DNA from: a virus
Lineage: Duplodnaviria > Caudoviricetes
Strand: one strand, 5' to 3'
Length of the DNA: 64,000 nt
IMG/VR virus record: IMGVR_UViG_3300032323_001428
Location: 1-64,000 of that record
The notes beneath the pieces are model-generated. The model ran no database searches. It worked only from the letters and a program-made list of their open reading frames with translations, and had not been told where the DNA came from. Made by a program: the position numbers and the translations under genes. This document shows, one piece after another, positions 1-64,000 of this stretch (positions within the stretch are counted from its first letter, which is position 1; each line of letters begins with the position of its first letter).

Positions 1-330
1 GAAACCCTGAATTGTTTTATTGACTGTATTAGTTACATTTGTTGTTATTTTGTTTATATCAAATTCCTTTACTCTTCTTTGATAATCAGCAGAGAAACCC
101 TGAATTGTTTTATTGACTGTATTGTTTACGTTATTGTTAATATTTGTAGATATTGTGCTTATAATATTATCTACTGCAGAAGGTGCTGGTTGAACTCCTG
201 CTCTTTGAAAACCTACAATTTTATTTGCAGCACCAAATACAGAACCACCTGAAATAAAGTTCTGTGCTGCTGCTTTATTTGTATTCTGTCTTCCTACTAT
301 TTTTTCTGGTTTAAGAACAGAACTAACCAT
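1..330 (-). CDS. N-terminal part of a probable baseplate/tail structural protein (runs off window)
   Basis: ATG at 330 overlaps the gp51 stop; open frame MVSSVLKPEKIVGRQ... with repeated TVNKTIQGF; manual translation. Confidence 0.6.
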   Translation of the reverse strand, partial: MVSSVLKPEKIVGRQNTNKAAAQNFISGGSVFGAANKIVGFQRAGVQPAPSAVDNIISTISTNINNNVNNTVNKTIQGFSADYQRRVKEFDINKITTNVTNTVNKTIQGF

Positions 331-502
331 TTTGTTGCTGCTGTTGTTTTAATTTTTCTTCTTCAATATGTTGCTGTAGAAGTGCTAAGTAAATATCCCT
401 TTCCCAAGGAATCATTGCTTCTATCTCAGTTAATGAATATTTATGGAACTGCATCAGTGCAAAATTGATTCTAAAATATGACTCTAGTTCCATATGAGCC
501 AT
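323..502 (-). CDS. gp51: baseplate hub assembly catalyst (T4 gp51-like), 59 aa, not in ORF track
   Basis: Manual translation MAHMELESYFRINFALMQFHKYSLTEIEAMIPWERDIYLALLQQHIEEEK; NFALMQ.HKYSLTEIE.M.PWER motif; follows gp26. Confidence 0.85.
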   Translation of the reverse strand: MAHMELESYFRINFALMQFHKYSLTEIEAMIPWERDIYLALLQQHIEEEKLKQQQQQNG

Positions 503-504
503 AC

Positions 505-1233
505 TTAGCCGAAAAAACTTGTCAGTCCTTCCAATACAACATCACTTTCCACTTTAGTTTTTGGGTTTGTGACTTTCACAGTATGAGAAAGTCTAGGCAT
601 CGTATCAAAGAACTTTTCAATTTCCTTGAATTGATTTGGGGTTAGAGTTTCAATCCAATCAGTCAATTCTTTTTTGGTAGAATCCGCAGCAGACCAACTT
701 TCCTCTGCGTTAAAAATAACATCAATACAAGAAGAGATTATATCAAAAGACCTTTCGATATTTGATGAACTTTGATTTGAACTAAAATCAAAATTAGTTT
801 TAATGAATTGGTCTAATGAAGGATACTTCATCTTCAAAACCAAATCAGTATCAAGTTGAATTTCTCTCTTATGTTCTGGGTCTTCTTCAACTTTAATTTG
901 GTCAATAAAAACAGTTACTGGAACTTGTGTTTCTCCATCATCACCACAAGTTATAATCAAGTCAAGACTTTCTCCAACTGACTTACCACGAACATTTAAG
1001 AAAATATACTCAATATCAAAAGTAGGTAGTTCTTCTACTTTAACACCTTTAGTTACAATACAATCTTTTAATACTTGCTTGATTGCATTTGTAATCTCTT
1101 TTGTGCTTTGACTTTCAAGAGCAAGAATCAATATTTTCTCTTCTTTGACTAGAAATGGTCTGTATTTAATTGTTTTTCCAGTTGATGGTAAAACCAATTC
1201 ATATTGTGGCGTTTTGATAGTCGGCAATCCCAT
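505..1233 (-). CDS. gp26: baseplate hub subunit
   Basis: LPTIKTPQYELVLPSTGKTIKYRPFLVKEEK, RGKSVGE, LEGLTSFF motifs of T4-like gp26. Confidence 0.9.
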   Translation of the reverse strand: MGLPTIKTPQYELVLPSTGKTIKYRPFLVKEEKILILALESQSTKEITNAIKQVLKDCIVTKGVKVEELPTFDIEYIFLNVRGKSVGESLDLIITCGDDGETQVPVTVFIDQIKVEEDPEHKREIQLDTDLVLKMKYPSLDQFIKTNFDFSSNQSSSNIERSFDIISSCIDVIFNAEESWSAADSTKKELTDWIETLTPNQFKEIEKFFDTMPRLSHTVKVTNPKTKVESDVVLEGLTSFFG

Positions 1234-1283
1234 TGTATAGCAATTATTAATGTTTTTATTATTTATTCAGTTATTAAATTTAT

Positions 1284-2042
1284 TTATTTACGCAAATTGC
1301 CGTAATTCTTCTCCATTACGTATCTTGTATATTGAAATGTAACTGTTGTTTTTACAATTTGACTTCCTTCATAAGTCAAAGGCATCGCAGTAATATTTGT
1401 TGGAAATGCTTCAAGCATTCTATAAGTTAAATGTGGTGGGAATCTTATATCATTTGGTTTTGAACTATCAAAATTTCTTTCAAATTTTGTAAGTGATATA
1501 ATTCTCCTATAATCATCTGGATATCTAAATCGAAAGAAATCTCTTTTGTCTTTTCCTAGATTATTACCTTGTCCTTTTTCATTTGCTGGTAATTCACCAG
1601 TACCACCATATAATGGATTGATAAAGTTCATCCATTCTTCAAAAAGACGAATTAAATTATATTCACTATCCACATAAAAAGTCATTGTGAATTCTGGGAA
1701 AATTCTTCTCGTTGGAAATCTTTCAATCGTTCCCTGACGACTTCCCATTTCTTCTGTTACGTCAAACTGTACTCCAGGAATAACTGCTTCCGCACAATAA
1801 AAATCATAAACATAATTTTTTGTTTGATTTCCAGTAATAACATTAGATTTGCGTAACCAACTCATCAATCCACTTCCACCAGCATCAACATTGGTTAAAT
1901 GCAATGATACTTTAAACTGACTAGTAAGAGATAAATTACCAAAAATATCTCTTGCCGAAGGCATCCCATTTGATGGACTACCTTCAGTCATCTTAAGGTA
2001 TAATGGTCCTATTTCTGGAGACCCACTTTTTGGAGTAGCCAT
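1284..2042 (-). CDS. tail-tube-fold baseplate protein (gp19/gp54-like)
   Basis: FTMTFYVD...FEEWMNFI, YPDDY, EAFPTNI...VTFQY motifs; baseplate context. Confidence 0.7.
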   Translation of the reverse strand: MATPKSGSPEIGPLYLKMTEGSPSNGMPSARDIFGNLSLTSQFKVSLHLTNVDAGGSGLMSWLRKSNVITGNQTKNYVYDFYCAEAVIPGVQFDVTEEMGSRQGTIERFPTRRIFPEFTMTFYVDSEYNLIRLFEEWMNFINPLYGGTGELPANEKGQGNNLGKDKRDFFRFRYPDDYRRIISLTKFERNFDSSKPNDIRFPPHLTYRMLEAFPTNITAMPLTYEGSQIVKTTVTFQYTRYVMEKNYGNLRK

Positions 2043-2043
2043 C

Positions 2044-2051
2044 TATAAATA
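2044..2051 (+). promoter_or_regulatory. T4-type late promoter TATAAATA
   Basis: Exact consensus 21 nt upstream of the gp4 ATG. Confidence 0.75.
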
Positions 2052-2072
2052 TCTTAAGTGTTTATACTATGT

Positions 2073-2540
2073 ATGCCTCGTAACGAAGATAGTAAATATA
2101 GACAGGGAAAATACAGACCACATAATCCACAAAAGTATGGTGGTGACCCATCAAATATTGTCTATAGGTCTTCTTATGAATTGAAGTTTATGCAATATTG
2201 TGATTTGACTGAAAGTGTGAATTCTTGGAAAAGTGAAGAGTTTTTTATTCCTTATCGTTCACCAATAGATAATAAGTATCATAGATACTTTCCTGACTTT
2301 TTTGTGAAGTATAAAGACAAGGACGGAAATACTAGAACTCTTGTTGTTGAAATCAAACCAGCAAAAGATTTAAAAATGCCCGAAACAAATCCCAAAAGAA
2401 GAACAAAGTCTTGGGCTTATTCAGTAAAAATGTGGGTAGTCAATCAAGCAAAGTGGGAAGCTTGCCGTGAATATTGTAAAGATAGAGGTTGGGAATTCAA
2501 GGTGTTCACCGAACGTGAGTTGGGGATAAACGTAAAATGA
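2073..2540 (+). CDS. gp4: head completion nuclease
   Basis: YRSSYE, W.SEE..IPY, RYFPDF, VEIKP, NQAKW motifs. Confidence 0.9.
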   Translation: MPRNEDSKYRQGKYRPHNPQKYGGDPSNIVYRSSYELKFMQYCDLTESVNSWKSEEFFIPYRSPIDNKYHRYFPDFFVKYKDKDGNTRTLVVEIKPAKDLKMPETNPKRRTKSWAYSVKMWVVNQAKWEACREYCKDRGWEFKVFTERELGINVK

Positions 2541-3034
2541 TTGCAGACGACATTAGAAAACAAGCAGGCAACAAATATCGTAGTAGTGATTGGTGGACCA
2601 ATTCACTAATGAATGAATTGAGAAATCAACAAAATAAAGATATTAACGAAGCAGATACTGGATTTATAAAACCAGGAGATTTGGTTTTCTTTTTATATTC
2701 CGCAAAGTATCCACAAAAATATGAATATTGGGACAAACACCCTTTATCTTATGTTTTAGACATTAGTTTTAATGAAGGTTGGTTTCTTGGAGCAAATCTT
2801 CATTACCTCAATCCACAATATCGTGGAGGTGTCGCACAATCCTTTCTAAATAAAGAAGGAGTTGTAAACGCACCCAAGAAAACTTTACACAAATACCTCT
2901 TCTCTGGGGTAATGACTGAATTCTTTAAAGTGCCTGAAAAAGAATGGAGAGAAGTATCGTTGCTTCCAACAGAGAAGTTTGTTGATAAAAGAGGTCAACC
3001 AGTATTTAAAACCAAAGTTTGGGACGCACCATAG
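2537..3034 (+). CDS. gp2: DNA end protector-like protein
   Basis: FLYSAK..YWDKHPL, GANLHYL, LHKYL, LPTEKF motifs; follows gp4. Confidence 0.7.
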   Translation: MIADDIRKQAGNKYRSSDWWTNSLMNELRNQQNKDINEADTGFIKPGDLVFFLYSAKYPQKYEYWDKHPLSYVLDISFNEGWFLGANLHYLNPQYRGGVAQSFLNKEGVVNAPKKTLHKYLFSGVMTEFFKVPEKEWREVSLLPTEKFVDKRGQPVFKTKVWDAP

Positions 3035-4540
3035 ATGGCTTATGAAGTATTAAAAGACGAATATTATACTTCTGGTTTAGGTCCTCTTGGTCCTAGTCCT
3101 CTTGGTATTAGATATGACCCAGTAACTGGAGATTATGAATTAAAAGCAAAAAGTGCGTTAGGATATGATATAGGAATTGGACTAGCAATATTCTATAAAA
3201 ATGGTAGTTACACAAGTGATGCAATACGAGACCCAAAATTGTTTGTAGATGGAGATCCAAACAAACCAACAGCATTGGCGCAACAACTCTCAGTGGATAT
3301 AAGGAAGAAGGTATACGCAGCATATCAAGTAAAAGGAGGTGTTGCTGGTAAAAATGTAGTTAATTCTTCCGCAACACCTGCAAATCAAAATAGCAAAGCA
3401 GGAGTAAACAATAGTTTTCCAGGAACAAATCCAGGAATAGCAACAGCAATACCAGGAACAGGTGCATTAGCAGCACCACCAGGACAAGGGAACTTTTTTG
3501 ATCCTGGATTTGCTGCTCTTGCTAATCTCAATTTTGATAGCAATAATGAAAAAGATATTTTCAAAAGTGGTCTTTTATTGTACCCAATTGATATTTTAAA
3601 AGAACAACAAGACACATTACAAATTACAATGTATCGTTATAAAGCACCATTAGAAGGAGTATTTAGTGGAAATGTAAATCCAGCAGATATTTTCAAACAA
3701 GGATTGCAAAGAAATAGTGCATTAAAAGAATCAATTGCAACTACTATTTTACCAATTCCTTCTGGTATTCAAGACAATAATGCTATAAGTTGGGGTGATG
3801 ATACAATGAATAATATGACGGCAGCAGTTACTGCCGGAATGATTAAGAATGTAGGACAACAGGCAGGAATTCAAGCAGCACTTTCATTATTAAATTCAAC
3901 GACAGGGGGAAGTTTACCAACAGGAGCAGCGAACCAACTTACTGCTTTAGGATTTGCTGGTGCAGACTTAAACAACCCTATGGTAAAAACTGCAATAACT
4001 TCATTATTATTAAAAAATGCTGGTTTTGAAGTTCCAGCAGAAACTATCTTAGCAAGAGGATTTGGAATTGTTCCAAACTCAAACCTTGAATTATTATTCC
4101 AAGGTCCAACACTTCGTTCATTTAGTTTCAGTTGGCGTATGAGCCCAAGAAGTGCTAAAGAAGCAACAAATGTAAAAAGAATTATTCGTATGTTTAAACA
4201 AGGCAGTGCTCCAAGAAAATTAAACTCACAGTCTGGTGCTGGTGCTGCTTCTCTTTTTCTTGGAACTCCAAATATCTTTAAACTTTCGTATAAAACAGCA
4301 GGAAGTAAAGAAATATCTGGATTAAATAAATTTAAGATATGTGCTCTTGTTAATATGAATGTGATTTATGCACCTGACGGTCAATGGGCTGCTTATGCTG
4401 AAGGACAACCAGTGTCTTTGCAGATGTCCTTAAACTTCCAAGAAATTGAACCAGTTTATGAAAGTGATTATCAAAATAAAATATTTGGTAATCTTGGTGA
4501 TAATTATAGTCTAGTCAAAGACGACGATGTAGGATACTAA
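3035..4540 (+). CDS. gp48: baseplate tail-tube cap
   Basis: LPIP..IQDNN..W, NLELLFQGPTLRSFSF, PRSAKEA, L.FQEIEP motifs. Confidence 0.85.
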   Translation: MAYEVLKDEYYTSGLGPLGPSPLGIRYDPVTGDYELKAKSALGYDIGIGLAIFYKNGSYTSDAIRDPKLFVDGDPNKPTALAQQLSVDIRKKVYAAYQVKGGVAGKNVVNSSATPANQNSKAGVNNSFPGTNPGIATAIPGTGALAAPPGQGNFFDPGFAALANLNFDSNNEKDIFKSGLLLYPIDILKEQQDTLQITMYRYKAPLEGVFSGNVNPADIFKQGLQRNSALKESIATTILPIPSGIQDNNAISWGDDTMNNMTAAVTAGMIKNVGQQAGIQAALSLLNSTTGGSLPTGAANQLTALGFAGADLNNPMVKTAITSLLLKNAGFEVPAETILARGFGIVPNSNLELLFQGPTLRSFSFSWRMSPRSAKEATNVKRIIRMFKQGSAPRKLNSQSGAGAASLFLGTPNIFKLSYKTAGSKEISGLNKFKICALVNMNVIYAPDGQWAAYAEGQPVSLQMSLNFQEIEPVYESDYQNKIFGNLGDNYSLVKDDDVGY

Positions 4541-4541
4541 A

Positions 4542-5375
4542 ATGTCGTATTTCAGAGAACTTCCAAATTTCGAGTATATTGCGAATTTTCCTAATCAGTC
4601 ATTCAACACTGATTATGTTTTAACTAAAAATATATTCAAAAGAGCAAAACTACGTAGTGATATTGCAAATGCAATAACTGCTTTTGAATATTATCAAATT
4701 GTTGATAATGAAAGACCAGACCAAGTTGCTGCAAAAGTTTATGATAACGCAGAACTTGATTGGGTGATTTTAATAACCAATAATATTACAAATATCAATC
4801 AACAATGGCCGTTAGATAATAATAGTTTTTATAAGTATCTCATTGATAAGTATGGAAGTGAAGAAGAACTTGGAAAAACACATCACTGGGAAACTGTTGA
4901 ATTTAGAGACGAATATGGACGTGTTGTAGTTCCTGGTGGTTATCAAGTTGACCCAGCAAAACAAATAACAGTTGCAACTGGTCCAGGACAATTTAATAGT
5001 TATAATTTAGGTGAATTTCCAAAAGAAGATACAGATGTTATTACAATCAATTTAAATCAATATCTTCCTGTTTATAATGGTACGACAGAAACCACACAGG
5101 CAATTATAAAAGATATTGGATATAATTTATCTTCACTAAAAATTAGTGGAAGACAAAATAAAATTGATATTAGTATCACAAATAGTTTAGATACTTGGCC
5201 TGCCAGTTGGGGAGGAAAAACCTCAGTAAAAGGAAGAACTGAAAATACTACCATTCAAGTTCTTGATATTGCATTTGAAAATGATATAGTTCTCAATCCA
5301 TTATTATATGAAATTGTAGGTGAAGAGGTGAATGGTGAAATTATTCCAATATTTAAATTCAAACAACAATTCTAA
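4542..5375 (+). CDS. gp53: baseplate wedge subunit gp53, N-terminal part with non-canonical extension
   Basis: MSYFRELPN, KNIFKR, ERPDQVA...Y...LDWVILITNNI, QWPL, HHWET motifs. Confidence 0.85.
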   Translation: MSYFRELPNFEYIANFPNQSFNTDYVLTKNIFKRAKLRSDIANAITAFEYYQIVDNERPDQVAAKVYDNAELDWVILITNNITNINQQWPLDNNSFYKYLIDKYGSEEELGKTHHWETVEFRDEYGRVVVPGGYQVDPAKQITVATGPGQFNSYNLGEFPKEDTDVITINLNQYLPVYNGTTETTQAIIKDIGYNLSSLKISGRQNKIDISITNSLDTWPASWGGKTSVKGRTENTTIQVLDIAFENDIVLNPLLYEIVGEEVNGEIIPIFKFKQQF

Positions 5376-5391
5376 ATAAAATAAAAATCTT

Positions 5392-5688
5392 ATGTCCTTT
5401 CTACCTCCCATAGATGATGTAAAAATAAAAGTATCAAGAAACGTTGAAGCAATTTCTATCACCAATACAAATGCGTCTAAAATTACAACTACATCCATCA
5501 AAGAAGTAAGTAATTATGAATATGAAGTTTTAGAAAATGAAAAGAAAAGAAAACTCTTAATTCTAAAACCAGAATACTTAGCAGTCTTTATAGGTGATAT
5601 GAAGAATATTATGAAGTATGCGGAATCTTCACAATATGTAAATCAAAATACTAAACGTGGTTATAATCCAAAAATTACTGGGGTATGA
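5392..5688 (+). CDS. gp53 C-terminal-like fragment encoded as a separate ORF
   Basis: VSNYEYE..ENEKKR...LKPEYL..F..DM..IM.Y..SSQY matches the usual cyanophage gp53 C-terminus. Confidence 0.7.
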   Translation: MSFLPPIDDVKIKVSRNVEAISITNTNASKITTTSIKEVSNYEYEVLENEKKRKLLILKPEYLAVFIGDMKNIMKYAESSQYVNQNTKRGYNPKITGV

Positions 5689-5699
5689 ACCCTATAGAC

Positions 5700-5734
5700 A
5701 AAAAAATACCCCCGATTTTTTTCGGGGGTAAAAT
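5700..5734. terminator. bidirectional intrinsic terminator between convergent genes
   Basis: TACCCCCGA-loop-TCGGGGGTA hairpin flanked by A tracts. Confidence 0.7.
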
Positions 5735-5757
5735 GGATTTAAAAAGTGATTTTGAAA

Positions 5758-6420
5758 TCAGGACTCATCTAGAAGAATTCCATATTTTTGTATGTGGTAT
5801 CTAGATTTTTTAGTTTCATCTACAGCAGTTTTGATGCAATCATAAACAATATTATTATATTTTATTCTTTTTGCTCTTGGATTTTTCCCACCAGATATAT
5901 TAACATCCACAATACCTTTATTCCAAGGAACTCTCCCTTGTGTTGCTTCACTTATTTTTAGTTTAGTTTCTTTGGAATGATTTTTACCTTTTCTATTCAT
6001 TTTTGGTTTATTTTTTATTTCCTTTGCTAATTGATTTTTCCTTTCAAAAGAATTTCTAGGAATACCTTTATTGGACTCGCCTATTCTTTTTTTGTGAACT
6101 TCTGTTAAAGATTTACCCAATCTTCCTTTTTTCCTATTGTGTATGTCTATATCATTCATAACTTTAGCAGAACATCCTTTACCTCCACTAGTTTTATTAT
6201 GAAGTATTCCTGTTCCCAAATCTTTTCTTCCAAATACAGAAATCATATAGACCTCGTGCCTAAATGCTTCATCTTCTATTAGATTTTGTTTTAGTAACAA
6301 TATTCTGTCTTTTGGTGGTGGATAAAATCCATTATGTTTTTGGTGTGCTCTTCTCCCTTTACCTTTTCCAATATAATATGGTGTTCCATCTTCACGCAAA
6401 TATGCGTAAGTATAATACAT
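5758..6420 (-). CDS. free-standing GIY-YIG-like homing endonuclease with NUMOD3-type repeats
   Basis: [20 protein letters not shown]-terminus, L.N.T.GG.G, HSKETKLKISE, PWNKG. Confidence 0.8.
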   Translation of the reverse strand: MYYTYAYLREDGTPYYIGKGKGRRAHQKHNGFYPPPKDRILLLKQNLIEDEAFRHEVYMISVFGRKDLGTGILHNKTSGGKGCSAKVMNDIDIHNRKKGRLGKSLTEVHKKRIGESNKGIPRNSFERKNQLAKEIKNKPKMNRKGKNHSKETKLKISEATQGRVPWNKGIVDVNISGGKNPRAKRIKYNNIVYDCIKTAVDETKKSRYHIQKYGILLDES

Positions 6421-6520
6421 TTCTGCTCTTTAGTTACTGCATTAGTATTTATACAAGAAAAGGAGCAAAAATGCTCCTCTTCCCACCTTTAGAGATTGCA
6501 GTAACTTAAGGCATCACTAT

Positions 6521-7417
6521 TTATTCTGCTGCTAAACGCGCAAAATATGCAAGTGTATCATCATCCTCGTCATCACTAGAAGCAGAAGGACGAACTGAAA
6601 CAGATTCCTTTACAGGACGTGAAACTTCATCTTCTTCCTCTTCACCAATCGTCTCGGGGTCTTGGTACTTAGGAGTTCCTTTAATACCAAGTGTATAATC
6701 AAGACGTTTCTTCAAATCTTCATAAGACTTGAACTCACTTGGAGAAACAAAATCATTCAAGTTGTTGAGTGATTTATAGATTGTTTCCAGTTCATCATCA
6801 TCTTCAAGAAGAGCAGAAGATGGTGCAAACTCCGACTTATCGTAGTTCCAATAACCATCTTTCTTTACCAACTTCAATTTGAAATTAGCACCCTTCCAGA
6901 AATCAAAAGGATTGATTGGTTCTTCATCATCAAACTCTGGTTGCATAGAAGCCATAATCTTATCAAAGATTTTCTTACCAAACTTATAAAGGAACACTCG
7001 TCCTTCATTCGCAGGGTTCACAGGGTCTTTTACAACATAAATGTTTGCGAAATAAGAAAGCTTACGCTTACGATCACGAACAATGTTTTGATTATCCTTA
7101 CTACCAGTATTCCAAAGTTCACGGTTTGCTTCACATACAGGACAGTTTTGTCCCAAAGTAGTGAGGCAATTATCAATCAACCAACCACCAGTTCCTTGAA
7201 ATGCATGAGACCAAACCTGTGCCCAAGGTAGATCACAACCTTCGGGAGCAGGAAGAAAACGGATTACAGCAGAACCAGTTCCACCCTTATCCATTACAGG
7301 TTTCCAAAAACGATCATCATCTTTGGAACCACCGTCGTTGAGTTTCTCAACTTGTTTGATGAGTTTCTCGGTCAAAGAACCCATCTTGGATTGCTTTTTA
7401 AGATCAGCAAAAGACAT
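6521..7417 (-). CDS. gp32: single-stranded DNA-binding protein
   Basis: MSFADLKK, DDRFWK, AVIRFLP, KFGKKIFDKI, GANFKLK, NYDKSEF, acidic tail. Confidence 0.95.
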   Translation of the reverse strand: MSFADLKKQSKMGSLTEKLIKQVEKLNDGGSKDDDRFWKPVMDKGGTGSAVIRFLPAPEGCDLPWAQVWSHAFQGTGGWLIDNCLTTLGQNCPVCEANRELWNTGSKDNQNIVRDRKRKLSYFANIYVVKDPVNPANEGRVFLYKFGKKIFDKIMASMQPEFDDEEPINPFDFWKGANFKLKLVKKDGYWNYDKSEFAPSSALLEDDDELETIYKSLNNLNDFVSPSEFKSYEDLKKRLDYTLGIKGTPKYQDPETIGEEEEDEVSRPVKESVSVRPSASSDDEDDDTLAYFARLAAE

Positions 7418-7461
7418 TTGTATTCTCCGTATTAGTAGTATTGAGAGTATTGTACATATTA

Positions 7462-7490
7462 AGTATAGCAGGTATAAGGTCAGTCGTCAA
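7462..7490 (-). promoter_or_regulatory. sigma70-type promoter upstream of gp32
   Basis: TTGACG-N17-TATACT. Confidence 0.6.
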
Positions 7491-7812
7491 GGGAATTTTC
7501 AAGTTTTTCAATAGACTCTTCCATCTTCGCAAAAAACGTATTGATATCATCTCCTGGTTCTAATCCAAATAATAAAGCAGAATCAAGAATTCGATTTCTC
7601 ATTTCTATTGCTTCTGGGTCATCAGATAGAGACATTCTAAAAATAAAAACTTTTTGTTTTTCCAAAAATTGTTTCATCGTTTCTAGATGTTCCCTTTTTT
7701 TATCTTTATCAGAAAAAGGAATTTCCATCAATTCACTAAAAAGTTTATGTTGTAGTTCATCAAGTTCAAACAAAGATTCTCTGACTTGTTCTGAATCAAA
7801 AAATCCACTCAT
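7480..7812 (-). CDS. conserved cyanophage hypothetical protein (DUF1825-like)
   Basis: FFDSEQV, LEKQK.F..RMSLSDDPEA motif; located between gp59 and gp32. Confidence 0.7.
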   Translation of the reverse strand: MSGFFDSEQVRESLFELDELQHKLFSELMEIPFSDKDKKREHLETMKQFLEKQKVFIFRMSLSDDPEAIEMRNRILDSALLFGLEPGDDINTFFAKMEESIEKLENSLDD

Positions 7813-8399
7813 AAAACAATCTCCTTGAGAATTTCTTTATACTTTGCTACATCAATATTTAGGAATGGTTCATACTTTCGAATTCTTAGACTGACGGTTT
7901 CCCACACTGGGTCTGTTAGTTTCTTATCAAACTTTTCAACATAACCCAATATCATATCCAATATCACCATTGTTTCCAAACTAATTGCTTTTTGAAAATA
8001 CTTTTTGAGAATCTCTGGGTGCTGATTGTTTTTGATCTCAAATAATTCTACAAAACTATCTTTGTGTATAAAGACTTCTGCTTCTGTTTTGAATAAGTAA
8101 AAAAGACTTTGAGATTTCTTCAACCAGTTTGTATAAATTTGTTCTCCATTTTCGATGATTTCACCAATCCATAACGATTGAGTATCATTACATTCAGCAA
8201 AGTTTGCTACAAAATATGCTTTGATTTCATCATCATTCTTCTGTCTAGAAGTTCGTTCAAAGAAATACCTATCCTTCCTCTTATGAAAAGAGTCCAGAGA
8301 TGCTCTGGACTTTCCACAATATTTAAAGTAATCGTAATTTTCTTTTGTGAAATGATTTTTGAATGCTAAGTAAGTTTTATATACATCAAAAGGTGTCAC
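7809..8399 (-). CDS. gp59: helicase loader
   Basis: YLAFKNHFT..YDYFKY.GK, F.KRKDRYFFE, ISLET, KYEPFL. Confidence 0.85.
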   Translation of the reverse strand: MTPFDVYKTYLAFKNHFTKENYDYFKYCGKSRASLDSFHKRKDRYFFERTSRQKNDDEIKAYFVANFAECNDTQSLWIGEIIENGEQIYTNWLKKSQSLFYLFKTEAEVFIHKDSFVELFEIKNNQHPEILKKYFQKAISLETMVILDMILGYVEKFDKKLTDPVWETVSLRIRKYEPFLNIDVAKYKEILKEIVL

Positions 8400-8650
8400 A
8401 ATGGCAATTTAGCACGAGTAGTTTTTTTCAAAAAATTCAATTCCGTAGCATCATTTTTAAGTTTCTCTTTCAATGGTTTAGAAACTAATTTAGATATAGT
8501 ATCAATTTCAATACTATTTTCTTCACAATACGTGACGATTGCATCGATATAATTGATTTTAGATTCTTTGACAATATTCTCTATATCCTGAGCAAACTTT
8601 TGAGGACATAAAAATTTGCTGTCTAATTCTTCCTTTAGTTTATCATTCAT
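8396..8650 (-). CDS. gp33: late-promoter transcription accessory protein
   Basis: YIDAIV.YCEEN.IE....KL.SKPLKEKL..DA..LNFLK; start moved to MNDKLKEE. Confidence 0.85.
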   Translation of the reverse strand: MNDKLKEELDSKFLCPQKFAQDIENIVKESKINYIDAIVTYCEENSIEIDTISKLVSKPLKEKLKNDATELNFLKKTTRAKLPL

Positions 8651-9383
8651 ATTGCTGAAGTTTATCTCTAACAAATTCTCTAATATATTCGGTGAGTAAC
8701 TTGATGTACTTTCCTTTGTCATATTCTTCATAAATTTCACATTCTCCGTTTTCACAAGCCATTATAATTACAAACTTCTTTACCATTATACCAGTCATCT
8801 CGTATAACATGCAAGCATAAGCAGCACATTGAACGAAATAATGCTCAATCCAATCTCTTGGTTTTGGTTTCTTTGAAGTCTTGAAGTCAATAACTGCCAA
8901 TTCACCATCGTATTCTGCAATACAATCAACAGTTCCCGCAATACCTAAAACTTTGCTATACAAAGAGTTTTCAAGTGCGTGAATATTATTTATCTTATTC
9001 AAATAAGGTTTCGCAATTCCAAATAACATTTGCGAAATTGGAAGAACTTCAGAATTAAATTCTTCATTCTTCAAATACATTTCAGCAAGTGTGTGCATAT
9101 CAGTCCCACGACTGGTTGCTTGCTTTGTGATTTTGTTTGCCTTTTCTTCTCCTACTTTCTTTCTCCAATCAGCAAAGAACTGACGGTTCTTATGACTGGT
9201 TACAGAAGTGATGGAGACAAGTTTAATTAACTCATCCTCATTGGGAACCTTATAATATCTTACACCATCAATAGTCTCCCTCTCCAATTGAGGGAGATTC
9301 AAATTTACATAATTAAATCTTTCTATTTTCTTTTGCTTTGAACCATATAGTTCATTATATTTTTCAATTAAAGGGTTAGTCAT
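8643..9383 (-). CDS. PD-(D/E)XK exonuclease
   Basis: SITSV, RGT.MH, AGTVDCIAEY, IDFKTS, YFVQ..AYA. Confidence 0.85.
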   Translation of the reverse strand: MTNPLIEKYNELYGSKQKKIERFNYVNLNLPQLERETIDGVRYYKVPNEDELIKLVSITSVTSHKNRQFFADWRKKVGEEKANKITKQATSRGTDMHTLAEMYLKNEEFNSEVLPISQMLFGIAKPYLNKINNIHALENSLYSKVLGIAGTVDCIAEYDGELAVIDFKTSKKPKPRDWIEHYFVQCAAYACMLYEMTGIMVKKFVIIMACENGECEIYEEYDKGKYIKLLTEYIREFVRDKLQQYE

Positions 9384-10138
9384 AATCCAAGTTCAAGTTT
9401 TGCTGTAATATACTCTTTCACAAGACCAGAACGAACAATATCATCAACACCAAATTCAACCAGTTCAAATGAATCCATTTTTCTCAAAATATTCATAAAG
9501 TCAACAATACCATTTCTTTCATTTGATTTTACCAAATCAGATTGAGTTGCATCACCACAGAAACAAATTCTACTATTTTCACCAACACGAGTAATAATAG
9601 AATCTAATTCGTGAAAATTAAGATTCTGCATTTCATCAATAATGATAATTGAATTATCAAGAGTTGTACCACGAATGAAAGATGTGCTCCAGAACTTTAC
9701 AGTTTCTTGTGATTTGAGATTACCATAAAGCATCTCAAAGTCAGCATCACTTGGCATCTGGAACATATACTTTACCATATTCTTATAAGGAATTTGATAA
9801 AGAGCAGACTTATCATCATGGTCTCCTGGAAGAAAACCAATCTCACGAGTTGCTACAAGAGAACGAACCACATAGATTTGTTCGTATGGTGTTGTCTCAT
9901 CAAATACATCTTTGAGTGCGTTATAAAGAGTAATAAAGGTCTTACCTGTACCAGCAGCACCATAAGCAACTAAATGTTTTCCCTCTTTGTATGCTTCAAA
10001 AAGTTTCCTTTGATTTTCTGTAAGAGGTTCAACATCAACCAAATATTCAGCACTAATTGGTTTCTTTCTCTTTATTTGCCTAGTCGTCAAACCAACTCCA
10101 ATTGGGTGGTTATCATTGCTCCTTCTTTTTCTTGCCAT
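9380..10138 (-). CDS. phoH: PhoH-family ATPase
   Basis: GAAGTGKT, IGFLPG, RGTTL, DEMQN, GDATQSDL, DIVRSG. Confidence 0.95.
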   Translation of the reverse strand: MARKRRSNDNHPIGVGLTTRQIKRKKPISAEYLVDVEPLTENQRKLFEAYKEGKHLVAYGAAGTGKTFITLYNALKDVFDETTPYEQIYVVRSLVATREIGFLPGDHDDKSALYQIPYKNMVKYMFQMPSDADFEMLYGNLKSQETVKFWSTSFIRGTTLDNSIIIIDEMQNLNFHELDSIITRVGENSRICFCGDATQSDLVKSNERNGIVDFMNILRKMDSFELVEFGVDDIVRSGLVKEYITAKLELGL

Positions 10139-10140
10139 AG

Positions 10141-10380
10141 TTAAATTGGTTTTACGTTTGCACCTGGAACTTTTGAAACCTTGTGTAGAACATCATTCCA
10201 TCCAGGGTTTCTTCTAACATGTCTGCTCAATAAATCACCCACCTCCCCAACATTCATTTGTGTGGGAATGAGTGGTTTGATATTTGGATTTTCTTGGAGA
10301 AAAGGTTCCTTTTCCGCCATATACATCCATTTTTCAAAGATTTCACCAGTTTCTGTATTTTCGAATCTATAAGTTGGCAT
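10141..10380 (-). CDS. small FmdB-like hypothetical protein
   Basis: MPTYRF...TGE, GW..VL.KV...PG pattern usual between thyX and phoH. Confidence 0.65.
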   Translation of the reverse strand: MPTYRFENTETGEIFEKWMYMAEKEPFLQENPNIKPLIPTQMNVGEVGDLLSRHVRRNPGWNDVLHKVSKVPGANVKPI

Positions 10381-10404
10381 TATTTTAATAATATGTAAAA
10401 TTAT

Positions 10405-11094
10405 TTATTCCAATGTAATAGATGGTGCATCTTGACATTCAGGACAGTTTTCTCTACCCCAACCAAGAGCAGAAGAGATTGTAGGAAACTGACAGGTAAA
10501 GATACAACGGATTGCTTCAGCAACCTCCATATGCTCCTTCTGGGTGCCGTGAGCACTACGAAGGTCGATATAGTGCATCCACGACCTTAGAGAACCCGAC
10601 ATATACAAACGGGTCTGTGTTGCCTGTGGGAGCACGAAACGGGCACATTCTTTTGCTACTCCTTGAGCAAGAAGAAGATTGTAGATATTCAAACTCTCTT
10701 CAAAATGATTTTTAATCAACAAACTCATAGTTTCTGTTAGATCACTTCCAAGATCGTCCGTACTATTTTGTCTATTTTTTGTATCTTGTCTCCGCAAATC
10801 AGGTACAGGAAGTTCAACTTGAAGTTCCGTACTATCGGCATATCTTTGACTGAATTGTTGGAACGTGAAAGACCTATGACGCAAAATTTGCGTAGCAATC
10901 GCCAACGAGGTATTAATCTCAACTGTGAGGAATGCGTGTTCAAAGATACTCCAGTGTTGGTTCTTGATACAATATTTAAGCAATCCTTCAAAGTTTGAGT
11001 TCTCTTGATTTTTTGGATTACTTACACGGGCACAATAAGCAATATGTTGTTCTGCGTTTGGTGTGGCAGAAATGAGTTTAACTTCTGGTTTCAT
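10405..11094 (-). CDS. thyX: FAD-dependent thymidylate synthase
   Basis: ARVS, HWSIFEH, RHRSFTFQQFSQRY, KECARFVLP, LRSAHGTQKEH. Confidence 0.95.
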   Translation of the reverse strand: MKPEVKLISATPNAEQHIAYCARVSNPKNQENSNFEGLLKYCIKNQHWSIFEHAFLTVEINTSLAIATQILRHRSFTFQQFSQRYADSTELQVELPVPDLRRQDTKNRQNSTDDLGSDLTETMSLLIKNHFEESLNIYNLLLAQGVAKECARFVLPQATQTRLYMSGSLRSWMHYIDLRSAHGTQKEHMEVAEAIRCIFTCQFPTISSALGWGRENCPECQDAPSITLE

Positions 11095-11258
11095 TTTCCA
11101 AATCCTTTTGATGTAAGTTTTTCCAATTGAACAAGTTCATTTTCCACAACTCTCAATTGTGATTTCATTTCTTTCAGTTGTTTATCTGAATACAAATGTT
11201 CCTGTTTGATTAATTTTTTAAGTAGTTTAACCAATTGTTTTGATCTGCTAGTCATCAT
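11091..11258 (-). CDS. hypothetical protein (KGFG C-terminus)
   Basis: ORF coupled to neighbours; cyanophage-type KGFGK ending. Confidence 0.6.
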   Translation of the reverse strand: MMTSRSKQLVKLLKKLIKQEHLYSDKQLKEMKSQLRVVENELVQLEKLTSKGFGK

Positions 11259-11403
11259 TATCCTCAAATACTTCATCGTAATCAATAATTCGTTGATTAC
11301 TCTTTACTCTATGTGCTTGAACGTCTGTATAGATTTCTACCTTTAAAGAATCCAAAAGCAGTTCCATATTCCTTATAATCAATTTAACTTTTTCCCTATC
11401 CAT
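11248..11403 (-). CDS. hypothetical protein, 51 aa, not in ORF track
   Basis: Manual translation MDREKVKLIIRNMELLLDSLKVEIYTD...DYDEVFEDNDD; follows a promoter. Confidence 0.65.
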   Translation of the reverse strand: MDREKVKLIIRNMELLLDSLKVEIYTDVQAHRVKSNQRIIDYDEVFEDNDD

Positions 11404-11424
11404 ATAATAAAGTTATCTTCAGTT

Positions 11425-11453
11425 ATTCTACATAAAAAAAGGGGAGAAGTCAA
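11425..11453 (-). promoter_or_regulatory. sigma70-type promoter
   Basis: TTGACT-N17-TAGAAT. Confidence 0.6.
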
Positions 11454-11465
11454 TCCCACCCTTAA

Positions 11466-11744
11466 TTATTTTCTTCTTTTTGTTTCTTTGGGAACATATC
11501 CATAAACTCTTGGATTTACTCTTCCATCAGTCCATTTAATTTCTTTCAGTGCTCCTTTTCCATATTCATCATAATAAGTGTCAAACACTTCCACCTTACT
11601 ACCTGATTGTACTATATCATATTTTTCTTTATCTTTTACAAGATACGTCACAAGATAAGAATCAACAGGAAGACTTTTATCTTTTGCTAATGATTTATCG
11701 CAGTCTTTATGTATAATATTCAATAATTTTCCTCCAGTTTTCAA
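11466..11744 (-). CDS. hypothetical protein
   Basis: ORF in tight gene array. Confidence 0.65.
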   Translation of the reverse strand: MKTGGKLLNIIHKDCDKSLAKDKSLPVDSYLVTYLVKDKEKYDIVQSGSKVEVFDTYYDEYGKGALKEIKWTDGRVNPRVYGYVPKETKRRK

Positions 11745-12298
11745 CCTCTATTTCCCCAAACAATATCAGGGTATGCTTCCGATACAATCTCTTTATTGAC
11801 TTTATATCTACTTTCAAGTTTCTTATCTTTACATAAACAAAGAATTTCTGCTTCCAAAGGATGCAAACCTTCCAAAAGATTTACAAAAATATTTTCTCTA
11901 CGAATTCCATTCAATGTATCATTTCCACCTTTGATAAAATTATAAAATTTAGTATATTCTTTACGAATTGTAGAATATCTTTGGTCAAGTGCTCCTATTG
12001 ATGAACCACTCATTTGTTTGATTGCATCTTCAATTCTTTCAGACATTGTTGATGTCTTCATATCATTCTCACCAAAAAATGGAACATCACCTTCTGGTAA
12101 AACAGATATTACAGTTTCATCAAAATTCCAAATAAAAATTGCTTTTAACGAATCGTGTTCGTATGTTTTAAGAACTTCTACTTTTTTTGCTTTTGATCTT
12201 TGTTTTGAAGCAAGAGCAAGAATTTCAAATATAAATGGATTTGGTGGAAGAATTTCGAGTTCAGTCTCCGTCTTCTTCTTCGTCGTTGTCGTCGTCAT
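11741..12298 (-). CDS. conserved T4-like hypothetical protein (DUF6433-like)
   Basis: WNFDE...LPEG.VP, RRE..F..LLEGLHP.EAEIL..KDK. Confidence 0.7.
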   Translation of the reverse strand: MTTTTTKKKTETELEILPPNPFIFEILALASKQRSKAKKVEVLKTYEHDSLKAIFIWNFDETVISVLPEGDVPFFGENDMKTSTMSERIEDAIKQMSGSSIGALDQRYSTIRKEYTKFYNFIKGGNDTLNGIRRENIFVNLLEGLHPLEAEILCLCKDKKLESRYKVNKEIVSEAYPDIVWGNRG

Positions 12299-12506
12299 AA
12301 TTGTTTTCAAATCGTACTGCCAAAATTTCGTCTGGTATAATATTACCGTTCTCATCAAACATTTCTGGATGTAATGCTACTTTATTTCTATTCAAAATTG
12401 AATAAAAAATATCATTACCAAACCATCCTATGATTATTCCAATCAAGAAGGAACCAATAATTCCAATACCACAAAAGAAAAGAATATAGGGTGTTGCTGA
12501 TTCCAT
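12261..12506 (-). CDS. small membrane protein
   Basis: N-terminal TM segment, HPEMFDENGN.IPDEILAVRFE motif. Confidence 0.7.
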   Translation of the reverse strand: MESATPYILFFCGIGIIGSFLIGIIIGWFGNDIFYSILNRNKVALHPEMFDENGNIIPDEILAVRFENNYDDDNDEEEDGD

Positions 12507-12523
12507 TTTTTTTCTCCAAGAGA

Positions 12524-12709
12524 TTACGTTTTCTTTGCCACTCTTAGTTCAATTTTAAAATGTATCTCTCGTTTAAAAAGAGAAAACATTTTTCCAAAAC
12601 TGAACTGTCTAGAATCCAATTCTGGTTGATTTGTTCCTCCTTTTTTGCGAAGTAGTAACTCAACACCACGATTGATGTTTGTTTTTCCAGAATTATTTAT
12701 AGTACTCAT
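12524..12709 (-). CDS. hypothetical protein
   Basis: INRGVELLLR...REIHF pattern; coupled to glutaredoxin. Confidence 0.6.
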   Translation of the reverse strand: MSTINNSGKTNINRGVELLLRKKGGTNQPELDSRQFSFGKMFSLFKREIHFKIELRVAKKT

Positions 12710-12957
12710 TAAAACATATTGTTCTCTTGTAAGTACTTCACGGTATCACTACATCCACCAATATTTTTTTTATCAAAAACAACTTGTGGAAATGTAGAAC
12801 CTTCACCAAATTCAGCATAAAATTGCTCTCTTGTAAATTCAGTTCCAAGTTCATAACAAATGACTGGGTATCCTCGTTTGATACTCAAATCACCTAGAAC
12901 CATTTTAATCTTGTCACAATAAGGACAACCTTTTTTTGAATAAACTGTAAAATTCAT
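12709..12957 (-). CDS. nrdC: glutaredoxin
   Basis: CPYC active site, TFPQV, IGG. Confidence 0.9.
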   Translation of the reverse strand: MNFTVYSKKGCPYCDKIKMVLGDLSIKRGYPVICYELGTEFTREQFYAEFGEGSTFPQVVFDKKNIGGCSDTVKYLQENNMF

Positions 12958-13049
12958 AAAATTATTAATAAGGGTATAAGAATTATTAAAATTGAAACTA
13001 AGGTCCCCATTACATTTGCTGCAATGGGGTAGATACTACCATCATCCAT
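12954..13049 (-). CDS. 31-aa single-TM peptide, not in ORF track
   Basis: Manual translation MDDGSIYPIAANVMGTLVSILIILIPLLIIL; ATGA overlap with glutaredoxin. Confidence 0.45.
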   Translation of the reverse strand: MDDGSIYPIAANVMGTLVSILIILIPLLIIL

Positions 13050-13054
13050 AAATG

Positions 13055-13426
13055 TTAAGATGCATTATTTCTTCTTGGTCTATAGTTATATAGATTTAAA
13101 TTTTCTTCTGGTTTCATCCATTTTACTATAGCATCCCTTTTTGCTTCTGTAAAGAAGTCTTGATTATAATACCACTGTTCCCAAGGAGTATGTCCCTTAG
13201 ATTGATTACAAGAATGACAGCAGGCAATTACGTTAGTCTTAATGTCCAATCCACCCTTACATTGGGGAGTAATATGGTCTAGTGTGATATTGTCTTCTGA
13301 TTTACAATAGGCACACTTATGTTCCCATTGTTCTTTTATAATCCTCCTCCACATTCGTTTTGCTTCTGCTTTACTAGTCGTTTCGAGATTAAACAAGTAG
13401 TCCTTAAACGAATGTAGAGGAATCAT
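13055..13426 (-). CDS. HNH endonuclease
   Basis: CAYC, TLDHITP..KGG, N...CC..CN..KG. Confidence 0.85.
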   Translation of the reverse strand: MIPLHSFKDYLFNLETTSKAEAKRMWRRIIKEQWEHKCAYCKSEDNITLDHITPQCKGGLDIKTNVIACCHSCNQSKGHTPWEQWYYNQDFFTEAKRDAIVKWMKPEENLNLYNYRPRRNNAS

Positions 13427-13449
13427 AAGTTTTTGCAACTTATGATTAT

Positions 13450-13911
13450 TTAGAGATTAAACTTACGTCTGTATGCTTCAAAGTTTATTTGAATTTCTTC
13501 ATTTGTTAATTCACGATTATAAATCATCACATTGTTCCATAAGCAATCATAATTACTTGTCCCTGTTCCAAATATTTTATCCAAATTAATTTCATCAGAG
13601 TTGTTCCAATCATTCAAAGAACCTAACGTTTTAGTAGATGCGTTTGTAGATATAAAAGTATAATAGTTTGTTGTTACTCCAAAAACAACAAAAGTCCAAT
13701 CACTAAATGATACTGTTTGTGTTGATGGTATGGGAGTATTAGAAATACTAGTGGTTGGATAAGATCTACCATCTCCCCAAATAATTCTTACAGCACCTTG
13801 TCCACCAGTTCCACCATTTCTTACAAAATTAATTCCCAGAGTAGTCTCTGGTCTTGTTCCTCCACCTCCACCATAACTTAAACTATTAATATATGAGAAA
13901 ATATTTTTAAA
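13450..13911 (-). pseudogene. start-less open frame: Gly-rich tail-fibre end fused to a LamG-like C-terminus
   Basis: 154-codon frame with no ATG/GTG/TTG near its 5' end; GGTGGQGAVRIIWGDGRSYP and VMIYNRELTNEEIQINFEAYRRKFNL. Confidence 0.6.
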
Positions 13912-13988
13912 TTATATTTCTCAATGTAGGAAAGAATGTCTCAATAATTTTCAGGTTTGATTGTTTAATTTTTTATGATTATTATATA

Positions 13989-14612
13989 TTATTTTATTTC
14001 CAATCTAAGTCCGCTTAGATTTGCAAAATCACCAATATCACCACATAAAAATGAATTGAAAGAAATTGTATATCTTGGATTATTAGATGTATTTGGATCT
14101 ACAAAATGATCTAAATTTGATGGAAAAATAATTAAAGTTCCCATTTCTGCCTTTTCAGCATGATATACAGTTGATGAGTTATCTGGTAAAAAATATTCAA
14201 ATGCATTTTTTATTGATTTTTTACTGTTGTAAGTTTCCCAAATACTTGGAATATAAAACTTTGTTCCTTCATCAGAATTTGTTAAATAATAAACTCCACT
14301 TATAATAGAATTAGCATGACAATGTGGATGATGACTAGACCCTTCTGGACTTTTATTTGCCCAAGATTGAGTTATTTTTATATCATCTGCCCAATAATTT
14401 ACTTCTCTTTTTACAATTAAAAGACACTCATGAAACCATTCATGCAAATCGATAAAATCTGTATTTTTGTGCAGATGTCCATCAATAGACCTAAAATTAT
14501 TTAAGTTATTACTCCAAGTTAAATCTGCAACTTTATTTTGAGTGTCTCTTAAAAGACATGAGGTGCTTTTAAATTTATAAATTTGTTGAGGCAATATTTG
14601 AAGTGTTTCCAT
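13989..14612 (-). CDS. putative 2OG-Fe(II) oxygenase (TIGR02466-like)
   Basis: SWAN, HHPHCHANSIISGVYY, LIIFPS.L.H.V, R.TISFN. Confidence 0.85.
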   Translation of the reverse strand: METLQILPQQIYKFKSTSCLLRDTQNKVADLTWSNNLNNFRSIDGHLHKNTDFIDLHEWFHECLLIVKREVNYWADDIKITQSWANKSPEGSSHHPHCHANSIISGVYYLTNSDEGTKFYIPSIWETYNSKKSIKNAFEYFLPDNSSTVYHAEKAEMGTLIIFPSNLDHFVDPNTSNNPRYTISFNSFLCGDIGDFANLSGLRLEIK

Positions 14613-14618
14613 TATTTA

Positions 14619-15062
14619 TTACTCCCAAGAAAGACTCAGTGTAACTCTAGGGTCATGAACGATTGGTTCATGATAAACACCTTTAGGTATGAATAAACTA
14701 TCACCAGGAGTTAAATTATAAACCATTCCATTATCAAATTTATAAGAAACATTTCCTATAGATTGAACAATCAAAACATCAACATGATCGCAATGTTTTC
14801 CAAATGTGGAGGCATTTTTTGCAAAAGAAATATAAAGATGAAGAACATTAACTCCCATTTCAGTTTTAACCTCATTAAAAGATTCACCAATTGTACCAGG
14901 AAAAAAATTATCAATAAGGATAATTGTTGGAGAATTGCTATTTTCTTTTACAATTAATTTATTTGTTTGATTTAAACATTCATATGAAATTTTTTTAACT
15001 ACATCATCCCAAATTATAGTTTTTGAAATTTGAAAATGATTTTTTGTGTATATAATACTCAT
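14619..15062 (-). CDS. cupin/JmjC-like protein
   Basis: FGKHCD..DV.IVQ..G, L.PGD.LFIPKG.YH, R.TLS. Confidence 0.8.
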   Translation of the reverse strand: MSIIYTKNHFQISKTIIWDDVVKKISYECLNQTNKLIVKENSNSPTIILIDNFFPGTIGESFNEVKTEMGVNVLHLYISFAKNASTFGKHCDHVDVLIVQSIGNVSYKFDNGMVYNLTPGDSLFIPKGVYHEPIVHDPRVTLSLSWE

Positions 15063-15658
15063 AATTGATTTGAAGTAGCATTTGTTGTATGTTTAATCCA
15101 TGAAACCGAATTTTCAAATTTATCTCTTTTTAATAAAACATTATTAGATTCATAGTAATAAATTCCTACATTTCCAGCAACAATAATTCGATCAAAGTTT
15201 TCACCATTTACCCCATCTGCTCCATGTAATCTCCAAGAAGGAAAACATATAAAATCTCCGTTAGATTGATGCTCTGGGTAAATTTTATTTCCATAAGAAT
15301 CCATAAAATAAAAACATTTTTGTTTTGGTGCTCGTATAAAATGAACCCAAGAAATTAACTCAGAACCATCAAAATGATGATGGCAATTGTGACCACTTGT
15401 TGTATTATTATATAATTGAACCCACGAATGCCATTCATATTGCGAGATATGATAAAGTCCAATATCACACATCATTTCTTTAATTATTGAATCATAATAT
15501 GAATAACTTTGAATAGGATCATCTTCAGAATAATAAGTGCTGTACAATTTTTGTGGTGTTAAAAATTTTTCATTTTTAACAATATTAATTATTTGTAATA
15601 TTGTTTCTTCTGGAAGATTTTTTTTACATTCCCATAATATCATTAGAGTCTCTCTCAA
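15059..15658 (-). CDS. putative 2OG-Fe(II) oxygenase
   Basis: WVQ.Y, H..HHH, SWVHF, GD.ICFPSW..H, R.IVAGN. Confidence 0.75.
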   Translation of the reverse strand: MRETLMILWECKKNLPEETILQIINIVKNEKFLTPQKLYSTYYSEDDPIQSYSYYDSIIKEMMCDIGLYHISQYEWHSWVQLYNNTTSGHNCHHHFDGSELISWVHFIRAPKQKCFYFMDSYGNKIYPEHQSNGDFICFPSWRLHGADGVNGENFDRIIVAGNVGIYYYESNNVLLKRDKFENSVSWIKHTTNATSNQL

Positions 15659-15663
15659 AAAAG

Positions 15664-15864
15664 TTAAGCATTCTTTTTACCATTTTTCTTCTTACAAGTA
15701 TCTCGTGCCCATGCTCTTGATAAACTATTCACATAAGAACAAGACTTACCAGACTTTCCACAATGAGGACATACTGCGTCTGGTGGATCTTTCAAGTATC
15801 CTTCAGGTGTATGCATTTTTTTCTTTTTAAGATTCACAGATTGTTTATGCTTTCGGTGATTCAT
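15664..15864 (-). CDS. small Cys-containing hypothetical protein
   Basis: CPHCG..C..C pattern; ATGA-coupled. Confidence 0.55.
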   Translation of the reverse strand: MNHRKHKQSVNLKKKKMHTPEGYLKDPPDAVCPHCGKSGKSCSYVNSLSRAWARDTCKKKNGKKNA

Positions 15865-16175
15865 ACCCTAAAAGGTTTTTGTTGACCTTCTGGAAGTTTG
15901 ATTTGTGGTAATTGATTGATTTTCTCAATCATCCATTCATCTTGATGCTCTTGATAAGGTTTAGTATTGATGGCAATTTCATTGGTTGGAAGTGCTTTCG
16001 GCATCACTATATCAATTACCTGACCCATCAGAAACTTATTTCTAGTAATGGTTCTGTTCTGCGGATCAAATGCTACCAGTGCCAGTGCGTCTGTTTCTTC
16101 TCCACAATCTGCAATTTTTCTACCAGTCCTAGTTTCAATGACGGAAAAATAATCTTCGGTATTATACTTTTTCAT
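15861..16175 (-). CDS. hypothetical protein
   Basis: TGRKIADCG motif; start at MKKYNTED. Confidence 0.6.
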   Translation of the reverse strand: MKKYNTEDYFSVIETRTGRKIADCGEETDALALVAFDPQNRTITRNKFLMGQVIDIVMPKALPTNEIAINTKPYQEHQDEWMIEKINQLPQIKLPEGQQKPFRV

Positions 16176-16761
16176 TTTTTGGTTCTCCTTTATAATAAAT
16201 CCAACAATCTTCAGAGCAATCAAACTCATCTAGCATTTCATTCACTGCTTGTTTTACTCCAGGAAACCAATCAGTTCCTTCATTATAATAATCATGTCCA
16301 GCAAGAATACCTCCTGATTTTATTTTAGGCAACCATGCTTTAATATCTTTTTTAATATTTTCATATTCATGAGATGCATCAAGAAAAACAAAATCTAAAG
16401 AATTGTCTTTAAATTTTTTACATGCATCTAAGGAAGAAATTTTTAATGGGAAATAATATTCTTCTACTGGTTTCATATTATCTAAGAAAATATTATAGAG
16501 TTGAGGTAATTCTTTCATGCCTTCATGTTCAACACTTCCTTCCCAAGTATCAATACAATAGAACTCAATATTTTTATTTGAATTTGCAATTTCCACTGAC
16601 ATATAGGCAGCAGATTTTCCTTTCCAAGAACCAACTTCAACAAATCTACTTCCAGAAGAAAAATTCTTTACAATATTAGAATATAAAATTGGATAACTAA
16701 ACCAATTCTCCCCAAATTGCGATTGATCGTAAATATGTTTTTTCATTTCTAAATCTGTCAA
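16162..16761 (-). CDS. class I SAM-dependent methyltransferase (Methyltransf_24-like)
   Basis: VEVGSWKGKS, IDTW, DFVFLDASH.YE, GGILAGHDY. Confidence 0.85.
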   Translation of the reverse strand: MTDLEMKKHIYDQSQFGENWFSYPILYSNIVKNFSSGSRFVEVGSWKGKSAAYMSVEIANSNKNIEFYCIDTWEGSVEHEGMKELPQLYNIFLDNMKPVEEYYFPLKISSLDACKKFKDNSLDFVFLDASHEYENIKKDIKAWLPKIKSGGILAGHDYYNEGTDWFPGVKQAVNEMLDEFDCSEDCWIYYKGEPKNEKV

Positions 16762-16982
16762 TTATTAGGTTGCGAAGGAATTACAGGACTACGAGTTTCA
16801 TTCTTAATGACGATAAAGGCATCTTTCTGATAGGTTACACTACCATAAGGTTTAGACCACTTTGGATTTGATGTTGATACAGTTTGAGTTCCAGTTGCTG
16901 CAACACCACCAACCTGAACTACAATCTCATCCGTTGGTTCCCATCCAAGTTCTGCGATGAGTTCGTTAATCCTTTCTATCAT
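16758..16982 (-). CDS. hypothetical protein
   Basis: ORF coupled to neighbours. Confidence 0.6.
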   Translation of the reverse strand: MIERINELIAELGWEPTDEIVVQVGGVAATGTQTVSTSNPKWSKPYGSVTYQKDAFIVIKNETRSPVIPSQPNN

Positions 16983-17094
16983 TTTGCTTTTGAGTTCTTT
17001 CAGTATTATACTTCCATTTCATCGGGATGTAAAGGTTCGGCCATGTATCTCTGATAATCTCTGCGAGTTTATATGGGGTGGTGGAAGATATCAT
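16966..17094 (-). CDS. 42-aa hypothetical protein, not in ORF track
   Basis: Manual translation MISSTTPYKLAEIIRDTWPNLY...; fills the gap with overlaps. Confidence 0.5.
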   Translation of the reverse strand: MISSTTPYKLAEIIRDTWPNLYIPMKWKYNTERTQKQNDRKD

Positions 17095-17795
17095 CAGTAT
17101 TTCTCCAATTTATAAACACCATTTTTCTCCACAATCGCAGAGCAAGTATCACACCAATCTCCACAACACATATACATCACCTTACCAAAGTTACGAATAT
17201 TTCCAGAATGTATGTGTCCGCAAATTACACCAGAATATTTCTTATCTCTTTGAGCACAATAAGAAGCAATATCGGTCTCATATTGATTGATATAATTCTT
17301 TCCTCTTACACTATTCTTCAGAGCATAAACCAAAGAGAATCGGAAGAACCTTTCCAACCAAATACTTAAGGGTGTAATTAATTCATATCCTTTATTGAAC
17401 ATCAGTTGCTTCCAAGACCCAGAAGAATACTCTGAATACTTATCTCCGTGAATACAAAGAAACTTATTTCCCTTTGAGTCCTTATGAACATACTCATCAA
17501 CCATCTTAAAGTTCTTGTGTTCAAAATCAGTATAACGACGAATCATTCCTTCGTGATTACCAAGAATATAAACAACTTCTGTTCCTTTCTTTGCGAGATT
17601 GAGAATCTGATGAACACATTCGGTATGCTCTTTGGTCCAACGAGTGTTATATCTTTCCATACAATGAATATCAATAACATCACCAACTAAAACTAATTTC
17701 TTAGTCTTAAGTTCTTTTAGAAATTTTAGAAACTTTTCAGTATTACATCTTGGAGTTCCTAGGTGAATATCACTGATAAAAGTTGCGTCGTACAT
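17094..17795 (-). CDS. calcineurin-like metallophosphoesterase (LpxH/UDP-2,3-diacylglucosamine hydrolase-like)
   Basis: SDIHLG, GDVID, GNHE, HGD, GHIH, GDW. Confidence 0.85.
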   Translation of the reverse strand: MYDATFISDIHLGTPRCNTEKFLKFLKELKTKKLVLVGDVIDIHCMERYNTRWTKEHTECVHQILNLAKKGTEVVYILGNHEGMIRRYTDFEHKNFKMVDEYVHKDSKGNKFLCIHGDKYSEYSSGSWKQLMFNKGYELITPLSIWLERFFRFSLVYALKNSVRGKNYINQYETDIASYCAQRDKKYSGVICGHIHSGNIRNFGKVMYMCCGDWCDTCSAIVEKNGVYKLEKY

Positions 17796-17887
17796 AAAAA
17801 GTTGTGATTTATCTTATATATTATAGCAAAGACATCAGAAAGAGGAACACTCCGAATGCTATGAAGGCTGCGAGGATGATGAGCATT

Positions 17888-18043
17888 TTATTGGTGCTTT
17901 TGTAAATATGCAACCAAATCTTTAAGGTAGTCAGATGCCTTATCCCAATCTCCATTAAACCTATCATTAAGTTCTTGATAAATTTTTTCTGCGTTTTCAG
18001 GTGCTAGATTGGTTGCCTCAATAAATCCTTCTTTAGTAATCAT
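17888..18043 (-). CDS. 51-aa hypothetical protein (paralog of 20889..21056)
   Basis: Manual translation MITKEGFIEATNLAPENAEKFYQELNDRFNGDWDKASDYLKDLVAYLQKHQ. Confidence 0.55.
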   Translation of the reverse strand: MITKEGFIEATNLAPENAEKIYQELNDRFNGDWDKASDYLKDLVAYLQKHQ

Positions 18044-18662
18044 AATGTTTTAATGTTTTTTCTGTAAGGTTGATGATTTCAGTTATGGGTAATTCTACCA
18101 CATAACACTCCGTATATCCACTGTCCGTGGTCTCAAAATCAATTTTATAATCTTGGTATTTTTGATGAATGAACTTTTCAAGATGATGAACTTGATAATG
18201 AATTCCTTTCCATATTTTAATTACACTATGTAATTTATTTTTGGTGTGATTTGCTAATTTATTGAAACTTCTACCAACCTTATAAACCAGTTTACCTTCA
18301 AGATAAACAATAACCAAATACAAATAATCAGTATCAAAATATCTTTCTTTCCAAGGGTTTTGACAATTATTGCCCTTTATTTTTTCTCCATATTTTTTGA
18401 CTCTTTCATCAGTTTCTTTGGTTAATCCTTTATTCCAAACTTTTTGACCTGTTTTCTTTCCTTTATTCCAAGGTTCTTTACCAACCTGCCATTCGGAAAA
18501 GTTTCTTGTTACACCAATTGTTTTAAGATACTTATATACAGAAACTCTTGGTATGTTTAGTTGTCTTCCAATCTCGTGGGAGGATAAACCAGACAAATAC
18601 ATTTGCTTCCAAATCTCCCTATCCTTATCAGTATATCTTACATTCATTTGTGGTCTGCTCAC
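18033..18662 (-). CDS. putative free-standing homing endonuclease (HTH + WNKG repeats + C-terminal GIY-YIG-like domain)
   Basis: N-terminal HTH, PWNKG/VWNKG, YLYLV...YKVGRS...LEK.IH...GYTEC; preceded by TATAAATA. Confidence 0.7.
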   Translation of the reverse strand: MSRPQMNVRYTDKDREIWKQMYLSGLSSHEIGRQLNIPRVSVYKYLKTIGVTRNFSEWQVGKEPWNKGKKTGQKVWNKGLTKETDERVKKYGEKIKGNNCQNPWKERYFDTDYLYLVIVYLEGKLVYKVGRSFNKLANHTKNKLHSVIKIWKGIHYQVHHLEKFIHQKYQDYKIDFETTDSGYTECYVVELPITEIINLTEKTLKHYDY

Positions 18663-18677
18663 GGATATTATTATTTA

Positions 18678-18705
18678 TAAAAAAAGAGACCTGTAAAGGT
18701 CTCTT
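18678..18705 (-). terminator. psbA terminator followed by a late promoter
   Basis: AAGAGACC-TTTACA-GGTCTCTT + T tract, running into TATAAATA. Confidence 0.75.
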
Positions 18706-18731
18706 CATTATATCACAATTTAGTGATTATA

Positions 18732-20020
<1,289 letters not shown>

Positions 20021-20029
20021 TTGAATTAA

Positions 20030-20165
20030 AGGGGTAGTAAATATGAGTTCGGGGGAACGAACTGGTGACATTATTCCTACACCACCCTCCAGTGTAGGTA
20101 AAAAGACGTATTTGAATTCCCATAGGTCTTGGTTATCGGGAATGTAAGAAATCGTAAAGTTTTAT
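20030..20165 (-). ncRNA. psbA 5' leader structured RNA (PhotoRC-II-like)
   Basis: Hairpins UUCCC..AACCAAGACC..GGGAA and CCUACAC-UGGAGGGUG-GUGUAGG upstream of psbA; family name from recall. Confidence 0.65.
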
Positions 20166-20185
20166 CTTGATTTCCTAACTTATTT

Positions 20186-20214
20186 AGTATAACAGAACCC
20201 TAATCAAGAGTCAA
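20186..20214 (-). promoter_or_regulatory. sigma70-type psbA promoter
   Basis: TTGACT-N17-TATACT, overlapping a late-like CTAAATA. Confidence 0.75.
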
Positions 20215-20814
20215 TCAGCATAAATACTCATCTTTATTTTTTCTGGACCAAGTATGAGACTGGCAGTGTTTCTTCATACTTTCACTTCTTTTATCTAAAC
20301 TTTCTTGAGAAAAAACTTGTTGTGCTCTTTTTTCCTTTATTTTCTGTTTTGCTTCTTCAGTATGAGATTTTCCTTCACAACCTTTTTGGGGTCCAGGTTT
20401 AAGATGTAGTTCATAATCAAACTTTGAGCATTCACAAATAGCCCTTTTGACTTGGTGTTCTTTTAGTCCAAGTAAATCAGCAACTTCTTTTCTTGATAAT
20501 CCTGATTGACGATATTTAAGAATAGAAAGTTCTTGTTGTGTTGGTTCAGTTTTCTTTGGAGGTTTGCCTCTTTTTTCAGTTGAGTTTCCTTTGCTTTTCT
20601 TTGCCCAGTTGATTGCTTGTTTATCGTGAATGAGTTTATGAGTTGCTGGATGATAAACATAAAGATGCTCTGGAATGTTTCTACCACCTTCACATCTTGG
20701 TGGATTATGATGAACATCAATACACTTCATCTGTTCATCAGTAAGTCCATAATGTTCTTGGGCAACCTTACGATAGTTATGCCTATCAGTAGAAAGAACA
20801 ATAGCAGAGCACAT
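20215..20814 (-). CDS. putative free-standing HNH-type homing endonuclease with HTH and NUMOD3
   Basis: DVHHNPPRCEGG.N...HL.....H...H, HTH segment, HTEEAKQKI. Confidence 0.7.
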   Translation of the reverse strand: MCSAIVLSTDRHNYRKVAQEHYGLTDEQMKCIDVHHNPPRCEGGRNIPEHLYVYHPATHKLIHDKQAINWAKKSKGNSTEKRGKPPKKTEPTQQELSILKYRQSGLSRKEVADLLGLKEHQVKRAICECSKFDYELHLKPGPQKGCEGKSHTEEAKQKIKEKRAQQVFSQESLDKRSESMKKHCQSHTWSRKNKDEYLC

Positions 20815-20888
20815 AAAAAACTCCAAACCTACTATTATTTAGGTAGGTTTGGAGTTGTAATGAAGTTTATGTTAATATTTTGTAATAA

Positions 20889-21056
20889 TCAAAAATTTAA
20901 CCCCTTAAATCCATCAATAATAGTTTTTAAATGTCCCTCGGCACTTTCTATATTAGAACCGGTTTTCTTTATTAATTCCATCAATTCATCATAACTTCTT
21001 CCAGATATTTCTGGGTCAAGAGGAACAGATTTGATAAATTCTTCTCTAGTAATCAT
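20889..21056 (-). CDS. 55-aa hypothetical protein (paralog of 17888..18043)
   Basis: Manual translation MITREEFIKSVPLDPEISGRSYDELMELIKK...AEGHLKTII. Confidence 0.55.
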   Translation of the reverse strand: MITREEFIKSVPLDPEISGRSYDELMELIKKTGSNIESAEGHLKTIIDGFKGLNF

Positions 21057-21083
21057 AAGTATTAAAAAATTATTTTAGTAAGA

Positions 21084-21353
21084 TTAATGTTTCATCCATT
21101 CACCATTTTCAACATCCCAATGCCTTCTATCATAAACTTGAAAATTAACAGTTGTGAAAAATAGTGAAATACTAGTCCAAAGTCCTGCGTGGTCTGTTTT
21201 GATAGTATATTTAAAATCAACTCCAAACAAAATATTATCTCTATTTACTTCAAATTCCCAGAACTTATGTTTAAGTGGAGTTTTGCCAGAAATAAAATAA
21301 ATGTTTTTAAAGTTGTCTATTGGCAGTTCAATTTTAAAATTTACTATAATCAT
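21084..21353 (-). CDS. hypothetical protein
   Basis: HK.WEFE, DHAGL, YD.RHWD motifs. Confidence 0.6.
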   Translation of the reverse strand: MIIVNFKIELPIDNFKNIYFISGKTPLKHKFWEFEVNRDNILFGVDFKYTIKTDHAGLWTSISLFFTTVNFQVYDRRHWDVENGEWMKH

Positions 21354-21374
21354 TATTTTTATAAATAAATGACG

Positions 21375-21521
21375 GTTACATTATGTCCTGCACCACCCTC
21401 CAGTGCAGGGATGAGAGATGCTTTACTTCTGATGATCTCGGTTACAGAAGGTTACGGAACGTAAAGATTTGTCTTTGTTTCCTGACTTATTTATCATAGC
21501 ACTGGGTGCCGGTGGTGTCAA
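21375..21521 (-). ncRNA. second, orphan copy of the psbA promoter + leader RNA
   Basis: TTGACA-N17-TATGAT, then CUUCUG..AACCGAGAUC..CAGAAG and CCUGCAC-UGGAGGGUG-GUGCAGG. Confidence 0.7.
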
Positions 21522-21526
21522 GGCAT

Positions 21527-21550
21527 AAAAAAGTCCCCTTTCGGGGACCG
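21527..21550 (-). terminator. intrinsic terminator
   Basis: GTCCCC-GAAA-GGGGAC followed by TTTTTT. Confidence 0.8.
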
Positions 21551-21554
21551 TAAA

Positions 21555-21761
21555 TCATTCTGCTACTTCTGGTAGTGGGATTTCTTCTGGTTCTGGTTCT
21601 GGAAGAGATACACCTGTTTGTGTAAGATACTCAATCGCACCTTGTACTTTTAGAAATAGTTCTCTTTTTACTGTAGCCTTAGTTTGTAGTCCTTCCAATT
21701 CAAGGGATAGGTCTTGTGCTTGCTTTACAAGATTTGCAAGATGTTCTTGTTGTTCGGTCAT
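21555..21761 (-). CDS. small coiled-coil hypothetical protein
   Basis: K.QGAIEYL motif; TATAAATA upstream. Confidence 0.65.
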   Translation of the reverse strand: MTEQQEHLANLVKQAQDLSLELEGLQTKATVKRELFLKVQGAIEYLTQTGVSLPEPEPEEIPLPEVAE

Positions 21762-21857
21762 AAAAAGTTAATAAATTTGATTTATTTATATTATACCACA
21801 AGTAGTCAAATATGAAAAATGGTGACGATAAATACTAATAGTCATTCACACAAGAAA

Positions 21858-22319
21858 ATGAAAAGACTTCTATTAGCCTTTTCGTTATTCTTTGCTATTC
21901 CTGTAAGTGCTGCTGAGATTACATCTAAAATTACTGATTCTGTTCAACTTAGCGTACAGGGTGCTGCGGTACAGTCAACAAGAATCGGGGCATCTTATGG
22001 TGTGTCGGGAACAAACATTACATCATCAGCATTTGGTGGAACAAGTGGTGCTGGAACTTATGATATCAATACATCAGGTCAGGCATTTAGTTTCTCGGAA
22101 AGTTTTACTGCTTCCGATGCTTTAGTTACCAACCAATCTTGGTCTGCTGGAGCCATTGCTTCTCCCAACCTTTATGGAGATAGTGTTACTCAGTTAGCAG
22201 GAGACAAAGGTTCTCTTGCTGGTACATTATCAGGAACTGGTGTTCCTACTATTACTGCTGGTGGTCCTGGTTCAACAGGAACAGCACAACGCACTATTGA
22301 ACTGAGCGTATTCAAATGA
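21858..22319 (+). CDS. secreted Ser/Thr/Gly-rich hypothetical protein
   Basis: Signal peptide MKRLLLAFSLFFAIPVSA; beta-rich mature region. Confidence 0.7.
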   Translation: MKRLLLAFSLFFAIPVSAAEITSKITDSVQLSVQGAAVQSTRIGASYGVSGTNITSSAFGGTSGAGTYDINTSGQAFSFSESFTASDALVTNQSWSAGAIASPNLYGDSVTQLAGDKGSLAGTLSGTGVPTITAGGPGSTGTAQRTIELSVFK

Positions 22320-22681
22320 GACACATAACTCCCGTTCTGCTTTTAGCAACGGGAGTCATTTGTACTCCTGCTTATGCTAATAGTGTTGTGCCTAATTTCA
22401 CCAGAGGAACTATCAATGCTACCACAGAATCAACTACACGGATTGTAGAAACCATACGCCAGGTGGAATACTCAACTGGCACATCTTATACTGTAACTGG
22501 AACCAATATTAATATTCCTGGCACTCCATCTCCTGGAGCAAACTACACCATTATAGACCAAGGTGCTCCGTTCCAATTTAGTGAGACATATCTCGGAACT
22601 GGATTGGCAAAAGAAACATGGATAGACAGAACTACAGAAACAAATTCAACTACTACATCAATCTCTGTATTTACACAGTAG
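22316..22681 (+). CDS. secreted Thr-rich hypothetical protein
   Basis: Signal peptide ending AYA, VVPNFT.G, GAPFQFSE, S.FTQ. Confidence 0.7.
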   Translation: MRHITPVLLLATGVICTPAYANSVVPNFTRGTINATTESTTRIVETIRQVEYSTGTSYTVTGTNINIPGTPSPGANYTIIDQGAPFQFSETYLGTGLAKETWIDRTTETNSTTTSISVFTQ

Positions 22682-23214
22682 TGTTGTCTGGTAGTGCGTT
22701 TGCTCAGAGCGCCCCAGCACCATCTAATACCAACATAGCAGGACCATCAGCATCGGCAACGGGTAACGTGACGAATCAGGCAGTACAGGTCTTACAAGGT
22801 CCTTACGCAATGAATACTTATGGTGGTGGTGTAAGTTGCCAGGGACCAACATTCTCACTATCTCCATTTGCTTTGAATAGTGGAAATGGTAGTGATGACC
22901 CAGAGACATTTGATTCAAGAAATTATAACTGGGGAATCTCTGCGGGTTTCAATATACCTTTGGATGGTATGTTGATGGAACTTTGTAAGTCAAGAGCAAA
23001 AGTAGAAATAGCAAGACAACAAAGTGAAGTTGAAAAAAGTCGTTTAGATTTTGAACTCGTGAGGGCAAGACTTTGTTTAGAAATGATAAGAAATGGTGGG
23101 TTTTTTCATCCACAAAGTCCTTATGGAAAAGTATGTGCTGATATAGTTGGCCCATCGCCTAATGGTTACTTAATGACTGGAAATGGTACGGTTGTTTCTA
23201 AAATTAAAAAATAG
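22618..23214 (+). CDS. secreted/outer-membrane-like hypothetical protein
   Basis: Signal-like SAFA, GGGVSCQGPT, RLDFELVR...C...HP.SPY..CADI. Confidence 0.7.
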   Translation: MDRQNYRNKFNYYINLCIYTVVLSGSAFAQSAPAPSNTNIAGPSASATGNVTNQAVQVLQGPYAMNTYGGGVSCQGPTFSLSPFALNSGNGSDDPETFDSRNYNWGISAGFNIPLDGMLMELCKSRAKVEIARQQSEVEKSRLDFELVRARLCLEMIRNGGFFHPQSPYGKVCADIVGPSPNGYLMTGNGTVVSKIKK

Positions 23215-23271
23215 GTTAGACTTTGAACTTCTAATTTTTATAAATAGTAGTAGAAGTTCAAAGTCTAACCT

Positions 23272-23871
23272 ATGGGTAAAATATACTTAATTATTAACAA
23301 TATTAATAATAAAATGTATGTAGGACAAACAAAACATTCAATAGAATGCAGATTTAGAGAACATCAGCAACCAAGTAAAAAAACTGCAATAACACAAGCA
23401 ATTCAAAAATACGGTAAAGAAAACTTCACAATTGAACTTTTGGAAGAATGTAGTATTCATAATCTTGATGAAAGAGAAACATTTTATATTGAAAAATACA
23501 ACTCATATAAAGAAGGATATAACAATACAATTGGTGGAGGGAGTCAGTACATATCTCACACACCAGAGGTAAAACAAAAATTAAGTATTGCTGCAAAAGG
23601 AAAACTTGTTGGAGATAAAAATCCAGCAAAAAGACCCGAAGTAAGAAAAAAAATTAGTGATTCACAAAAAAGAAGATTTGAAAGTGGTGAATGGAAAAGT
23701 CCAACAGAAGGTGGTCATACGCAAGAAGCATTGGAGAAAATGAGAGCAAATCAACCAGATAGAAGTGGTAAAAATAACTCTAGATATGGAGTGAAGATGA
23801 GTGAAGAAACTAAACAAAAAATTAGAGAAAAGCAATTAGCAGCACAAGCAAGAAAACGAAAAAATGAGTGA
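23272..23871 (+). CDS. free-standing GIY-YIG homing endonuclease (Seg-like)
   Basis: KIY.I.N..N.K.YVGQT...RF.EH, AI.KYG.ENF, E...I, GYN.T.GG, NUMOD3. Confidence 0.9.
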   Translation: MGKIYLIINNINNKMYVGQTKHSIECRFREHQQPSKKTAITQAIQKYGKENFTIELLEECSIHNLDERETFYIEKYNSYKEGYNNTIGGGSQYISHTPEVKQKLSIAAKGKLVGDKNPAKRPEVRKKISDSQKRRFESGEWKSPTEGGHTQEALEKMRANQPDRSGKNNSRYGVKMSEETKQKIREKQLAAQARKRKNE

Positions 23872-24586
23872 TATACCAACAATCAATACAGGTGGAATAG
23901 GTAATATAAAAAACAATACCAACCAAATTCCTAATGTTGGTATTGTTGGTAATAGTATTGTTCCAAGTTTAGAACCTCCCGTTGTAACATCAACTCCACA
24001 ACCACTCATTCGTAGTTTAGAATTACCTGTATTTCAAGCACCAGATACTTCACTCAAATATCCAATCATCAATGTTCCTACACAGGAAGAGTTTGATGCG
24101 GCAGTGAGAGCAGAGAAGAAGGCACAGGAGGATGAGAAGCAAGAGAAGTCTAGAGGTCTTCCTGATAGTCCACCACCTATACTACCTCCTCAAATTCAAC
24201 AAGTATTGCCTCAAGAAGATAAATCAAATGAAGATGCGATACTACCAGTAAACACTAATCTTGGAGTGCCTGTAATTGAAGTACCAATCATCGGGGAAGT
24301 TCCAATTCCTCCAAAAGAACAGGTTATACTTGCTGGCACCACTGCTACTGCTTCTGTTGCTGCGGCTCTTATTGGCAAATCTTTGGTGGAATGGATGGTA
24401 GGTAAAATGAAACCAATCATTCAACAGATACTTATAAGGGGTAAGAAACTCTTGAATAGAGACCTTACCCCATATGAATTACAACTCTACTTCACAGCAG
24501 AATTAGATAAGAAAAATCTTAAGTTACTTAAAAAAGAATGGAAGGAAGAAAAGAAAAGTCAATATAAAAAAGCACACGACAAATAA
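23864..24586 (+). CDS. Pro-rich hypothetical membrane-associated protein
   Basis: AGTTATASVAAAL hydrophobic segment; same module as 21858..23214. Confidence 0.65.
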   Translation: MSDIPTINTGGIGNIKNNTNQIPNVGIVGNSIVPSLEPPVVTSTPQPLIRSLELPVFQAPDTSLKYPIINVPTQEEFDAAVRAEKKAQEDEKQEKSRGLPDSPPPILPPQIQQVLPQEDKSNEDAILPVNTNLGVPVIEVPIIGEVPIPPKEQVILAGTTATASVAAALIGKSLVEWMVGKMKPIIQQILIRGKKLLNRDLTPYELQLYFTAELDKKNLKLLKKEWKEEKKSQYKKAHDK

Positions 24587-25000
24587 TTACTTCTTACGTT
24601 TAGATTCCAATAATGCAAAATCTTTTACTTTAGTATCACCCATATATGACCAGGCATATCCTTCATCAATCATCTGTTCATTGAGTGATGTTTCTTCATT
24701 ATTAATATACAATTTACCAAGAATTCTACCATACTTTTCGGTACTATCAGGTAGTTGTGTTTTGATTAAAATATCTTTAGCACCTTCTAATCTTTTTTTC
24801 AACCATTCTTTGACTTCTAATCCAAGTGCTTTTTCTTTGAGGTCTGTAGTACGACTTTCTGGAGTATCAATGCCAGCAAGACGTATTCTTTTTTCTAAAC
24901 TTATAGAGAACCCCAAATCAATATCAGCATCAATCGTATCCCCATCAACTACTTTTAAAATATTTTTAATTCTGTAAATATATGGGTCTTTATCCGCCAT
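24587..25000 (-). CDS. thermonuclease (SNase-like)
   Basis: VVDGDT, IDLGF, RIRLAGIDTPE, KYGRILG. Confidence 0.9.
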   Translation of the reverse strand: MADKDPYIYRIKNILKVVDGDTIDADIDLGFSISLEKRIRLAGIDTPESRTTDLKEKALGLEVKEWLKKRLEGAKDILIKTQLPDSTEKYGRILGKLYINNEETSLNEQMIDEGYAWSYMGDTKVKDFALLESKRKK

Positions 25001-25004
25001 TTTT

Positions 25005-25775
25005 TTAGTTTAAAATACTCTTACTATATATTCTTCCTATTACCCATTCTGAACTTGGGGATTCATCACTATTGAATAGTTTTTCAACTACACCATTATT
25101 CCACCACTTCCGTCCAGTCATATAATTTCTCCTCATATCCTTAAATTCCTGCGAACGAGGTATTCCTTTTTGAACTTCTCTTTGTTTTTCTATATGTTCT
25201 TTTGATTTTTTCTTTCCAGATAAAGCATTACTTATATTCCTTTTAGTTTCTTCCGAATGAGTTCTACCTTTTTGAGACTCACTCATTTTTCTTTTAGTTT
25301 CTTCTGAAATAATTTTACCTTTATTTGATTGACTCATCTTCATCTTATGTTCTTCAGAAAGAATTTTTCCCCTTTGAGAATCACTTATGCGTTTTTTAGT
25401 TTCTTCCGAATGAGTTCTACCTTTTTGAGACTCACTCATTTTTCTTTTAGTTTCTTCTGATGCGGTTCTTCCCTTATTAATTTCACTAAATTTTTTTCTT
25501 GTTTCACTACTTGGAACCCAACCAGAAGTTCCTTCACCACCATCAGTAAGATTTCTCAATATACCTGTCCCCAAATCCTTTCTACCATAAACAGAAATCA
25601 TATAAATTTCGTGTTTTATTGCTTCTTGTTCTGTTAGATTTCTTTTTAGATATATTATCCTATCTTTACTTGGTAAAGGCACAATTCTTTTTTTAACATA
25701 CAATCTAAACCCCTTACCTTTACCGATGTAATAAGGTGTTCCATCTTCCCGCAAATATGCGTAAGTGTAATACAT
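25005..25775 (-). CDS. free-standing GIY-YIG-like homing endonuclease with tandem NUMOD3 repeats
   Basis: [19 protein letters not shown]; repeated [14 protein letters not shown]. Confidence 0.85.
25241..25460. repeat. exact 67-bp direct repeat, period 153 nt (NUMOD3 expansion)
   Basis: 25241..25307 is identical to 25394..25460. Confidence 0.85.
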
Positions 25776-25873
25776 TTCTACTCTGTTATGGTTCGCAATA
25801 CTATTTATACAAGAAAAGATGCCCGAAAGCACCTTTTCCACCTGATAGATGCGAACCACACAGGTATTGTTAT

Positions 25874-26248
25874 TTATCGTTCTTTCAAATCTTTATTATA
25901 AATTTCTCTTCTTTTAGTATTAGTATCTCCAATATCTTTATGAGATTTTACTGACCTTCTTGCTTGTCCAGTAGTCAGTCCAGTCCAATCTTTTTTAAAC
26001 TTATGTCTTTGTTTTCCTGAAACTTTTTTGCCACTTTCATCATCGTGTGCGATTTTTAACTTACCATATCTTTCCAAATTTTTATCAGATGGTGTTTTAT
26101 CTGGATTTTCAACTCCAGTAGATATTCTCTTTGTTCTGTTTTTCTCTCTTGGAGTAAATCCAGATTGAAGTGGTCTTTTTGGATTATCCCACTCTACTTT
26201 ACCTTCAACCAACTCGCATTCAGCAATAAACTCTCTAAAAGTTTTCAT
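25874..26248 (-). CDS. basic protein with a T4-type capsid-targeting N-terminus (putative internal head protein)
   Basis: [10 protein letters not shown] compared with the T4 IPIII CTS MKTYQEFIAE. Confidence 0.7.
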
Positions 26249-26275
26249 CTGTATTGATTACTTTTTAGGTATTTA

Positions 26276-26488
26276 TTAGAATGGGAGTTTAAACTTCCCT
26301 GTATTTAGGTTAGGAATAGGTAATTTTTCCAATGCTTTACTGATCTGTTTCTCAACAACAGCACCTACAAAATCTTCTGGGTTGTTGAGAATTGCTTCTG
26401 CTTTCTTATAAGTCGTGTAAGCACCATAGCAAAGTGCTCCACTAATACTGAGACTTAGAATTGATAATGCTAATGCTATTTTATTCAT
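26276..26488 (-). CDS. small membrane-anchored hypothetical protein
   Basis: N-terminal hydrophobic helix. Confidence 0.6.
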   Translation of the reverse strand: MNKIALALSILSLSISGALCYGAYTTYKKAEAILNNPEDFVGAVVEKQISKALEKLPIPNLNTGKFKLPF

Positions 26489-26678
26489 TCCAGTTTTCCT
26501 CTTTGTGTATAAAAACTTTCAAATCTTTGACATACTTTCTTAGTATCTGTGCCTGTTCCTCATGCCAAAAATCACCCGTCTCCAAATGAAGACGGGTGTG
26601 GTTATCAATAGCCTTAAGTATTTGATGTATGGGTTTATTCCAACACTCACGTTTAGGAGTGTCCCACTCTCTTGCCAT
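26481..26678 (-). CDS. hypothetical protein
   Basis: REW.TP.RE.WN.PIH..LKAIDNH pattern. Confidence 0.65.
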   Translation of the reverse strand: MAREWDTPKRECWNKPIHQILKAIDNHTRLHLETGDFWHEEQAQILRKYVKDLKVFIHKEENWNE

Positions 26679-26687
26679 AATACCTCA

Positions 26688-26999
26688 TTATTTTTTACCT
26701 TTAAGTAGTGATTTAACTGCTCTTACTGGTCTTTCAAATGCTTGTCTAACTGCTGGTGTAGGTCCTGTTTTGACCATTTCGGGACTGAATGCTTTATGAG
26801 GTCTCCAACCCTTAATACCAGTTGCTCCTGCCTTATGTGCTTTGTCACTTCTGGTGAGTTGTTTTTTGTCATCATCCATCAATTCTTTCCAAGATGCTTT
26901 GTTCTCATTAGGAACTCTTTCATCTCTTCCTTTATTCCACCAATCTTTTGCTTTTTTTGCTAGATTTGCTTCAATAATAAATTCATTATAAGTCCTCAT
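26688..26999 (-). CDS. basic protein with a CTS-like N-terminus (putative internal head protein)
   Basis: MRTYNEFIIEA followed by a Lys-rich body. Confidence 0.65.
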   Translation of the reverse strand: MRTYNEFIIEANLAKKAKDWWNKGRDERVPNENKASWKELMDDDKKQLTRSDKAHKAGATGIKGWRPHKAFSPEMVKTGPTPAVRQAFERPVRAVKSLLKGKK

Positions 27000-27100
27000 T
27001 TTTTCTTTCCACCATTCTTTGCATTCTTTGCTGTAGCATTCCCTTGATTCTGTTTAGAACCATTGGAACCTTTCTTACCTTTGTTTGATGATTTTGCCAT
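26996..27100 (-). CDS. 34-aa Lys/Asn/Gly-rich peptide, not in ORF track
   Basis: MAKSSNKGKKGSNGSKQNQGNATAKNAKNGGKKK; overlaps both neighbours' start/stop codons. Confidence 0.5.
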   Translation of the reverse strand: MAKSSNKGKKGSNGSKQNQGNATAKNAKNGGKKK

Positions 27101-27450
27101 TAGACTCCACCTGTACGAGGTTGAACTTGTCCTTCCTCAAGTGCTTCAACTCTTTCTTCAAGAGATACTGATGTTTCAGCAATTGTTGAAACAGGTGATT
27201 CTAGTAAAACGGGTGGTTCTACAACTGTCTCAGTTCTTGGAAGTTCCTTTTTCTCATCATCATCATCTCCACCTTTCTTCATTGTATTAATACCAAAAGT
27301 GGCAGCAGAAGCAGTGAATACTGTAGCAATGAATGTGGGATCCATTTTAGCAAACATACCAGCATAACTTGCGGTAAGTAGTGCGGCAGACCAACTCAAA
27401 ATCACAACACGAATTAGTTGTCCCATACCATTTTCCTTTTTGTTGTTCAT
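27100..27450 (-). CDS. two-TM membrane protein (holin candidate)
   Basis: VILSWSAALLT and DPTFIATVFTASAATFGI; directly downstream of the lysozyme. Confidence 0.55.
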   Translation of the reverse strand: MNNKKENGMGQLIRVVILSWSAALLTASYAGMFAKMDPTFIATVFTASAATFGINTMKKGGDDDDEKKELPRTETVVEPPVLLESPVSTIAETSVSLEERVEALEEGQVQPRTGGV

Positions 27451-27468
27451 TTTTGTTAGTTTAATAGG

Positions 27469-28140
27469 TTAACCTTTTTTCCAAGATTCACCTTCTGCTT
27501 TTCTTCTACGAGCAAGTCCTGCTTCTACATTAGATCCAGGATTGCGGTAGAGGTATAAAGCATCTGGAACTTTGTCCCATTCTTTATTCTTCAGTGTGCG
27601 TGTAATAGTATTGAAATTATCACCACCATAAAAACCAGCACCAAGATTATAAGCAAAGGAGAGAAGTGCTCCTCTTTTGCCGTCAGACATTTCATTCCAG
27701 TGTGGAATTTTACGAAGTGATGGAAGAAACTGGTTCTTACATTGAGTAATCAATAACTCATCTGCTTCCTGTTGAGTGATGGTATCACCCATATGGAATG
27801 GTGATCCATCCTTCTTACGGGTAGTTCCCCAACCTATGGTGATTGGAAGTCCACCTGAAAGAGGATCTGGATATGCTTTGAGATGGCATCCTTCAAACTC
27901 TTTGATTAATTTAAGGCCCATCATAGGCATATCATCACCACCTGCTACAGGAGCGGTAGGACTAGCGGCAACCGCAGTTACCGCACTTCCCTTTTTTCCT
28001 CTATAAATCTCTGCCCAATCAATATTATCCTCAAGGTACTTAACAGGTAGGTTATCTTCTAACCATTGAACTGCTTTGATATGATTAGGGTTCTTCTCGT
28101 CATAAAACTTGAAGAAGTTGTGTAAGTCGATACGTGCCAT
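27469..28140 (-). CDS. GH24 lysozyme (endolysin) with an extra N-terminal domain
   Basis: LIKEFEG..L.AYPD...TIGWG, ALLSFAYNLG, GL.RRRKAE. Confidence 0.9.
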   Translation of the reverse strand: MARIDLHNFFKFYDEKNPNHIKAVQWLEDNLPVKYLEDNIDWAEIYRGKKGSAVTAVAASPTAPVAGGDDMPMMGLKLIKEFEGCHLKAYPDPLSGGLPITIGWGTTRKKDGSPFHMGDTITQQEADELLITQCKNQFLPSLRKIPHWNEMSDGKRGALLSFAYNLGAGFYGGDNFNTITRTLKNKEWDKVPDALYLYRNPGSNVEAGLARRRKAEGESWKKG

Positions 28141-28158
28141 TAGTTTTCTCCTTATGTA

Positions 28159-28830
28159 TCAATCGAAAATGCGACCCCAACCATCGCTGCCACCTGGGCA
28201 CCAACGATGCTTAAGAACTGCTTTGGTATAAACGGTCTTCTTACCGTTTGTTACTGGTCCAGTATAGTTGTCATTCAATGAACCATAAGGATCATTTACA
28301 TAGTATCCTTTACCATCTGGTGTCTTGCCGATCACTACACACATGTGCCCGCCAGTAGGTGAAGAAAGAGAACCCCTGTGAAGAATACCAATAACGACGG
28401 GTTTGCCAGCATCCAAACTCTTATCAATATCAGAGAAAGAAAGATTGTAACTAAAGTGTGACTTAACACCATAACCTTGTAGAACTTTGGTTTGAACTGA
28501 GTGATCAGTTGTGTCACCAATGGCAAATACTTTCTTAACATACTCATCATCACCTTTGATGCTTCCTGGTTTGAGGAAAGCAAGGCACATAGCACACGAT
28601 GAACTGTTACAAGTTCTATGTGCATCTCTGTAGTTGTCTACTTGATTAAAGTAGGGAACCGACAATACTGATGGTGTTGGCGGTTTTGTTCTAAACATCC
28701 CAATCCATTCAGTCTCAGAATCATCCAAGAATTCAACAGGTAGGTTATCCTCTAACCATTGAACTGCTGCTACATGATTTGCATTACCATCATCATAATA
28801 CTTAAAAAAGTTATGAAGATCCAGTGTCAT
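28159..28830 (-). CDS. C39-like cysteine peptidase with the same N-terminal domain as the lysozyme
   Basis: VPYFNQ.DN...C.SSSCAM, GHM.V..G, VNDPYG. Confidence 0.85.
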   Translation of the reverse strand: MTLDLHNFFKYYDDGNANHVAAVQWLEDNLPVEFLDDSETEWIGMFRTKPPTPSVLSVPYFNQVDNYRDAHRTCNSSSCAMCLAFLKPGSIKGDDEYVKKVFAIGDTTDHSVQTKVLQGYGVKSHFSYNLSFSDIDKSLDAGKPVVIGILHRGSLSSPTGGHMCVVIGKTPDGKGYYVNDPYGSLNDNYTGPVTNGKKTVYTKAVLKHRWCPGGSDGWGRIFD

Positions 28831-29000
28831 TTTACCTCGTCTGTAACACTATCCTATTTAGATGATGCTGTTTTTATTAACAAAACAACAACAAAAATTG
28901 AAAAATAAATTTGGAAAATATGATAAATCATCCAAATAAAAAAAATCCTCACCCTTATTTAGAGTGAGGATAAGTATGATTACCTATTTTAGTTAGTGTT

Positions 29001-29210
29001 TCACCATACTCCAGGAATTACTTGCCCGGTTAGTACGTAGGCACCAACGGCAGCCACAAATCCCATCATCGCAAATCGTCCGTTTAGTTTTTCTGCACGT
29101 TCTGCATAAGTTTCAACTTCATTTTGTTGCATGTCTTTCTCCGTAATGTACATTGTTGGTTCTTTGGCAAACATGTTTTGTTGCCCACGATCATTAGTCG
29201 TTACAGTCAT
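29001..29210 (-). CDS. hli: high-light-inducible protein
   Basis: AEKLNGRFAMMGF.AAVGAY..TGQ.IPG; NMFAKEP N-terminus. Confidence 0.95.
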   Translation of the reverse strand: MTVTTNDRGQQNMFAKEPTMYITEKDMQQNEVETYAERAEKLNGRFAMMGFVAAVGAYVLTGQVIPGVW

Positions 29211-29237
29211 TTAAGTTTTGTAAAGTTCTACAACAAT

Positions 29238-29266
29238 AGTATATAGCAAATATAAAGAGGTGTCAA
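29238..29266 (-). promoter_or_regulatory. sigma70-type hli promoter
   Basis: TTGACA-N17-TATACT. Confidence 0.75.
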
Positions 29267-29279
29267 GCACCACATTATA

Positions 29280-29978
29280 TTATTGATTTTTTTCTATCCT
29301 ATAAGCCATTCCATTTTCATGAAATCCATCAATTTCAATATATTCTGTTTTTTTATTAATGTCATCGTTTGGAGCTAGACAAAGATAAGGTCCAGGCATT
29401 CCTTCGTTACCAGAATAAGTTCTATATCCAGACATATGAAAATGAGAGGTTATAATTTGAAGACCTGGATTACGAATTTCATAATGTTCTGATATTAATT
29501 TTGCAATCTTATTATCACATCTAGGTTTTCCAAGATGGAAATTCATTTCGTCTGTAACTTTGATTGGGGTTTGGAATGCCCATACATCCTGAGATGATGA
29601 ATTATTAAATGGTGCAATACACCATTCACCATTTTCACAAAATACTTCCCATCTAGTCAAAGCAATAAAGACCTCTAGAAGATTAACTTCTTTTAGATTT
29701 GATATAGTATCATCAAAAATAATATCTGCATTTGAAATAATACAAATTTGATTGTTTAAATTTGTATTACAAAAATCAAACAAATCCTTATATGTTGGTC
29801 TATCTTCTTTTTGGATTATTTCTATTTTATCAGACTTAAAGTTCAATTTGGAATCGTCAGAAATAAAGACATATATTTTTTCAATATGTTCGTTTTCTAA
29901 ATTTTCGTGAATGCAAGTAATGTATTCACTATGTCTCTGATAATCATCAGATCTAAAATATTCTATTAATAAATTCAT
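29280..29978 (-). CDS. putative GT-A-fold glycosyltransferase-like protein
   Basis: ISNADIIFD, ALTRW, SQDVW.F, G.P.CDN. Confidence 0.6.
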   Translation of the reverse strand: MNLLIEYFRSDDYQRHSEYITCIHENLENEHIEKIYVFISDDSKLNFKSDKIEIIQKEDRPTYKDLFDFCNTNLNNQICIISNADIIFDDTISNLKEVNLLEVFIALTRWEVFCENGEWCIAPFNNSSSQDVWAFQTPIKVTDEMNFHLGKPRCDNKIAKLISEHYEIRNPGLQIITSHFHMSGYRTYSGNEGMPGPYLCLAPNDDINKKTEYIEIDGFHENGMAYRIEKNQ

Positions 29979-30868
29979 TGAGTTTTAATCCAATCCATTA
30001 AATTTACTTGAGGTCTCCATCCAAAAATGGTTCTCAATTTTCCATTATTTGCAAGAGTAGTTCTTGACTCTCCAATTCTTTCTGGAATATTTATTTGATT
30101 TTCAGAAATGGCATTTGCAATTTCATTAATTGAGTAATTAATTCCATTACCTACATTATAAAGTTCACCATAAAAATCACCATCAATATCTTTTGTTGCT
30201 GCAAGAATATTTGCTTGAACTACATCAGATACGTGTGTGAAGTCTCTACGTTGTTCTCCATCACCAACAATTGTAAGTGCCTCTCCTTTTTTCTTTTGCT
30301 CCAAGAATAACCCAATTACTGGGGCATATTGTCCATTTAAAGGTTGCCGTTCACCATAAACATTAAAATACCTAAAGAAAATTGTTTTAAGACCAAATAG
30401 GTCATTATACATTTTACAGAGTTTTTCTCCTGCAACTTTAGATACCGAGTAAGGATTTAAACAATCATCAGGTTGATTTTCGTGATTTGGAGGTTCATTG
30501 AATCCATAACCAGATGAAGTAGAAGAATAAATCACTTTCTTCACTCCTGCTTCTCTAGCACACTGAAGAACAGTAATAGTACCAATACAATTGGTATTAA
30601 CTGCTTTAATTGGATTCAAAATTGCTGGTTGAATCCTAGCATCAGCAGCAAGATGAAAGACATAATCCACACCTTCATAAAGAGGTCTAGTTTTTTCATA
30701 ATCACAAATATCATACTTATAATTTTGTGCATTTGGGTTCCAATAAAATTCTTCATTGGATTCGGCACTTTCATTATCAATTACTATAACTTTGTGTTCC
30801 AACTCAATAAGTACATCAACAAGATTAGATCCAATAAATCCAGCACCACCTGTTACTAAAGATTTCAT
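29975..30868 (-). CDS. NAD-dependent nucleotide-sugar epimerase (extended SDR)
   Basis: VTGGAGFIGS, YSVSK, RYFNVYG, RDFTHVSD. Confidence 0.9.
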   Translation of the reverse strand: MKSLVTGGAGFIGSNLVDVLIELEHKVIVIDNESAESNEEFYWNPNAQNYKYDICDYEKTRPLYEGVDYVFHLAADARIQPAILNPIKAVNTNCIGTITVLQCAREAGVKKVIYSSTSSGYGFNEPPNHENQPDDCLNPYSVSKVAGEKLCKMYNDLFGLKTIFFRYFNVYGERQPLNGQYAPVIGLFLEQKKKGEALTIVGDGEQRRDFTHVSDVVQANILAATKDIDGDFYGELYNVGNGINYSINEIANAISENQINIPERIGESRTTLANNGKLRTIFGWRPQVNLMDWIKTQ

Positions 30869-31818
30869 TTCAAATAAACCTCTTTAAATTTTTGAACTAC
30901 TTTTTCTGGAGAATAATCTTGATAACAATTCCATTCCAATTGATTTATTTCATTTTTATCCAAGTTCAATAGAATATTATCTATATCTTCTTTATTCTCA
31001 TAAAATATTCCCTTTTCACCTAAAGTATCAATATGATTTCTTTCGAGAGAATTGTAATAAGTAATGATAGGTTTATTTCTAATTGAAAACTCTGCACAAG
31101 ATAACCCAAAAGATTCACCAATATTCCTTGCATGTAACATCACATCTGAAGTATTAATGAATTTAACTTTTTCATTTAAATCAGCAGTTGGATCTAGGTA
31201 GATTATTCTTTCATGCTCACAAAAAGGTTCCGTATATTGAAAAACAAACCAAATGTCATTTCTTTTTTCTAAAGTTTCTACAATTGATTGCTTTACAAAT
31301 GGAAGATCAAAAGTATCCCACCCACCATTTCTTCCAAAAACTAGAGCATCTTTTGGAATTCCCAATTCATCTCTCATACTCATACTATGATCTGGAAGAT
31401 TTACAATATATGGAACGTAAGGTATTTTATAATCAGTTATTTTAGATAACCATTTTGAACCCATAGCATAAACATCTCCATGAACCCATTCTGGTTTCCA
31501 CCATCCAGATATAGCATTTACTAAATTTTTAGAAACTGATGAAATTACACCATCAGGTTCACCTCCCTTTTCCATTAAAAATGCATCACATTTATTTTTG
31601 GATAAAATATCATCTATTTGATTTTTATCTTCATATCCAAAAACAGGAAATTCTTTTTCAAATTTTTTAATGACACTTTTATCATTAAAATTATTTTTTA
31701 AATTAAACATAATGATTGGGTCAATATCAAGATAGTGTCTAGTCCAATATGCCCAATCATAAATTGCTACTGTGGTTCCCCGCAAACACAAAGAATTATC
31801 ATGAAATGCTATTCTCAT
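30865..31818 (-). CDS. GT-B-fold glycosyltransferase
   Basis: RGTTVA.YD.A, GR.GG..TFD, LHAR..GESFGL..AEF. Confidence 0.75.
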   Translation of the reverse strand: MRIAFHDNSLCLRGTTVAIYDWAYWTRHYLDIDPIIMFNLKNNFNDKSVIKKFEKEFPVFGYEDKNQIDDILSKNKCDAFLMEKGGEPDGVISSVSKNLVNAISGWWKPEWVHGDVYAMGSKWLSKITDYKIPYVPYIVNLPDHSMSMRDELGIPKDALVFGRNGGWDTFDLPFVKQSIVETLEKRNDIWFVFQYTEPFCEHERIIYLDPTADLNEKVKFINTSDVMLHARNIGESFGLSCAEFSIRNKPIITYYNSLERNHIDTLGEKGIFYENKEDIDNILLNLDKNEINQLEWNCYQDYSPEKVVQKFKEVYLK

Positions 31819-32624
31819 AAAGATATCTTTTTCTCCAAATCCTTTCTAGCAGTATCTCCAAGACTATCCATTTGTTCAAAGAAAGCAAGAGAAAGATTGA
31901 TATTATCTTGAGAAATTGTTGGACTAAAAGGACCAACAGGTTCATAACCATATTCAATATCCAAAATACGTTGGAAATTATCACCTTGAAAAATATCACC
32001 CCAACACTTTTCGCCAATTGTAGGGACAGTATCCAAGTAGAATGAATAGATTATTTGTTCAGTTGTTCTTTGACTTCCAGTAATAATTTGTGTATTTCCA
32101 AAATTACATTGGTTAACAAAAGCAATTGCAGACTCTGCATCGATTCCCACTTCTTCCATACGACCAGGAATGATACTTACATATCCAACATCATAGGTGC
32201 AACATTTAAGAGCAGTAGATGAATCTGCAAGACCAGTAACATTAGTAATTACATACTGATTATATTCATCAACATACTCAAGAACATTTTGGAAGGGAGG
32301 GATTTTCATTCCAACCTTACAGTTTCCTTGTGTTGCATCAGTAATAATTTTTGCATATTCAAGTATAATCTTTGAATCTAATAAGGAATAAGGTGCTTGA
32401 ATGTGAATTTCCCCTTCATTATCACCACGAATATCAGCAATTAGTTTTCCCATTTCTGATGCATGGGAAATCCATTCATCCAAATGATACATATCAACTT
32501 TACTGAATGCATTTGGATTTGTCGTTATACCTCGCACCAATTTTGGATCAATTTCAGATCCATATTTTTCCATTGTATCTTTAATAAATGGAATGTTAGC
32601 TGTATCAAAAAAGAAATCTCTCAT
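31815..32624 (-). CDS. divergent transaldolase/fructose-6-phosphate-aldolase family protein
   Basis: FFDTAN, GITTNP, MKIP (Schiff-base Lys), NVT, YVS..PGR, GSQR. Confidence 0.75.
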   Translation of the reverse strand: MRDFFFDTANIPFIKDTMEKYGSEIDPKLVRGITTNPNAFSKVDMYHLDEWISHASEMGKLIADIRGDNEGEIHIQAPYSLLDSKIILEYAKIITDATQGNCKVGMKIPPFQNVLEYVDEYNQYVITNVTGLADSSTALKCCTYDVGYVSIIPGRMEEVGIDAESAIAFVNQCNFGNTQIITGSQRTTEQIIYSFYLDTVPTIGEKCWGDIFQGDNFQRILDIEYGYEPVGPFSPTISQDNINLSLAFFEQMDSLGDTARKDLEKKISL

Positions 32625-32625
32625 T

Positions 32626-32988
32626 TTATTCTCCAATTTGTTTGTTAAAATCTTCCCAATTAGTTAATCTAATTGCTTTATCATCAATATAAAAGTCAGC
32701 AAGTGGTTTTCCAAAATGAATTTCATCATAAGGAATTTGATGTTTATTTAACCATTCTAACACAATAGGTGATTGATTGGCAATAATTTTACCTACATTA
32801 TTATTATATGTAAGCATGTTTCTTGCTGTCATAATAATAATATAGTGACCTTTAGACTTTAATCTTTGCAGTGTCTCAACTGCACCAGGAAGAGGTTCAA
32901 CGTCAAGATAGTGTTGTCCCTCTTTCTTAATGTGACATATTGTTCCATCAAGGTCAAAACAAAATTTATAAATTTTCGTAGACATCAT
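32626..32988 (-). CDS. small HAD phosphatase (capsule-biosynthesis type)
   Basis: DLDGT, TAR, GKP.AD.YIDD. Confidence 0.85.
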   Translation of the reverse strand: MMSTKIYKFCFDLDGTICHIKKEGQHYLDVEPLPGAVETLQRLKSKGHYIIIMTARNMLTYNNNVGKIIANQSPIVLEWLNKHQIPYDEIHFGKPLADFYIDDKAIRLTNWEDFNKQIGE

Positions 32989-33934
32989 TTAAAATATTAA
33001 GTCCAGTCATCAACATTGCTTTTTGTCTATCTAAATTGTCATAATGTCTTGCACACATTCCAACAAAGATAAGACCTTCAATTAATTTTATCTTATTATA
33101 ATCAAATTTATACTCATCAGAAATAGATAAAAATTTATTATTAATATCATTTTTTCTTTGCTCATTATGAAAAGAAAGTTTGAATTGATTATCTACATTT
33201 GAAACATCAAACTCATCATAGATAAAAAATTCATAACCACCATTACATGAATGTGATATTTTTGCAAGATCATAATATGAATCACCGAAGAATTTTGTTT
33301 TACCAAAAACTCCTCTAGGATCAATGAATTTTAAAATCACATCATTGGTAATATCATTTACTCCATAAAGAATATTACTAAAACAAAGATCACCATGAAT
33401 AAAATGAAATTTGTCATCACATATTGATGTTTCAATATAAGATTTAATTTTTTCCCAAATAACATCAAAGGATTTTAAAATCTTACCATTAAATACAAAT
33501 TCTTTTGTATTTCTAAATTGAGAGAAAAAATCAAACTTATATATCAAATTAATGTATTCTTTCTCTGTCTTATCCACAAACATCAATAAAGAGTCTTCTT
33601 TAGATGCAAGGACGGAAGTAGATTCTTTATAGTTATTGATGTAAGAAAAAATAAAGTCAAAAACTTTAGTCCAAAAATCAGGATTATAATCCTGATTTAT
33701 CATAACATTTCCCAAATTTCCATAAGCATAATATTCAAGTTCCATCTGATAAATTTTTTCATCAGTTGAATAATTCAACATTCTTGGAAAATAAACTTGA
33801 ATATCCTTAGGGAGATTTTGATAGTATTCAATCTCCCCAAGAAGACGATCTTCTTCACTAGATTTAATAATACTTGCTTTTGTTTTTGAATTAAATTCAA
33901 AATTATTATAAGCTCTAGTTATAAAGTCCATCAA
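32966..33934 (-). CDS. APH/choline-kinase-fold sugar kinase
   Basis: E..YY..LP, HGDLCFSNIL, FIDPRG.FG, GD.YYDLAK..HS. Confidence 0.8.
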   Translation of the reverse strand: MMDFITRAYNNFEFNSKTKASIIKSSEEDRLLGEIEYYQNLPKDIQVYFPRMLNYSTDEKIYQMELEYYAYGNLGNVMINQDYNPDFWTKVFDFIFSYINNYKESTSVLASKEDSLLMFVDKTEKEYINLIYKFDFFSQFRNTKEFVFNGKILKSFDVIWEKIKSYIETSICDDKFHFIHGDLCFSNILYGVNDITNDVILKFIDPRGVFGKTKFFGDSYYDLAKISHSCNGGYEFFIYDEFDVSNVDNQFKLSFHNEQRKNDINNKFLSISDEYKFDYNKIKLIEGLIFVGMCARHYDNLDRQKAMLMTGLNILNDVYENL

Positions 33935-35370
33935 ATCTTCATCATATTTTCTAAGGTTTCTTTACTAACAGAAGAAAGAGGAACTCTTCCAGATTCAGAC
34001 TTGCTATAAACTTCATCATGAAGTTCTTCAATTGAAACAAAAGTAAGATTATAGATCTTAGCAAACTGACGGAGAGTATCACCCTTAATCATTTTTCCAT
34101 ATTCATCCATAATTTCGATAATAACTCCAACCTCCTTCATACCTGCTAAACGGAGAATTTCAACACATCCCTCAGTGTGACCTCTACGTTCAGACAGAAG
34201 ACCAGGACGGGCACGGAGAGGAAATAAGTGACCAGGTTGTGCAAGAGAACTTGGTTTAGATTCATCAGAGCAGAAGGTATTGATAGTAGCAAGACGATCA
34301 CCAACGGACATACCAGTAGTAGCACCTTCTACTGCATCAATACTAGTTGCAAAAGGAGTTCCATACTTATCCATTGAATTGCAATTCATCATAGGAATTT
34401 CAAGTTGATCCAGTTTTTCCTGATTGCAAGGAAGGCACATCAATCCTCTTGCGTGTCTCATAGCAAAAAGAAGATTTTCTTCGGTTGCTTTTTCTGCTGC
34501 AAATACAATGTCTCCTTCAAATTCACGATCATAATCATCAACCATAACAATTGGTTTACCATTGCGAATATCTTCAACAGCTTGTTTTACATTCGATTGC
34601 TTAAGATTCAAAATAATTTCTCCAGGACTTCCAAGGGACACAAAATCATCACATTCCATATGATAGTTTTTAATTTTATAACCATCATTAATCAAATAAT
34701 TATAAGTCAAAGCAACATATTTTTCTTTAACACAAGAAACTTTACCAGATGACCATCCTGCATCCGAATCATCAGTCATAAGGTTCTTTGCACTTTCAAC
34801 AAAAAGGTTTGCATTCTTCCAGTAGAAAATTCCATTCAAAGACCAAGGAGAAATTGCAACTTTTTCAGCAAGTCTAGTTGCATAACCATTTTCATCGAGT
34901 TCAATATGACTATATCTACTTTCTTCACCAACAACAACATCCGAATGATCGTATGTGGAAACTACTCCGTCACAGTCTGTTTCTTTAATAAATTTAATGA
35001 ACTTATTGGGATTCCAAGGAGTATACTGATCACAATTTGTAATAACCAGTGGTTCAGAAAGATCAATTTTTCCAGTTTCTAATGCAAGAAGACAAGTTTC
35101 TGCTTGTCCTCTAGTAGAATGTCCAATATCAATAATTTCCATATCCAAATAATATTTGTTCTTAATATCAGTAAGAACTTGAATATATTTTGCTGGAAGA
35201 CCATTAACAATAATGTAATATTTTCCAGGAAGATTAAGTGAGGAAATTGCCCATTCAATTAGTGGTTTTCCTTTTACATCTACAAATGGTTTTGGTTCAT
35301 TGTAACCATTTGATTTAAAACGAGTTCCAAGACCCGCAATTGGAAATAAAATGTTCATAGTCATATACAA
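33931..35370 (-). CDS. fusion: sugar-phosphate nucleotidyltransferase-like domain + DHBP synthase (RibB) domain
   Basis: N-half PIAGLGTRF..PKP, GQAET, NCDQ, EK; C-half DD.DREFEGD, RGL.C, S.DA..G.TTG.S..DR, PGH.FPL, RRGHTE. Confidence 0.88.
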   Translation of the reverse strand: MYMTMNILFPIAGLGTRFKSNGYNEPKPFVDVKGKPLIEWAISSLNLPGKYYIIVNGLPAKYIQVLTDIKNKYYLDMEIIDIGHSTRGQAETCLLALETGKIDLSEPLVITNCDQYTPWNPNKFIKFIKETDCDGVVSTYDHSDVVVGEESRYSHIELDENGYATRLAEKVAISPWSLNGIFYWKNANLFVESAKNLMTDDSDAGWSSGKVSCVKEKYVALTYNYLINDGYKIKNYHMECDDFVSLGSPGEIILNLKQSNVKQAVEDIRNGKPIVMVDDYDREFEGDIVFAAEKATEENLLFAMRHARGLMCLPCNQEKLDQLEIPMMNCNSMDKYGTPFATSIDAVEGATTGMSVGDRLATINTFCSDESKPSSLAQPGHLFPLRARPGLLSERRGHTEGCVEILRLAGMKEVGVIIEIMDEYGKMIKGDTLRQFAKIYNLTFVSIEELHDEVYSKSESGRVPLSSVSKETLENMMKI

Positions 35371-35383
35371 GGGTTATAAAAAA

Positions 35384-35412
35384 ATTTTAAAATAAAAAGC
35401 AAAAAATGTCAA
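35384..35412 (-). promoter_or_regulatory. sigma70-type promoter heading the nucleotidyltransferase-RibB sub-operon
   Basis: TTGACA-N17-TAAAAT. Confidence 0.7.
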
Positions 35413-36207
35413 TCAAATAAACATATCTTCGAAAGATTGGTAGTCTGAATAATTTTCTATTCTCAGAACATCACCAAGAACCTTATCAAATGTGTCTATC
35501 TTAATATTATTTAGAATGCACTGAGAATAGACCAATCTACAAGCATCCAATCTAGCCATATGTAAAGAATAATCAGTACCAACCAATTGATTAAAGTTTA
35601 ACCAAGATTCACAAACTGTTTTCATAATACTTGACGACGAAAGAAAAAACATTTCATATACCCTATCTGGACAATAAGATATTCCAGTATTAATATGAAA
35701 TAAAGTGTCATCAATTCTGTCAAAATATTTTTCTATGTCAGTATGAACATGTAAAAAATCTGGTCTGGTTTTAATTGCAATATCATATTTAATTTTATTT
35801 TCTTTTTCGTATTCTTCAAGTAGTTGGTATGCAGAATACAATTTATATAAAGAAGGAATACTAGTTGCTTTTGAATGATACAAAGTATCTGGACTTTGAT
35901 TTAAAAATGATTTTATTTCACCATTAGATTGATTGTGAATAAATTCTCCATAATCATCTATTGTATATTTTTTAATATTAGGAATTAAGTTAATATGCTC
36001 TAAACTGATTGATTTGTTTTTTTCTTGATTTTGAATATCTGCTTGTTCCTTTAAAGCATGTTCACTCCAAACAGATATTCCTCTATTATTCCAAGTTGAT
36101 AAAAATACATCACAATTAAATTTTTCAATAAATTGATTTAAATATTTTAATACTTTTGGGTGATCAAAAGTTCTCATTTGACCACAAATTAATAATGCTA
36201 TTTTCAT
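35413..36207 (-). CDS. putative glycosyltransferase-like protein (MKIA...GQ.R family) copy 1
   Basis: KIALLICGQMR, DVF.STW, YD..IKTRPD. Confidence 0.65.
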   Translation of the reverse strand: MKIALLICGQMRTFDHPKVLKYLNQFIEKFNCDVFLSTWNNRGISVWSEHALKEQADIQNQEKNKSISLEHINLIPNIKKYTIDDYGEFIHNQSNGEIKSFLNQSPDTLYHSKATSIPSLYKLYSAYQLLEEYEKENKIKYDIAIKTRPDFLHVHTDIEKYFDRIDDTLFHINTGISYCPDRVYEMFFLSSSSIMKTVCESWLNFNQLVGTDYSLHMARLDACRLVYSQCILNNIKIDTFDKVLGDVLRIENYSDYQSFEDMFI

Positions 36208-36872
36208 TATACAGATGATAAAACTTTATTTCTAACAAAAAACCAACCACCGTGCCTATCATTTGGATCCAAAACAAGCATATTCATATTTTCTTGTCTG
36301 TGTTTTACAGAACGAAAAACAAGTCGATGTTGACACAATGGCATTTTTTCATCATTCAAATAAAGATCAAGATTTGAATAAATTTTTGTAATGTCTAAAA
36401 TATCTTGTTTATTTCCACAAATAAATTTATTATCAATGTGAGTTGTTAACCATTCGTCTCCAGGAACATATGAAGTGTATAATTCATTCTTATTCAAAGA
36501 AAGTTCTTTTAATGACATTCCCTTTCCAATAATATCAGTTCTTGTCAAGATCCAATGGTCATAATCATCATCAACAGTTTCAATAAGACTATGAAGTTTA
36601 TTCATAGAATATAAAGGTGACAATGTAACAAATACAGACTTAGTGATTTTGCTTGTATCTATTTCATATAAAAATTCTGTTGAAATATCTACTTGAGGTT
36701 CTACAATAATTCTTTTTGGATTAAAAATAGTCTTGATGTCATTTTCTATTTCAGCATCTCCCCAAAAATGAGCATAATAATCTACATCACAATCTTTATA
36801 TAATTCTTCATTAAAGTCAATCCATTGATCAAAATATCTTGGTTGACCAAAAAAACATACTGCAAGTTTCAT
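36207..36872 (-). CDS. putative glycosyltransferase-like protein copy 2
   Basis: KLAVCFFGQPR, D.Y.HFW, YD..ILTRTD. Confidence 0.65.
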   Translation of the reverse strand: MKLAVCFFGQPRYFDQWIDFNEELYKDCDVDYYAHFWGDAEIENDIKTIFNPKRIIVEPQVDISTEFLYEIDTSKITKSVFVTLSPLYSMNKLHSLIETVDDDYDHWILTRTDIIGKGMSLKELSLNKNELYTSYVPGDEWLTTHIDNKFICGNKQDILDITKIYSNLDLYLNDEKMPLCQHRLVFRSVKHRQENMNMLVLDPNDRHGGWFFVRNKVLSSV

Positions 36873-36877
36873 ACTTT

Positions 36878-37588
36878 TTAAAAACTTTTTCTATTTGGAT
36901 TTGGATCTATAACACACCAACCAGTTCTATCAATACCAGAACTAATTTCAATTCTATTTAATCCCATTCTTTCAATATGAATTCCAACAAAACTTTCTGG
37001 ATGAAAAATATTTCCCTCATTCCAATAAGTATCAATATTATCAATCAAAGAAGAGTATTTGTCAATTCCTTGAGAATTGGAAATTGCAATCACATCAGAA
37101 GTTCCCAAAGGATGAACAGTTTTAAAATCCCAAGCAGTTGGTATTAATATACTACCACTTTTTGCTAATTGAAGTTCTTCGTTGGATATTGTTCCATACC
37201 AACTTAAATCAGTCCTAGATTTTATAACAACATCATAACAAAAATTATTTTCAGTTTGATATTTATTTTTGAGTTGATTACAAAGTTTAACATTATAAAT
37301 CCCACTCAACCAAGTTTTTGGTGTTACTTCTGGTCTTTTATTTTGATTAAAAATTTCATCATTTGAGTGAATTTCTTTCCTTACATTTTCATTATATTCT
37401 TTAAGAATATATTTCTTTGGTTTCCAAAAATTTTCAATTTTTTCTTTACAATATTCAATTCCTTTGTTATTTGGATAACCAGAAAAAAATACATCTGGCA
37501 AAAGAGGATCTAAAATATTTTCTTTTAAACTTGGATACATATCCTCAAATGTATCCAATCTCCCAACTAATAAAAGAGCAATTTTCAT
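36878..37588 (-). CDS. putative glycosyltransferase-like protein copy 3
   Basis: KIALLLVGRL, YDVVIKSRTD, D..AI, HPE. Confidence 0.65.
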   Translation of the reverse strand: MKIALLLVGRLDTFEDMYPSLKENILDPLLPDVFFSGYPNNKGIEYCKEKIENFWKPKKYILKEYNENVRKEIHSNDEIFNQNKRPEVTPKTWLSGIYNVKLCNQLKNKYQTENNFCYDVVIKSRTDLSWYGTISNEELQLAKSGSILIPTAWDFKTVHPLGTSDVIAISNSQGIDKYSSLIDNIDTYWNEGNIFHPESFVGIHIERMGLNRIEISSGIDRTGWCVIDPNPNRKSF

Positions 37589-38697
37589 ATAAAAATTGCA
37601 GTACTATTAATCTCCAAAATACCATTTTTAATTTCTTCATCATAAGATCCAGACCTCAAAACAATTTTTGGAGAATCAATTCCAGAAAGACATTTTGGAG
37701 ATTTTACAGTAATGTTTGTTCCATACATCCTTTTCTCTTGTTTATTAAAATCATTATCAAGGATATTGATAATTTGATTTTCATTAATTCCCATAGAAAT
37801 TAAATATTGAGAAAAAATATGAGCACCAAAAAGGTAAAATTTTTCTCCGTTTAATGTTGAATTAATATACTCAACATCATCAATCAGATTTTTAACATAA
37901 TCATTAAACATTGGTTTAATGTATGAAAAATCAAACTCATATGAGGAATTATTTTTTTTCTTTTTTACTGCTTTTATAAAAATTGAATGATTGTCAATTT
38001 CCTTTTCTTCTATTTCAAAATCATATTTACACAAAATATATTCCAACACATATTCATCAATATAAAAAGTATGTTCAAAATTAAGTGTATTTAAATATCC
38101 CATAGAAAGCCAGTGCTTCATATTTGGTATTGAAATATATTGAATACCACCAATCTCTAAAATTGAATTTATTTTATTAAAAAATGTATGTGGTTCATAA
38201 ACGTGTTCACAAAGATGAGAATGAATTACTGCATCAAATTTTTGATTAAATTCAAACTCTTCAAAAAAACCACGAAAGAATTTAACTCTAGAATCTTTAC
38301 TTTTTTGTTCTGATGGTTCAATAATGTTCCAATAAAAATCTTCATTAGTAGAAATAAAATGATCTACTAGTTTTCCTGTAGCTCCACCTATTTCTAAAAT
38401 ATTTTTTGGATTACTTTTTTTGATAAAATCAGCAAATTTTTTATGATGCAATCCCCAAGTTTTTCCTACAGTTCCTGGTGTATGGTGATTATAATAAAGA
38501 AGATCTAGAGGAAGTAATTTCATCAATTGAATTATTCCTTTGTCTGATATCCCCCATTTCATATCATAATATTGATCTGGTGCATTGTCATCAAAATCAA
38601 CACAACCCATAAAAATAGGAAAATTTTTAAAAGTAAAAACTTCTGTTAAATTTTTATCTTCAGTAATTGCACAATTTTTTCTTGTAATAATATTCAT
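37585..38697 (-). CDS. SAM-dependent methyltransferase resembling NDP-sugar C-methyltransferases
   Basis: LEIGGATG, HSHL.EH, SIPN, FEHT; C-terminal FGAH...ILDND..KQ.K..YGT domain. Confidence 0.7.
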   Translation of the reverse strand: MNIITRKNCAITEDKNLTEVFTFKNFPIFMGCVDFDDNAPDQYYDMKWGISDKGIIQLMKLLPLDLLYYNHHTPGTVGKTWGLHHKKFADFIKKSNPKNILEIGGATGKLVDHFISTNEDFYWNIIEPSEQKSKDSRVKFFRGFFEEFEFNQKFDAVIHSHLCEHVYEPHTFFNKINSILEIGGIQYISIPNMKHWLSMGYLNTLNFEHTFYIDEYVLEYILCKYDFEIEEKEIDNHSIFIKAVKKKKNNSSYEFDFSYIKPMFNDYVKNLIDDVEYINSTLNGEKFYLFGAHIFSQYLISMGINENQIINILDNDFNKQEKRMYGTNITVKSPKCLSGIDSPKIVLRSGSYDEEIKNGILEINSTAIFI

Positions 38698-38731
38698 AAT
38701 TTTTTTCTTATTATCCAAATTGAATATTTTT

Positions 38732-39520
38732 TCATATTAATTTGCATTTAGGTTTCCATTCGAATGATGTTGATACCCTGCGAGTTTCTACATGAAGATA
38801 AGATTTGGATTCTTTTCTTGAAAGTTTTAGATTTACATACCCAGATGAAGTAATTATATCCAAAAGTTGTTTAATAGTCAAACTTTGAGATCCAACCACA
38901 AACATATCATGTTTGATATACAAATTTTTTTCTATACACTTTTCAATTAAATCTACTAAATCATCAACGTGTATTATATCTATTCTAGTATCAAAATTTG
39001 TATATAAGTCTATAACATTATCTGTATTTACACTACTAATAAGTTTGTCAACTAAACCATTAATTCTATTTGATGGTAGTGATTTTCCTCCCCATACATT
39101 AGACACTCTTAATGCGATAGTGTCACATTCAACTGTTTTTAAAATATTTTCAACTTGTAATTTAAGGTCACCATAAAGAGTATTTGGATTTACCAATGAA
39201 TTTTCATCAACTGTTCTTTCGTGATTTACATACAATCCACCAGCAGTAGAAATAAAAATAATTTTCCCGTTTGGATTTTTCTTTGAATAAAAATCAAATA
39301 TTTTTTTACTATTAATTACATCATTTTTTACAAATTTTTCAAATTCATCGTAAGTATTTCTTGTAGTTGAAGACCATGCTAAATGAATAAGACATGAATT
39401 TTCATGAGAATCAAATACATCTTGAGGTTCATCTCGATATGAAACTTTAGTAACAAGTTGTTTACATAATTCTAAAAATCTCTTACCAATTAGACCACTA
39501 CATCCAGTAACGTAAATCAT
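38732..39520 (-). CDS. NAD-dependent epimerase/reductase (SDR)
   Basis: VTGCSGLIG, HLAW, STAG, YGDLK, LRVSNVWG. Confidence 0.8.
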   Translation of the reverse strand: MIYVTGCSGLIGKRFLELCKQLVTKVSYRDEPQDVFDSHENSCLIHLAWSSTTRNTYDEFEKFVKNDVINSKKIFDFYSKKNPNGKIIFISTAGGLYVNHERTVDENSLVNPNTLYGDLKLQVENILKTVECDTIALRVSNVWGGKSLPSNRINGLVDKLISSVNTDNVIDLYTNFDTRIDIIHVDDLVDLIEKCIEKNLYIKHDMFVVGSQSLTIKQLLDIITSSGYVNLKLSRKESKSYLHVETRRVSTSFEWKPKCKLI

Positions 39521-39529
39521 AAAATTCCT

Positions 39530-40258
39530 CTATCTTATTCTTGTTGCCCATATTGGATATTGCTTTCCGTCAATATTCCAGTTTGGGTGCCAATATGTTT
39601 CGTCTTGAATACAATAAAAATTATGTTTTTTACTCAATAAAGAAAAAATAGATTGATCAAATCTATGTTCTCCTTTAAAAGTTTTATGATTTGGTATTAC
39701 TGATTCAGAATCATCGATATAATGATAATTATTTTCTGTTCCTATTAGTTTACACTCATCGATAATGGATCTATTTTCTTTAGTATTTTTTAAAAAATAT
39801 GTGGTCGAACATCTTTGTCCTGTATGAAAATAATTTTCATCATTTGGAAATATTTTAAAGTATGTATCTGATTTTGTATACTCTCTTTCTAAATGAAAAA
39901 TATCAAAACACAAAGAACCATTTTCCATTACAGTATCATAATACTCACACATTCTTTTTTTTCCACCAACATTAAAAGTACATCCAACATCAGCATAACA
40001 AATAACATCATCTTCTGGAATTGATTTCATCAATTCAGATATTAAAAAAAATTTCCAAATCCAAAAACCATATGCTCTTGTAGATTCCATAAAATTTTTA
40101 TGCTCTAAAAGTTCATTACAATAATCAAAACAATTTTTTTCAGAGAACAAATTAATAGATTTGAAAACTCCTAAATTCAATGCTTCATTATGAAATCTAT
40201 TTCTAGTAGAAGCATATTTTTGTTCTGGAGAACAAAACGAAATTAAATGTAAATTCAT
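39530..40258 (-). CDS. putative glycosyltransferase
   Basis: GFWIWK, Y.DVGC, EHRFDQSIFSLL. Confidence 0.65.
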   Translation of the reverse strand: MNLHLISFCSPEQKYASTRNRFHNEALNLGVFKSINLFSEKNCFDYCNELLEHKNFMESTRAYGFWIWKFFLISELMKSIPEDDVICYADVGCTFNVGGKKRMCEYYDTVMENGSLCFDIFHLEREYTKSDTYFKIFPNDENYFHTGQRCSTTYFLKNTKENRSIIDECKLIGTENNYHYIDDSESVIPNHKTFKGEHRFDQSIFSLLSKKHNFYCIQDETYWHPNWNIDGKQYPIWATRIR

Positions 40259-41100
40259 TTTAAAATTTTATAAAGATTTTTAATTAATGGTTCAAGAGAA
40301 ATTTTATTTTCAAATAAAGGTTCAGAGTTTATTCTATCATACAATTCTCTATTTGTATCAATTTCTTTAATTGTTTCAATCACTTCTTCATCAGACATAT
40401 TTACTGTATTGATAAAAGACTTTGGATTAAAATCTTTACAAACAGTTTCGTCCCCATAATAAATTGGAATGTTTCCAGCAATTTTTCCGTGAAGTAATTT
40501 TTCAGTATGATATCCTGGTGAAATAGAATTTTCATAACAAAGAGAAAACTTATAGTTTGAAATCAAATCTAATTTATGTTTTTCTCCATCTGGTAAATTA
40601 TATTCTGGATTTGCTTTACCAAAAATATCTACCCTTTTATACTCAGAAATTTTTTGAATTGCATTAAGTCTTGACTCAACCATTTTACCAAAAACAATTG
40701 AACAAAACTTATCTTTTGGTTTTTGGGTAAATTCATTTTCACCATAAAGATAAGATTCGGGAATCAACCATTCTGGATTTAAATATGTTTTTACATTAAA
40801 CCAATCAATATAAAGATACCAAAGAGGAAGACGAAAGTTCTTTCCTTCATAATCATCAAAATCAAATGTGAGTGAATAATCACATTTTTTAAAATTTGGT
40901 CTTTGATTTTCTCCAGTAAAAAATATTTTTTTACAATTTTTATATAAATTGTTTTCCATACCAAAAACACTGAAGAACATTACATCAGCATCTTCTGGAT
41001 GTACAACTTCAACATTCTCAAAAGATTGTTTTAGAAGATTAATAAAAAAGTTATTGCTTGGGTCAAAAGGAGACCAAAAATCAGAGAAGCATATTTTCAT
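40255..41100 (-). CDS. GT10 alpha-1,3-fucosyltransferase-like protein
   Basis: FTGEN.RP, R.PLW, YKFSLCYENS..PGY.TEKL, IPIYYG. Confidence 0.85.
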   Translation of the reverse strand: MKICFSDFWSPFDPSNNFFINLLKQSFENVEVVHPEDADVMFFSVFGMENNLYKNCKKIFFTGENQRPNFKKCDYSLTFDFDDYEGKNFRLPLWYLYIDWFNVKTYLNPEWLIPESYLYGENEFTQKPKDKFCSIVFGKMVESRLNAIQKISEYKRVDIFGKANPEYNLPDGEKHKLDLISNYKFSLCYENSISPGYHTEKLLHGKIAGNIPIYYGDETVCKDFNPKSFINTVNMSDEEVIETIKEIDTNRELYDRINSEPLFENKISLEPLIKNLYKILK

Positions 41101-41108
41101 AATTAAAA

Positions 41109-42491
41109 TTAATTTATATTATTTGAATTCCAGTAATTACCAGAAATAGCAGAACAAAAATCTAGACTTTGTATAGCCAAAGATGGTTCAAACCAATAAT
41201 TATTTAAATTGAACTTTTCAATCAAATAATTATAAAAATGATCTGAAGGTAGATTAATATCAGATATACAATCTATTACCTTATTTACCATAGATCCACT
41301 AACTAAGAATGCGTGAGTACATCTAGATCCTCTGTTAGTTTTATAAACATATGTACCTTCAATATTTGGTTCGTGTAAATTCAAACAAGATCCAACCCAA
41401 GCAATATCCCAATCATCTGGAAGTTGAGATATAAAAAGATTGCAATAATTTACAAAATCATCACATAACGTAACATCATCTTCCAAAATTAAAGTTATTT
41501 GATATTGTTTTTTGAAAATATCTTTTAATATGGATACGTGTTTTAATGCTAACGATCTCTCAGAATTTTGAGCATTATCATCATAATAATCTAATCCTTT
41601 TTTCCAATCTTTGAACACTTTGGGATATTCTTTTTCTATCTCTTCAATATTCCATTCAGTTTTATCAAAATTTTCTACAAATTCATGTCTATAAATTTTT
41701 TCTTCTTTAAATTGTTCCAGGATAGATTTTTTTCTTTCCTCTAATTTTTTATAATGACAAATATAAACATTATCAACATTTAACTTTGGATGCAAAAGTT
41801 CTTTCTTTGCTAATTCATTTCTCCAAGGTTCTTTCTCAAAATAAAGATATTCACTTTCTGGAAATTTAAAAGTAAATTTATTATTATAATCAATTCCGTA
41901 AATTCTATAAGAAATTAACTCTTTTGAAAAAGTTATATCAGTATTATGATCAATATTATTAAAATTTAAATTCTCACCAAACAAATCGTAGTGCAATGAC
42001 ATTATTGCCTTGGAATAAACCTGAGGTCCTGTCATTTGTAATATATCATTTGGATATGAATTATTTTGAATATTATCAACAACCAATTCAATAACTTTTT
42101 TTAGAATTGGATGTTCTTTATCAAAAATCAAAGCCCATTGAACGAAGGTGTTTGGGTTAGTTTCTGCTGTGATAATAGCAGTATCATTTTCTTGTATAAG
42201 TTTATTTAAAGAAACATCAATAGATGAGTCCAAATCCACATATACTCCACCGTATTTGTAAAGAACTAAATATCTCCAAAAATCAACTTTTGCCACAGGA
42301 ACATTCAATCTATTAAAGCATTCCGATACTTCTCCTGGATAAAAAGTATTTACAAATTCATCAATTTCAGAATCAGTATAAAGTTGATAGTTATATTCAG
42401 AATTTAAACTCCTCATATTATCAACTTTTTTTTGTATTTCTGGATGAAGATCTTTAGTTATCCAAGACTGAAATATATTTTTAGGTATCAT
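41109..42491 (-). CDS. fused GT32 (DXD) + GT25 glycosyltransferase
   Basis: IPK.I.Q.W, DFWRY..LY.YGGVY.DLD, TGP; then ERK, SL..KH, LILEDD, RCTHA. Confidence 0.8.
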   Translation of the reverse strand: MIPKNIFQSWITKDLHPEIQKKVDNMRSLNSEYNYQLYTDSEIDEFVNTFYPGEVSECFNRLNVPVAKVDFWRYLVLYKYGGVYVDLDSSIDVSLNKLIQENDTAIITAETNPNTFVQWALIFDKEHPILKKVIELVVDNIQNNSYPNDILQMTGPQVYSKAIMSLHYDLFGENLNFNNIDHNTDITFSKELISYRIYGIDYNNKFTFKFPESEYLYFEKEPWRNELAKKELLHPKLNVDNVYICHYKKLEERKKSILEQFKEEKIYRHEFVENFDKTEWNIEEIEKEYPKVFKDWKKGLDYYDDNAQNSERSLALKHVSILKDIFKKQYQITLILEDDVTLCDDFVNYCNLFISQLPDDWDIAWVGSCLNLHEPNIEGTYVYKTNRGSRCTHAFLVSGSMVNKVIDCISDINLPSDHFYNYLIEKFNLNNYWFEPSLAIQSLDFCSAISGNYWNSNNIN

Positions 42492-43249
42492 AACCACCAA
42501 TTAAGTTTATCATTTATTGCCAAATTGCTTGGTCCTGTATAGTTTGGATAATCCAAACCATCCAAAGGATATGGTTTAGTTTCTTTATGTATAGTAACAT
42601 AATTTCCCTTATCAGTATGAATGCACATATCTTTTCTTAGATAAGAACATTCAATTACATCAGGAAAATCTTCAAATGGGTTGGCACCATTATTAACGTG
42701 AATATGATACAAATAGAAATGTTTATTTAATTTTTCAAACATTCTAATGACAGACTCACCATTATCATTAAGTGCCCTACCACCATTCTGAGGTACTCCT
42801 TCCACAATACGATTTTCACCACCTATCCAGTGAATTTCAATAGAAATCTGAGAAAACTTTAAAAGATTTTCTTCTTTCATATTAGGCAAAATCTCATATT
42901 CACCTCCTTCTATGTCAATACACATCAAAAGATTGGTATCATTTACCAAATCAAGTTCATCATCAAAAACTTCTGATGTTACATAAATTTGTTTAAATCG
43001 ATAGTTTGGGTGCTCATTGTGGTAAAAAGGTTCTGCATCATACATGTGTATAATTTTTCCCATTTGTGCCAATTGAAAATCGGATCCACAAACTGGTCCT
43101 ATTCCAAGTGAATAAACATCACTAGTTCTCAATAATGGTTCTTGATAAATTACATATCCACCATCACAAGGAGGACCAATTCTCATCTTGGTAAAACCAA
43201 GATCATAAGGAGTAAGTAATTCTTTCAACTTATCATAATATGTTTTCAT
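42488..43249 (-). CDS. FkbM/Methyltransf_22-like methyltransferase
   Basis: RIG...DGGY, YSLGI, IDIEGGE, Q..IEIH, H.NN. Confidence 0.7.
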   Translation of the reverse strand: MKTYYDKLKELLTPYDLGFTKMRIGPPCDGGYVIYQEPLLRTSDVYSLGIGPVCGSDFQLAQMGKIIHMYDAEPFYHNEHPNYRFKQIYVTSEVFDDELDLVNDTNLLMCIDIEGGEYEILPNMKEENLLKFSQISIEIHWIGGENRIVEGVPQNGGRALNDNGESVIRMFEKLNKHFYLYHIHVNNGANPFEDFPDVIECSYLRKDMCIHTDKGNYVTIHKETKPYPLDGLDYPNYTGPSNLAINDKLNWWL

Positions 43250-44106
43250 GAACTAATCCTCTTTATAATTTTTTTAAACATACCTTCAAGAGTAAAATAC
43301 TCTTCATAAACTTTTTTTCCATTTTCTAATAGATTATTATATTCTACATCAGAAATAGATTTTAGTATAGTATCAATATCTTCAATCTCATCTTCATTTA
43401 CTGGAACACAAAAATCATCCCAATCCAATTCATCAGTCCAAGGAAGATAATGAACATCTGAAATATAAACTGGAACAGTTCCTAATTGAAGAATTTCATA
43501 CATTCTAAAACTACTCTTCCCATAACCTCTTGGAGCAAGTCCAAATTTGCTGGAGCAGGTTATGTCCAGAAACTTCTTAAAGTTGTCCATAGGGACTGTC
43601 GTAGACCAGTTTCCGGCAGAAATCTCATACCCTTCCTTTCCAGATAAATGATTACACATATCCATACGAATAGGATGAGTATTTCTAGAACCAACAAAAG
43701 AAGCAAGAATAGTTTTTTCTTTATTTGGAATTAATTCTTTTGGAATAGAACTACAAATCAAAGGAATTGGAATAATATTATCACCTTCACGATTTCCACC
43801 AGCAGAAAAAATTAAAGTATCTTCTGGAAATTTTTCAAAAGGTCCATCATCAAATTGAGATACTGTAAAATATTTCCCATTAGATGAAAGAACTGAATCC
43901 AATTGCTCTTGAACGTTTTCGTATTGCTGTCCTGCAAACATCGAATTGCAAAAATTATTCGTCCAAAAGACATCAATATACTGTCTATCTGTTTGAATAT
44001 TTTCCTCATTCCACCTCCTAAAGAAATACTCTTCAAGATATTCTCCAGTATGATAAGGAGGATATGTTGGAGAAATAGATGCGGGTCTTAACGCATCATT
44101 ATTCAT
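43246..44106 (-). CDS. exostosin (GT47)-like glycosyltransferase
   Basis: SFVGS..TH..R, S.F.LAPRGYG..SFR.YE....G.VPV. Confidence 0.8.
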   Translation of the reverse strand: MNNDALRPASISPTYPPYHTGEYLEEYFFRRWNEENIQTDRQYIDVFWTNNFCNSMFAGQQYENVQEQLDSVLSSNGKYFTVSQFDDGPFEKFPEDTLIFSAGGNREGDNIIPIPLICSSIPKELIPNKEKTILASFVGSRNTHPIRMDMCNHLSGKEGYEISAGNWSTTVPMDNFKKFLDITCSSKFGLAPRGYGKSSFRMYEILQLGTVPVYISDVHYLPWTDELDWDDFCVPVNEDEIEDIDTILKSISDVEYNNLLENGKKVYEEYFTLEGMFKKIIKRISS

Positions 44107-44768
44107 AAGAACCATAATTTTTCCTCCTTAAATTTTTTAGTCTTTTCTTCTACACCTACCATCCAATTATTATGGACTATTACGGCATTTTTTTTCTTTC
44201 CTTCATTGTAATATACATGTCCGTTGGGAAACAAGTCTGGACTCAATATTGCAATATAATCTCTGTAATTTTTTAAAGCAATCTCATTTACAATTAGTTG
44301 GTCGTCTTCAATTTCATTAGATCCACACTCATTCACCAAAGATTCACATTCTTTAGTATCATTAAAAACCATAAATCCAGAACAAAGAGTAGATCCTGGA
44401 CTGTCCGATTGAAATAAAACTTCTTCATTTCCTTCAATCAATTCAATTGGATTTTCAACAAATACAATATCAGTATCTACCCAACAAAGATTCTTATTTT
44501 CTTGGTAAATTTTTTTAATAAGAGACCATTTGATTTTAACAATATTTCTAAAACCACTTTCTTTATCAAAAGTCCAATCTTGATACTCTGTGATTGGTTG
44601 ATCTATATGAAGAAAAGCATTTTTATATTTTTTTAAATTTTCATATGCATTTAAATCCAAACAAGCAATATAAAAATCATCAATATCAATTCCCACATTT
44701 TTAGCAGAAATCAACATGTTCTTACAGATGTCTATACATCCACTATTTAAAAATGTAAGGAATTTCAT
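44103..44768 (-). CDS. nucleotide-diphospho-sugar transferase (GT77-like)
   Basis: WVDTDIVF..NP, CSGFM, DDQ, FPNG, HNNW..G...K. Confidence 0.8.
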   Translation of the reverse strand: MKFLTFLNSGCIDICKNMLISAKNVGIDIDDFYIACLDLNAYENLKKYKNAFLHIDQPITEYQDWTFDKESGFRNIVKIKWSLIKKIYQENKNLCWVDTDIVFVENPIELIEGNEEVLFQSDSPGSTLCSGFMVFNDTKECESLVNECGSNEIEDDQLIVNEIALKNYRDYIAILSPDLFPNGHVYYNEGKKKNAVIVHNNWMVGVEEKTKKFKEEKLWFL

Positions 44769-45715
44769 TGCGTTTTATACCATTCATAAGTTTTTTCAAT
44801 GCCTTCACGGAGAGAAATCTTCGGTTCCCAACCAAGTGATTTGATTTTATCAACGTTTAAAACTTTACGAGGAGTTCCATTTGGTTTTGTTGCGTCCCAT
44901 TCAATATCACCCATAAAACCAACGACTCTAGAAATACTCTCTGCAAGTTCCTTGATAGTTACATCCTCACCAGTTCCTATATTAATATGATCTGCTTCAT
45001 CATATTGCTGCATACAAGTGTAACAAGCTTCTGCAAGATCATCAACATGCAAAAACTCTCTCATTGCAGATCCATCCCCCCAAAGTTTTACAGAACCGTA
45101 ATAAGGTCCACCCATATCAATAGCATATCCATGCTCCTTCATATAATGAAACTTAGCAATCATCGCAGGAAGAACATGTGATGTTTCCAAATCAAAATTA
45201 TCATTAGGACCATAAAGATTTGTAGGCATCAAAGAAATGGCATTAAATCCGTGCTGCTGACGATATGCTTCACATAGTTTAATTCCAGCAATCTTTGCAA
45301 TAGCATAGGCATCATTCGTTGATTCCAGAGCACCAGTCATCAACTGATCTTCTGTGATTGGTTGAGTTGCAAACTTGGGATAGATACAGGAAGAACCAAG
45401 AAACAGAAGTTTTTTAACTCCAAAATTATAAGACTGTTGAATAATATTTGTTTGAATCTGTAAGTTTTCAGTTAAAAAATCTGCCTTATAGTTATTGTTT
45501 GCCATAATACCACCAACTTTAGCAGCAGCAACAAAAACATATTCTGGTTTTTCAATTCTAAAAAAAATCTCAGTTTGTTGTCGATCAGTAAAATCTATAA
45601 CTTGACGAGTTCCTTTTATAATATTTTTATATCCTTTACTCTCAAGGTTTCTAACAATTGCAGAACCAACCATTCCATTGGCTCCCGCAACTAATACTCT
45701 AGAATCACTGTCCAT
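44765..45715 (-). CDS. fcl: GDP-L-fucose synthase
   Basis: [46 protein letters not shown]. Confidence 0.95.
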
Positions 45716-46706
45716 AAATGCACATATCCTCAACTAATTGTTCGAAAGAAATCTTAGGTTCCCAACCCAGTTTTTCCTTTGCCTTGGAGGCATCACCTAA
45801 CAAAGTCTGTACCTCAGTCGGTCTAAAATATTTAGGATCAATCTGAATAACTGTTTTTTTAGTATTCAAATCATATCCAAATTCTTCCAAACCTTCTCCC
45901 ATCCACACAATTTTCATGCCAAAGTAAGGTGCTGCTTCCTCAACAAAATCTTTTACGGAATACTGAACACCAGTAGCAATTACAAAGTCTTCTGGTTCAT
46001 CTTGTTGGAGCATTAACCACATAGCTTCTACAAAATCCTTAGCATGTCCCCAATCACGTTTGGCATTTAAATTGCCCAAGTACAAACATTCTTGAAGTCC
46101 AACTGAAATCTTAGAGAGTGCCTGTGTAATCTTACGGGTCACAAAAGTCTCACCACGACGGGGAGATTCATGATTAAAAAGAATACCAGTACAAGCATAC
46201 ATTCCATATGCCTCACGATAGTTCTTTGTAATCCAGTATCCATAAACCTTAGCACATCCATATGGACTGCGTGGGTAAAATGGTGTAGTTTCTTTCTGTG
46301 GAATTTCTTGAACTAAACCAAACATTTCACTAGTAGATGCTTGATAGATACGAACTTTATTTTCCATTCCAAGCAAACGGACTGCTTCAAGAACACGTAA
46401 AGTTCCCACACCATCCACATCAGCAGTGTATTCTGGCATCTCAAAGGATACTTTTACATGACTTTGAGCACCAAGATTATAAATCTCATCAGGTTGAACT
46501 AACTGAATAACTCTAACAAGATTTGTTGAATCAGTTAAATCACCATAATGCAACTTTAGTTTATTGTAAATATGATCAATACGATGGGTATTAATGAGTG
46601 AACAACGACGAATAATACCATGAACTTCATAACCTTTTTCTAAAAGGAGTTCGGCAAGATATGATCCATCCTGTCCAGTAATACCAGTAATTAAAGCAAT
46701 TTTCAT
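45705..46706 (-). CDS. gmd: GDP-mannose 4,6-dehydratase
   Basis: [46 protein letters not shown]. Confidence 0.96.
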
Positions 46707-46726
46707 ATAATAAAATATTTTGTATT

Positions 46727-46755
46727 ATCATACCAAAAAAGGAAAGTTTATGCAA
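46727..46755 (-). promoter_or_regulatory. sigma70-type promoter heading the glycan island, overlapping a terminator hairpin
   Basis: TTGCAT-N17-TATGAT; hairpin AAAGGAGAGTT...AACTTTCCTTT + T tract. Confidence 0.55.
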
Positions 46756-46833
46756 CTCTCCTTTAATATATGTAAGCATAGGGTCGTATTAAATACTGAC
46801 TCCACCAGTACTTTTAAAGTCTCTCCGTGACTA

Positions 46834-46922
46834 TGGGAGTGTAGGGAATCGAACCCTAACACGGGACTAATCTGGTCCACTTGGGATTATAAGACCCACG
46901 ATGCTCCATACATCACACTCCC
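46834..46922 (-). tRNA. tRNA with UAU (Ile) anticodon and a long variable arm; CCA not encoded
   Basis: Acceptor GGGAGTG/CACTCCC + A; T-arm TAGGG-TTCGATT-CCCTA; anticodon arm TGGGT-CTTATAA-TCCCA; variable stem GGAC/GTCC. Confidence 0.75.
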
Positions 46923-46928
46923 AAAAAT

Positions 46929-47132
46929 TCAACAACCTTCTTCGTGATCCGTGTGTATTCGAATAAGGTCGTCGTGCTCTTCTAAACCATCAATTATGTA
47001 TTCATAATCCTCTGCAGGCATTATGACCACTTCCTTTCCTTCACTGGTGATGATAAAAGACTCTCCGTTATCCACTCTTTCTAGTAGATTGTCAAAGTCT
47101 GCTTGAAATTCTTCAACTGTAAACTTTTCCAT
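46929..47132 (-). CDS. orphan Phd/YefM-like antitoxin-domain protein
   Basis: TVEEFQ..FD.LLERV.NGE.FIIT..GK.VVIMP..DY. Confidence 0.7.
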   Translation of the reverse strand: MEKFTVEEFQADFDNLLERVDNGESFIITSEGKEVVIMPAEDYEYIIDGLEEHDDLIRIHTDHEEGC

Positions 47133-47153
47133 TTCAAAAATCAATATAAAAAT

Positions 47154-47182
47154 ATTTTATCAGACATTAGAATATCTGTCAA
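47154..47182 (-). promoter_or_regulatory. sigma70-type promoter
   Basis: TTGACA-N17-TAAAAT. Confidence 0.7.
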
Positions 47183-47198
47183 TACAACTGTTAAAAAA

Positions 47199-47357
47199 TC
47201 AAAACTTATCTAAATGATCTTCCAATCTAATCAAAAGACGTTCTACATCTTTTGTGTCTGGTCCACCATCTTGTTTAGCATAAAAAATATAATCATCCAA
47301 TGATACAGTAAGTAATTCAATATCATTTTTTGAAAGCTTTGGGGTTTCCCAACTCAT
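47199..47357 (-). CDS. 52-aa hypothetical protein, not in ORF track
   Basis: Manual translation MSWETPKLSKNDIELLTVSLDDYIFYAKQ...HLDKF. Confidence 0.5.
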   Translation of the reverse strand: MSWETPKLSKNDIELLTVSLDDYIFYAKQDGGPDTKDVERLLIRLEDHLDKF

Positions 47358-47608
47358 TTAATTTCAAACTCCATTTTTCTAATTTTACGGTTTCTTCTTG
47401 CTTCTTGATATGCAAGGTCTTCTCTTGTAAAAAGAGAAGATGAATTATTTTTTTGATCTGGTTTTGATATTAATTCTACCAAAGTCAAATCTAATGCAGT
47501 AATTTTATCGTCTTTTACTGTTGTTAAATTGTCACATCCACAACACTTAGTCTGTGTTGGATGTGAGTGCAGCTCTTTGTTGCACATTTTGCATCTGATT
47601 TTCAGCAT
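47354..47608 (-). CDS. small Zn-finger-like hypothetical protein
   Basis: RCKMC...CCGC.N pattern. Confidence 0.65.
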   Translation of the reverse strand: MLKIRCKMCNKELHSHPTQTKCCGCDNLTTVKDDKITALDLTLVELISKPDQKNNSSSLFTREDLAYQEARRNRKIRKMEFEIK

Positions 47609-47660
47609 TTTGATTCATCCGTTTTAATTCATCAAGTTTTTTATATTATAGCATTAATTT

Positions 47661-48095
47661 CTATTCAAGAAAAGATCTCAACATCCAAACGAACTTGCCG
47701 TGTGCTTCGTTTAAATCATCAACAAGATTAATAGTTCCTCTTGATTTTTGTGCTTCTGCTTCTTCGGCAACTTCACCTAACATATCTATGATCTTTTTGT
47801 GCCCTTCAAGCAAATCTTTAATCATTTCCATTTCAGAAATATTCGTCTTTGCTTCTCCAACACCAGAGACTTCCACAACTCTAGATAAAGAACTAATAGG
47901 TTTAATTCCCAAAAATCTCATATGTTCTGAGATGCGGTCAACTTCTTCTTGAATTGCCTGATATTGCTCTCCAAATAGATCATGAATTTGTTTAAAGTCA
48001 GGTCCCACAACATGCCAGTGGTAAACCCAGGTTTTTTGGAATAACAAAAAAAGTGATGCCTGAGCATCACTTAAAGATTTAAATAAAGTTTCCAT
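47661..48095 (-). CDS. dps: Dps (ferritin-like DNA-protection protein)
   Basis: KT..YHWHV.GPDF..IH.LF.EQY...D..SE, H.K..WML. Confidence 0.92.
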   Translation of the reverse strand: METLFKSLSDAQASLFLLFQKTWVYHWHVVGPDFKQIHDLFGEQYQAIQEEVDRISEHMRFLGIKPISSLSRVVEVSGVGEAKTNISEMEMIKDLLEGHKKIIDMLGEVAEEAEAQKSRGTINLVDDLNEAHGKFVWMLRSFLE

Positions 48096-48123
48096 TATAC
48101 TGATACTTTTTAGTTATTTATAA

Positions 48124-48148
48124 AAAACCACCCCTTTCTGGGGTGGTT
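48124..48148 (-). terminator. intrinsic terminator after the porin
   Basis: AACCACCCC-AGAAA-GGGGTGGTT + T tract, followed by TATAAATA. Confidence 0.75.
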
Positions 48149-48171
48149 CCACTCAAGTTATGAGTGATTTA

Positions 48172-49653
48172 TCAGAAAGTAAACTTGGTCTGGACTACAC
48201 CACCCCAAGCAGATTCTCCTTGATATCGAGCATTATTACTCACATAGAAGAGAGCAGGAGTGATGCTGATGTTGTCTGAAACTTGATACTTATAGAAGAA
48301 TTCAAGCATTATGGCATCCTCAGAAATGTTTTCTGAGTTTCCAGGTTGACCAACAGCAACACCAGCAGTATTACCTTGAGCAAACACATCAGACCACTGA
48401 AGTCCAACGAACCAGGAATCGGAGTCAGTAGCACCAGTAGCAGAACCATCACCACTTACACCATTATAACCATAACCAACTGAGATAGAAGGAACGAATC
48501 CACTCTGAGAAGGTTGCCAGTAAGCATTCAGAGCAATGCTGTTGCTTTCCTGACCACTGGTAAGGGCACCAGAACCACCACCAAGAGCGTTGAAGGTGCG
48601 AACACGACTTCCTTTAGTACCATAACGGTAAGCAACCGCAGCACCCCACTGAGGAGCACGGTAACCAACTTGGGTCAGGAAGTTCAATCCACTATCAGAA
48701 TTGAAGACACCAGTTTCAGTATTGTCCCCATCCTGAGAGACATAGTTCAGACCAGCAAGGAAACCTCCCTGACCTTTTGGAACTTGTTGCTTCCATTGAG
48801 CACCAAAACCAGCACCAGTTGCCTTGTTATAGACACCAGAGGCACCACCAAGTTGGAAGAAGTCAAGGATTTCGGACTTATAAGCAGAAGGAACCCATGC
48901 CATCTCCGTGTTACGAACCAGAGGACCAGCAGTTAGAATTACACTCTTACCAACTGGGAACTGATAGTACAGACGGTCAATCACAACTTGATCGGCATAA
49001 GATTCTGCCTTATCAAGTTTGAAGAGTGAAGAACTGGAACCAAAAGGATCACTATTAAAGTTACCAGAACGAAGACGAGTGCGAAGCAAGTCCTTACCAG
49101 TAAATGAGGTATCAAAGTTCAGACGAACATCATAGTTAAATGCGGTATTACCTACATCAACACCTTTATTGGTTTCAAGACCGGGAACGCCACCAAGAAT
49201 AAAGTTTACTTCACCTTTGAGTTTGGTAGTGGTAGAGAATTGTGTTGCTTGAAGTTTACCAACTTTGCTTTCAAGACCATCTACACGAGAAGTGATGATA
49301 GAAAGTTCCGAATCAAACTCAGCAAGAAGTTTTTTGAGTTCATCTGTAGTTTCAGTTACACGATCCAGGCAGGCATTCAGCAGTGCTGCTGCCTCAAAAC
49401 GAGTCATTGCCTGACCACCTTTGTATGTACCGTTAGGATAACCAGCAACACAACCATAACGCTCTACAAGGTTGCCAAGTGCTTGATATGCCCAATCAGT
49501 AGGTTGGACATCAGAGAATTGAGTAATACTTGTGACCTGTGCTGCCGAAGCATACTTGTTGACATCCTCAGTATTGAGTTCTACAGCATTCACCGCAGGA
49601 GCAACAAGACCCAGAGCAACCGGGACAAGCATTAATTGTTTTAGAAAATTCAT
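48172..49653 (-). CDS. cyanobacterial SLH-domain outer-membrane porin (Som/iron-uptake porin family)
   Basis: Signal peptide, FSDVQPTDWAYQAL..LVERYGC.AGYP, TRFEAAA, QFSTTTKL.GE, C-terminal TKFTF. Confidence 0.93.
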   Translation of the reverse strand: MNFLKQLMLVPVALGLVAPAVNAVELNTEDVNKYASAAQVTSITQFSDVQPTDWAYQALGNLVERYGCVAGYPNGTYKGGQAMTRFEAAALLNACLDRVTETTDELKKLLAEFDSELSIITSRVDGLESKVGKLQATQFSTTTKLKGEVNFILGGVPGLETNKGVDVGNTAFNYDVRLNFDTSFTGKDLLRTRLRSGNFNSDPFGSSSSLFKLDKAESYADQVVIDRLYYQFPVGKSVILTAGPLVRNTEMAWVPSAYKSEILDFFQLGGASGVYNKATGAGFGAQWKQQVPKGQGGFLAGLNYVSQDGDNTETGVFNSDSGLNFLTQVGYRAPQWGAAVAYRYGTKGSRVRTFNALGGGSGALTSGQESNSIALNAYWQPSQSGFVPSISVGYGYNGVSGDGSATGATDSDSWFVGLQWSDVFAQGNTAGVAVGQPGNSENISEDAIMLEFFYKYQVSDNISITPALFYVSNNARYQGESAWGGVVQTKFTF

Positions 49654-49689
49654 ATAGTTTGTTAAGAATTACAACTACGAAGTTTATTT

Positions 49690-49841
49690 AGAATCCCAGC
49701 ATTCTTACGAAATACTGGGATAATTGGATAGACCTCCCTGTTTGTGCATCGTTGAGAGGCATGGGAGGTGTGGGATTTATAAGAAGTTTGGACCTCCTTC
49801 ACCCGTGAACGTACTATAAGGCATCAGGGCAATAAAGTCAA
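49690..49841 (-). ncRNA. candidate small RNA / structured leader with its own sigma70 promoter
   Basis: TTGACT-N17-TATAGT followed by three hairpins. Confidence 0.45.
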
Positions 49842-50026
49842 CCCTTTGCTTCCTTACGGGCGTTCTTCTCTTCGGTAATCTCGCCTCTACGGGTCTTGAC
49901 GAGTTTGGCAACTTCCTGAAGTGCCTTACGAGCACGAGTACCAGCAGCACTATTACCGGCAGTGAACTTTTCGTCTTCTACTTTCCATGCTTCAATCGCA
50001 CTCAGTAGTTCTTGTGATACAGACAT
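49838..50026 (-). CDS. Hc1/histone-H1-like small basic protein
   Basis: KF..GN.AAGTRARKAL.E..KL.K..R motif. Confidence 0.75.
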   Translation of the reverse strand: MSVSQELLSAIEAWKVEDEKFTAGNSAAGTRARKALQEVAKLVKTRRGEITEEKNARKEAKG

Positions 50027-50068
50027 AATAATCTCCAATAAAATAAGATATGGTTATATATAAGACTT

Positions 50069-50470
50069 TTAGTTACATCCAGACACCCAAGTAGAACATA
50101 AACGCATTTCTCCACCTAAAGACTTACATTCATCCGTATAACACACAGATTCATCAACAGGTTTCTCTGAAAATATTGGAGCAGGAATCTCTACAGGTTT
50201 TTCTCCAGTTTTTCTCCAATACTCATCAATTGCCCTATCAACATCCCTCTTAATTCTTCGGTCAAGTTTCTCTGGGTCTTTGATGATAAACTCATTGAGA
50301 ATAGTTTGTGGGAAATATTTTCGTTGCATTTCATCCAATAAGTCCCATAAAGTATTTGTGGATATTCCAGAGCATTGGGAGAGTGCTGCAATAATGGAGG
50401 ACAATACGACTCCTATAATTGCATATTGTTTTATATCTGGTTTCTTCTTGCCAAAATTGAAATTAAACAT
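50069..50470 (-). CDS. hypothetical membrane-anchored protein
   Basis: N-terminal TM; C-terminal CYTDEC..LGGEMRLC. Confidence 0.65.
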   Translation of the reverse strand: MFNFNFGKKKPDIKQYAIIGVVLSSIIAALSQCSGISTNTLWDLLDEMQRKYFPQTILNEFIIKDPEKLDRRIKRDVDRAIDEYWRKTGEKPVEIPAPIFSEKPVDESVCYTDECKSLGGEMRLCSTWVSGCN

Positions 50471-50521
50471 AAAAAAGGAGGGTTATGAGTGCCCTCCTAT
50501 ATTTATTCAATTTTATGAAAT

Positions 50522-51166
50522 TTATACTTCAACAAGAACTAAACGATTTGCGTAGTTATAAGCATAATCAGTTCTTGCCCCATGATGCCCCCAACGTATC
50601 CATTTTTTAGCAAGTCCCATATAATCATTAATAGATTTACCGGGAGTTTTCATTTTAGGTTCAATCATTTTCCAGTCACCTTCATACATCATATATTGCA
50701 ATTGAGTATCAAGTGTGGAAGGGTCTCCACCAATACGAGCGGCAAACTTACCAAGACCATTATATCTTGGAGCATCCGTCCACTGGAGGGCACCAAATCC
50801 ACCACTCCTACAAGCACTATAAGACACTCTAGCACCACCCTCACATACATTAGGAGTGAAGGTAGACTCTTGTCGGATATTGCCCATAATGGTTGCTATG
50901 GCATTTTTGTCAGTAATTCCACGATTCTGTAAGAATTCTACAGTCTTCGTTTCATTAGTATTACATCCTTTACAAATTAACCTTTTTTCTTTTGGTTTAT
51001 CGGGAGCAACCTCTTTGGTCGCTGTCTTTGATGTAGGCTCCTCTTGAATAATAGAGAATGGTGGAGGACCACTCACGGGTGGAGGAGGAAACACTTGGGG
51101 CAGTGTTACCGTGCTGGTTGTAACCGATGCCAAAAGGGGCAAGGCTACTGTAAAAAATTGTTGCAT
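50522..51166 (-). CDS. phage-tail-lysozyme-domain cell wall hydrolase
   Basis: A.IMGNI.QES, G.G..QWT...R, QL.Y, G.R..YA. Confidence 0.8.
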   Translation of the reverse strand: MQQFFTVALPLLASVTTSTVTLPQVFPPPPVSGPPPFSIIQEEPTSKTATKEVAPDKPKEKRLICKGCNTNETKTVEFLQNRGITDKNAIATIMGNIRQESTFTPNVCEGGARVSYSACRSGGFGALQWTDAPRYNGLGKFAARIGGDPSTLDTQLQYMMYEGDWKMIEPKMKTPGKSINDYMGLAKKWIRWGHHGARTDYAYNYANRLVLVEV

Positions 51167-51179
51167 TTAGTTTAATAGA

Positions 51180-51295
51180 ATTCGGCATCCGTATAAAAGG
51201 GGGGTATACCAACCCTCTCGGGAGGCACCTTCCACGGCTCTAGGTGTCACGGTCACAGACTCATAATAATTACCCTACTCATAATAGGGATTTAC
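51180..51295 (-). ncRNA. candidate cis-regulatory RNA in the hydrolase 5' leader
   Basis: GC-rich nested stem CCGU-GGAAGG-UGCC-CCC GAGA GGG-GGUA-CCUUUU-ACGG. Confidence 0.5.
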
Positions 51296-51321
51296 CATAA
51301 TAAGTTATTATTTAGAATTTG

Positions 51322-51516
51322 TCAAAAATCCATAAAATAACCATTAATATAATCAAGTGATAATACTTCAAGATTTTCTTTTTGAATTACCCAATCACGG
51401 ATTTCACTATAGATACATTCCGCATCTCTTACTCTACCCTCTTCACACAAATCGCACATACGATTAATATGTTGTTGTATCGTATTATTGCAGATTTTTT
51501 TGAGGTGAAGTCCCAT
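51322..51516 (-). CDS. hypothetical protein
   Basis: ORF overlapping the upstream gene. Confidence 0.5.
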   Translation of the reverse strand: MGLHLKKICNNTIQQHINRMCDLCEEGRVRDAECIYSEIRDWVIQKENLEVLSLDYINGYFMDF

Positions 51517-51934
51517 TAAAGTAATCCTTCCTGAAATATCGGTTCATGACATTTGAATTGTAATACGCAGGAGTCCCACTGTCAAGTGCTTCGGTCAGGA
51601 CGTTGTTTAAAAATAATTGCCTTGTCTCTTCATAGTTTGTTTTACCTAATGTCTTATGAAGAGACACTATAGTTCTTTGGAATTTATCCTTTCCGTGTTT
51701 CTTTATATCTTCTTTTAATTCAGGACAAGAACCATAATAATTTTTCCAATCACTTTCTTGTTTTACTTTTCTCTTCTTTCCTTTCGGTGTTCTAAAAGAC
51801 CAAAAGTATTTTCTTCCCAAATATTTCCTTTGAGTTTCTTCGCAACTTATCAAATAAACAAATCCAAAATTCTCTTGAATATCTTCTGTCTCAAAAACTT
51901 TTCCTTGATATAACCAAGGATTATCATAACTCAT
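51485..51934 (-). CDS. GIY-YIG-like conserved T4-like protein
   Basis: GFVY.I....RKYLGRK.FW, ESDWK.YYGS, YYN.N. Confidence 0.75.
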   Translation of the reverse strand: MSYDNPWLYQGKVFETEDIQENFGFVYLISCEETQRKYLGRKYFWSFRTPKGKKRKVKQESDWKNYYGSCPELKEDIKKHGKDKFQRTIVSLHKTLGKTNYEETRQLFLNNVLTEALDSGTPAYYNSNVMNRYFRKDYFNGTSPQKNLQ

Positions 51935-51997
51935 TCGGGTCTTTAATAATATTCAAAGTATTTATAGATATAACTTATCTTCAACCCTAACAGAGTG

Positions 51998-52026
51998 ATT
52001 ATAGTCATAAAAAAAGCACCTGTCAA
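51998..52026 (-). promoter_or_regulatory. consensus sigma70 promoter overlapping a terminator
   Basis: TTGACA-N17-TATAAT; hairpin AAGCACC...GGTGCTT + T tract. Confidence 0.8.
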
Positions 52027-52052
52027 GGTGCTTAATAAATTGTAATATTATA

Positions 52053-53900
52053 TTAACCTTCCATAATTTGATCGAACCAACCCTCACTCATATTGTTGAT
52101 AATCACATTTGCGTCATCAACTGTTGATGCAAAGTTGTTTTCGAGAAGATATGATGCTACAAACTCGTATGCGGCATATGCCTCTTTAATCTCTCTTGGG
52201 GTCATAGCAGCAGCTCTCTTACGTGCCTTATTTCCTCTACCTGTGGGTGGGAGATCAGCACCATACTTGCTGTATCCTGCCTTTAAATAACTATTGTGTG
52301 CTTCTTTTGCCTTATCTGCATAAGATTGCGAAGCATTGCCCATATCAACTTGTGTCTGTGCTCTTTCGGCATTACCTTTAGCACGATTTAGAATTTTTCT
52401 TTTGGCAGAAGTATCAGACTTTTCAGGACCAACATTATACCTTGCGCGAAGTTGATCACCTCTACTTTGTGGTTTAGGTGTTTCGTCTTCTTTCTTTTTA
52501 GAGAATAAACCTCTGATTGCACTACCAATACCTTCATCAAGATAAATCTCAGCCATTTCGTCCCAAGTATAATCACTGAGGTCATAACCTTCTTCTACAA
52601 GTTCATTTACCCAGAGTTCAACTTCTTCGTTGTAAGACTTATCCTTCACCATAGCAATTGCTTGTGCTTTCGTCATCCCAGAAGCAATCATTCTCGCAAC
52701 TCTTACATCCGCAAAGTCATTATCACCATCTTGGTCTTGGTCTACTTTTTTCTTTGCTTCGTAAATTGAAGCATAAGCACCTGCAATATCTCTAATTGTT
52801 TTTGCAGAAGGCCACTCGTAAGAACTTTTCACCATCTCTTTCTTTTGGGAATTTGTATTATTTATACTATTTGTTCCTGGTGTTGCTGGTTTAATTCCTT
52901 GAGAAGCACCTGCAATTTGAGAAGGTGTAGGTGTAGAAGTTGCTGGTTTTGCTGCTAATGCTTTAGCAGCCGCAGAACCTGCTGGTGCTCTATTTAAATT
53001 TGCTGGTGTATTTGCTCTTGCTAAATCCGCACTTACACTCTTCAAATCAGGAATTGCAGGAGTTGGTCCAGTTGTAGGAAGATTGGTCTTCTGTGCTGCT
53101 TGAAGTGCCTTTTCTGGTGATGCTCCACCTGCTCTTTCTTTTTGAGCTGCTCTCAATTCAGCAGATGTTGGAGTTCTTCTCTCAAATGAAGTGTTTCCTA
53201 ATTTACCAACTGCTGGTGTTGCAGGTTTTGGTTGTGCCGCAGCAGGAGTTGCTGCTCCTGATGATGCAGAAGTTCTTGCAGCATTTTGTGCGGCAACACT
53301 TGAATAACGGGACTTCTCCGCAGCACTAAATGCTCTTGCCTTAAAATTAGCACCAACTCCTGTGCCTTCTACTCCATCTTTCTTTGAAAGAACTGGACCT
53401 TTTGGTGGTGCTGGTTTTGGTGGTGTTCCTGGCACTGGTGTTCTTGTTGGTGGTGTTCCTGGTACTGGTTGTTCTAATGGTTTTTCTGGTGGTAGTTTTT
53501 TTTCTGGTGGTAGTTTTTTTTCTGGTGGTTTTTGTTCATCTCTCCCCAAGCCAGTTTCTTTGTTTAATCTAGTAGCAAGTCTTATCGCTTCGGCGCCTTT
53601 ATCTGGGTCATAAGAAGTTGCCCCAGGTTTTGCGATATATCCTTTATTTGTCTTCACCACTCCCAGTTGTGCTCTTTGGTTCGTTGCTCTAGTTGCTACC
53701 TCCCGATTAAATGCATCAAGTGCTTTTTGTCCACCAATACCACCAATTTCAGTTAAATACTCTTCATACAACTCTTCCCAGGTATACTCACTCAGGTCAT
53801 AACCTTCTTCTAGGAGTGAACTAACCCAACTTTCAACTTCTTCCCAAACATAAACACTCAAATACAACTCGTTCAAGGCGTCCAAATCTTTTCTATTCAT
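52053..53900 (-). CDS. low-complexity modular protein with repeated acidic EEGYDLS.YTW motif (putative internal head protein)
   Basis: Two copies of W(V).(.)L.EEGYDLS.YTW.E; Pro/Ala/Lys-rich spacers; DQDQDGDNDF. Confidence 0.7.
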   Translation of the reverse strand: MNRKDLDALNELYLSVYVWEEVESWVSSLLEEGYDLSEYTWEELYEEYLTEIGGIGGQKALDAFNREVATRATNQRAQLGVVKTNKGYIAKPGATSYDPDKGAEAIRLATRLNKETGLGRDEQKPPEKKLPPEKKLPPEKPLEQPVPGTPPTRTPVPGTPPKPAPPKGPVLSKKDGVEGTGVGANFKARAFSAAEKSRYSSVAAQNAARTSASSGAATPAAAQPKPATPAVGKLGNTSFERRTPTSAELRAAQKERAGGASPEKALQAAQKTNLPTTGPTPAIPDLKSVSADLARANTPANLNRAPAGSAAAKALAAKPATSTPTPSQIAGASQGIKPATPGTNSINNTNSQKKEMVKSSYEWPSAKTIRDIAGAYASIYEAKKKVDQDQDGDNDFADVRVARMIASGMTKAQAIAMVKDKSYNEEVELWVNELVEEGYDLSDYTWDEMAEIYLDEGIGSAIRGLFSKKKEDETPKPQSRGDQLRARYNVGPEKSDTSAKRKILNRAKGNAERAQTQVDMGNASQSYADKAKEAHNSYLKAGYSKYGADLPPTGRGNKARKRAAAMTPREIKEAYAAYEFVASYLLENNFASTVDDANVIINNMSEGWFDQIMEG

Positions 53901-53954
53901 CTTCTTAGGAGTAGTAAAAAGTACTTTTCTATACTTATTTATTCTTTTTACTTA

Positions 53955-55481
53955 TCAATCAACAAACTGTTTCCAGTATTCATATGGAGTCATTTCTTCT
54001 CCCATATTCTTTCTTGCTTTTTTACGTGCTCTTTGTGTTTGTTTTGTAGTTGAAGATGGATTATCACTAGTTCTTCCACCTTTTGCTCCTTGATAAGAAC
54101 GAAGTGTCGTCTCACCAGATGCATTTGGTTTTGCTAAGTGAGTTTTAATTTTTGTAGAAGTTGGGTTGTTCTGTTTCTCTTTCTCAAATGCATTATTAAC
54201 TTTTGCAGCATCATCATACATATGAGTTTCCTTAGCACCACTCTGCTTTGCAATTCCTTTTGCCGTATCTACTTTTTTCTTCCCAACATCACTACCTTTC
54301 ATTCCACCAGTATAATGAATTTTATTCATAGGAACATCAATACCGTGCTTCTTCAAGTGTCCTTGGAATTCACTTGGTTTATCAAACTTTGAACGAGCAG
54401 TAATTATATGAACGTTTTGTCCTCTTGCTTGTTTTCTCTTAACATCTTTAATTGTTTTTTTGTTTGGAGTAGAAGTTTTTGAGAAAGTTTTAGCACTTTG
54501 GAACTCACTAAAATCATAAGAATGTCCCTTATCTTTATCAAGTTTATGAGTATTAAACTCTTGGTTGCTTAAACTTTGAACTCTTTTCCCAGATGCGTCC
54601 TTTACGTGAACCTGAACATTTGGTTTGCCTTTCTTACCGTGACCAAACAAGGTCTCATCTACATCATATGCATGAATTGTTTTCTTTGGTCTAGTTCCTC
54701 TTGCTTTCTCTTCAATATACTCTTCAAGAATAACTGCTACAAATTCATCACTCATACACTCAAACATATTTTCAGCAGTCTCATAATCTTCTGCGAATTC
54801 ACTATCAACCAAAGTTTCAATTACATAATCATAAATGTTTTCCGTTTCTTCTTTTTGTGCCGCATAATAAGCACCAAGTGCTCTCTTAATTCTTTGCTTC
54901 TTACTATCACCTTTAAATGTTTTGCTCTTTGAATGAACGAAATCACTGATTGTCGCACCAGCATCAGCACCTACATCAATCTTTTCATCAAGTTCAAACT
55001 CTTCGTTTTCTATTCTTGCTCTTCTATCATTTTGATTGCTTACGTGACTATCTTGATATTTTGTAACTTTACCTGTCTTATCTCTAATAAATTTTGTTTT
55101 CGTCCATTTACTTTCCTTTTCTCCTCTTTGTTTTTTTTCTCCCCAGTTATCAATATGAAGTTCTGTTCTAAACTGATTTTGACCATCCTTATTTCCAATA
55201 TAAGGATTATTTGTTATTCCTGCTCTTTTATTTCTTGCTGTTTCCTTTTCACTTCTTGATAGACTATTATCAACCTTTGCTTCACTCACTTCTACTTCTT
55301 CTTTCTTTACTGACGCAACAAAACCAGGAAGTTGTGGTCCACCCTTTTTTGCTCTTTCTTTTCTTCTACGAGTAATTTCGGCATCTGCCTTATTCGCAAA
55401 TTCTTTCTGCCCTGCAATATCTGGATGCTCTGCCGCAACACCTTCACTATAAAATCTTTTAAACTTAAAAGTTCCAGACAT
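53955..55481 (-). CDS. modular basic/acidic protein containing a HAD-like domain
   Basis: YDVDETLF, ITARS, K, MYDD motifs between acidic helices. Confidence 0.7.
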   Translation of the reverse strand: MSGTFKFKRFYSEGVAAEHPDIAGQKEFANKADAEITRRRKERAKKGGPQLPGFVASVKKEEVEVSEAKVDNSLSRSEKETARNKRAGITNNPYIGNKDGQNQFRTELHIDNWGEKKQRGEKESKWTKTKFIRDKTGKVTKYQDSHVSNQNDRRARIENEEFELDEKIDVGADAGATISDFVHSKSKTFKGDSKKQRIKRALGAYYAAQKEETENIYDYVIETLVDSEFAEDYETAENMFECMSDEFVAVILEEYIEEKARGTRPKKTIHAYDVDETLFGHGKKGKPNVQVHVKDASGKRVQSLSNQEFNTHKLDKDKGHSYDFSEFQSAKTFSKTSTPNKKTIKDVKRKQARGQNVHIITARSKFDKPSEFQGHLKKHGIDVPMNKIHYTGGMKGSDVGKKKVDTAKGIAKQSGAKETHMYDDAAKVNNAFEKEKQNNPTSTKIKTHLAKPNASGETTLRSYQGAKGGRTSDNPSSTTKQTQRARKKARKNMGEEMTPYEYWKQFVD

Positions 55482-55511
55482 ATGAGTAAGCAATACCTTC
55501 TTTTTATTTAT

Positions 55512-55537
55512 AAAAAAAAGAGGGGTCGAAACCCCTC
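55512..55537 (-). terminator. intrinsic terminator followed by a late promoter
   Basis: GAGGGG-TTTCGA-CCCCTC + T tract, running into TATAAATA. Confidence 0.75.
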
Positions 55538-55952
55538 ACATCACATTTAATCCTGGTTTTAATACTTCATATTCTCCATTGTTAAAAATAACACCAGAAT
55601 AATAGTTTTTACCATTAAACTCACAGAACATATTATATTCTCTACTATCTTCAAATGGAGTTATATCTATTAAGTTTCCATAGGTATTTTTCCAGATACT
55701 ATGGTATATCGCACACCCATAACTTTCATCATCAATATCTGTGATTAAATAATAACCACTTATCTTTTTCCCCCCATAAGTATTTGTATAATGATTTACA
55801 TTATTGTGGCAGTTTGCATCAGCACATAAAGGTTTAACTACCACAGGAACTTTCAATAGAATATGAGAAAAACTACAATACTCCTGAAGTTTTATAACAC
55901 ACTCATCTTCTGGTAGTGATATTCTAAATTTTCTTTTCAATACTCCATCCAT
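55536..55952 (-). CDS. hypothetical protein (CH.NV...GY...HS.W...DITP family)
   Basis: Cys/His/Asp motif set; overlaps the end of the endonuclease gene. Confidence 0.55.
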   Translation of the reverse strand: MDGVLKRKFRISLPEDECVIKLQEYCSFSHILLKVPVVVKPLCADANCHNNVNHYTNTYGGKKISGYYLITDIDDESYGCAIYHSIWKNTYGNLIDITPFEDSREYNMFCEFNGKNYYSGVIFNNGEYEVLKPGLNVM

Positions 55953-56658
55953 TTGTTCTAGGTCCTTTTCTATTATACTTTATTGCGGCAATCATAGTAG
56001 CATATGAGATATTTTGAGATTTACAAAACTCTTTTAATCCACCAACAATAACATATTCTTTATTTTCTGGAGATGTGAGTTTCCAAATTTTTGCAGATGG
56101 TGGTTTAAAACCTGCAGCATATCTTTCCTTTGCCTTTTCACTTATTTTTCTTTTTCTTTCTTCACTACAAGGAATACCATAACTTGGATTATTCTCTCCC
56201 GCAACCTTTTGACTTATTTTCCTTTTTGTTTCTTCACTATGTTTTTTAGGTCCATATCCACCAACAGAAAGTTGCAAATTTCTTCTTTTTTCTATTTGGT
56301 CTTCCCACTTATCACCATATATTTCTTGGTATGTTTTTCCTCTATGATTTGGTGGTCTTGAGCTTTCACAAATATTTGTTAATATTCCACCCTCATCATA
56401 TCGTATTCTTCCATATTTTTGTATTAATGATTCTTCATAAAAATAAGCATCATTTTCATTTTCAAAATATTCAACTATTTTGACTTCTGGTTCATACCCC
56501 TCCTTTCTTATTTTTTGTATTTTATTAAATTTTCTTTCATTATCACTTTTTGCTCTTGTTTTTTCGGACAAATGAAAATAAACCCGATCATCTTTTCCCT
56601 TTCCAACATAAAAAGGCAGATTGACTCTTGGGTCTATTAATTCATAAACATAATACAT
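55924..56658 (-). CDS. free-standing GIY-YIG (LEM-3-like) homing endonuclease with NUMOD3
   Basis: YYVYELIDPR...PFYVGKG...R..H, E..LI..YG, LTN, HSEETKRKIS. Confidence 0.85.
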   Translation of the reverse strand: MYYVYELIDPRVNLPFYVGKGKDDRVYFHLSEKTRAKSDNERKFNKIQKIRKEGYEPEVKIVEYFENENDAYFYEESLIQKYGRIRYDEGGILTNICESSRPPNHRGKTYQEIYGDKWEDQIEKRRNLQLSVGGYGPKKHSEETKRKISQKVAGENNPSYGIPCSEERKRKISEKAKERYAAGFKPPSAKIWKLTSPENKEYVIVGGLKEFCKSQNISYATMIAAIKYNRKGPRTNGWSIEKKI

Positions 56659-56719
56659 AAACAAGAAACTGAACTCTAATACTATTTATATAATATTATA
56701 TTTCAGTTTCTTGTATTAG

Positions 56720-57904
56720 TCAAAGTTGAAATCCAGCAAATGTGTTTGCAGCAACATCTTGTTTAATTCCACCAACAATATAAGACTGCACCTGCGTTTG
56801 TTGTGGGCTGACTTGAAGTCCTTTGGAACTAATCCAATGCTCCGTCCAAGGAAGTGGATTATTCTTTGCAGCAATATCATAAAGTGGTTTAATACCAATA
56901 GACTTCATACGACGATTCGCAATCCACTCAACATAACTCCAAAGGAGTTTGTCGTTCAATCCAATCATTGAACCATCTTTAAACAAATATTCTGCCCACC
57001 TCTTTTCCTCATTTACACAATTCTCAAAAGCACCTTTTACCCATTCCTCTTCTTCTTTAGCAATTTGTTGCATTTCTGCATCATCTCCTTCACGCCATTT
57101 ATTGAGGATGTTTTGAGTAATGACAAGATGCTGATTTTCGTCTCTTGCGATGAGAGAGATAATTTTAGCGGATCCTTCCATAAGTTTGAGTTCACCAAAC
57201 GCAAACGAGCAAGCGAAAGAGACATAGAATCTGATACCTTCGAGAATATTGACATTTGCTATTGCACGATAGAGTTTTCTTTTGAGTTCATACCTTTCTT
57301 CTTTTGCAGTTCCAGCACCCTCTTGTGCGTGAACCCAAAGATTTGAGTTTCCATAATGTTGTGCGGAATTGATAAAGTCATCATAAGCACCAGTTACTGA
57401 TGATGCCCGTTCAAGAATTTTTTCATTACTCAAAATAGAATCAAAGACTTCTGTGGGATCAGAGTAAACATTCTTAATAATGTATGTATAGGAACGACTA
57501 TGAATCATCTCCATAAATTCCCAAACCTTCATACATGCTTCCAATTCTGGAAGAGAACAATAAGGTGTAAAAGCCATTCCAGGACCACGACCCTGAACTG
57601 AATCCAAAAGAATTTGATACTTCAAATTAGAAGTGAAGATATGCTTTTGTTCTGGACGAAGAGATTGATAATCTCCACGATCTTTTTGTAAAGAAATTTC
57701 TTCTGGTCTCCAGAAATATCCCAACTGTTGTTGAGTCAGTTTATCAAAGACAGGATACTTGTAAGTATCATATCTTTGAACTCCAAGAGGAGCACCAAAA
57801 AACATAGGTTGCTTTTTGGGATCTACCTCTTGAGTATTAAATACAGTCATTCCTTCAATCATTTTTTCTTTTTCTGCAGTAACTCTAAATTTTACAGGGT
57901 TCAT
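56720..57904 (-). CDS. nrdB: class Ia ribonucleotide reductase beta subunit
   Basis: FWRPEE, LDSVQGR, E.IHSRSY, LEGIRFY, IARDE..H, C-terminal FQL. Confidence 0.96.
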   Translation of the reverse strand: MNPVKFRVTAEKEKMIEGMTVFNTQEVDPKKQPMFFGAPLGVQRYDTYKYPVFDKLTQQQLGYFWRPEEISLQKDRGDYQSLRPEQKHIFTSNLKYQILLDSVQGRGPGMAFTPYCSLPELEACMKVWEFMEMIHSRSYTYIIKNVYSDPTEVFDSILSNEKILERASSVTGAYDDFINSAQHYGNSNLWVHAQEGAGTAKEERYELKRKLYRAIANVNILEGIRFYVSFACSFAFGELKLMEGSAKIISLIARDENQHLVITQNILNKWREGDDAEMQQIAKEEEEWVKGAFENCVNEEKRWAEYLFKDGSMIGLNDKLLWSYVEWIANRRMKSIGIKPLYDIAAKNNPLPWTEHWISSKGLQVSPQQTQVQSYIVGGIKQDVAANTFAGFQL

Positions 57905-57934
57905 TTTTTACTCCTTGTATTTTACAACTTATCT

Positions 57935-60235
57935 TTAAATAGAGCAACTATCACAAGAACTTTCATCAGCATTAGAAAGTTCTTCAAGAAGAGATTGGAT
58001 ATCCTGTTTTGGTTCTTCCTTGACTTCATCAGTCTTATTATCATATGTATTTTGATAATAAGCCGTCTTATGCCCCAGTTTAAAACAAGTAAGCATATCT
58101 TGTGCCATTACGCTAACAGGAACTTCATTATTGGCATAATTCTCTGGATTATACGACCAGTTTCCAGAAATTGCTTGATCAAAGAACTTCTGCATAACTG
58201 CAACAATATTAATATACCCACGATTGCTAGGCATATCCCAAAGCAACGTATAGTTGTTTTTAAGATGTTGATACTGTGGAACAATCTGTTTGAGAGGTCC
58301 TTTTTTAGATTTCTTAATTGATAAGAATCCACGAGGAGGTTCAATTCCATTAGTTGCATTTGAAACTACAGAACTTGATTCTGATGGCATTTGTGCTGTA
58401 AGAGTAGAGTGTCTCAATCCAAACTCTTTAATTGACTGTCTTAGTGCTTCCCAATCGTGCTGAAGAGGAACAGAAGACACTTCATCTACATCTTTCTTGT
58501 AAGTATCAATAGGAAGAATACCTTGTGAATATTTAGTATGATTGAAATATTCACAAGCACCCTTTTCTTTAGCAACTTCATTTGATGCTTTAAGAAGGAA
58601 ATATTGGAATGATTCAGACAATTGATGAACTGCATCCCAAGATTCTTGAGTATCATAATTAAATCCAAGTTTAGCAAGATAATGTGCCAACCCAATGTAT
58701 CCAACACCCAAAGACCTACGTGCTTTAGTTCCAATCTCTGCAGCAACTACAGGATAGTTTTGATAATCAATCAATTCTTCCAAACCACGAACAGAAAGAT
58801 TACAAAGATCCTCAAACTCTTCATCTGATTTTACTTTACCAACATTAATAGCAGAAAGAATACAAAGTGCAATCTCACCATTAGGGTCATCAATATGTTG
58901 AAGTGGGATTGTGGGGAGTGTAATTTCCATACAAAGGTTACTCATCTCAACTTTATCCATAAAGGATGAATGAGAGTTGCAGTGGTCAATATTCATAATG
59001 TAAATACGACCAGTCTCTGCCCTTTCCTTCAGAAGGTCCAGAAAAAGTTCTTGTGCTCCAATCGTTTTTCTTGGAATAGACTCATTTCGTTCTGCATCCA
59101 CATATAACCCATCAAATGAATCAGTGCCAAAAGCATCATACAACCCAGGAACTGAGTGTGGAGAGAAGAGTGAAATATCTTCGTTCTTGATGAATCTTTC
59201 ATAGAACAGTTTGGAGATTTGGATTCCATAATCTAATTTGCGAACACGATTATCTTCGGTTCCTTTATTATTTTTAAGAACTAGAATATCTTCTATTTCT
59301 TGATGCCAGATAGGAAAGAAAACTGTAGCAGAACCACCTCTGATGCCGTTTTGTGTGCAGCATCGCACAGTTGATTCAAACTTCTTAAGGAAGGGGACCA
59401 CACCTGTGTGCTGTACCTCTCCGCCTCTGATTTTAGAGTTGATGCCACGGATGCGACCTGCGTTGATGCCGATGCCTGCTCTTTGAGCAACATACCTCCC
59501 AATAGCCATATCACTACTGAAGATGCTATCCAAGGTGTCGTCAACATCAACAAGAACACAACTTGCAAATTGACGAAGTGGTGTTCTAACTCCTGCCATG
59601 ATGGGAGTTGGGATGTTGATTTTGTGTTTGGAGATTGCGTCATAGTATCTCTTGATGTATGAAAGACGTGTTTCCTTTGAATATCTAGCAAAGATAGTAG
59701 CAGCAATCATCATATACATGAACTGTGGAGTTTCATATACTTGTCCGCTGCTGCGGTCCTGGACCAAATACTTATCAACTACTTGACGAAGACCAGCATA
59801 AGTAAACAGATAATCTCTACTATGCTTAATGTAATTACCAAGTTTGTCAAGTTCTTCTTCTGTATAATTAGTTAAGATTTCTGGATCGTACACTCCAACG
59901 TCAACACAATTCTTAATATGATCTACAAAAGCAGGATGATCTTGAACTCTTCCATACAAAGATTTTCTTACAGAAAACAGAAGTAATCTTGCAGCAACAA
60001 ACTGATAATTTGGATTATCCAAATCAATCAAATCACTAGCAGAACGAATTAAAATCTCCTGAATTTCTGCTGTTGTAATTCCATCATAAAATTGAATACC
60101 AGATTGCATCTCAACCTGTGATGCAGAAACACCAGACAGGTCCCTACATGCCTCCTCAACCATCAAGTGAAGTTTATTGAGATCAAGAGGTTCATTATCA
60201 CCACTTCTCTTAACTACCTTTGTACCGTTGCTCAT
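57935..60235 (-). CDS. nrdA: class Ia ribonucleotide reductase alpha subunit
   Basis: ATP cone, PTP.MAG, ASCVL, SNLC.EI, MPSESSS, YY, C-terminal CDSC. Confidence 0.97.
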   Translation of the reverse strand: MSNGTKVVKRSGDNEPLDLNKLHLMVEEACRDLSGVSASQVEMQSGIQFYDGITTAEIQEILIRSASDLIDLDNPNYQFVAARLLLFSVRKSLYGRVQDHPAFVDHIKNCVDVGVYDPEILTNYTEEELDKLGNYIKHSRDYLFTYAGLRQVVDKYLVQDRSSGQVYETPQFMYMMIAATIFARYSKETRLSYIKRYYDAISKHKINIPTPIMAGVRTPLRQFASCVLVDVDDTLDSIFSSDMAIGRYVAQRAGIGINAGRIRGINSKIRGGEVQHTGVVPFLKKFESTVRCCTQNGIRGGSATVFFPIWHQEIEDILVLKNNKGTEDNRVRKLDYGIQISKLFYERFIKNEDISLFSPHSVPGLYDAFGTDSFDGLYVDAERNESIPRKTIGAQELFLDLLKERAETGRIYIMNIDHCNSHSSFMDKVEMSNLCMEITLPTIPLQHIDDPNGEIALCILSAINVGKVKSDEEFEDLCNLSVRGLEELIDYQNYPVVAAEIGTKARRSLGVGYIGLAHYLAKLGFNYDTQESWDAVHQLSESFQYFLLKASNEVAKEKGACEYFNHTKYSQGILPIDTYKKDVDEVSSVPLQHDWEALRQSIKEFGLRHSTLTAQMPSESSSVVSNATNGIEPPRGFLSIKKSKKGPLKQIVPQYQHLKNNYTLLWDMPSNRGYINIVAVMQKFFDQAISGNWSYNPENYANNEVPVSVMAQDMLTCFKLGHKTAYYQNTYDNKTDEVKEEPKQDIQSLLEELSNADESSCDSCSI

Positions 60236-61233
60236 ACTCGTTTCCATCCAATAAGTTTTGCTTTTGCTTCTAGTCCCATATAAGTATTTTCCTTGATGAT
60301 TTTTGAGGCATCAATTCCTGATAAAATTATATCATTGATATCTTTTTCTTTCAAGTCATTTGGCCAAATGACAATTGGAAATTTCATTTGTATTGCCTTT
60401 TCCATTCTATCAACAATTTGTTTATTCCGTTTTTCATTATCATAAACCATTACGAAATCTGTTCCAAAGTTAGAAACAAAAAACATTTTGTCAATGTCTG
60501 CACCAACCATAGCAATTGAATTATCTAAAAACATACTATCAAATGGTCCTTCAACAACATAAACAGTTTTGTCGTAATCTGGTTTATCCAAATTGTAAAT
60601 TTTTGGATGTGTATCATTAAGAATAATCGTAATGTATTTTACCTTTGAATTTTTATTCAAACTACGACCTTGAAATCCAAATATTTCTCCTTTATTAACC
60701 AAAGGAATAATGATTCGTGGTTCGTCCTTTTCTACTTTATCAAAGGTGTGTTTTTGAGTATTCGTCCATTCTTTAAACTTCTCACAGAAATACAATTCAC
60801 GCAGATAGTTGTTGGGTATCTTTCTATCTTCTAGGTATTTTCTTGCGGAGTGTTCTTTATTTAGTTCTGCGATAGTAGGAAGGTCAAATGCTTTTTTTGA
60901 AAAGTTTGGTTTCTCAAAATTAAACTCTGGGTTCTTTGTTTGAGATCCTCTTCCTGTTGTTCCTTCTTTATATCTTTCCATTACATACTGGTCGTAAAGA
61001 ACAGTATCCATATCTTTTAGAAAGTTTGTAAATGTTCTAGAAGTCCCACAATTATGACATTTGAAATTGTGATCATTCTTTAATTGGTAAATATACCCTC
61101 TTGTTTTACTTTTTGTCCTTTGACTATCACCGCAGTAAGGACACCGAAAGTTGTAAAGACCTTCTTTTTTCTTGGCAAACTTATCCAGTCGGGAAGAAAC
61201 CAACCCGATGTATTTGGAATCAACAAAACTCAT
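60232..61233 (-). CDS. gp61: DNA primase
   Basis: NFRCPYCGDS, CHNC, RIIIP, QGRSL, EGPFDS, YDNE.RN, KDIND. Confidence 0.95.
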   Translation of the reverse strand: MSFVDSKYIGLVSSRLDKFAKKKEGLYNFRCPYCGDSQRTKSKTRGYIYQLKNDHNFKCHNCGTSRTFTNFLKDMDTVLYDQYVMERYKEGTTGRGSQTKNPEFNFEKPNFSKKAFDLPTIAELNKEHSARKYLEDRKIPNNYLRELYFCEKFKEWTNTQKHTFDKVEKDEPRIIIPLVNKGEIFGFQGRSLNKNSKVKYITIILNDTHPKIYNLDKPDYDKTVYVVEGPFDSMFLDNSIAMVGADIDKMFFVSNFGTDFVMVYDNEKRNKQIVDRMEKAIQMKFPIVIWPNDLKEKDINDIILSGIDASKIIKENTYMGLEAKAKLIGWKRV

Positions 61234-61245
61234 TACAAAAGAATA

Positions 61246-61638
61246 CTATTTCAGTCTCTCTATTCTACCGTTGTCTTGTGCTGGTGTCAAGATGCGAGTG
61301 ACCAATTCAGAATTATTGATTGTGAAACTTACTGCTGCAAGAACTCCAATACCTACCCAAACTTTCTTTTCTAATCCTTGTAACTTTGCCAATACCGCAG
61401 TATGGTCTTTATCCATTTTATCTTTTAATTGATCCATTTTTGTAAAGAGTATATCTTCTATCTTTTCCCCGTTATTAATCTTTTCTTCATGAACTACAAG
61501 CATTTTAGTTACATTTGCATTTACTTCACTTATCTTTTCAATCGCACTCTCAATACGTTGCATTAACTGTTCACTTGTATGGATTTTTTCCTCAAGGATT
61601 GCAACCTTCGTTTCTATTGTTTGAGGGGGACTATACAT
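61246..61638 (-). CDS. coiled-coil + TM hypothetical protein
   Basis: AIEKISEVN....KML.VHEE motif; C-terminal TM. Confidence 0.65.
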   Translation of the reverse strand: MYSPPQTIETKVAILEEKIHTSEQLMQRIESAIEKISEVNANVTKMLVVHEEKINNGEKIEDILFTKMDQLKDKMDKDHTAVLAKLQGLEKKVWVGIGVLAAVSFTINNSELVTRILTPAQDNGRIERLK

Positions 61639-61646
61639 TGGATTGA

Positions 61647-61874
61647 TTATTGTGGAGGTTTTCTTTTTTGCATCCAGTTCTTACGAGAACCTTTGCCCAA
61701 AAATATATTCTTTTTATTTTTAAAAACAGGTGGAGTATCTGGTGGAAGACCCGCTATATTTATTTGACCTGGTGGGTTGGTGGAATTTGTAGGAGCAACA
61801 GATACAGACATTCCTTCTTCAACAATATAATGTCTTACAATTGAAATAATTCTGTCTAGGGTAGATTCTTTCAT
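61647..61874 (-). CDS. hypothetical protein
   Basis: APTN...IAGLPPD.PPV pattern. Confidence 0.6.
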   Translation of the reverse strand: MKESTLDRIISIVRHYIVEEGMSVSVAPTNSTNPPGQINIAGLPPDTPPVFKNKKNIFLGKGSRKNWMQKRKPPQ

Positions 61875-62245
61875 TAGATTAAATTAAGTTGTTCTAAACA
61901 TTCTATATCAATTGGAATATTATGAATTTTAGTTTTTGGAACTTCTGGTAATCTTCCAAGATAAACTACAAAAGTTTTTATAATACTCCAAAACTCACTA
62001 TCTATTTTATAAAACAATAAAGGTGTTGCTGCATCACCAAATACATTATAAAGAATAATAAAATGATTAACCAAAAGGTGAGCATTTAGCTCACCCGTTG
62101 TTTTATGTCTTTTCAATAATCTTTTTATCCACTTGAATCTTTTTAGGTCCTCATAAAAATCATCTTTGGTTGCAGCTTGTGGATTATCATAATGTTTAAT
62201 AGCAAACATCAAATAATTATCTTCGTTCAACTCGTCAAATCTCAT
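61874..62245 (-). CDS. conserved T4-like hypothetical protein
   Basis: F.ELNE.N...FAIK.Y.NP, F.EDLKRFK.IKRL, NH.I.LYNVF. Confidence 0.75.
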   Translation of the reverse strand: MRFDELNEDNYLMFAIKHYDNPQAATKDDFYEDLKRFKWIKRLLKRHKTTGELNAHLLVNHFIILYNVFGDAATPLLFYKIDSEFWSIIKTFVVYLGRLPEVPKTKIHNIPIDIECLEQLNLI

Positions 62246-62253
62246 ATTATATT

Positions 62254-63291
62254 TTATCTAACCGTTAATGTAGTAGTTCCAAGTCCAACTCCAGAAGTTG
62301 TTCCAGCACCAGCAATATTACGAATAAGAACATCTCCAAATTGTTGTGTGAATGAACTAATTACACCAACACCATTAGAACCATCGGTAACAAGACCAAT
62401 AAACCCTCTGCTTGCATCAATAAATAATTTAGTAGCAACAGTTCTTGTGCTGAATGTAGCAGCAGTTCCTGCTATGATTGTAGTACCAATTGTGCTTCCC
62501 GTTCCAATATAAACGAAAGTATCTCCAACACCAGTAACAGAAACATTAGTAAGTTTACCTGCAACTGAAAGTGAACTTCCCGAAGAAACGTTTACTACAG
62601 AATTAACAAAGATTTGTGTTGCTCCAATTGCAACTGTTGGTCCTGTAGTTATTCCAGTTAAGAAGTTAACGTTTGCAGTTAAAAGAGTGCTTGGAGATGT
62701 AAATGCAAATGCTACTCTGTTTGTAATTTGACCGTTATACCCTGTATATATCCCTGGTGAACCGTGAGTAGCAGCAGTTCCAGCCCAAGCATATTGAATA
62801 GCAGCTGGACTTATCGATGCTGCCGTTGCAACAATTCTTGTTGTCTCATTTGTATTATTAGCATCAAAAGCACGAATACTAACAGTTGCACCAGCACTTG
62901 CAAAAACAAGTTCATTAAACACAACGTGAATATATCCAGTAGTATTTGTAGCAATACCAGTTGTTGCACCACCACCAATAGAAATTGGTGATGCTAAATT
63001 TGGATCCTCAAAGAAAACTGCAACTGGACCAGCAGTTCCAATACCAGCAGATTGGCTATTAACACCAACATTAGTGATATTCAAATCAGGAACTGTAACC
63101 AAAACTTCGTCAAAATAACGAGTAGAAATTCCCGAATTTTCTCTAGTCTTATATCTTCTTTGAATCCAACCACGAACATCTGCGAAAGTATTCCAAGGGC
63201 TCGTGTTACGGTCCAGTTCATTTTGAAATTTCGGAATAGCGTAATTATTTGTCGCATTTTCCGAAGTTGATGAAATACCCCAAAGTGCCAT
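62254..63291 (-). CDS. putative virion structural protein
   Basis: MALWG start, Thr/Gly/Ala-rich beta sequence, TATAAATA upstream. Confidence 0.6.
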   Translation of the reverse strand: MALWGISSTSENATNNYAIPKFQNELDRNTSPWNTFADVRGWIQRRYKTRENSGISTRYFDEVLVTVPDLNITNVGVNSQSAGIGTAGPVAVFFEDPNLASPISIGGGATTGIATNTTGYIHVVFNELVFASAGATVSIRAFDANNTNETTRIVATAASISPAAIQYAWAGTAATHGSPGIYTGYNGQITNRVAFAFTSPSTLLTANVNFLTGITTGPTVAIGATQIFVNSVVNVSSGSSLSVAGKLTNVSVTGVGDTFVYIGTGSTIGTTIIAGTAATFSTRTVATKLFIDASRGFIGLVTDGSNGVGVISSFTQQFGDVLIRNIAGAGTTSGVGLGTTTLTVR

Positions 63292-63382
63292 GTGATTTCT
63301 CGTTAATTTTTTTTCCTAAACTTATTTATAAAAATAGGGGAGTATCAAACTCCCCCCTTCCCAAATATTAATCAATAAATGA

Positions 63383-63562
63383 TTAAGGTGTTAAATCTTT
63401 ACCACCCTTTGCTTTTAGTTGTCCTTGGACTTGTAAAAGAAGTAGCGAAAGAAGTCCGTTTGCTTTGACTTTTGGGTTTGCTCCAAGTGCTTCAGAAACT
63501 GCAAAAAGAACAGTTGCGATAAGTGCTTGATTGGCAAGTGCCCATGCGATGAGTGCTGACAT
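63383..63562 (-). CDS. 59-aa membrane protein, not in ORF track
   Basis: Manual translation MSALIAWALANQALIATVLFAVSEALGANPKVKANG...; GAGG RBS. Confidence 0.65.
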   Translation of the reverse strand: MSALIAWALANQALIATVLFAVSEALGANPKVKANGLLSLLLLQVQGQLKAKGGKDLTP

Positions 63563-63598
63563 AATAACCTCGTATGAAGAAGGAACCTATCTTATTTA

Positions 63599-64000
63599 TC
63601 AACAGTTCCACTTTCTTAGTGAAAGTGCCTTTCTTGTTGGTCTTCCTTTTTCGTCCTTCATAGGACCAGGCATTCCTCCCATACGAGCACAAAAAGACTT
63701 TCTGCGTTTTGCTGCTTTACTACCTTTTTTAAGTTTTGATGGTGGAGTAGTCACAGCAAGAGAGAGTTTTGAACCAGGATTTTCTCTACGATAAGAAGCA
63801 ATCCCTTTTTTGTTTAGTCCACCCTCAGGGTTCTTTCCTTCTTTTCTTTGCCAAGCAGCAGATTCCTCACCAATAATTCCCGAATTCAATTGAGAGTTTT
63901 TTTTCTTCTTTGCGTCTACTGCTTTTTTAATAATTGCCATCATAAGAACTTTTTTTTTATCATCCTCACAACCACATTCTTCTGCTACTGCTACTGCTTT
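63599..64000 (-). CDS. C-terminal part of a DUF6321-like basic protein (frame open to the window edge)
   Basis: WQRKEGKNPEGGLN.KG, RRKSFCARM.G, ALSLRKWNC. Confidence 0.75.
   Translation of the reverse strand, partial: KAVAVAEECGCEDDKKKVLMMAIIKKAVDAKKKKNSQLNSGIIGEESAAWQRKEGKNPEGGLNKKGIASYRRENPGSKLSLAVTTPPSKLKKGSKAAKRRKSFCARMGGMPGPMKDEKGRPTRKALSLRKWNC

Follow-up and report, generated by a model that had tools for sequence, protein, structure and literature searches.

A RibB-containing gene cassette in a cyanophage glycan locus as a candidate NDP-sugar pathway from ribulose-5-phosphate

Why does the glycan locus of a marine cyanophage house RibB, an enzyme of riboflavin synthesis, fused to a nucleotidyltransferase (NT)? 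The 17-kb locus of this S-SKS1-like phage, with all genes on the (-) strand, lies in the 64,000 nucleotides analysed here (the window; positions 1 to 64,000 of record IMGVR_UViG_3300032323_001428). An earlier note made from the sequence alone had proposed that RibB is repurposed there for a new sugar pathway. Repurposing for NDP-sugar synthesis is also our best reading. The cassette would encode a five-function NDP-sugar pathway whose carbon skeleton derives from ribulose-5-phosphate (Ru5P) via RibB, to which we assign a probability of about 0.55; the structure of the sugar we infer. The features of the locus are as follows.

35413..37588, (-) strand: three DUF7796 paralogues, predicted GT-A fold like GT6 (model and Foldseek)
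37585..46706, (-) strand: remaining glycan locus (Pfam)
35384..35412, (-) strand: promoter-like TTGACA-N17-TAAAAT pattern within the 42 bases that precede the fusion gene
33931-35370, (-) strand: whole NT-RibB fusion gene (translation and Pfam)
34615..35370, (-) strand: NT domain of the fusion, residues ~5-252 (PF00483)
33931..34614, (-) strand: RibB (DHBP synthase) domain and C-terminal tail (PF00926, TIGR00506)
32966..33934, (-) strand: predicted APH-fold sugar(-phosphate) kinase (predicted model, Foldseek, BLASTP, hhalign)
32626..32988, (-) strand: 120-aa capless HAD phosphatase of the AfhF / 1xpj / EcbF-BcbF type (TIGR01689, PDB, BLASTP)
31815..32636, (-) strand: putative class-I aldolase, a divergent form within the small TAL/FSA family, called TAL-like (PF00923, profile matches)
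30865..31818, (-) strand: 317-aa putative GT-B-like glycosyltransferase (sub-threshold Glycos_transf_1)
29975..30868, (-) strand: GalE-like SDR epimerase/dehydratase (PF01370, E 3.6e-57)
29280..29978, (-) strand: 232-aa protein not assigned to a family, final gene of the run, kept in close relatives only
28945..28971, (-) strand: terminator-like hairpin, 11 pairs and a T run (sequence pattern)

From NT-RibB to the SDR, neighbouring genes overlap or abut by 4-23 bases, and the overlapping run of NT-RibB, kinase, HAD and TAL-like genes described earlier was recovered in full. The true start of the fusion is probably the ATG at 35358, because homologues begin MNIL. The TTGACA-N17-TAAAAT sequence taken for the promoter of the run is present at 35412-35384, with 11 of 12 positions matched. 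However, TTGACA-type patterns show no excess in the region (107 observed compared to 117 +/- 10.6 in shuffles), and it is therefore treated as a pattern and not as evidence of a promoter.

The fusion protein matches the Pfam family DHBP_synthase over residues 263-451 (E 2e-65, 220.4 bits for a cut-off of 26.4) and NTP_transferase (PF00483) over residues 13-196 (E 1.7e-6, 28.2 bits for a cut-off of 21.2). Since 98 of the 120 best relatives have both domains, the fusion is not a read error, and the reported joining of an NT to an intact-looking DHBP synthase is confirmed. The RibB domain scores above the TIGR00506 cut-off (185.6 bits against 177.45), matches PDB RibBs at E about 1e-49 and is 40-57% identical to cellular RibBs. 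The motifs DREFEGD, TTGMSVGDR, PGHLFPL and RRGHTE are found in its translation and are invariant in 16 aligned fusions, while the general RibB motifs (DRExExD, Cys, TTGxSxxDR, PGHxFPL, RxGHTE, Glu) are at least 95% conserved in 117 RibBs, including those of the cassette. By these measures the domain is a member of the DHBP synthase family with its predicted catalytic residues intact. It shares motifs and above-cut-off Pfam and TIGR00506 scores with RibB and RibBA of riboflavin synthesis, but is fused to an NT, not to GTP cyclohydrolase II, has no other rib genes with it and belongs to a clade of its own. Cassette RibBs and one archaeal RibB separate from 79 other RibBs with an SH-aLRT of 98. 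The cassette subfamily carries the signature Pro339, Val356 and Leu391-Leu392, compared to Ala, Ala and Gly-Val in other RibBs.

In the NT domain, G13, K27, D114 and E169-K170 are invariant in the 16 fusions. The motifs G-x-G-x-R...K and EK, which we take to be hallmarks of sugar-1-phosphate nucleotidyltransferases, are conserved (G13, G15, R17, K27, E169, K170). The domain matches PDB 4evw (E 4e-9) and, weakly, the NCBIfam models for MurU, AglF, archaeal GlmU and HddC. IspD and ribitol-5-P cytidylyltransferase are also weakly matched (E 1e-3 to 6e-3), but the domain scores higher against sugar-1-P nucleotidyltransferases than against cytidylyltransferase models. On these scores we assign it to the sugar-1-phosphate nucleotidyltransferase family (PF00483).

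The genes of the run co-occur elsewhere: the set of RibB, kinase, HAD, TAL-like and NT was found in 48 distinct viral contigs. When loci were fetched via RibB, kinase, HAD and TAL-like were present in 28 of 29 viral loci. They lie directly downstream in that order in 27 loci and 5.3 kb from RibB in L105; locus L111 ends inside RibB. When 47 loci were fetched via the TAL-like protein, 46 contained RibB, all 47 the kinase, 46 the HAD and 44 the NT, and the locus from which RibB is absent (L117) is a contig cut inside the kinase. The NT is more mobile, being fused to RibB in 20 of 29 loci, a free gene elsewhere, fused to the HAD in L156 and placed after the kinase in some loci. The NT-RibB fusions span many lineages, with 39-100% identity. 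Outside phages, a Woesearchaeota contig carries a TAL, an NT-HAD-kinase triple fusion, a Wzx flippase and RibB, and a 7.3-kb contig of a Saprospiraceae MAG, which could be viral DNA binned into the MAG, carries a cassette RibB. These distributions support a physical and evolutionary coupling of RibB to NT, kinase, HAD and TAL-like genes. No reductase is conserved among cassette members, and the suggestion that the C4 unit is reduced therefore finds no support.

RibB could simply be a standard auxiliary metabolic gene that boosts riboflavin or FMN supply in the host, with neighbours making an unrelated sugar and the NT fusion a packing accident. The resemblance to cellular RibBs, every catalytic residue being kept, fits this explanation, and the host would provide the rest of the riboflavin pathway. 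However, it does not account for RibB in 46 of the 47 TAL-like loci, for NT-RibB fusions in so many lineages or for the separate cassette clade. Moreover, the Saprospiraceae MAG has its own RibBA and ribH separate from the cassette-specific copy, and the Woesearchaeota RibB is an orphan within a glycan locus, no ribH having been found in the genome searched. We consider this explanation highly improbable. As the earlier note had stated for the window, no other riboflavin gene accompanies RibB: ribA, ribH, ribE and ribD (PF00925, PF00885, PF00677, PF01872) were found in neither of two records, the 91-kb record and the complete S-SKS1. This supports the view that the cassette RibB does not belong to a riboflavin operon. 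Because it lies outside such an operon, is coupled to the cassette and sits among glycosyltransferases, we read it as probably recruited for NDP-sugar synthesis, and to that extent the claim of repurposing stands.

Fusion of the NT to the enzyme that makes 3,4-dihydroxy-2-butanone-4-phosphate (DHBP) suggests a shorter route. The NT could nucleotidylate DHBP itself, or an isomer whose phosphate has been repositioned by kinase and HAD, giving an NDP-linked C4 ketol, a phospho-alcohol donor like CDP-ribitol or CDP-glycerol, without aldol extension. The weak IspD and ribitol-5-P cytidylyltransferase matches are in keeping with this, and fused Ru5P-reductase/cytidylyltransferase enzymes exist. Yet the TAL-like gene recurs as consistently as RibB, the NT is often fused to the HAD or placed after the kinase instead of being fused to RibB, and it fits sugar-1-P nucleotidyltransferases better. 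In addition, the transferases nearby resemble glycosyltransferases of the GT-A and GT-B types, and the window locus showed no phosphotransferase of the LicD, TagF or Stealth type. Such a C4 donor is unlikely, and an NDP-sugar with an extended skeleton is preferred.

The kinase gave no match in the Pfam search. Its predicted model (pLDDT 90.3) retrieved APH and methylthioribose-kinase folds with Foldseek, in agreement with the APH fold first proposed, and the protein retains HGDxCFSN and IDPRG. It matches the C-terminal half (residues 212-425) of orf076 from Acinetobacter phage AM101 (BLASTP E 5e-12) and is homologous over its full length to a Legionella plasmid kinase (hhalign E 1.4e-48). Similarly, the HAD protein, identified as such in the earlier reading, matches Pfam HAD families, has a DxDGT motif in its translation and matches AM101 orf075 (BLASTP E 8e-15), with 1xpj as its best PDB match (E 1e-23). 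It scores below the cut-off of TIGR01689 (EcbF-BcbF; E 2.2e-28, 98.8 bits against 162). By sequence comparison, the HAD is a relative and not a member of the EcbF-BcbF capsule phosphatases, and the kinase is homologous to the kinase part of NT-kinase fusions of the AfhE type. BLASTP similarity between the cassette NT and the NT of the AfhE-type protein was not significant.

The roles of AfhE and AfhF of T4-like phages in converting arabinose-5-P to UDP-arabinose have been described (PMC13326640). On this model the kinase would phosphorylate a sugar phosphate at its anomeric hydroxyl and the HAD would remove the distal phosphate; 1xpj is the best PDB match of AfhF homologues, as for the cassette HAD (PMC13326640). 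This UDP-arabinofuranose pathway (HY126, RB69, DLP3; AM101 orf075-077) is phage-encoded like the cassette. It starts from Ru5P, as the cassette pathway would, and both use a homologous APH-fold kinase, a HAD of ~120 aa and an NT, the order being sugar phosphate, bisphosphate, sugar-1-phosphate and NDP-sugar. The front ends differ, with arabinose-5-P isomerase there (its gene adjoins AM101 orf075/orf076) and RibB and the TAL-like protein here; the locus proteins scanned included no SIS isomerase. Furthermore, the NT is fused to the kinase there but to RibB or HAD, or free, here. The sugar there is added to the 5-hydroxycytosine of DNA, with a ThyA homologue encoded nearby, as opposed to a multi-transferase glycan locus here.

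The same order of steps, with isomerase or synthase, anomeric kinase, HAD phosphatase and NT, occurs in the GDP-D-glycero-alpha-D-manno-heptose (GmhA, HddA, GmhB, HddC) and MupP/AmgK/MurU routes, and the NT weakly matches the HddC and MurU models. However, HddA is a GHMP kinase and not APH-fold, and the cassette locus differs from the heptose pathway in its lack of a SIS isomerase. Polysaccharide loci of bacteria and archaea also contain such trios, made up of a homologous kinase, an NT and a HAD with 42-54% identity, next to Wzx, GT2, GT4 or WavE. In stretches of 4.9-18 kb around the kinase, no RibB or TAL-like gene was found in any of the seven bacterial and archaeal chromosomal regions examined, and the annotation of the Legionella plasmid trio stretch lists neither. 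The trio itself thus does not need RibB. Its substrate may be fructose, by analogy with the link of EcbF-BcbF to fructose side chains (PMC13552107). Since kinase and HAD are homologous to the AfhE/AfhF-type module, half of the pathway is of an already described kind, and the earlier claim of an undescribed pathway narrows to the front end of RibB and TAL-like protein, for which no description was found in the literature searched.

The TAL-like protein matches TAL_FSA (PF00923; E 4e-10, 39.9 bits for a cut-off of 27), as its earlier labelling as transaldolase/FSA-like implied, and profile searches retrieved PDB 1vpx, 3r8r and 3s0c. With these TalC/FSA enzymes it shares the TIM-barrel family, the Schiff-base Lys111, Asp11, the TTNP motif (T38-T39-N40-P41), Asn132/Thr134 and the phosphate site Arg159/Ser188/Arg190. 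In alignments K111, D11, TTNP, R159, S188 and R190 are invariant or nearly so. In TAL the general acid-base is a Glu on the third strand, and in FSA a Tyr before GR, at which position TAL has Phe. The third strand of the TAL-like protein reads V-x-V-Q-x-P, with Gln80 and no acidic residue, and the Phe/Tyr position is Ile156 in 17 of 17 full-length viral members; the truncated member L034 agrees. It further differs from TalC/FSA by a C-terminal extension of ~60 aa, and scores 26.3 bits on the fsa/talC equivalog TIGR00875, far below the cut-off of 245.95. With neither the Glu of TAL nor the Tyr of FSA, the protein may not be a conventional aldolase. DHBP, a ketone, would also be an unusual TAL/FSA substrate.

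One may ask whether the trio activates an ordinary TAL/FSA product such as fructose-6-P or sedoheptulose-7-P, giving an NDP-ketofuranose, with RibB doing something separate (a substituent, Ru5P removal or a second activity). The relationship of the HAD to EcbF-BcbF, the trios that lack RibB and TAL, and the canonical TAL of the Woesearchaeota locus (Glu and Phe present) all point this way, although that TAL may simply be housekeeping. On the other hand, the presence of RibB in 46 of 47 TAL-like loci and the NT-RibB fusion would be left unexplained, S-SKS1 already has a canonical cyanophage talC in addition to the cassette paralogue, and the TAL-like protein no longer has the Glu and Tyr that catalyse fructose-6-P chemistry. 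This explanation seems rather doubtful to us.

In the preferred NDP-sugar pathway, the RibB domain, given its family and intact residues, would convert Ru5P, possibly drawn from the host Calvin-cycle pool, to DHBP and formate. The TAL/FSA-like Schiff-base aldolase could then link DHBP through a C-C bond to a small molecule, either donor or acceptor, and such an aldol extension would give a ring-closable sugar phosphate. By homology to AfhE/AfhF, the kinase would turn this into a bisphosphate by phosphorylating the anomeric hydroxyl, the small HAD would strip the distal phosphate and the NT domain would join the sugar-1(2)-phosphate to an NTP. Finally, as the neighbourhood suggests, DUF7796 GT-A-like and/or GT-B-like transferases of the locus may attach the sugar to a fucose-containing, methylated glycan.

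The acceptor glycan is more likely carried by molecules of the virion or host surface than by DNA. The same pathway could instead glycosylate a base of phage DNA, as with the AfhE/AfhF module: in Straboviridae, homologues of the kinase and the HAD function in DNA arabinosylation, and the cassette also occurs on T4-like contigs (e.g. L104, with gp44/gp45 homologues). We judge this very unlikely. Neither the record nor S-SKS1 yielded a thymidylate-synthase (ThyA) homologue, the archaeal version adjoins a Wzx flippase, and the locus contains GDP-fucose genes, at least six transferase families and methyltransferases. Pfam assigns the genes at 37585..46706 to a methyltransferase, an SDR, an unknown, a GT10 fucosyltransferase, a GT25/DXD transferase, an FkbM-like protein, GT47, an NDP-sugar transferase, a GDP-fucose-synthase-like SDR and GDP-mannose 4,6-dehydratase.

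The commonest cassette neighbours are the DUF7796 paralogues; tblastn with one family member matches 42 locus rows, some of which are contigs fetched twice. They score 25.1 bits on PF25072 (cut-off 27), and their Atlas neighbours were also examined. The model (pLDDT 84.3) retrieves the GT6 enzyme BoGT6a (4ayl; E 1.4e-8, TM 0.52-0.57), and on this predicted structure the paralogues have a GT-A fold. As for the GT-B transferase and SDR that had been counted in the pathway, both adjoin the cassette here but are not constant members across loci. The 317-aa gene is present, and its GT-B label derives from a sub-threshold Glycos_transf_1 match (PF00534; E 0.0033, 17.4 bits for a cut-off of 26.4) and from language-model (Atlas) neighbours, part of them with PF00534; a PDB sequence search gave no match. 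It is often, not always, near the cassette. The SDR is an Epimerase family protein, with TIGR01179 matched below cut-off (E 6e-43), and has orthologues in the close clade only. The terminator-like hairpin lies 309 bases past the final gene of this run (29280) and follows an hli-like ORF (29001-29210) at a distance of 30 bases.

The overlapping gene run reported in the earlier note is real. Its genes are all encoded on the minus strand, with neighbours overlapping or directly adjoining:

33931-35370, minus strand: fusion of an N-terminal NTP_transferase domain (nucleotidyltransferase, NT) and a C-terminal DHBP_synthase domain (RibB)
32966-33934, minus strand: kinase with no Pfam match, whose structural model (pLDDT 90.3) resembles aminoglycoside and methylthioribose kinases
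32626-32988, minus strand: capless HAD phosphatase, 120 aa
31815-32636, minus strand: TAL-like protein, a divergent member of the small transaldolase (TAL)/FSA family
30865-31818, minus strand: 317-aa protein, weakly GT-B-like
29975-30868, minus strand: GalE-like SDR

Homologues of the fusion protein begin at MNIL, which favours the ATG at 35358 as its start codon. Searches of PDB sequences with the kinase, by single sequence or profile, returned nothing beyond chance-level protein-kinase matches. As these were insufficient, its fold was assigned by fold search. Lys24, Glu34, HGDxCFSN and IDPRG are invariant across 18 kinase homologues. The gene previously called a GT-B transferase is present, but the likeness of its 317-aa product to GT-B enzymes is weak. 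Similarly, the TTGACA-N17-TAAAAT pattern exists at 35412-35384 but is not borne out as evidence of a promoter: in DNA so rich in A+T, patterns of this kind are no commoner than chance predicts (107 observed, 117 ± 10.6 expected), and no significance is now attached to it.

A protein search with the fusion scored 7999 candidates and gave 659 relatives at E ≤ 0.001. PF00926 is accompanied by PF00483 and/or PF12804 in 98 of the best 120 of these 659 relatives (identities 39-99%), and 16 of these fusion proteins align unbroken, with invariant motifs in both domains. These results rule out a read error as the origin of the fusion. Judged from the alignments, the NT-RibB fusion is real and old.

The earlier note had also raised the question of co-occurrence elsewhere. 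A scan of IMG/VR with RibB motifs retrieved 29 loci. Kinase, HAD and TAL-like genes are present in 28 of them, the exception (L111) stopping inside RibB; they directly follow RibB with their order kept in 27 loci and lie 5.3 kb away in L105. In 20 loci RibB and NT form a single protein, 8 loci have a free-standing RibB of ∼203 aa, and one is left unclassified. An independent scan with the TAL-like protein retrieved 47 loci, of which 19 were new contigs. RibB is found in 46 of these (L117 begins inside the kinase), the kinase in all 47 and the HAD in 46; 3′ of TAL, L143 carries a divergent ORF with a DxDG motif. NT was detected by tblastn in 44 of the 47, the exceptions being L136 (divergent 359-aa NT), L153 (none) and L117 (cut). 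NT is variously RibB-fused, free upstream, between kinase and HAD, HAD-fused (L156, 369 aa) or after TAL. Thus RibB, kinase, HAD, TAL-like protein and NT recur together as a cassette. The 317-aa transferase and the SDR occur in part of the loci only, and the genes most often found near the cassette encode DUF7796 paralogues. No long fused version of the TAL-like protein was seen, which is weak evidence. In cellular genomes, a contig scan with RibB patterns was dominated by ordinary RibBs; among 80 relatives kept out of 439, only L034 (a Saprospiraceae MAG) and L003 (a Woesearchaeota genome) are cassette-like. The cassette is widespread in marine phages and found in few cellular genomes.

In some phage loci a RuBisCO-like protein (397-409 aa, PF00016 E 6e-36 and 3e-33) adjoins the cassette (L104:7098-8624 and L145:9575-11154; also L106, L137, L138 and L147-L149). 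The window does not contain it. A small cupin-like ORF precedes it, and the two phage lineages concerned are mutually only ∼50% identical. An analogy with methionine salvage was dropped, since only some cassettes have these neighbours. On a 159-kb contig, the region 3′ of the cassette (L110:14180-17096) encodes a second HAD (HAD_2), a second NT paralogue, a sulfotransferase-like protein and an APS kinase, suggestive of a sulfated glycan. Loci L097-L101 also have second NT paralogues.

To our knowledge, RibB is known solely as a riboflavin enzyme. The comparative evidence does not place the cassette RibB among riboflavin genes. Models for ribH, ribA, ribE and ribD matched nothing in the 91-kb record or in the complete 208-kb genome of Synechococcus phage S-SKS1, so that the absence of other riboflavin genes, first remarked for the window, extends to the whole record. 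A tree was computed from 117 distinct RibB sequences (quick IQ-TREE, SH-aLRT, no bootstrap). A branch with an SH-aLRT of 98 separates 37 cassette RibBs and the Woesearchaeota RibB from 79 RibBs of other genomes, namely the nearest cellular matches and the RibBA of the Saprospiraceae MAG. The cassette clade keeps all catalytic positions and is distinguished by Pro339, Val356 and Leu391-Leu392. The Saprospiraceae MAG encodes an ordinary RibBA and ribH elsewhere; its cassette contig, only 7.3 kb long, may be viral DNA. The Woesearchaeota RibB is the nearest cellular relative of the viral RibB domain (54%), and ribH was not found in that ∼1-Mb genome. Its locus encodes a canonical TAL, a 716-aa NT-HAD-kinase fusion, a methyltransferase, a Wzx-type flippase and RibB. 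The triple fusion (L003:901-3051) adjoins the TAL and lies 4.3 kb from the orphan RibB. Full-text literature searches returned no paper tying RibB or its product, 3,4-dihydroxy-2-butanone-4-phosphate (DHBP), to a nucleotidyltransferase, an aldolase, phage glycans or cyanophage AMGs. A separately evolving, conserved RibB clade in sugar-nucleotide synthesis would mean a second metabolic fate for DHBP.

Distant matches to the kinase occur in 279 phage records, mainly from T4-like phages infecting Escherichia (137) or Acinetobacter (53). Acinetobacter phage AM101 encodes a 554-aa 'NDP-sugar pyrophosphorylase' whose C-terminal half matches the kinase (E 5e-12 between the kinase halves, with HGDxxFSN and IDPRGxFGKTK motifs in common). 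This gene is flanked by those of an arabinose-5-P isomerase and of a 126-aa protein annotated 'phosphoheptose isomerase', to which the cassette HAD is homologous (E 8e-15). According to PMC13326640, AfhE of phage HY126 is an arabinose-5-P kinase and UDP-arabinose pyrophosphorylase, AfhF is a Mg-dependent phosphatase converting the 1,5-bisphosphate to arabinose-1-P, and RB69 and DLP3 homologues are assigned by structure, with 1xpj as the top match of the phosphatase. Among PDB entries, 1xpj also matches the cassette HAD best (E 1e-23). The two systems share homologous kinase and HAD proteins and start from ribulose-5-P, but the T4-like phages use an arabinose-5-P isomerase where the cassette has RibB and the TAL-like protein. 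The cassette is thus an AfhE/AfhF-type activation module with a new RibB and TAL-like front end. The earlier statement that no such pathway is described holds, in the literature searched, for this front end but not for the kinase/HAD/NT half, which is of a known kind.

The label 'phosphoheptose isomerase' (S-SKS1 SWZG_00040, L001:15038-15394; AM101 orf075, L112:6029-6409) is likely a propagated misannotation: both proteins are small HAD phosphatases of the 1xpj family with a DxDGT/DxDNT motif.

Kinase-profile searches matched 7 of 401 sampled genomes of the phylum of the Saprospiraceae MAG and 8 of 301 of that of the Woesearchaeota genome. Seven cellular kinase regions were fetched; all contain kinase and NT, five contain HAD and none contains a RibB or TAL-like gene. 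They carry NT-kinase fusions adjoining Wzx, GT4 and GT2 genes. On a Legionella plasmid, the kinase (hhalign E 1.4e-48), HAD and NT lie beside WavE-family genes. Such genes occupy capsule-like loci with Stealth, TagF-like and WavE neighbours on E. coli (L189:5319-9006) and Legionella (L188:6049-8100) plasmids, so the activation trio is mobile among bacteria. A further similarity of the cassette HAD is to EcbF-BcbF capsule phosphatases (E 2.2e-28, below cut-off), and TIGR01689 gave a single sub-threshold match across 401 Gammaproteobacteria. According to PMC13552107, the type B capsule of Pasteurella bears a fructose side chain for which a role of BcbE and BcbG was shown and one of BcbF predicted.

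The TAL-like protein retains Lys111, Asp11, TTNP, Asn132/Thr134 and Arg159/Ser188/Arg190. We take Lys111 to form the Schiff base and Arg159/Ser188/Arg190 to form the phosphate site. In the third strand of the protein, V-x-V-Q-x-P, the Glu of transaldolases has no acidic counterpart, and Ile156 occupies the position of Phe in transaldolases and Tyr in FSA. S-SKS1 carries the usual talC too, and the TAL-like protein is therefore a second, specialised paralogue. As DHBP is unable to cyclise, an anomeric kinase requires a longer sugar, so that C-C bond formation is the role most naturally assigned to the TAL-like enzyme; the particular bond formed is inferred. Our favoured guess assigns the acceptor role to DHBP, a methyl-ketone analogue of glyceraldehyde-3-phosphate. 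A C3 or C2 donor (dihydroxyacetone or glycolaldehyde) would be joined at the keto group of DHBP, giving a C-methyl-branched ketohexose-6-P or a 3-C-methyl-pentose-5-P. The front end would thereby supply a branched sugar phosphate that the kinase/HAD/NT trio would activate to an NDP-branched furanose. We put at roughly one in four the probability that the TAL-like enzyme, with its sugar-phosphate site kept and its Glu to Gln and Phe/Tyr to Ile replacements, adds a C3/C2 unit to DHBP on the way to an NDP-C-methyl-branched furanose. The earlier pathway interpretation is partly supported and sharpened, its activation half being already of a known kind.

If this holds, C-methyl-branched sugars would have a SAM-independent route and RibB its first role outside flavin synthesis, across marine phages and in some DPANN archaea and Bacteroidota. 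A phage NDP-furanose module fed by pentose-phosphate-pathway intermediates was recently described, to which the cassette would add a new input. It would also link cyanophage rerouting of pentose-phosphate and Calvin pools to glycan synthesis, beyond NADPH and nucleotides.

The window spans the first 64 kb of the 91-kb source record, which is linear and ∼48% complete (CheckV), and G+C in the window is 25-44%. S-SKS1 (Llyrvirus) is the closest cultured relative, with ∼75% DNA identity across the cassette and identical gene order. Since this cultured phage carries the cassette, the question is directly testable. The glycan locus (29.3-46.7 kb) encodes a GDP-mannose dehydratase, a GDP-fucose-synthase-like SDR, GT10, GT25, GT47 and other transferases, two methyltransferase-like proteins and three DUF7796 proteins. 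The model of a DUF7796 protein shows a GT-A fold resembling GT6 enzymes; a kinship with WavE was rejected (hhalign probability 0.4). No thymidylate-synthase homologue was found in the record or in S-SKS1. This gene content and the lack of a thymidylate-synthase homologue favour a glycan over DNA, so that the acceptor is more likely a glycan on virion or cell-surface molecules. The cassette would indicate a novel sugar on abundant marine phages or infected hosts.

A complete-looking GDP-fucose branch (GMD and an epimerase/reductase-like SDR) with a GT10 alpha-1,3-fucosyltransferase-like gene lies at 40255-46706 in this cyanophage. Phage genes flank the glycan locus (ribonucleotide reductase, primase, baseplate tail tube cap and two endolysin-like genes). 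Directly 3′ of the glycan run, a 69-aa hli-like ORF (29001-29210) matches the place of an annotated high-light-inducible gene in S-SKS1. Finally, the endolysin-like genes (27469-28830) are an adjacent pair of 223 aa each, with a common N-terminal segment (MxxDLHNFFK...VQWLEDNLP) and different C-terminal domains (PHROG 7/3617 vs 10051).

Follow-up and report, generated by a model that had tools for sequence, protein, structure and literature searches.

A homing endonuclease cassette and the gene orfX beside a glutamine-recoded NrdB tail in a freshwater T4-like cyanophage

The small subunit of a cyanophage class Ia ribonucleotide reductase (NrdB) carries glutamine where its C-terminal tail normally has conserved glutamates, and this recoding is inherited with a nearby gene, here called orfX, and not with the adjacent homing endonuclease as such. 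The coupling of orfX to the glutamines is very probably functional and not mere linkage. We lean towards an action of orfX at the protein level. The leading reading, held tentatively, is that orfX acts on the NrdB tail protein, most likely deamidating glutamine back to glutamate. The window referred to throughout is the whole 64,000-nucleotide stretch of DNA that was analyzed (positions 1 to 64,000 of IMG/VR record IMGVR_UViG_3300032323_001428), part of the genome of a T4-like cyanophage from fresh water.

The recoded reductase

The reductase genes of the window and the parts of its recoded tail are as follows.

57935..60247, minus strand: nrdA, class Ia ribonucleotide reductase large subunit, 770 amino acids, matching E. 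coli NrdA chains (E 1e-282)
56720..57904, minus strand: nrdB, class Ia ribonucleotide reductase small subunit, 394 amino acids, assigned by PF00268 and the E. coli R2 alignment
56780..56809, minus strand: recoded tail motif SPQQTQVQSY (S366-Y375), from translation and the E. coli alignment
56798..56800 (CAA), 56792..56794 (CAG) and 56786..56788 (CAG), minus strand: glutamine codons of the tail, for Gln369, Gln371 and Gln373

NrdB contains the ferritin-like R2 domain PF00268 (184 bits, over the cut-off), which is also found on all relatives, and its HMMER alignment with E. coli R2 chains is ungapped and reaches the last residue (E 1e-118). The tail reads ...GLQVSPQQTQVQSYIVGGIKQDVAANTFAGFQL, with 19 residues after the tyrosine. 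Its motif is encoded by AGC CCA CAA CAA ACG CAG GTG CAG TCT TAT, and the alignment sets Gln369, Gln371, Gln373 and Tyr375 opposite E350, E352, S354 and Y356 of E. coli. The two tails have in common the QV.PQ motif, the Tyr356 equivalent of the radical pathway (Tyr375 in the window) and the 19 trailing residues, but they differ at the conserved glutamates. E. coli has E350 and E352, whereas the gene-encoded NrdB of the window lacks the glutamate at 350 (Gln369, CAA) and has glutamine at 352 as well. Elsewhere in the same alignment, the iron-ligand, radical-tyrosine and FWRPEE segments have identical letters in both proteins; we take the ligand and radical residues inside these segments to be D84, E115, H118, Y122, E204, E238 and H241 (E. 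coli numbering). The original prediction, made from the DNA letters, had described the PQQTQVQSY motif, its equivalence to E350, the tyrosine with its 19 residues, the codons and the intact metal-ligand, radical-tyrosine and WRPEE letters, and translation and alignment bear all of this out.

The available part of one report describes disrupted radical transfer when E350 is substituted in E. coli (PMC11482829), and E350 and Y356 are termed essential in the part consulted of another (PMC8463856). A contact between K154 of NrdA and E350 is also described in such portions of the literature (PMC11482829, PMC11067019). NrdA of the window has lysine and serine where E. coli has K154 and S647, the residues that contact E350 of the small subunit. 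Neither differs in any of the 28 recoded lineages, compared with 45/45 and 44/45 unchanged in lineages with glutamate, and no NrdA column separates recoded from Glu-type lineages in either comparison (4 versus 48 sequences; 28 versus 45). The unchanged partners argue against a mechanism compensated through NrdA, one of the possibilities raised at the outset. By the same conserved partners, the recoded reductase still expects a carboxylate at the tail. Since E350 substitution disrupts radical transfer in the E. coli enzyme, as far as the cited text goes, and the lysine partner is kept here, an unmodified Gln350 would be expected to cost activity.

More than 100 independent contigs carry the recoded codons, as do runs from other studies. 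The back-translated motif matches 98 IMG/VR stretches, and 24 of the 120 closest protein clusters have Gln352, 18 of them with Gln350 as well. Contigs from three DNA runs of other studies and from one RNA library cover the glutamine codons, and no differing letter falls within 56786..56800 among the differences listed for them. The glutamine codons are real and no read error. Contigs of the RNA library leave 10 of 30 bins without cover, orfX included, and are uninformative on expression. At 352 and 354, the glutamine codons vary between CAA and CAG.

The recoded nrdB is under normal purifying selection, the same as its Glu-type relatives. Over the gene body, Gln350 lineages have a pN/pS of 0.155, Glu350/Gln352 lineages 0.157 and Glu lineages 0.166, and on these values a crippled subunit, another of the early suggestions, is rejected. 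The glutamine tail segment itself (codons 346-362) has a pN/pS of 0.148, which also indicates purifying selection. No earlier description of the recoded tail was found in the titles and opening abstract lines by which papers on cyanophage nrdB and homing endonucleases were judged.

A mobile cassette and the inheritance of the recoding

Downstream of nrdB, the window contains an inserted cassette and its flanking signals.

55547..56719, minus strand: inserted cassette (endonuclease plus orfX), delimited by comparison with cassette-free relatives
56661..56714, minus strand: strong RNA hairpin located after the nrdB stop codon and ahead of the endonuclease start (-24.5 kcal/mol, z -6.15)
55924..56658, minus strand: predicted free-standing GIY-YIG/NUMOD3 homing endonuclease gene, 244 amino acids from its ATG, with TTG 56664 as the start in the ORF list
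55536..55952, minus strand: orfX, the Cys-His-Asp ORF, 138 amino acids, overlapping the endonuclease stop by 29 nt
55512..55535, minus strand: intrinsic terminator, a GC hairpin with a T run, which directly follows nrdB in cassette-free relatives

The cassette lies after the nrdB stop codon and ahead of the terminator, and its boundary is clean. In the cassette-free loci L004, L008 and L009, the terminator hairpin comes directly after the nrdB stop codon, and homology to the window resumes at about 55553. The nrdB body of the window (locus L259) is 97.2% identical to that of the Glu-type locus L004, compared with only 75% over the last 96 nt, so the tail moves with the cassette. The hairpin ahead of the endonuclease is matched in folding by none of 200 shuffles. 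Its 3' arm stops 3 nt short of the ATG at 56658, and its loop contains a TATAAATA box, the T4-type late promoter consensus.

The first gene of the cassette is predicted to encode a GIY-YIG homing endonuclease, judging from its catalytic domain, its DNA-binding extension (NUMOD3) and its sporadic presence at one site. NUMOD3 scores 41.8 bits (cut-off 20.4) and the LEM-3-like GIY-YIG family PF22945 38.8 bits (cut-off 27); PF01541 reaches only 15.9 bits, under its cut-off, and the protein also matches the phrog_314 homing endonuclease (1e-17). Among close relatives, the endonuclease is found in 0 of 74 Glu-type loci and in 9 of 9 assessable Gln-type loci. The original prediction was correct that a GIY-YIG gene adjoins nrdB, although the spacing of about 120 nt given there was not, because the ATG lies 61 nt past the nrdB stop codon.

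A pooled table of 187 unique nrdB 3' junctions, gathered by searches conditioned on the motif, orfX or the nuclease, relates the tail to each cassette component. An orfX domain accompanies every one of the 114 recoded tails (350 or 352 replaced), 113 by HMM and one scored by eye (L352, with a divergent fused domain). Glu-Glu tails present the reverse picture: 71 of 73 are without orfX, with 61 cassette-free and 10 having the nuclease only. The remaining two, L188 and L197, combine nuclease, orfX and a glutamate tail, and they represent 2 of 115 orfX-bearing junctions. No glutamine tail occurs among the 72 orfX-negative junctions. When loci are found by orfX alone, Gln352 is present in 74 of the 76 with a visible tail. 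The extent of recoding varies, with only 352 changed and Glu350 kept in 25 of the 114 recoded tails. Some orfX-bearing loci have threonine or alanine at 352 (valine in L352) and serine or threonine at 354. Because the searches were conditioned and cassette and tail can move jointly, the truly independent recoding events number about four, not more than 100.

Intact nucleases can be found beside ordinary tails. Six cyanophage-type loci that lack orfX have Glu tails and intact nucleases of 244-248 amino acids, 70-75% identical to that of the window, which start 61-64 nt after the nrdB stop codon (61 in the window). The nuclease tree contains four distinct groups without orfX, each with Glu tails and each nested among orfX-bearing rows with Gln tails. 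On the NrdB-body tree, orfX differs in nine supported independent pairs and glutamine is concordant in 8.9 of them (p 0.0039), compared with 4.2 of 8 pairs for the nuclease (p 0.125). In the split arrangement, the tail and orfX are separated by the nuclease gene, which simple linkage should therefore favor. As to the linkage of Q350 to the endonuclease for which a survey had been suggested, recoding follows orfX and not the endonuclease as such. Escape from the GIY-YIG nuclease, the driver originally put forward, is not supported in that form, given the nested groups and the 10 junctions with an intact nuclease, no orfX, Glu350 and Glu352. The hunch that the adjacent Cys-His-Asp ORF matters fared better, since orfX is the best predictor of recoding in both the junction table and the trees.

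The association extends to distant lineages. Phages whose NrdB is 50-53% identical to that of the window have Gln tails followed by orfX fused to GIY-YIG, while their cassette-free or nuclease-only relatives keep glutamate. The switch from glutamate to glutamine is seen on four native tail backgrounds, of the ...TEITSY, S...TEVESY, ...TEISSY and ...VELSSY types. The L260 lineage shows a duplicated piece of the former tail joined in frame to the end of orfX, with the junction just 3' of the recoded codons.

orfX and its candidate modes of action

The small acidic protein encoded by orfX belongs to a new family, in which Cys, His and Asp are invariant, and is either split from or fused to a nuclease. 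The family has 304 representative relatives, and in 54 diverse members no column other than Cys48, His84 and Asp96 is invariant. Its pI is 5.5, compared with 9.4 for the nuclease, and the core comprises about 90-110 residues. In most non-cyanophage lineages, orfX is fused N-terminally to the GIY-YIG nuclease, and elsewhere it is joined to zinc-finger modules. Four loci (L144, L149, L306 and L309) have an intact orfX directly after a Gln-tail nrdB, with the nuclease absent. A tblastn search with orfX and the fused orfX domain gave no match among 50,697 GenBank phage records, so no cultured phage was found to carry the cassette. In bacterial genomes, a DNA pattern scan returned 72 stretches, of which four prove to be true relatives of orfX; all four are from Bacteroidota, and none adjoins nrdB.

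No known enzyme family or fold was confirmed for orfX by HMM, sequence or structure searches. Neither the protein nor the two alignments identified a Pfam family at E values up to 10, a profile search of PDB sequences gave no match at the same limit, and Foldseek found nothing in the PDB for either orfX model at E <= 0.001. PHROGs contributed only an unnamed family (6.5e-06). The best structural match in BFVD is an unnamed GIY-YIG fusion (E 5e-7), and the others are uncharacterized phage proteins. In the ESM Atlas, the nearest named clusters are YunG-like (0.86), which is a lead only. With the first, weaker model, VIA reached a best Z of 3.0, with PeiW at 3.0 and TglA at 2.9. The model with pLDDT 92 yielded a best Z of 3.8 to unrelated small alpha/beta proteins, and TglA scored 3.2. 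The matches of neither model are convincing. From titles and general knowledge, we take the matches at Z 3.0-3.2 to be transglutaminase-fold chains.

The AF2 model (pLDDT 92.2) places Cys48 at the opening of helix 48-59 and His84 and Asp96 on successive strands. The modeled arrangement appears similar to that of papain-fold thiol enzymes in the order of Cys, His and Asp, with cysteine at a helix start and the other two residues on later strands. It differs in that orfX has no HMM or fold-search membership and a core of only about 90 residues. Among papain-fold thiol enzymes, transglutaminases, protein-glutaminase and bacterial effector deamidases have protein glutamine as their substrate. The substitution linked to orfX, glutamate to glutamine, fits the substrate of such enzymes.

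In the proposed mechanism, orfX would be a thiol enzyme that works on the tail of NrdB. Its most likely reaction would be hydrolysis of the amide side chains at Gln350 and Gln352 (and Gln354). The mature NrdB would again bear the conserved glutamates, and E350 could pair with the Lys154 equivalent of NrdA. The reductase would depend on orfX, and the cassette would for this reason be retained even once its nuclease had decayed. Deamidation as the chemistry of orfX, already among the possibilities raised at the outset, is the leading idea but a tentative assignment, rated somewhat short of even. Counted in its favor are the linkage to orfX and its replication in distant lineages, the retention of orfX where the nuclease is absent, the invariant Cys-His-Asp set, the conserved NrdA partners and the normal selection on nrdB. 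The full proposal, in which a cassette recodes conserved reductase glutamates to glutamine and brings its own thiol enzyme to restore them on the finished protein, is possible and is advanced with corresponding caution.

A binding prediction for orfX with NrdB residues 340-394 gave a score of 0.51 (runs 0.50, 0.56 and 0.51), and the best control gave 0.19. At least 43% of contacts agree between runs, and partner pLDDT is at least 78. Among the calibration pairs, 58 of 80 solved complexes scored at or above the pass mark, as did 2 of 110 mismatched pairs, and scores of 0.60 or below included only seven of the 80 solved complexes plus both passing mismatches. The prediction thus lends weak support to a contact between orfX and the NrdB tail. 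Several observations count against deamidation. Threonine, alanine or valine at 352 and serine or threonine at 354 are beyond repair by this reaction, and orfX looks like a nuclease accessory, which would be natural for a partner acting on DNA. The tail remnant of L260 at the recoded codons hints at DNA cleavage there. Also counted against deamidation are the lack of a confirmed enzyme family or fold for orfX, the 25 recoded tails that keep Glu350, the Glu tails of L188 and L197, the distant Bacteroidota relatives located away from nrdB and the small number of independent recoding events. The origin of a tail-specific deamidase before any glutamine substrate existed is a further difficulty.

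An unlikely but serious alternative is immunity at the DNA level, in which orfX would be an extra recognition or cleavage module of the endonuclease and the site would span the GAR-NNN-GAR codons of the invariant tail motif. Recoding of G to C would render the carrier genome uncuttable, with glutamine merely the mildest substitute for glutamate. This is the early escape idea shifted from the GIY-YIG domain to orfX. It agrees with the many proteins in which orfX is fused to GIY-YIG/NUMOD3 and the others in which its partners are zinc-finger modules, with the BFVD match and with the L260 junction. Glutamine, threonine, alanine, valine and serine all occur at 352 or 354, as though any residue other than glutamate suffices, and nuclease, orfX and a Glu tail are rarely combined. 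As far as the portion consulted goes, T4 offers a precedent in free-standing endonucleases that adjoin nrd genes (PMC2790892). The four nuclease-free loci with orfX intact beside Gln tails argue against this explanation, as do the 70-75% identical nucleases that start 61-64 nt past the nrdB stop codon and tolerate Glu tails. Harmless scars would sometimes be expected to outlast the cassette, but none of the 72 orfX-negative junctions has a Gln tail. We know of no nuclease or DNA-binding module that resembles an acidic core of 110 residues (pI 5.5) with invariant Cys-His-Asp.

It is improbable that the glutamine tail functions unmodified and that orfX uses or needs it by some other protein-level route, such as docking of orfX on the tail, cross-linking of a tail Gln to a Lys, or damage to Glu tails for which glutamine is the resistance allele. 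The linkage data fit such routes as they fit deamidation, and the modeled binding (0.51 versus 0.19 for the best control) is again weak support. Purifying selection on the Gln tail segment agrees with a working tail, and threonine, alanine, serine and valine at 352 and 354 suit 'not glutamate' more than 'repairable'. Against these routes stand the radical-transfer defect described for E350 substitution in the available text (PMC11482829), together with the kept lysine partner, and we see no evident selective logic for attacking Glu tails in a shared cytoplasm.

Pure hitch-hiking, whereby a few founder cassettes arose beside Gln tails and spread by co-conversion during homing with no functional tie, would account for the clean boundary and for a tail that moves with the cassette. 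It is a remote prospect because tail state follows orfX and not the intervening nuclease gene, and because the switch appears on four different native tail backgrounds and in NrdB lineages that share only about 50% identity. Nothing favors a sequencing or assembly error or a decaying, useless nrdB, and recurrence, the runs of other studies, intact frames and pN/pS rule this out.

Relation to known mobile elements of nrd genes

For ribonucleotide reductase enzymology, the recoded tails provide hundreds of natural, selected Gln350/Gln352 variants of a motif in which E350 is termed essential. If these tails work as such, they constrain models of tail-gated radical transfer; if not, a chemical correction must follow translation. 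For the study of mobile elements, orfX represents a family of genes that accompany homing endonucleases and show genetic coupling to a non-synonymous change in a host gene. The coupling points either to a new form of nuclease retargeting or to a new route by which a selfish element becomes indispensable.

Seg-type GIY-YIG enzymes are among the free-standing homing endonucleases of T4-like phages. Others adjoin nrd genes in T4, for example mobE between nrdA and nrdB, according to the part consulted of PMC2790892. The cassette resembles these nrd-flanking systems in having an intergenic GIY-YIG/NUMOD3 gene next to nrdB whose presence varies among close relatives, a flanking nrdB tail that is co-inherited, and a hairpin ahead of the start codon. 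It differs by adding an obligatorily linked gene or domain, orfX. In addition, the linked polymorphism in the T4-like systems is silent or tolerated, whereas in the window it is non-synonymous and alters conserved motif residues.

Inteins and group I introns with homing endonucleases invade conserved nrd sites and restore the host product themselves. If the deamidation reading is true, the cassette would be analogous to these elements, in that an essential site is invaded and the product is restored after expression. Protein-level repair would take the role of splicing, and the host enzyme would become addicted to the selfish element. Unlike inteins and introns, nothing is spliced here; the proposed change is to side chains and would be made by a small enzyme, either separate or fused.

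The recoded NrdB tail and the inserted cassette

The window comes from a 91-kb viral fragment, estimated to be 48% complete, that carries only one nrdB. The stretch is present in runs labelled as freshwater, lake or river metagenomes, and its closest cultured relatives are T4-like Synechococcus phages (NrdB identity 77-84%). The relevant features are as follows.

57935..60247, minus strand, nrdA
56720..57904, minus strand, nrdB
56780..56809, minus strand, exact coding span of the recoded motif SPQQTQVQSY
55547..56719, inserted cassette of ~1.17 kb, exactly between the nrdB stop and the terminator hairpin
55924..56658, GIY-YIG/NUMOD3 homing endonuclease gene, in the insert
55536..55952, orfX, in the insert and overlapping the endonuclease stop

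The C-terminal tail of NrdB is ...QVSPQQTQVQSY plus a further 19 residues, and its alignment with E. coli R2 runs ungapped to the last residue. Gln369, Gln371 and Gln373 stand opposite E350, E352 and S354, and Tyr375 opposite Y356; tail positions 350, 352 and 354 below are in E. coli numbering. Alignment, codons and recurrence confirm the original observation of a glutamine at the E350 equivalent. Gln352 occurs in 24 of the 120 closest protein clusters (14 with SPQQTQVQSY, 4 with APQQTQVQSY and 6 with APQETQVQSY), and 98 IMG/VR stretches match the back-translated motif pattern. The proposed check of the codons against reads agrees: contigs from three DNA runs of other studies and one RNA library cover them, and among the differences listed, all but 20 of those in these contigs, none falls on a recoded codon. 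Lineages with Gln350, Glu350/Gln352 and Glu have pN/pS values for the nrdB body of 0.155, 0.157 and 0.166, respectively; for codons 346-362 the corresponding values are 0.148, 0.195 and 0.109. The choice of CAA or CAG differs between lineages at codons 352 and 354. Because the motif recurs, independent contigs carry it, pN/pS is purifying and its codons vary, a dead or misread nrdB is excluded. The recoded gene is under selection.

The insertion was mapped against Glu-type relatives whose nrdB bodies are up to 97.2% identical (L004) and in which the terminator hairpin lies directly 3' of nrdB. The final 96 nt of the window's nrdB are only 75% identical to the nearest Glu-type relative, compared with 97% for the body, and this far greater divergence shows that the tail moves together with the cassette. 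In other phage lineages (loci L260:3028-3438 and L262:1072-1482; proteins P0253, P0257 and P0229), orfX ends in a duplicated NrdB C-terminal tail spanning about Ser354/Tyr356 to the last residue. In the L260 lineage, what remains of the old tail adjoins the orfX C-terminus as a fusion, and the junction is beside the recoded codons. The cassette in such lineages seems to have entered within the tail-coding region, bringing a replacement tail.

Several neighboring variations were also observed. A contig from an independent lake metagenome (run X7) joins window position 55524 to 56844, that is, terminator to nrdB, skipping 1319 nt, and its junction in nrdB precedes the recoded motif by ~35 nt; it is probably a cassette-free, Glu-type variant from the same water. 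The cultured, Glu-tailed Synechococcus phage DSL-LC02 (L003) has a different annotated 'putative endonuclease' between nrdA and nrdB (3349..4020). A close relative from IMG/VR (L007, 1811..3030) has ~1.2 kb of extra DNA within nrdA, a possible intron, intein or further endonuclease gene. Downstream of the cassette (window 52053..55493, minus strand) are two long ORFs, one of 512 aa with a weak polynucleotide-kinase-like PHROG match and one of 615 aa that is Pro/Ala-rich. Both are mosaic across close relatives, in blocks that are 74-98% identical.

Tail recoding is coupled to orfX

In an unconditioned sample of the 84 nearest NrdB loci, 10 have Gln tails. All nine of these with enough downstream DNA carry nuclease and orfX, and neither gene is found at any of the 74 Glu-tail loci. 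Loci chosen for orfX show 76 tails, of which 74 carry Gln352; nuclease and orfX are both intact in the two exceptions (L188 and L197). A Gln350 pattern for any phage (W-x6-QVAPQQ) matched at least 120 stretches. Of the 81 new loci read among the matches listed, seven are chance hits outside nrdB and the other 74 hold NrdB tails from a variety of lineages; an orfX domain comes straight after nrdB in 70 of the 74, mostly fused with GIY-YIG in one reading frame. Downstream DNA is too short to show orfX in L298, L319 and L350, and L318, the twin of L319, has orfX 717 nt past the nrdB stop. In L352, a fused N-terminal domain resembles a diverged orfX by eye only and is not detected by the HMM.

Loci chosen for an intact nuclease but lacking orfX all keep Glu350 and Glu352. 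In six inspected cyanophage-type examples, the nuclease gene begins 61-64 nt past the nrdB stop, and its product has 244-248 aa and shares 70-75% identity with the window's nuclease. A further two examples, with more distant nucleases (46-50% identical), also have Glu at both positions. Four loci (L144, L149, L306 and L309) have an intact orfX directly 3' of a Gln-tail nrdB without a nuclease. Pooling and de-duplication gave 201 unique junctions, of which 14 were too short and 187 were assessed.

Tail type and cassette content of the 187 junctions (conditioned samples in which tail and cassette move as a unit; L352 is counted among the 109 on its by-eye domain)
Glu-Glu at 350/352: no cassette 61; nuclease only 10; orfX without nuclease 0; nuclease and orfX 2; total 73
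At least one of 350/352 replaced: no cassette 0; nuclease only 0; orfX without nuclease 5; nuclease and orfX 109; total 114

These junctions represent independent Glu-to-Gln switches in about four tail backgrounds, and not upwards of a hundred separate ones. Outside the cyanophages, Gln tails are likewise coupled to orfX in lineages with NrdB proteins 50-53% identical to the window's. L260 (tail ...QQVQISSY) has nuclease and orfX, and its cassette-free relatives L263 and L266 read ...QEVELSSY. In L268, the tail is ...QQTQISSY and the nrdB stop is also where an orfX::GIY-YIG fusion begins, and L270, with nuclease only, reads ...QETEISSY.

In the nuclease tree, rows that lack orfX and have a Glu tail fall into four separate groups, which nest among rows with orfX and a Gln tail. 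A tree of NrdB bodies (162 rows, tail left out) contains nine supported independent pairs that differ in orfX, and the tail is concordant in 8.9 of 9 (p 0.0039). With the nuclease in place of orfX, concordance is 4.2 of 8 (p 0.125). Recoding goes with orfX and not with the endonuclease as such: at 10 junctions a nuclease without orfX adjoins a Glu tail. Escape from the GIY-YIG nuclease, originally offered as the cause of recoding, is unsupported, since intact nucleases adjoin Glu tails and the tail follows orfX. The adjacent Cys-His-Asp ORF, then a side remark, is now the best lead.

The orfX family

No Pfam family describes orfX. A profile search recovered 304 representative relatives that share a core corresponding to residues 30-117. 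Many are fusions in the order orfX domain, GIY-YIG, NUMOD3, and others join the domain to zinc-finger modules. Only Cys48, His84 and Asp96 are invariant across 54 diverse members; His49, Asn51 and an ITP after Asp96 are nearly so. In an AlphaFold2 model built from this alignment (pLDDT 92.2), Cys48 starts a helix (48-59), and His84 and Asp96 lie in strands (78-88 and 94-96). We take this layout to be that of papain-fold thiol enzymes, a group with members that act on protein glutamine; sequence and structure searches, including the PDB, did not confirm membership in that fold. The predicted pI of orfX is acidic (5.5), versus 9.4 for the basic nuclease.

In P0247 (538 aa) and P0243 (191 aa), the orfX domain is C-terminal in proteins with DUF723/treble-clef zinc-finger repeats, and in P0247 a stretch resembling, by eye, a small restriction-endonuclease-like core precedes it. 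The nuclease-type proteins that orfX pairs with are thus of more than one kind. Distant relatives reside in mobile-looking surroundings of Bacteroidota genomes, away from nrdB. Four such contigs (L438, L441, L457 and L494) encode proteins of 168-446 aa beside recombinase-, primase- or regulator-like genes, with nrdB not adjoining; three of the four sequences listed have another residue in place of the His beside the invariant Cys. A search of 50,697 GenBank phage records did not turn up the cassette, nor did we find an earlier description of Gln-tail recoding with orfX in the literature.

Possible roles of orfX and a candidate control element of the cassette

E350 of the beta subunit is described as bound to K154 and S647 of alpha in text from PMC11482829 and PMC11067019; its substitution disrupts radical transfer according to the former, and a statement in PMC8463856 calls it essential. 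All 28 recoded lineages retain the Lys and Ser partners in NrdA, and no other NrdA columns were found to track recoding. Taken together, a reductase that expects a carboxylate, a gene specifying the amide and a Cys-His-Asp protein in obligatory linkage suggest hydrolysis of the tail glutamines to glutamates by orfX. We lean slightly toward orfX acting at the protein level, and hold deamidation itself more tentatively, at somewhat under an even chance. Predicted binding of orfX to NrdB 340-394 (score 0.51; best control 0.19) lends weak support. Such a cassette would make the reductase dependent on orfX, which would explain why orfX outlasts nuclease loss and why Gln tails lacking orfX were not encountered.

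The main rival is DNA-level immunity, with orfX as a partner that aims the nuclease at Glu codons. The orfX-nuclease fusions, the range of residues seen at 352 and 354, and the L260-lineage junction beside the recoded codons all fit it; we give this rival a little less weight than deamidation. Pure hitch-hiking of the Gln tail is very improbable: where the two cassette genes are split, that of the nuclease separates the tail from orfX, and plain linkage therefore predicts the reverse ranking, nuclease over orfX.

Whatever the role of orfX, the cassette carries a candidate control element. Just upstream of the endonuclease ATG, between it and the nrdB stop, a hairpin (window 56661..56714, minus strand) with 13-bp and 9-bp helices (-24.5 kcal/mol, z -6.15) presents a TATAAATA box in its loop. 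Homing endonuclease genes of T4 are under early-off, late-on translational control, and this hairpin looks like an arrangement of the same kind.
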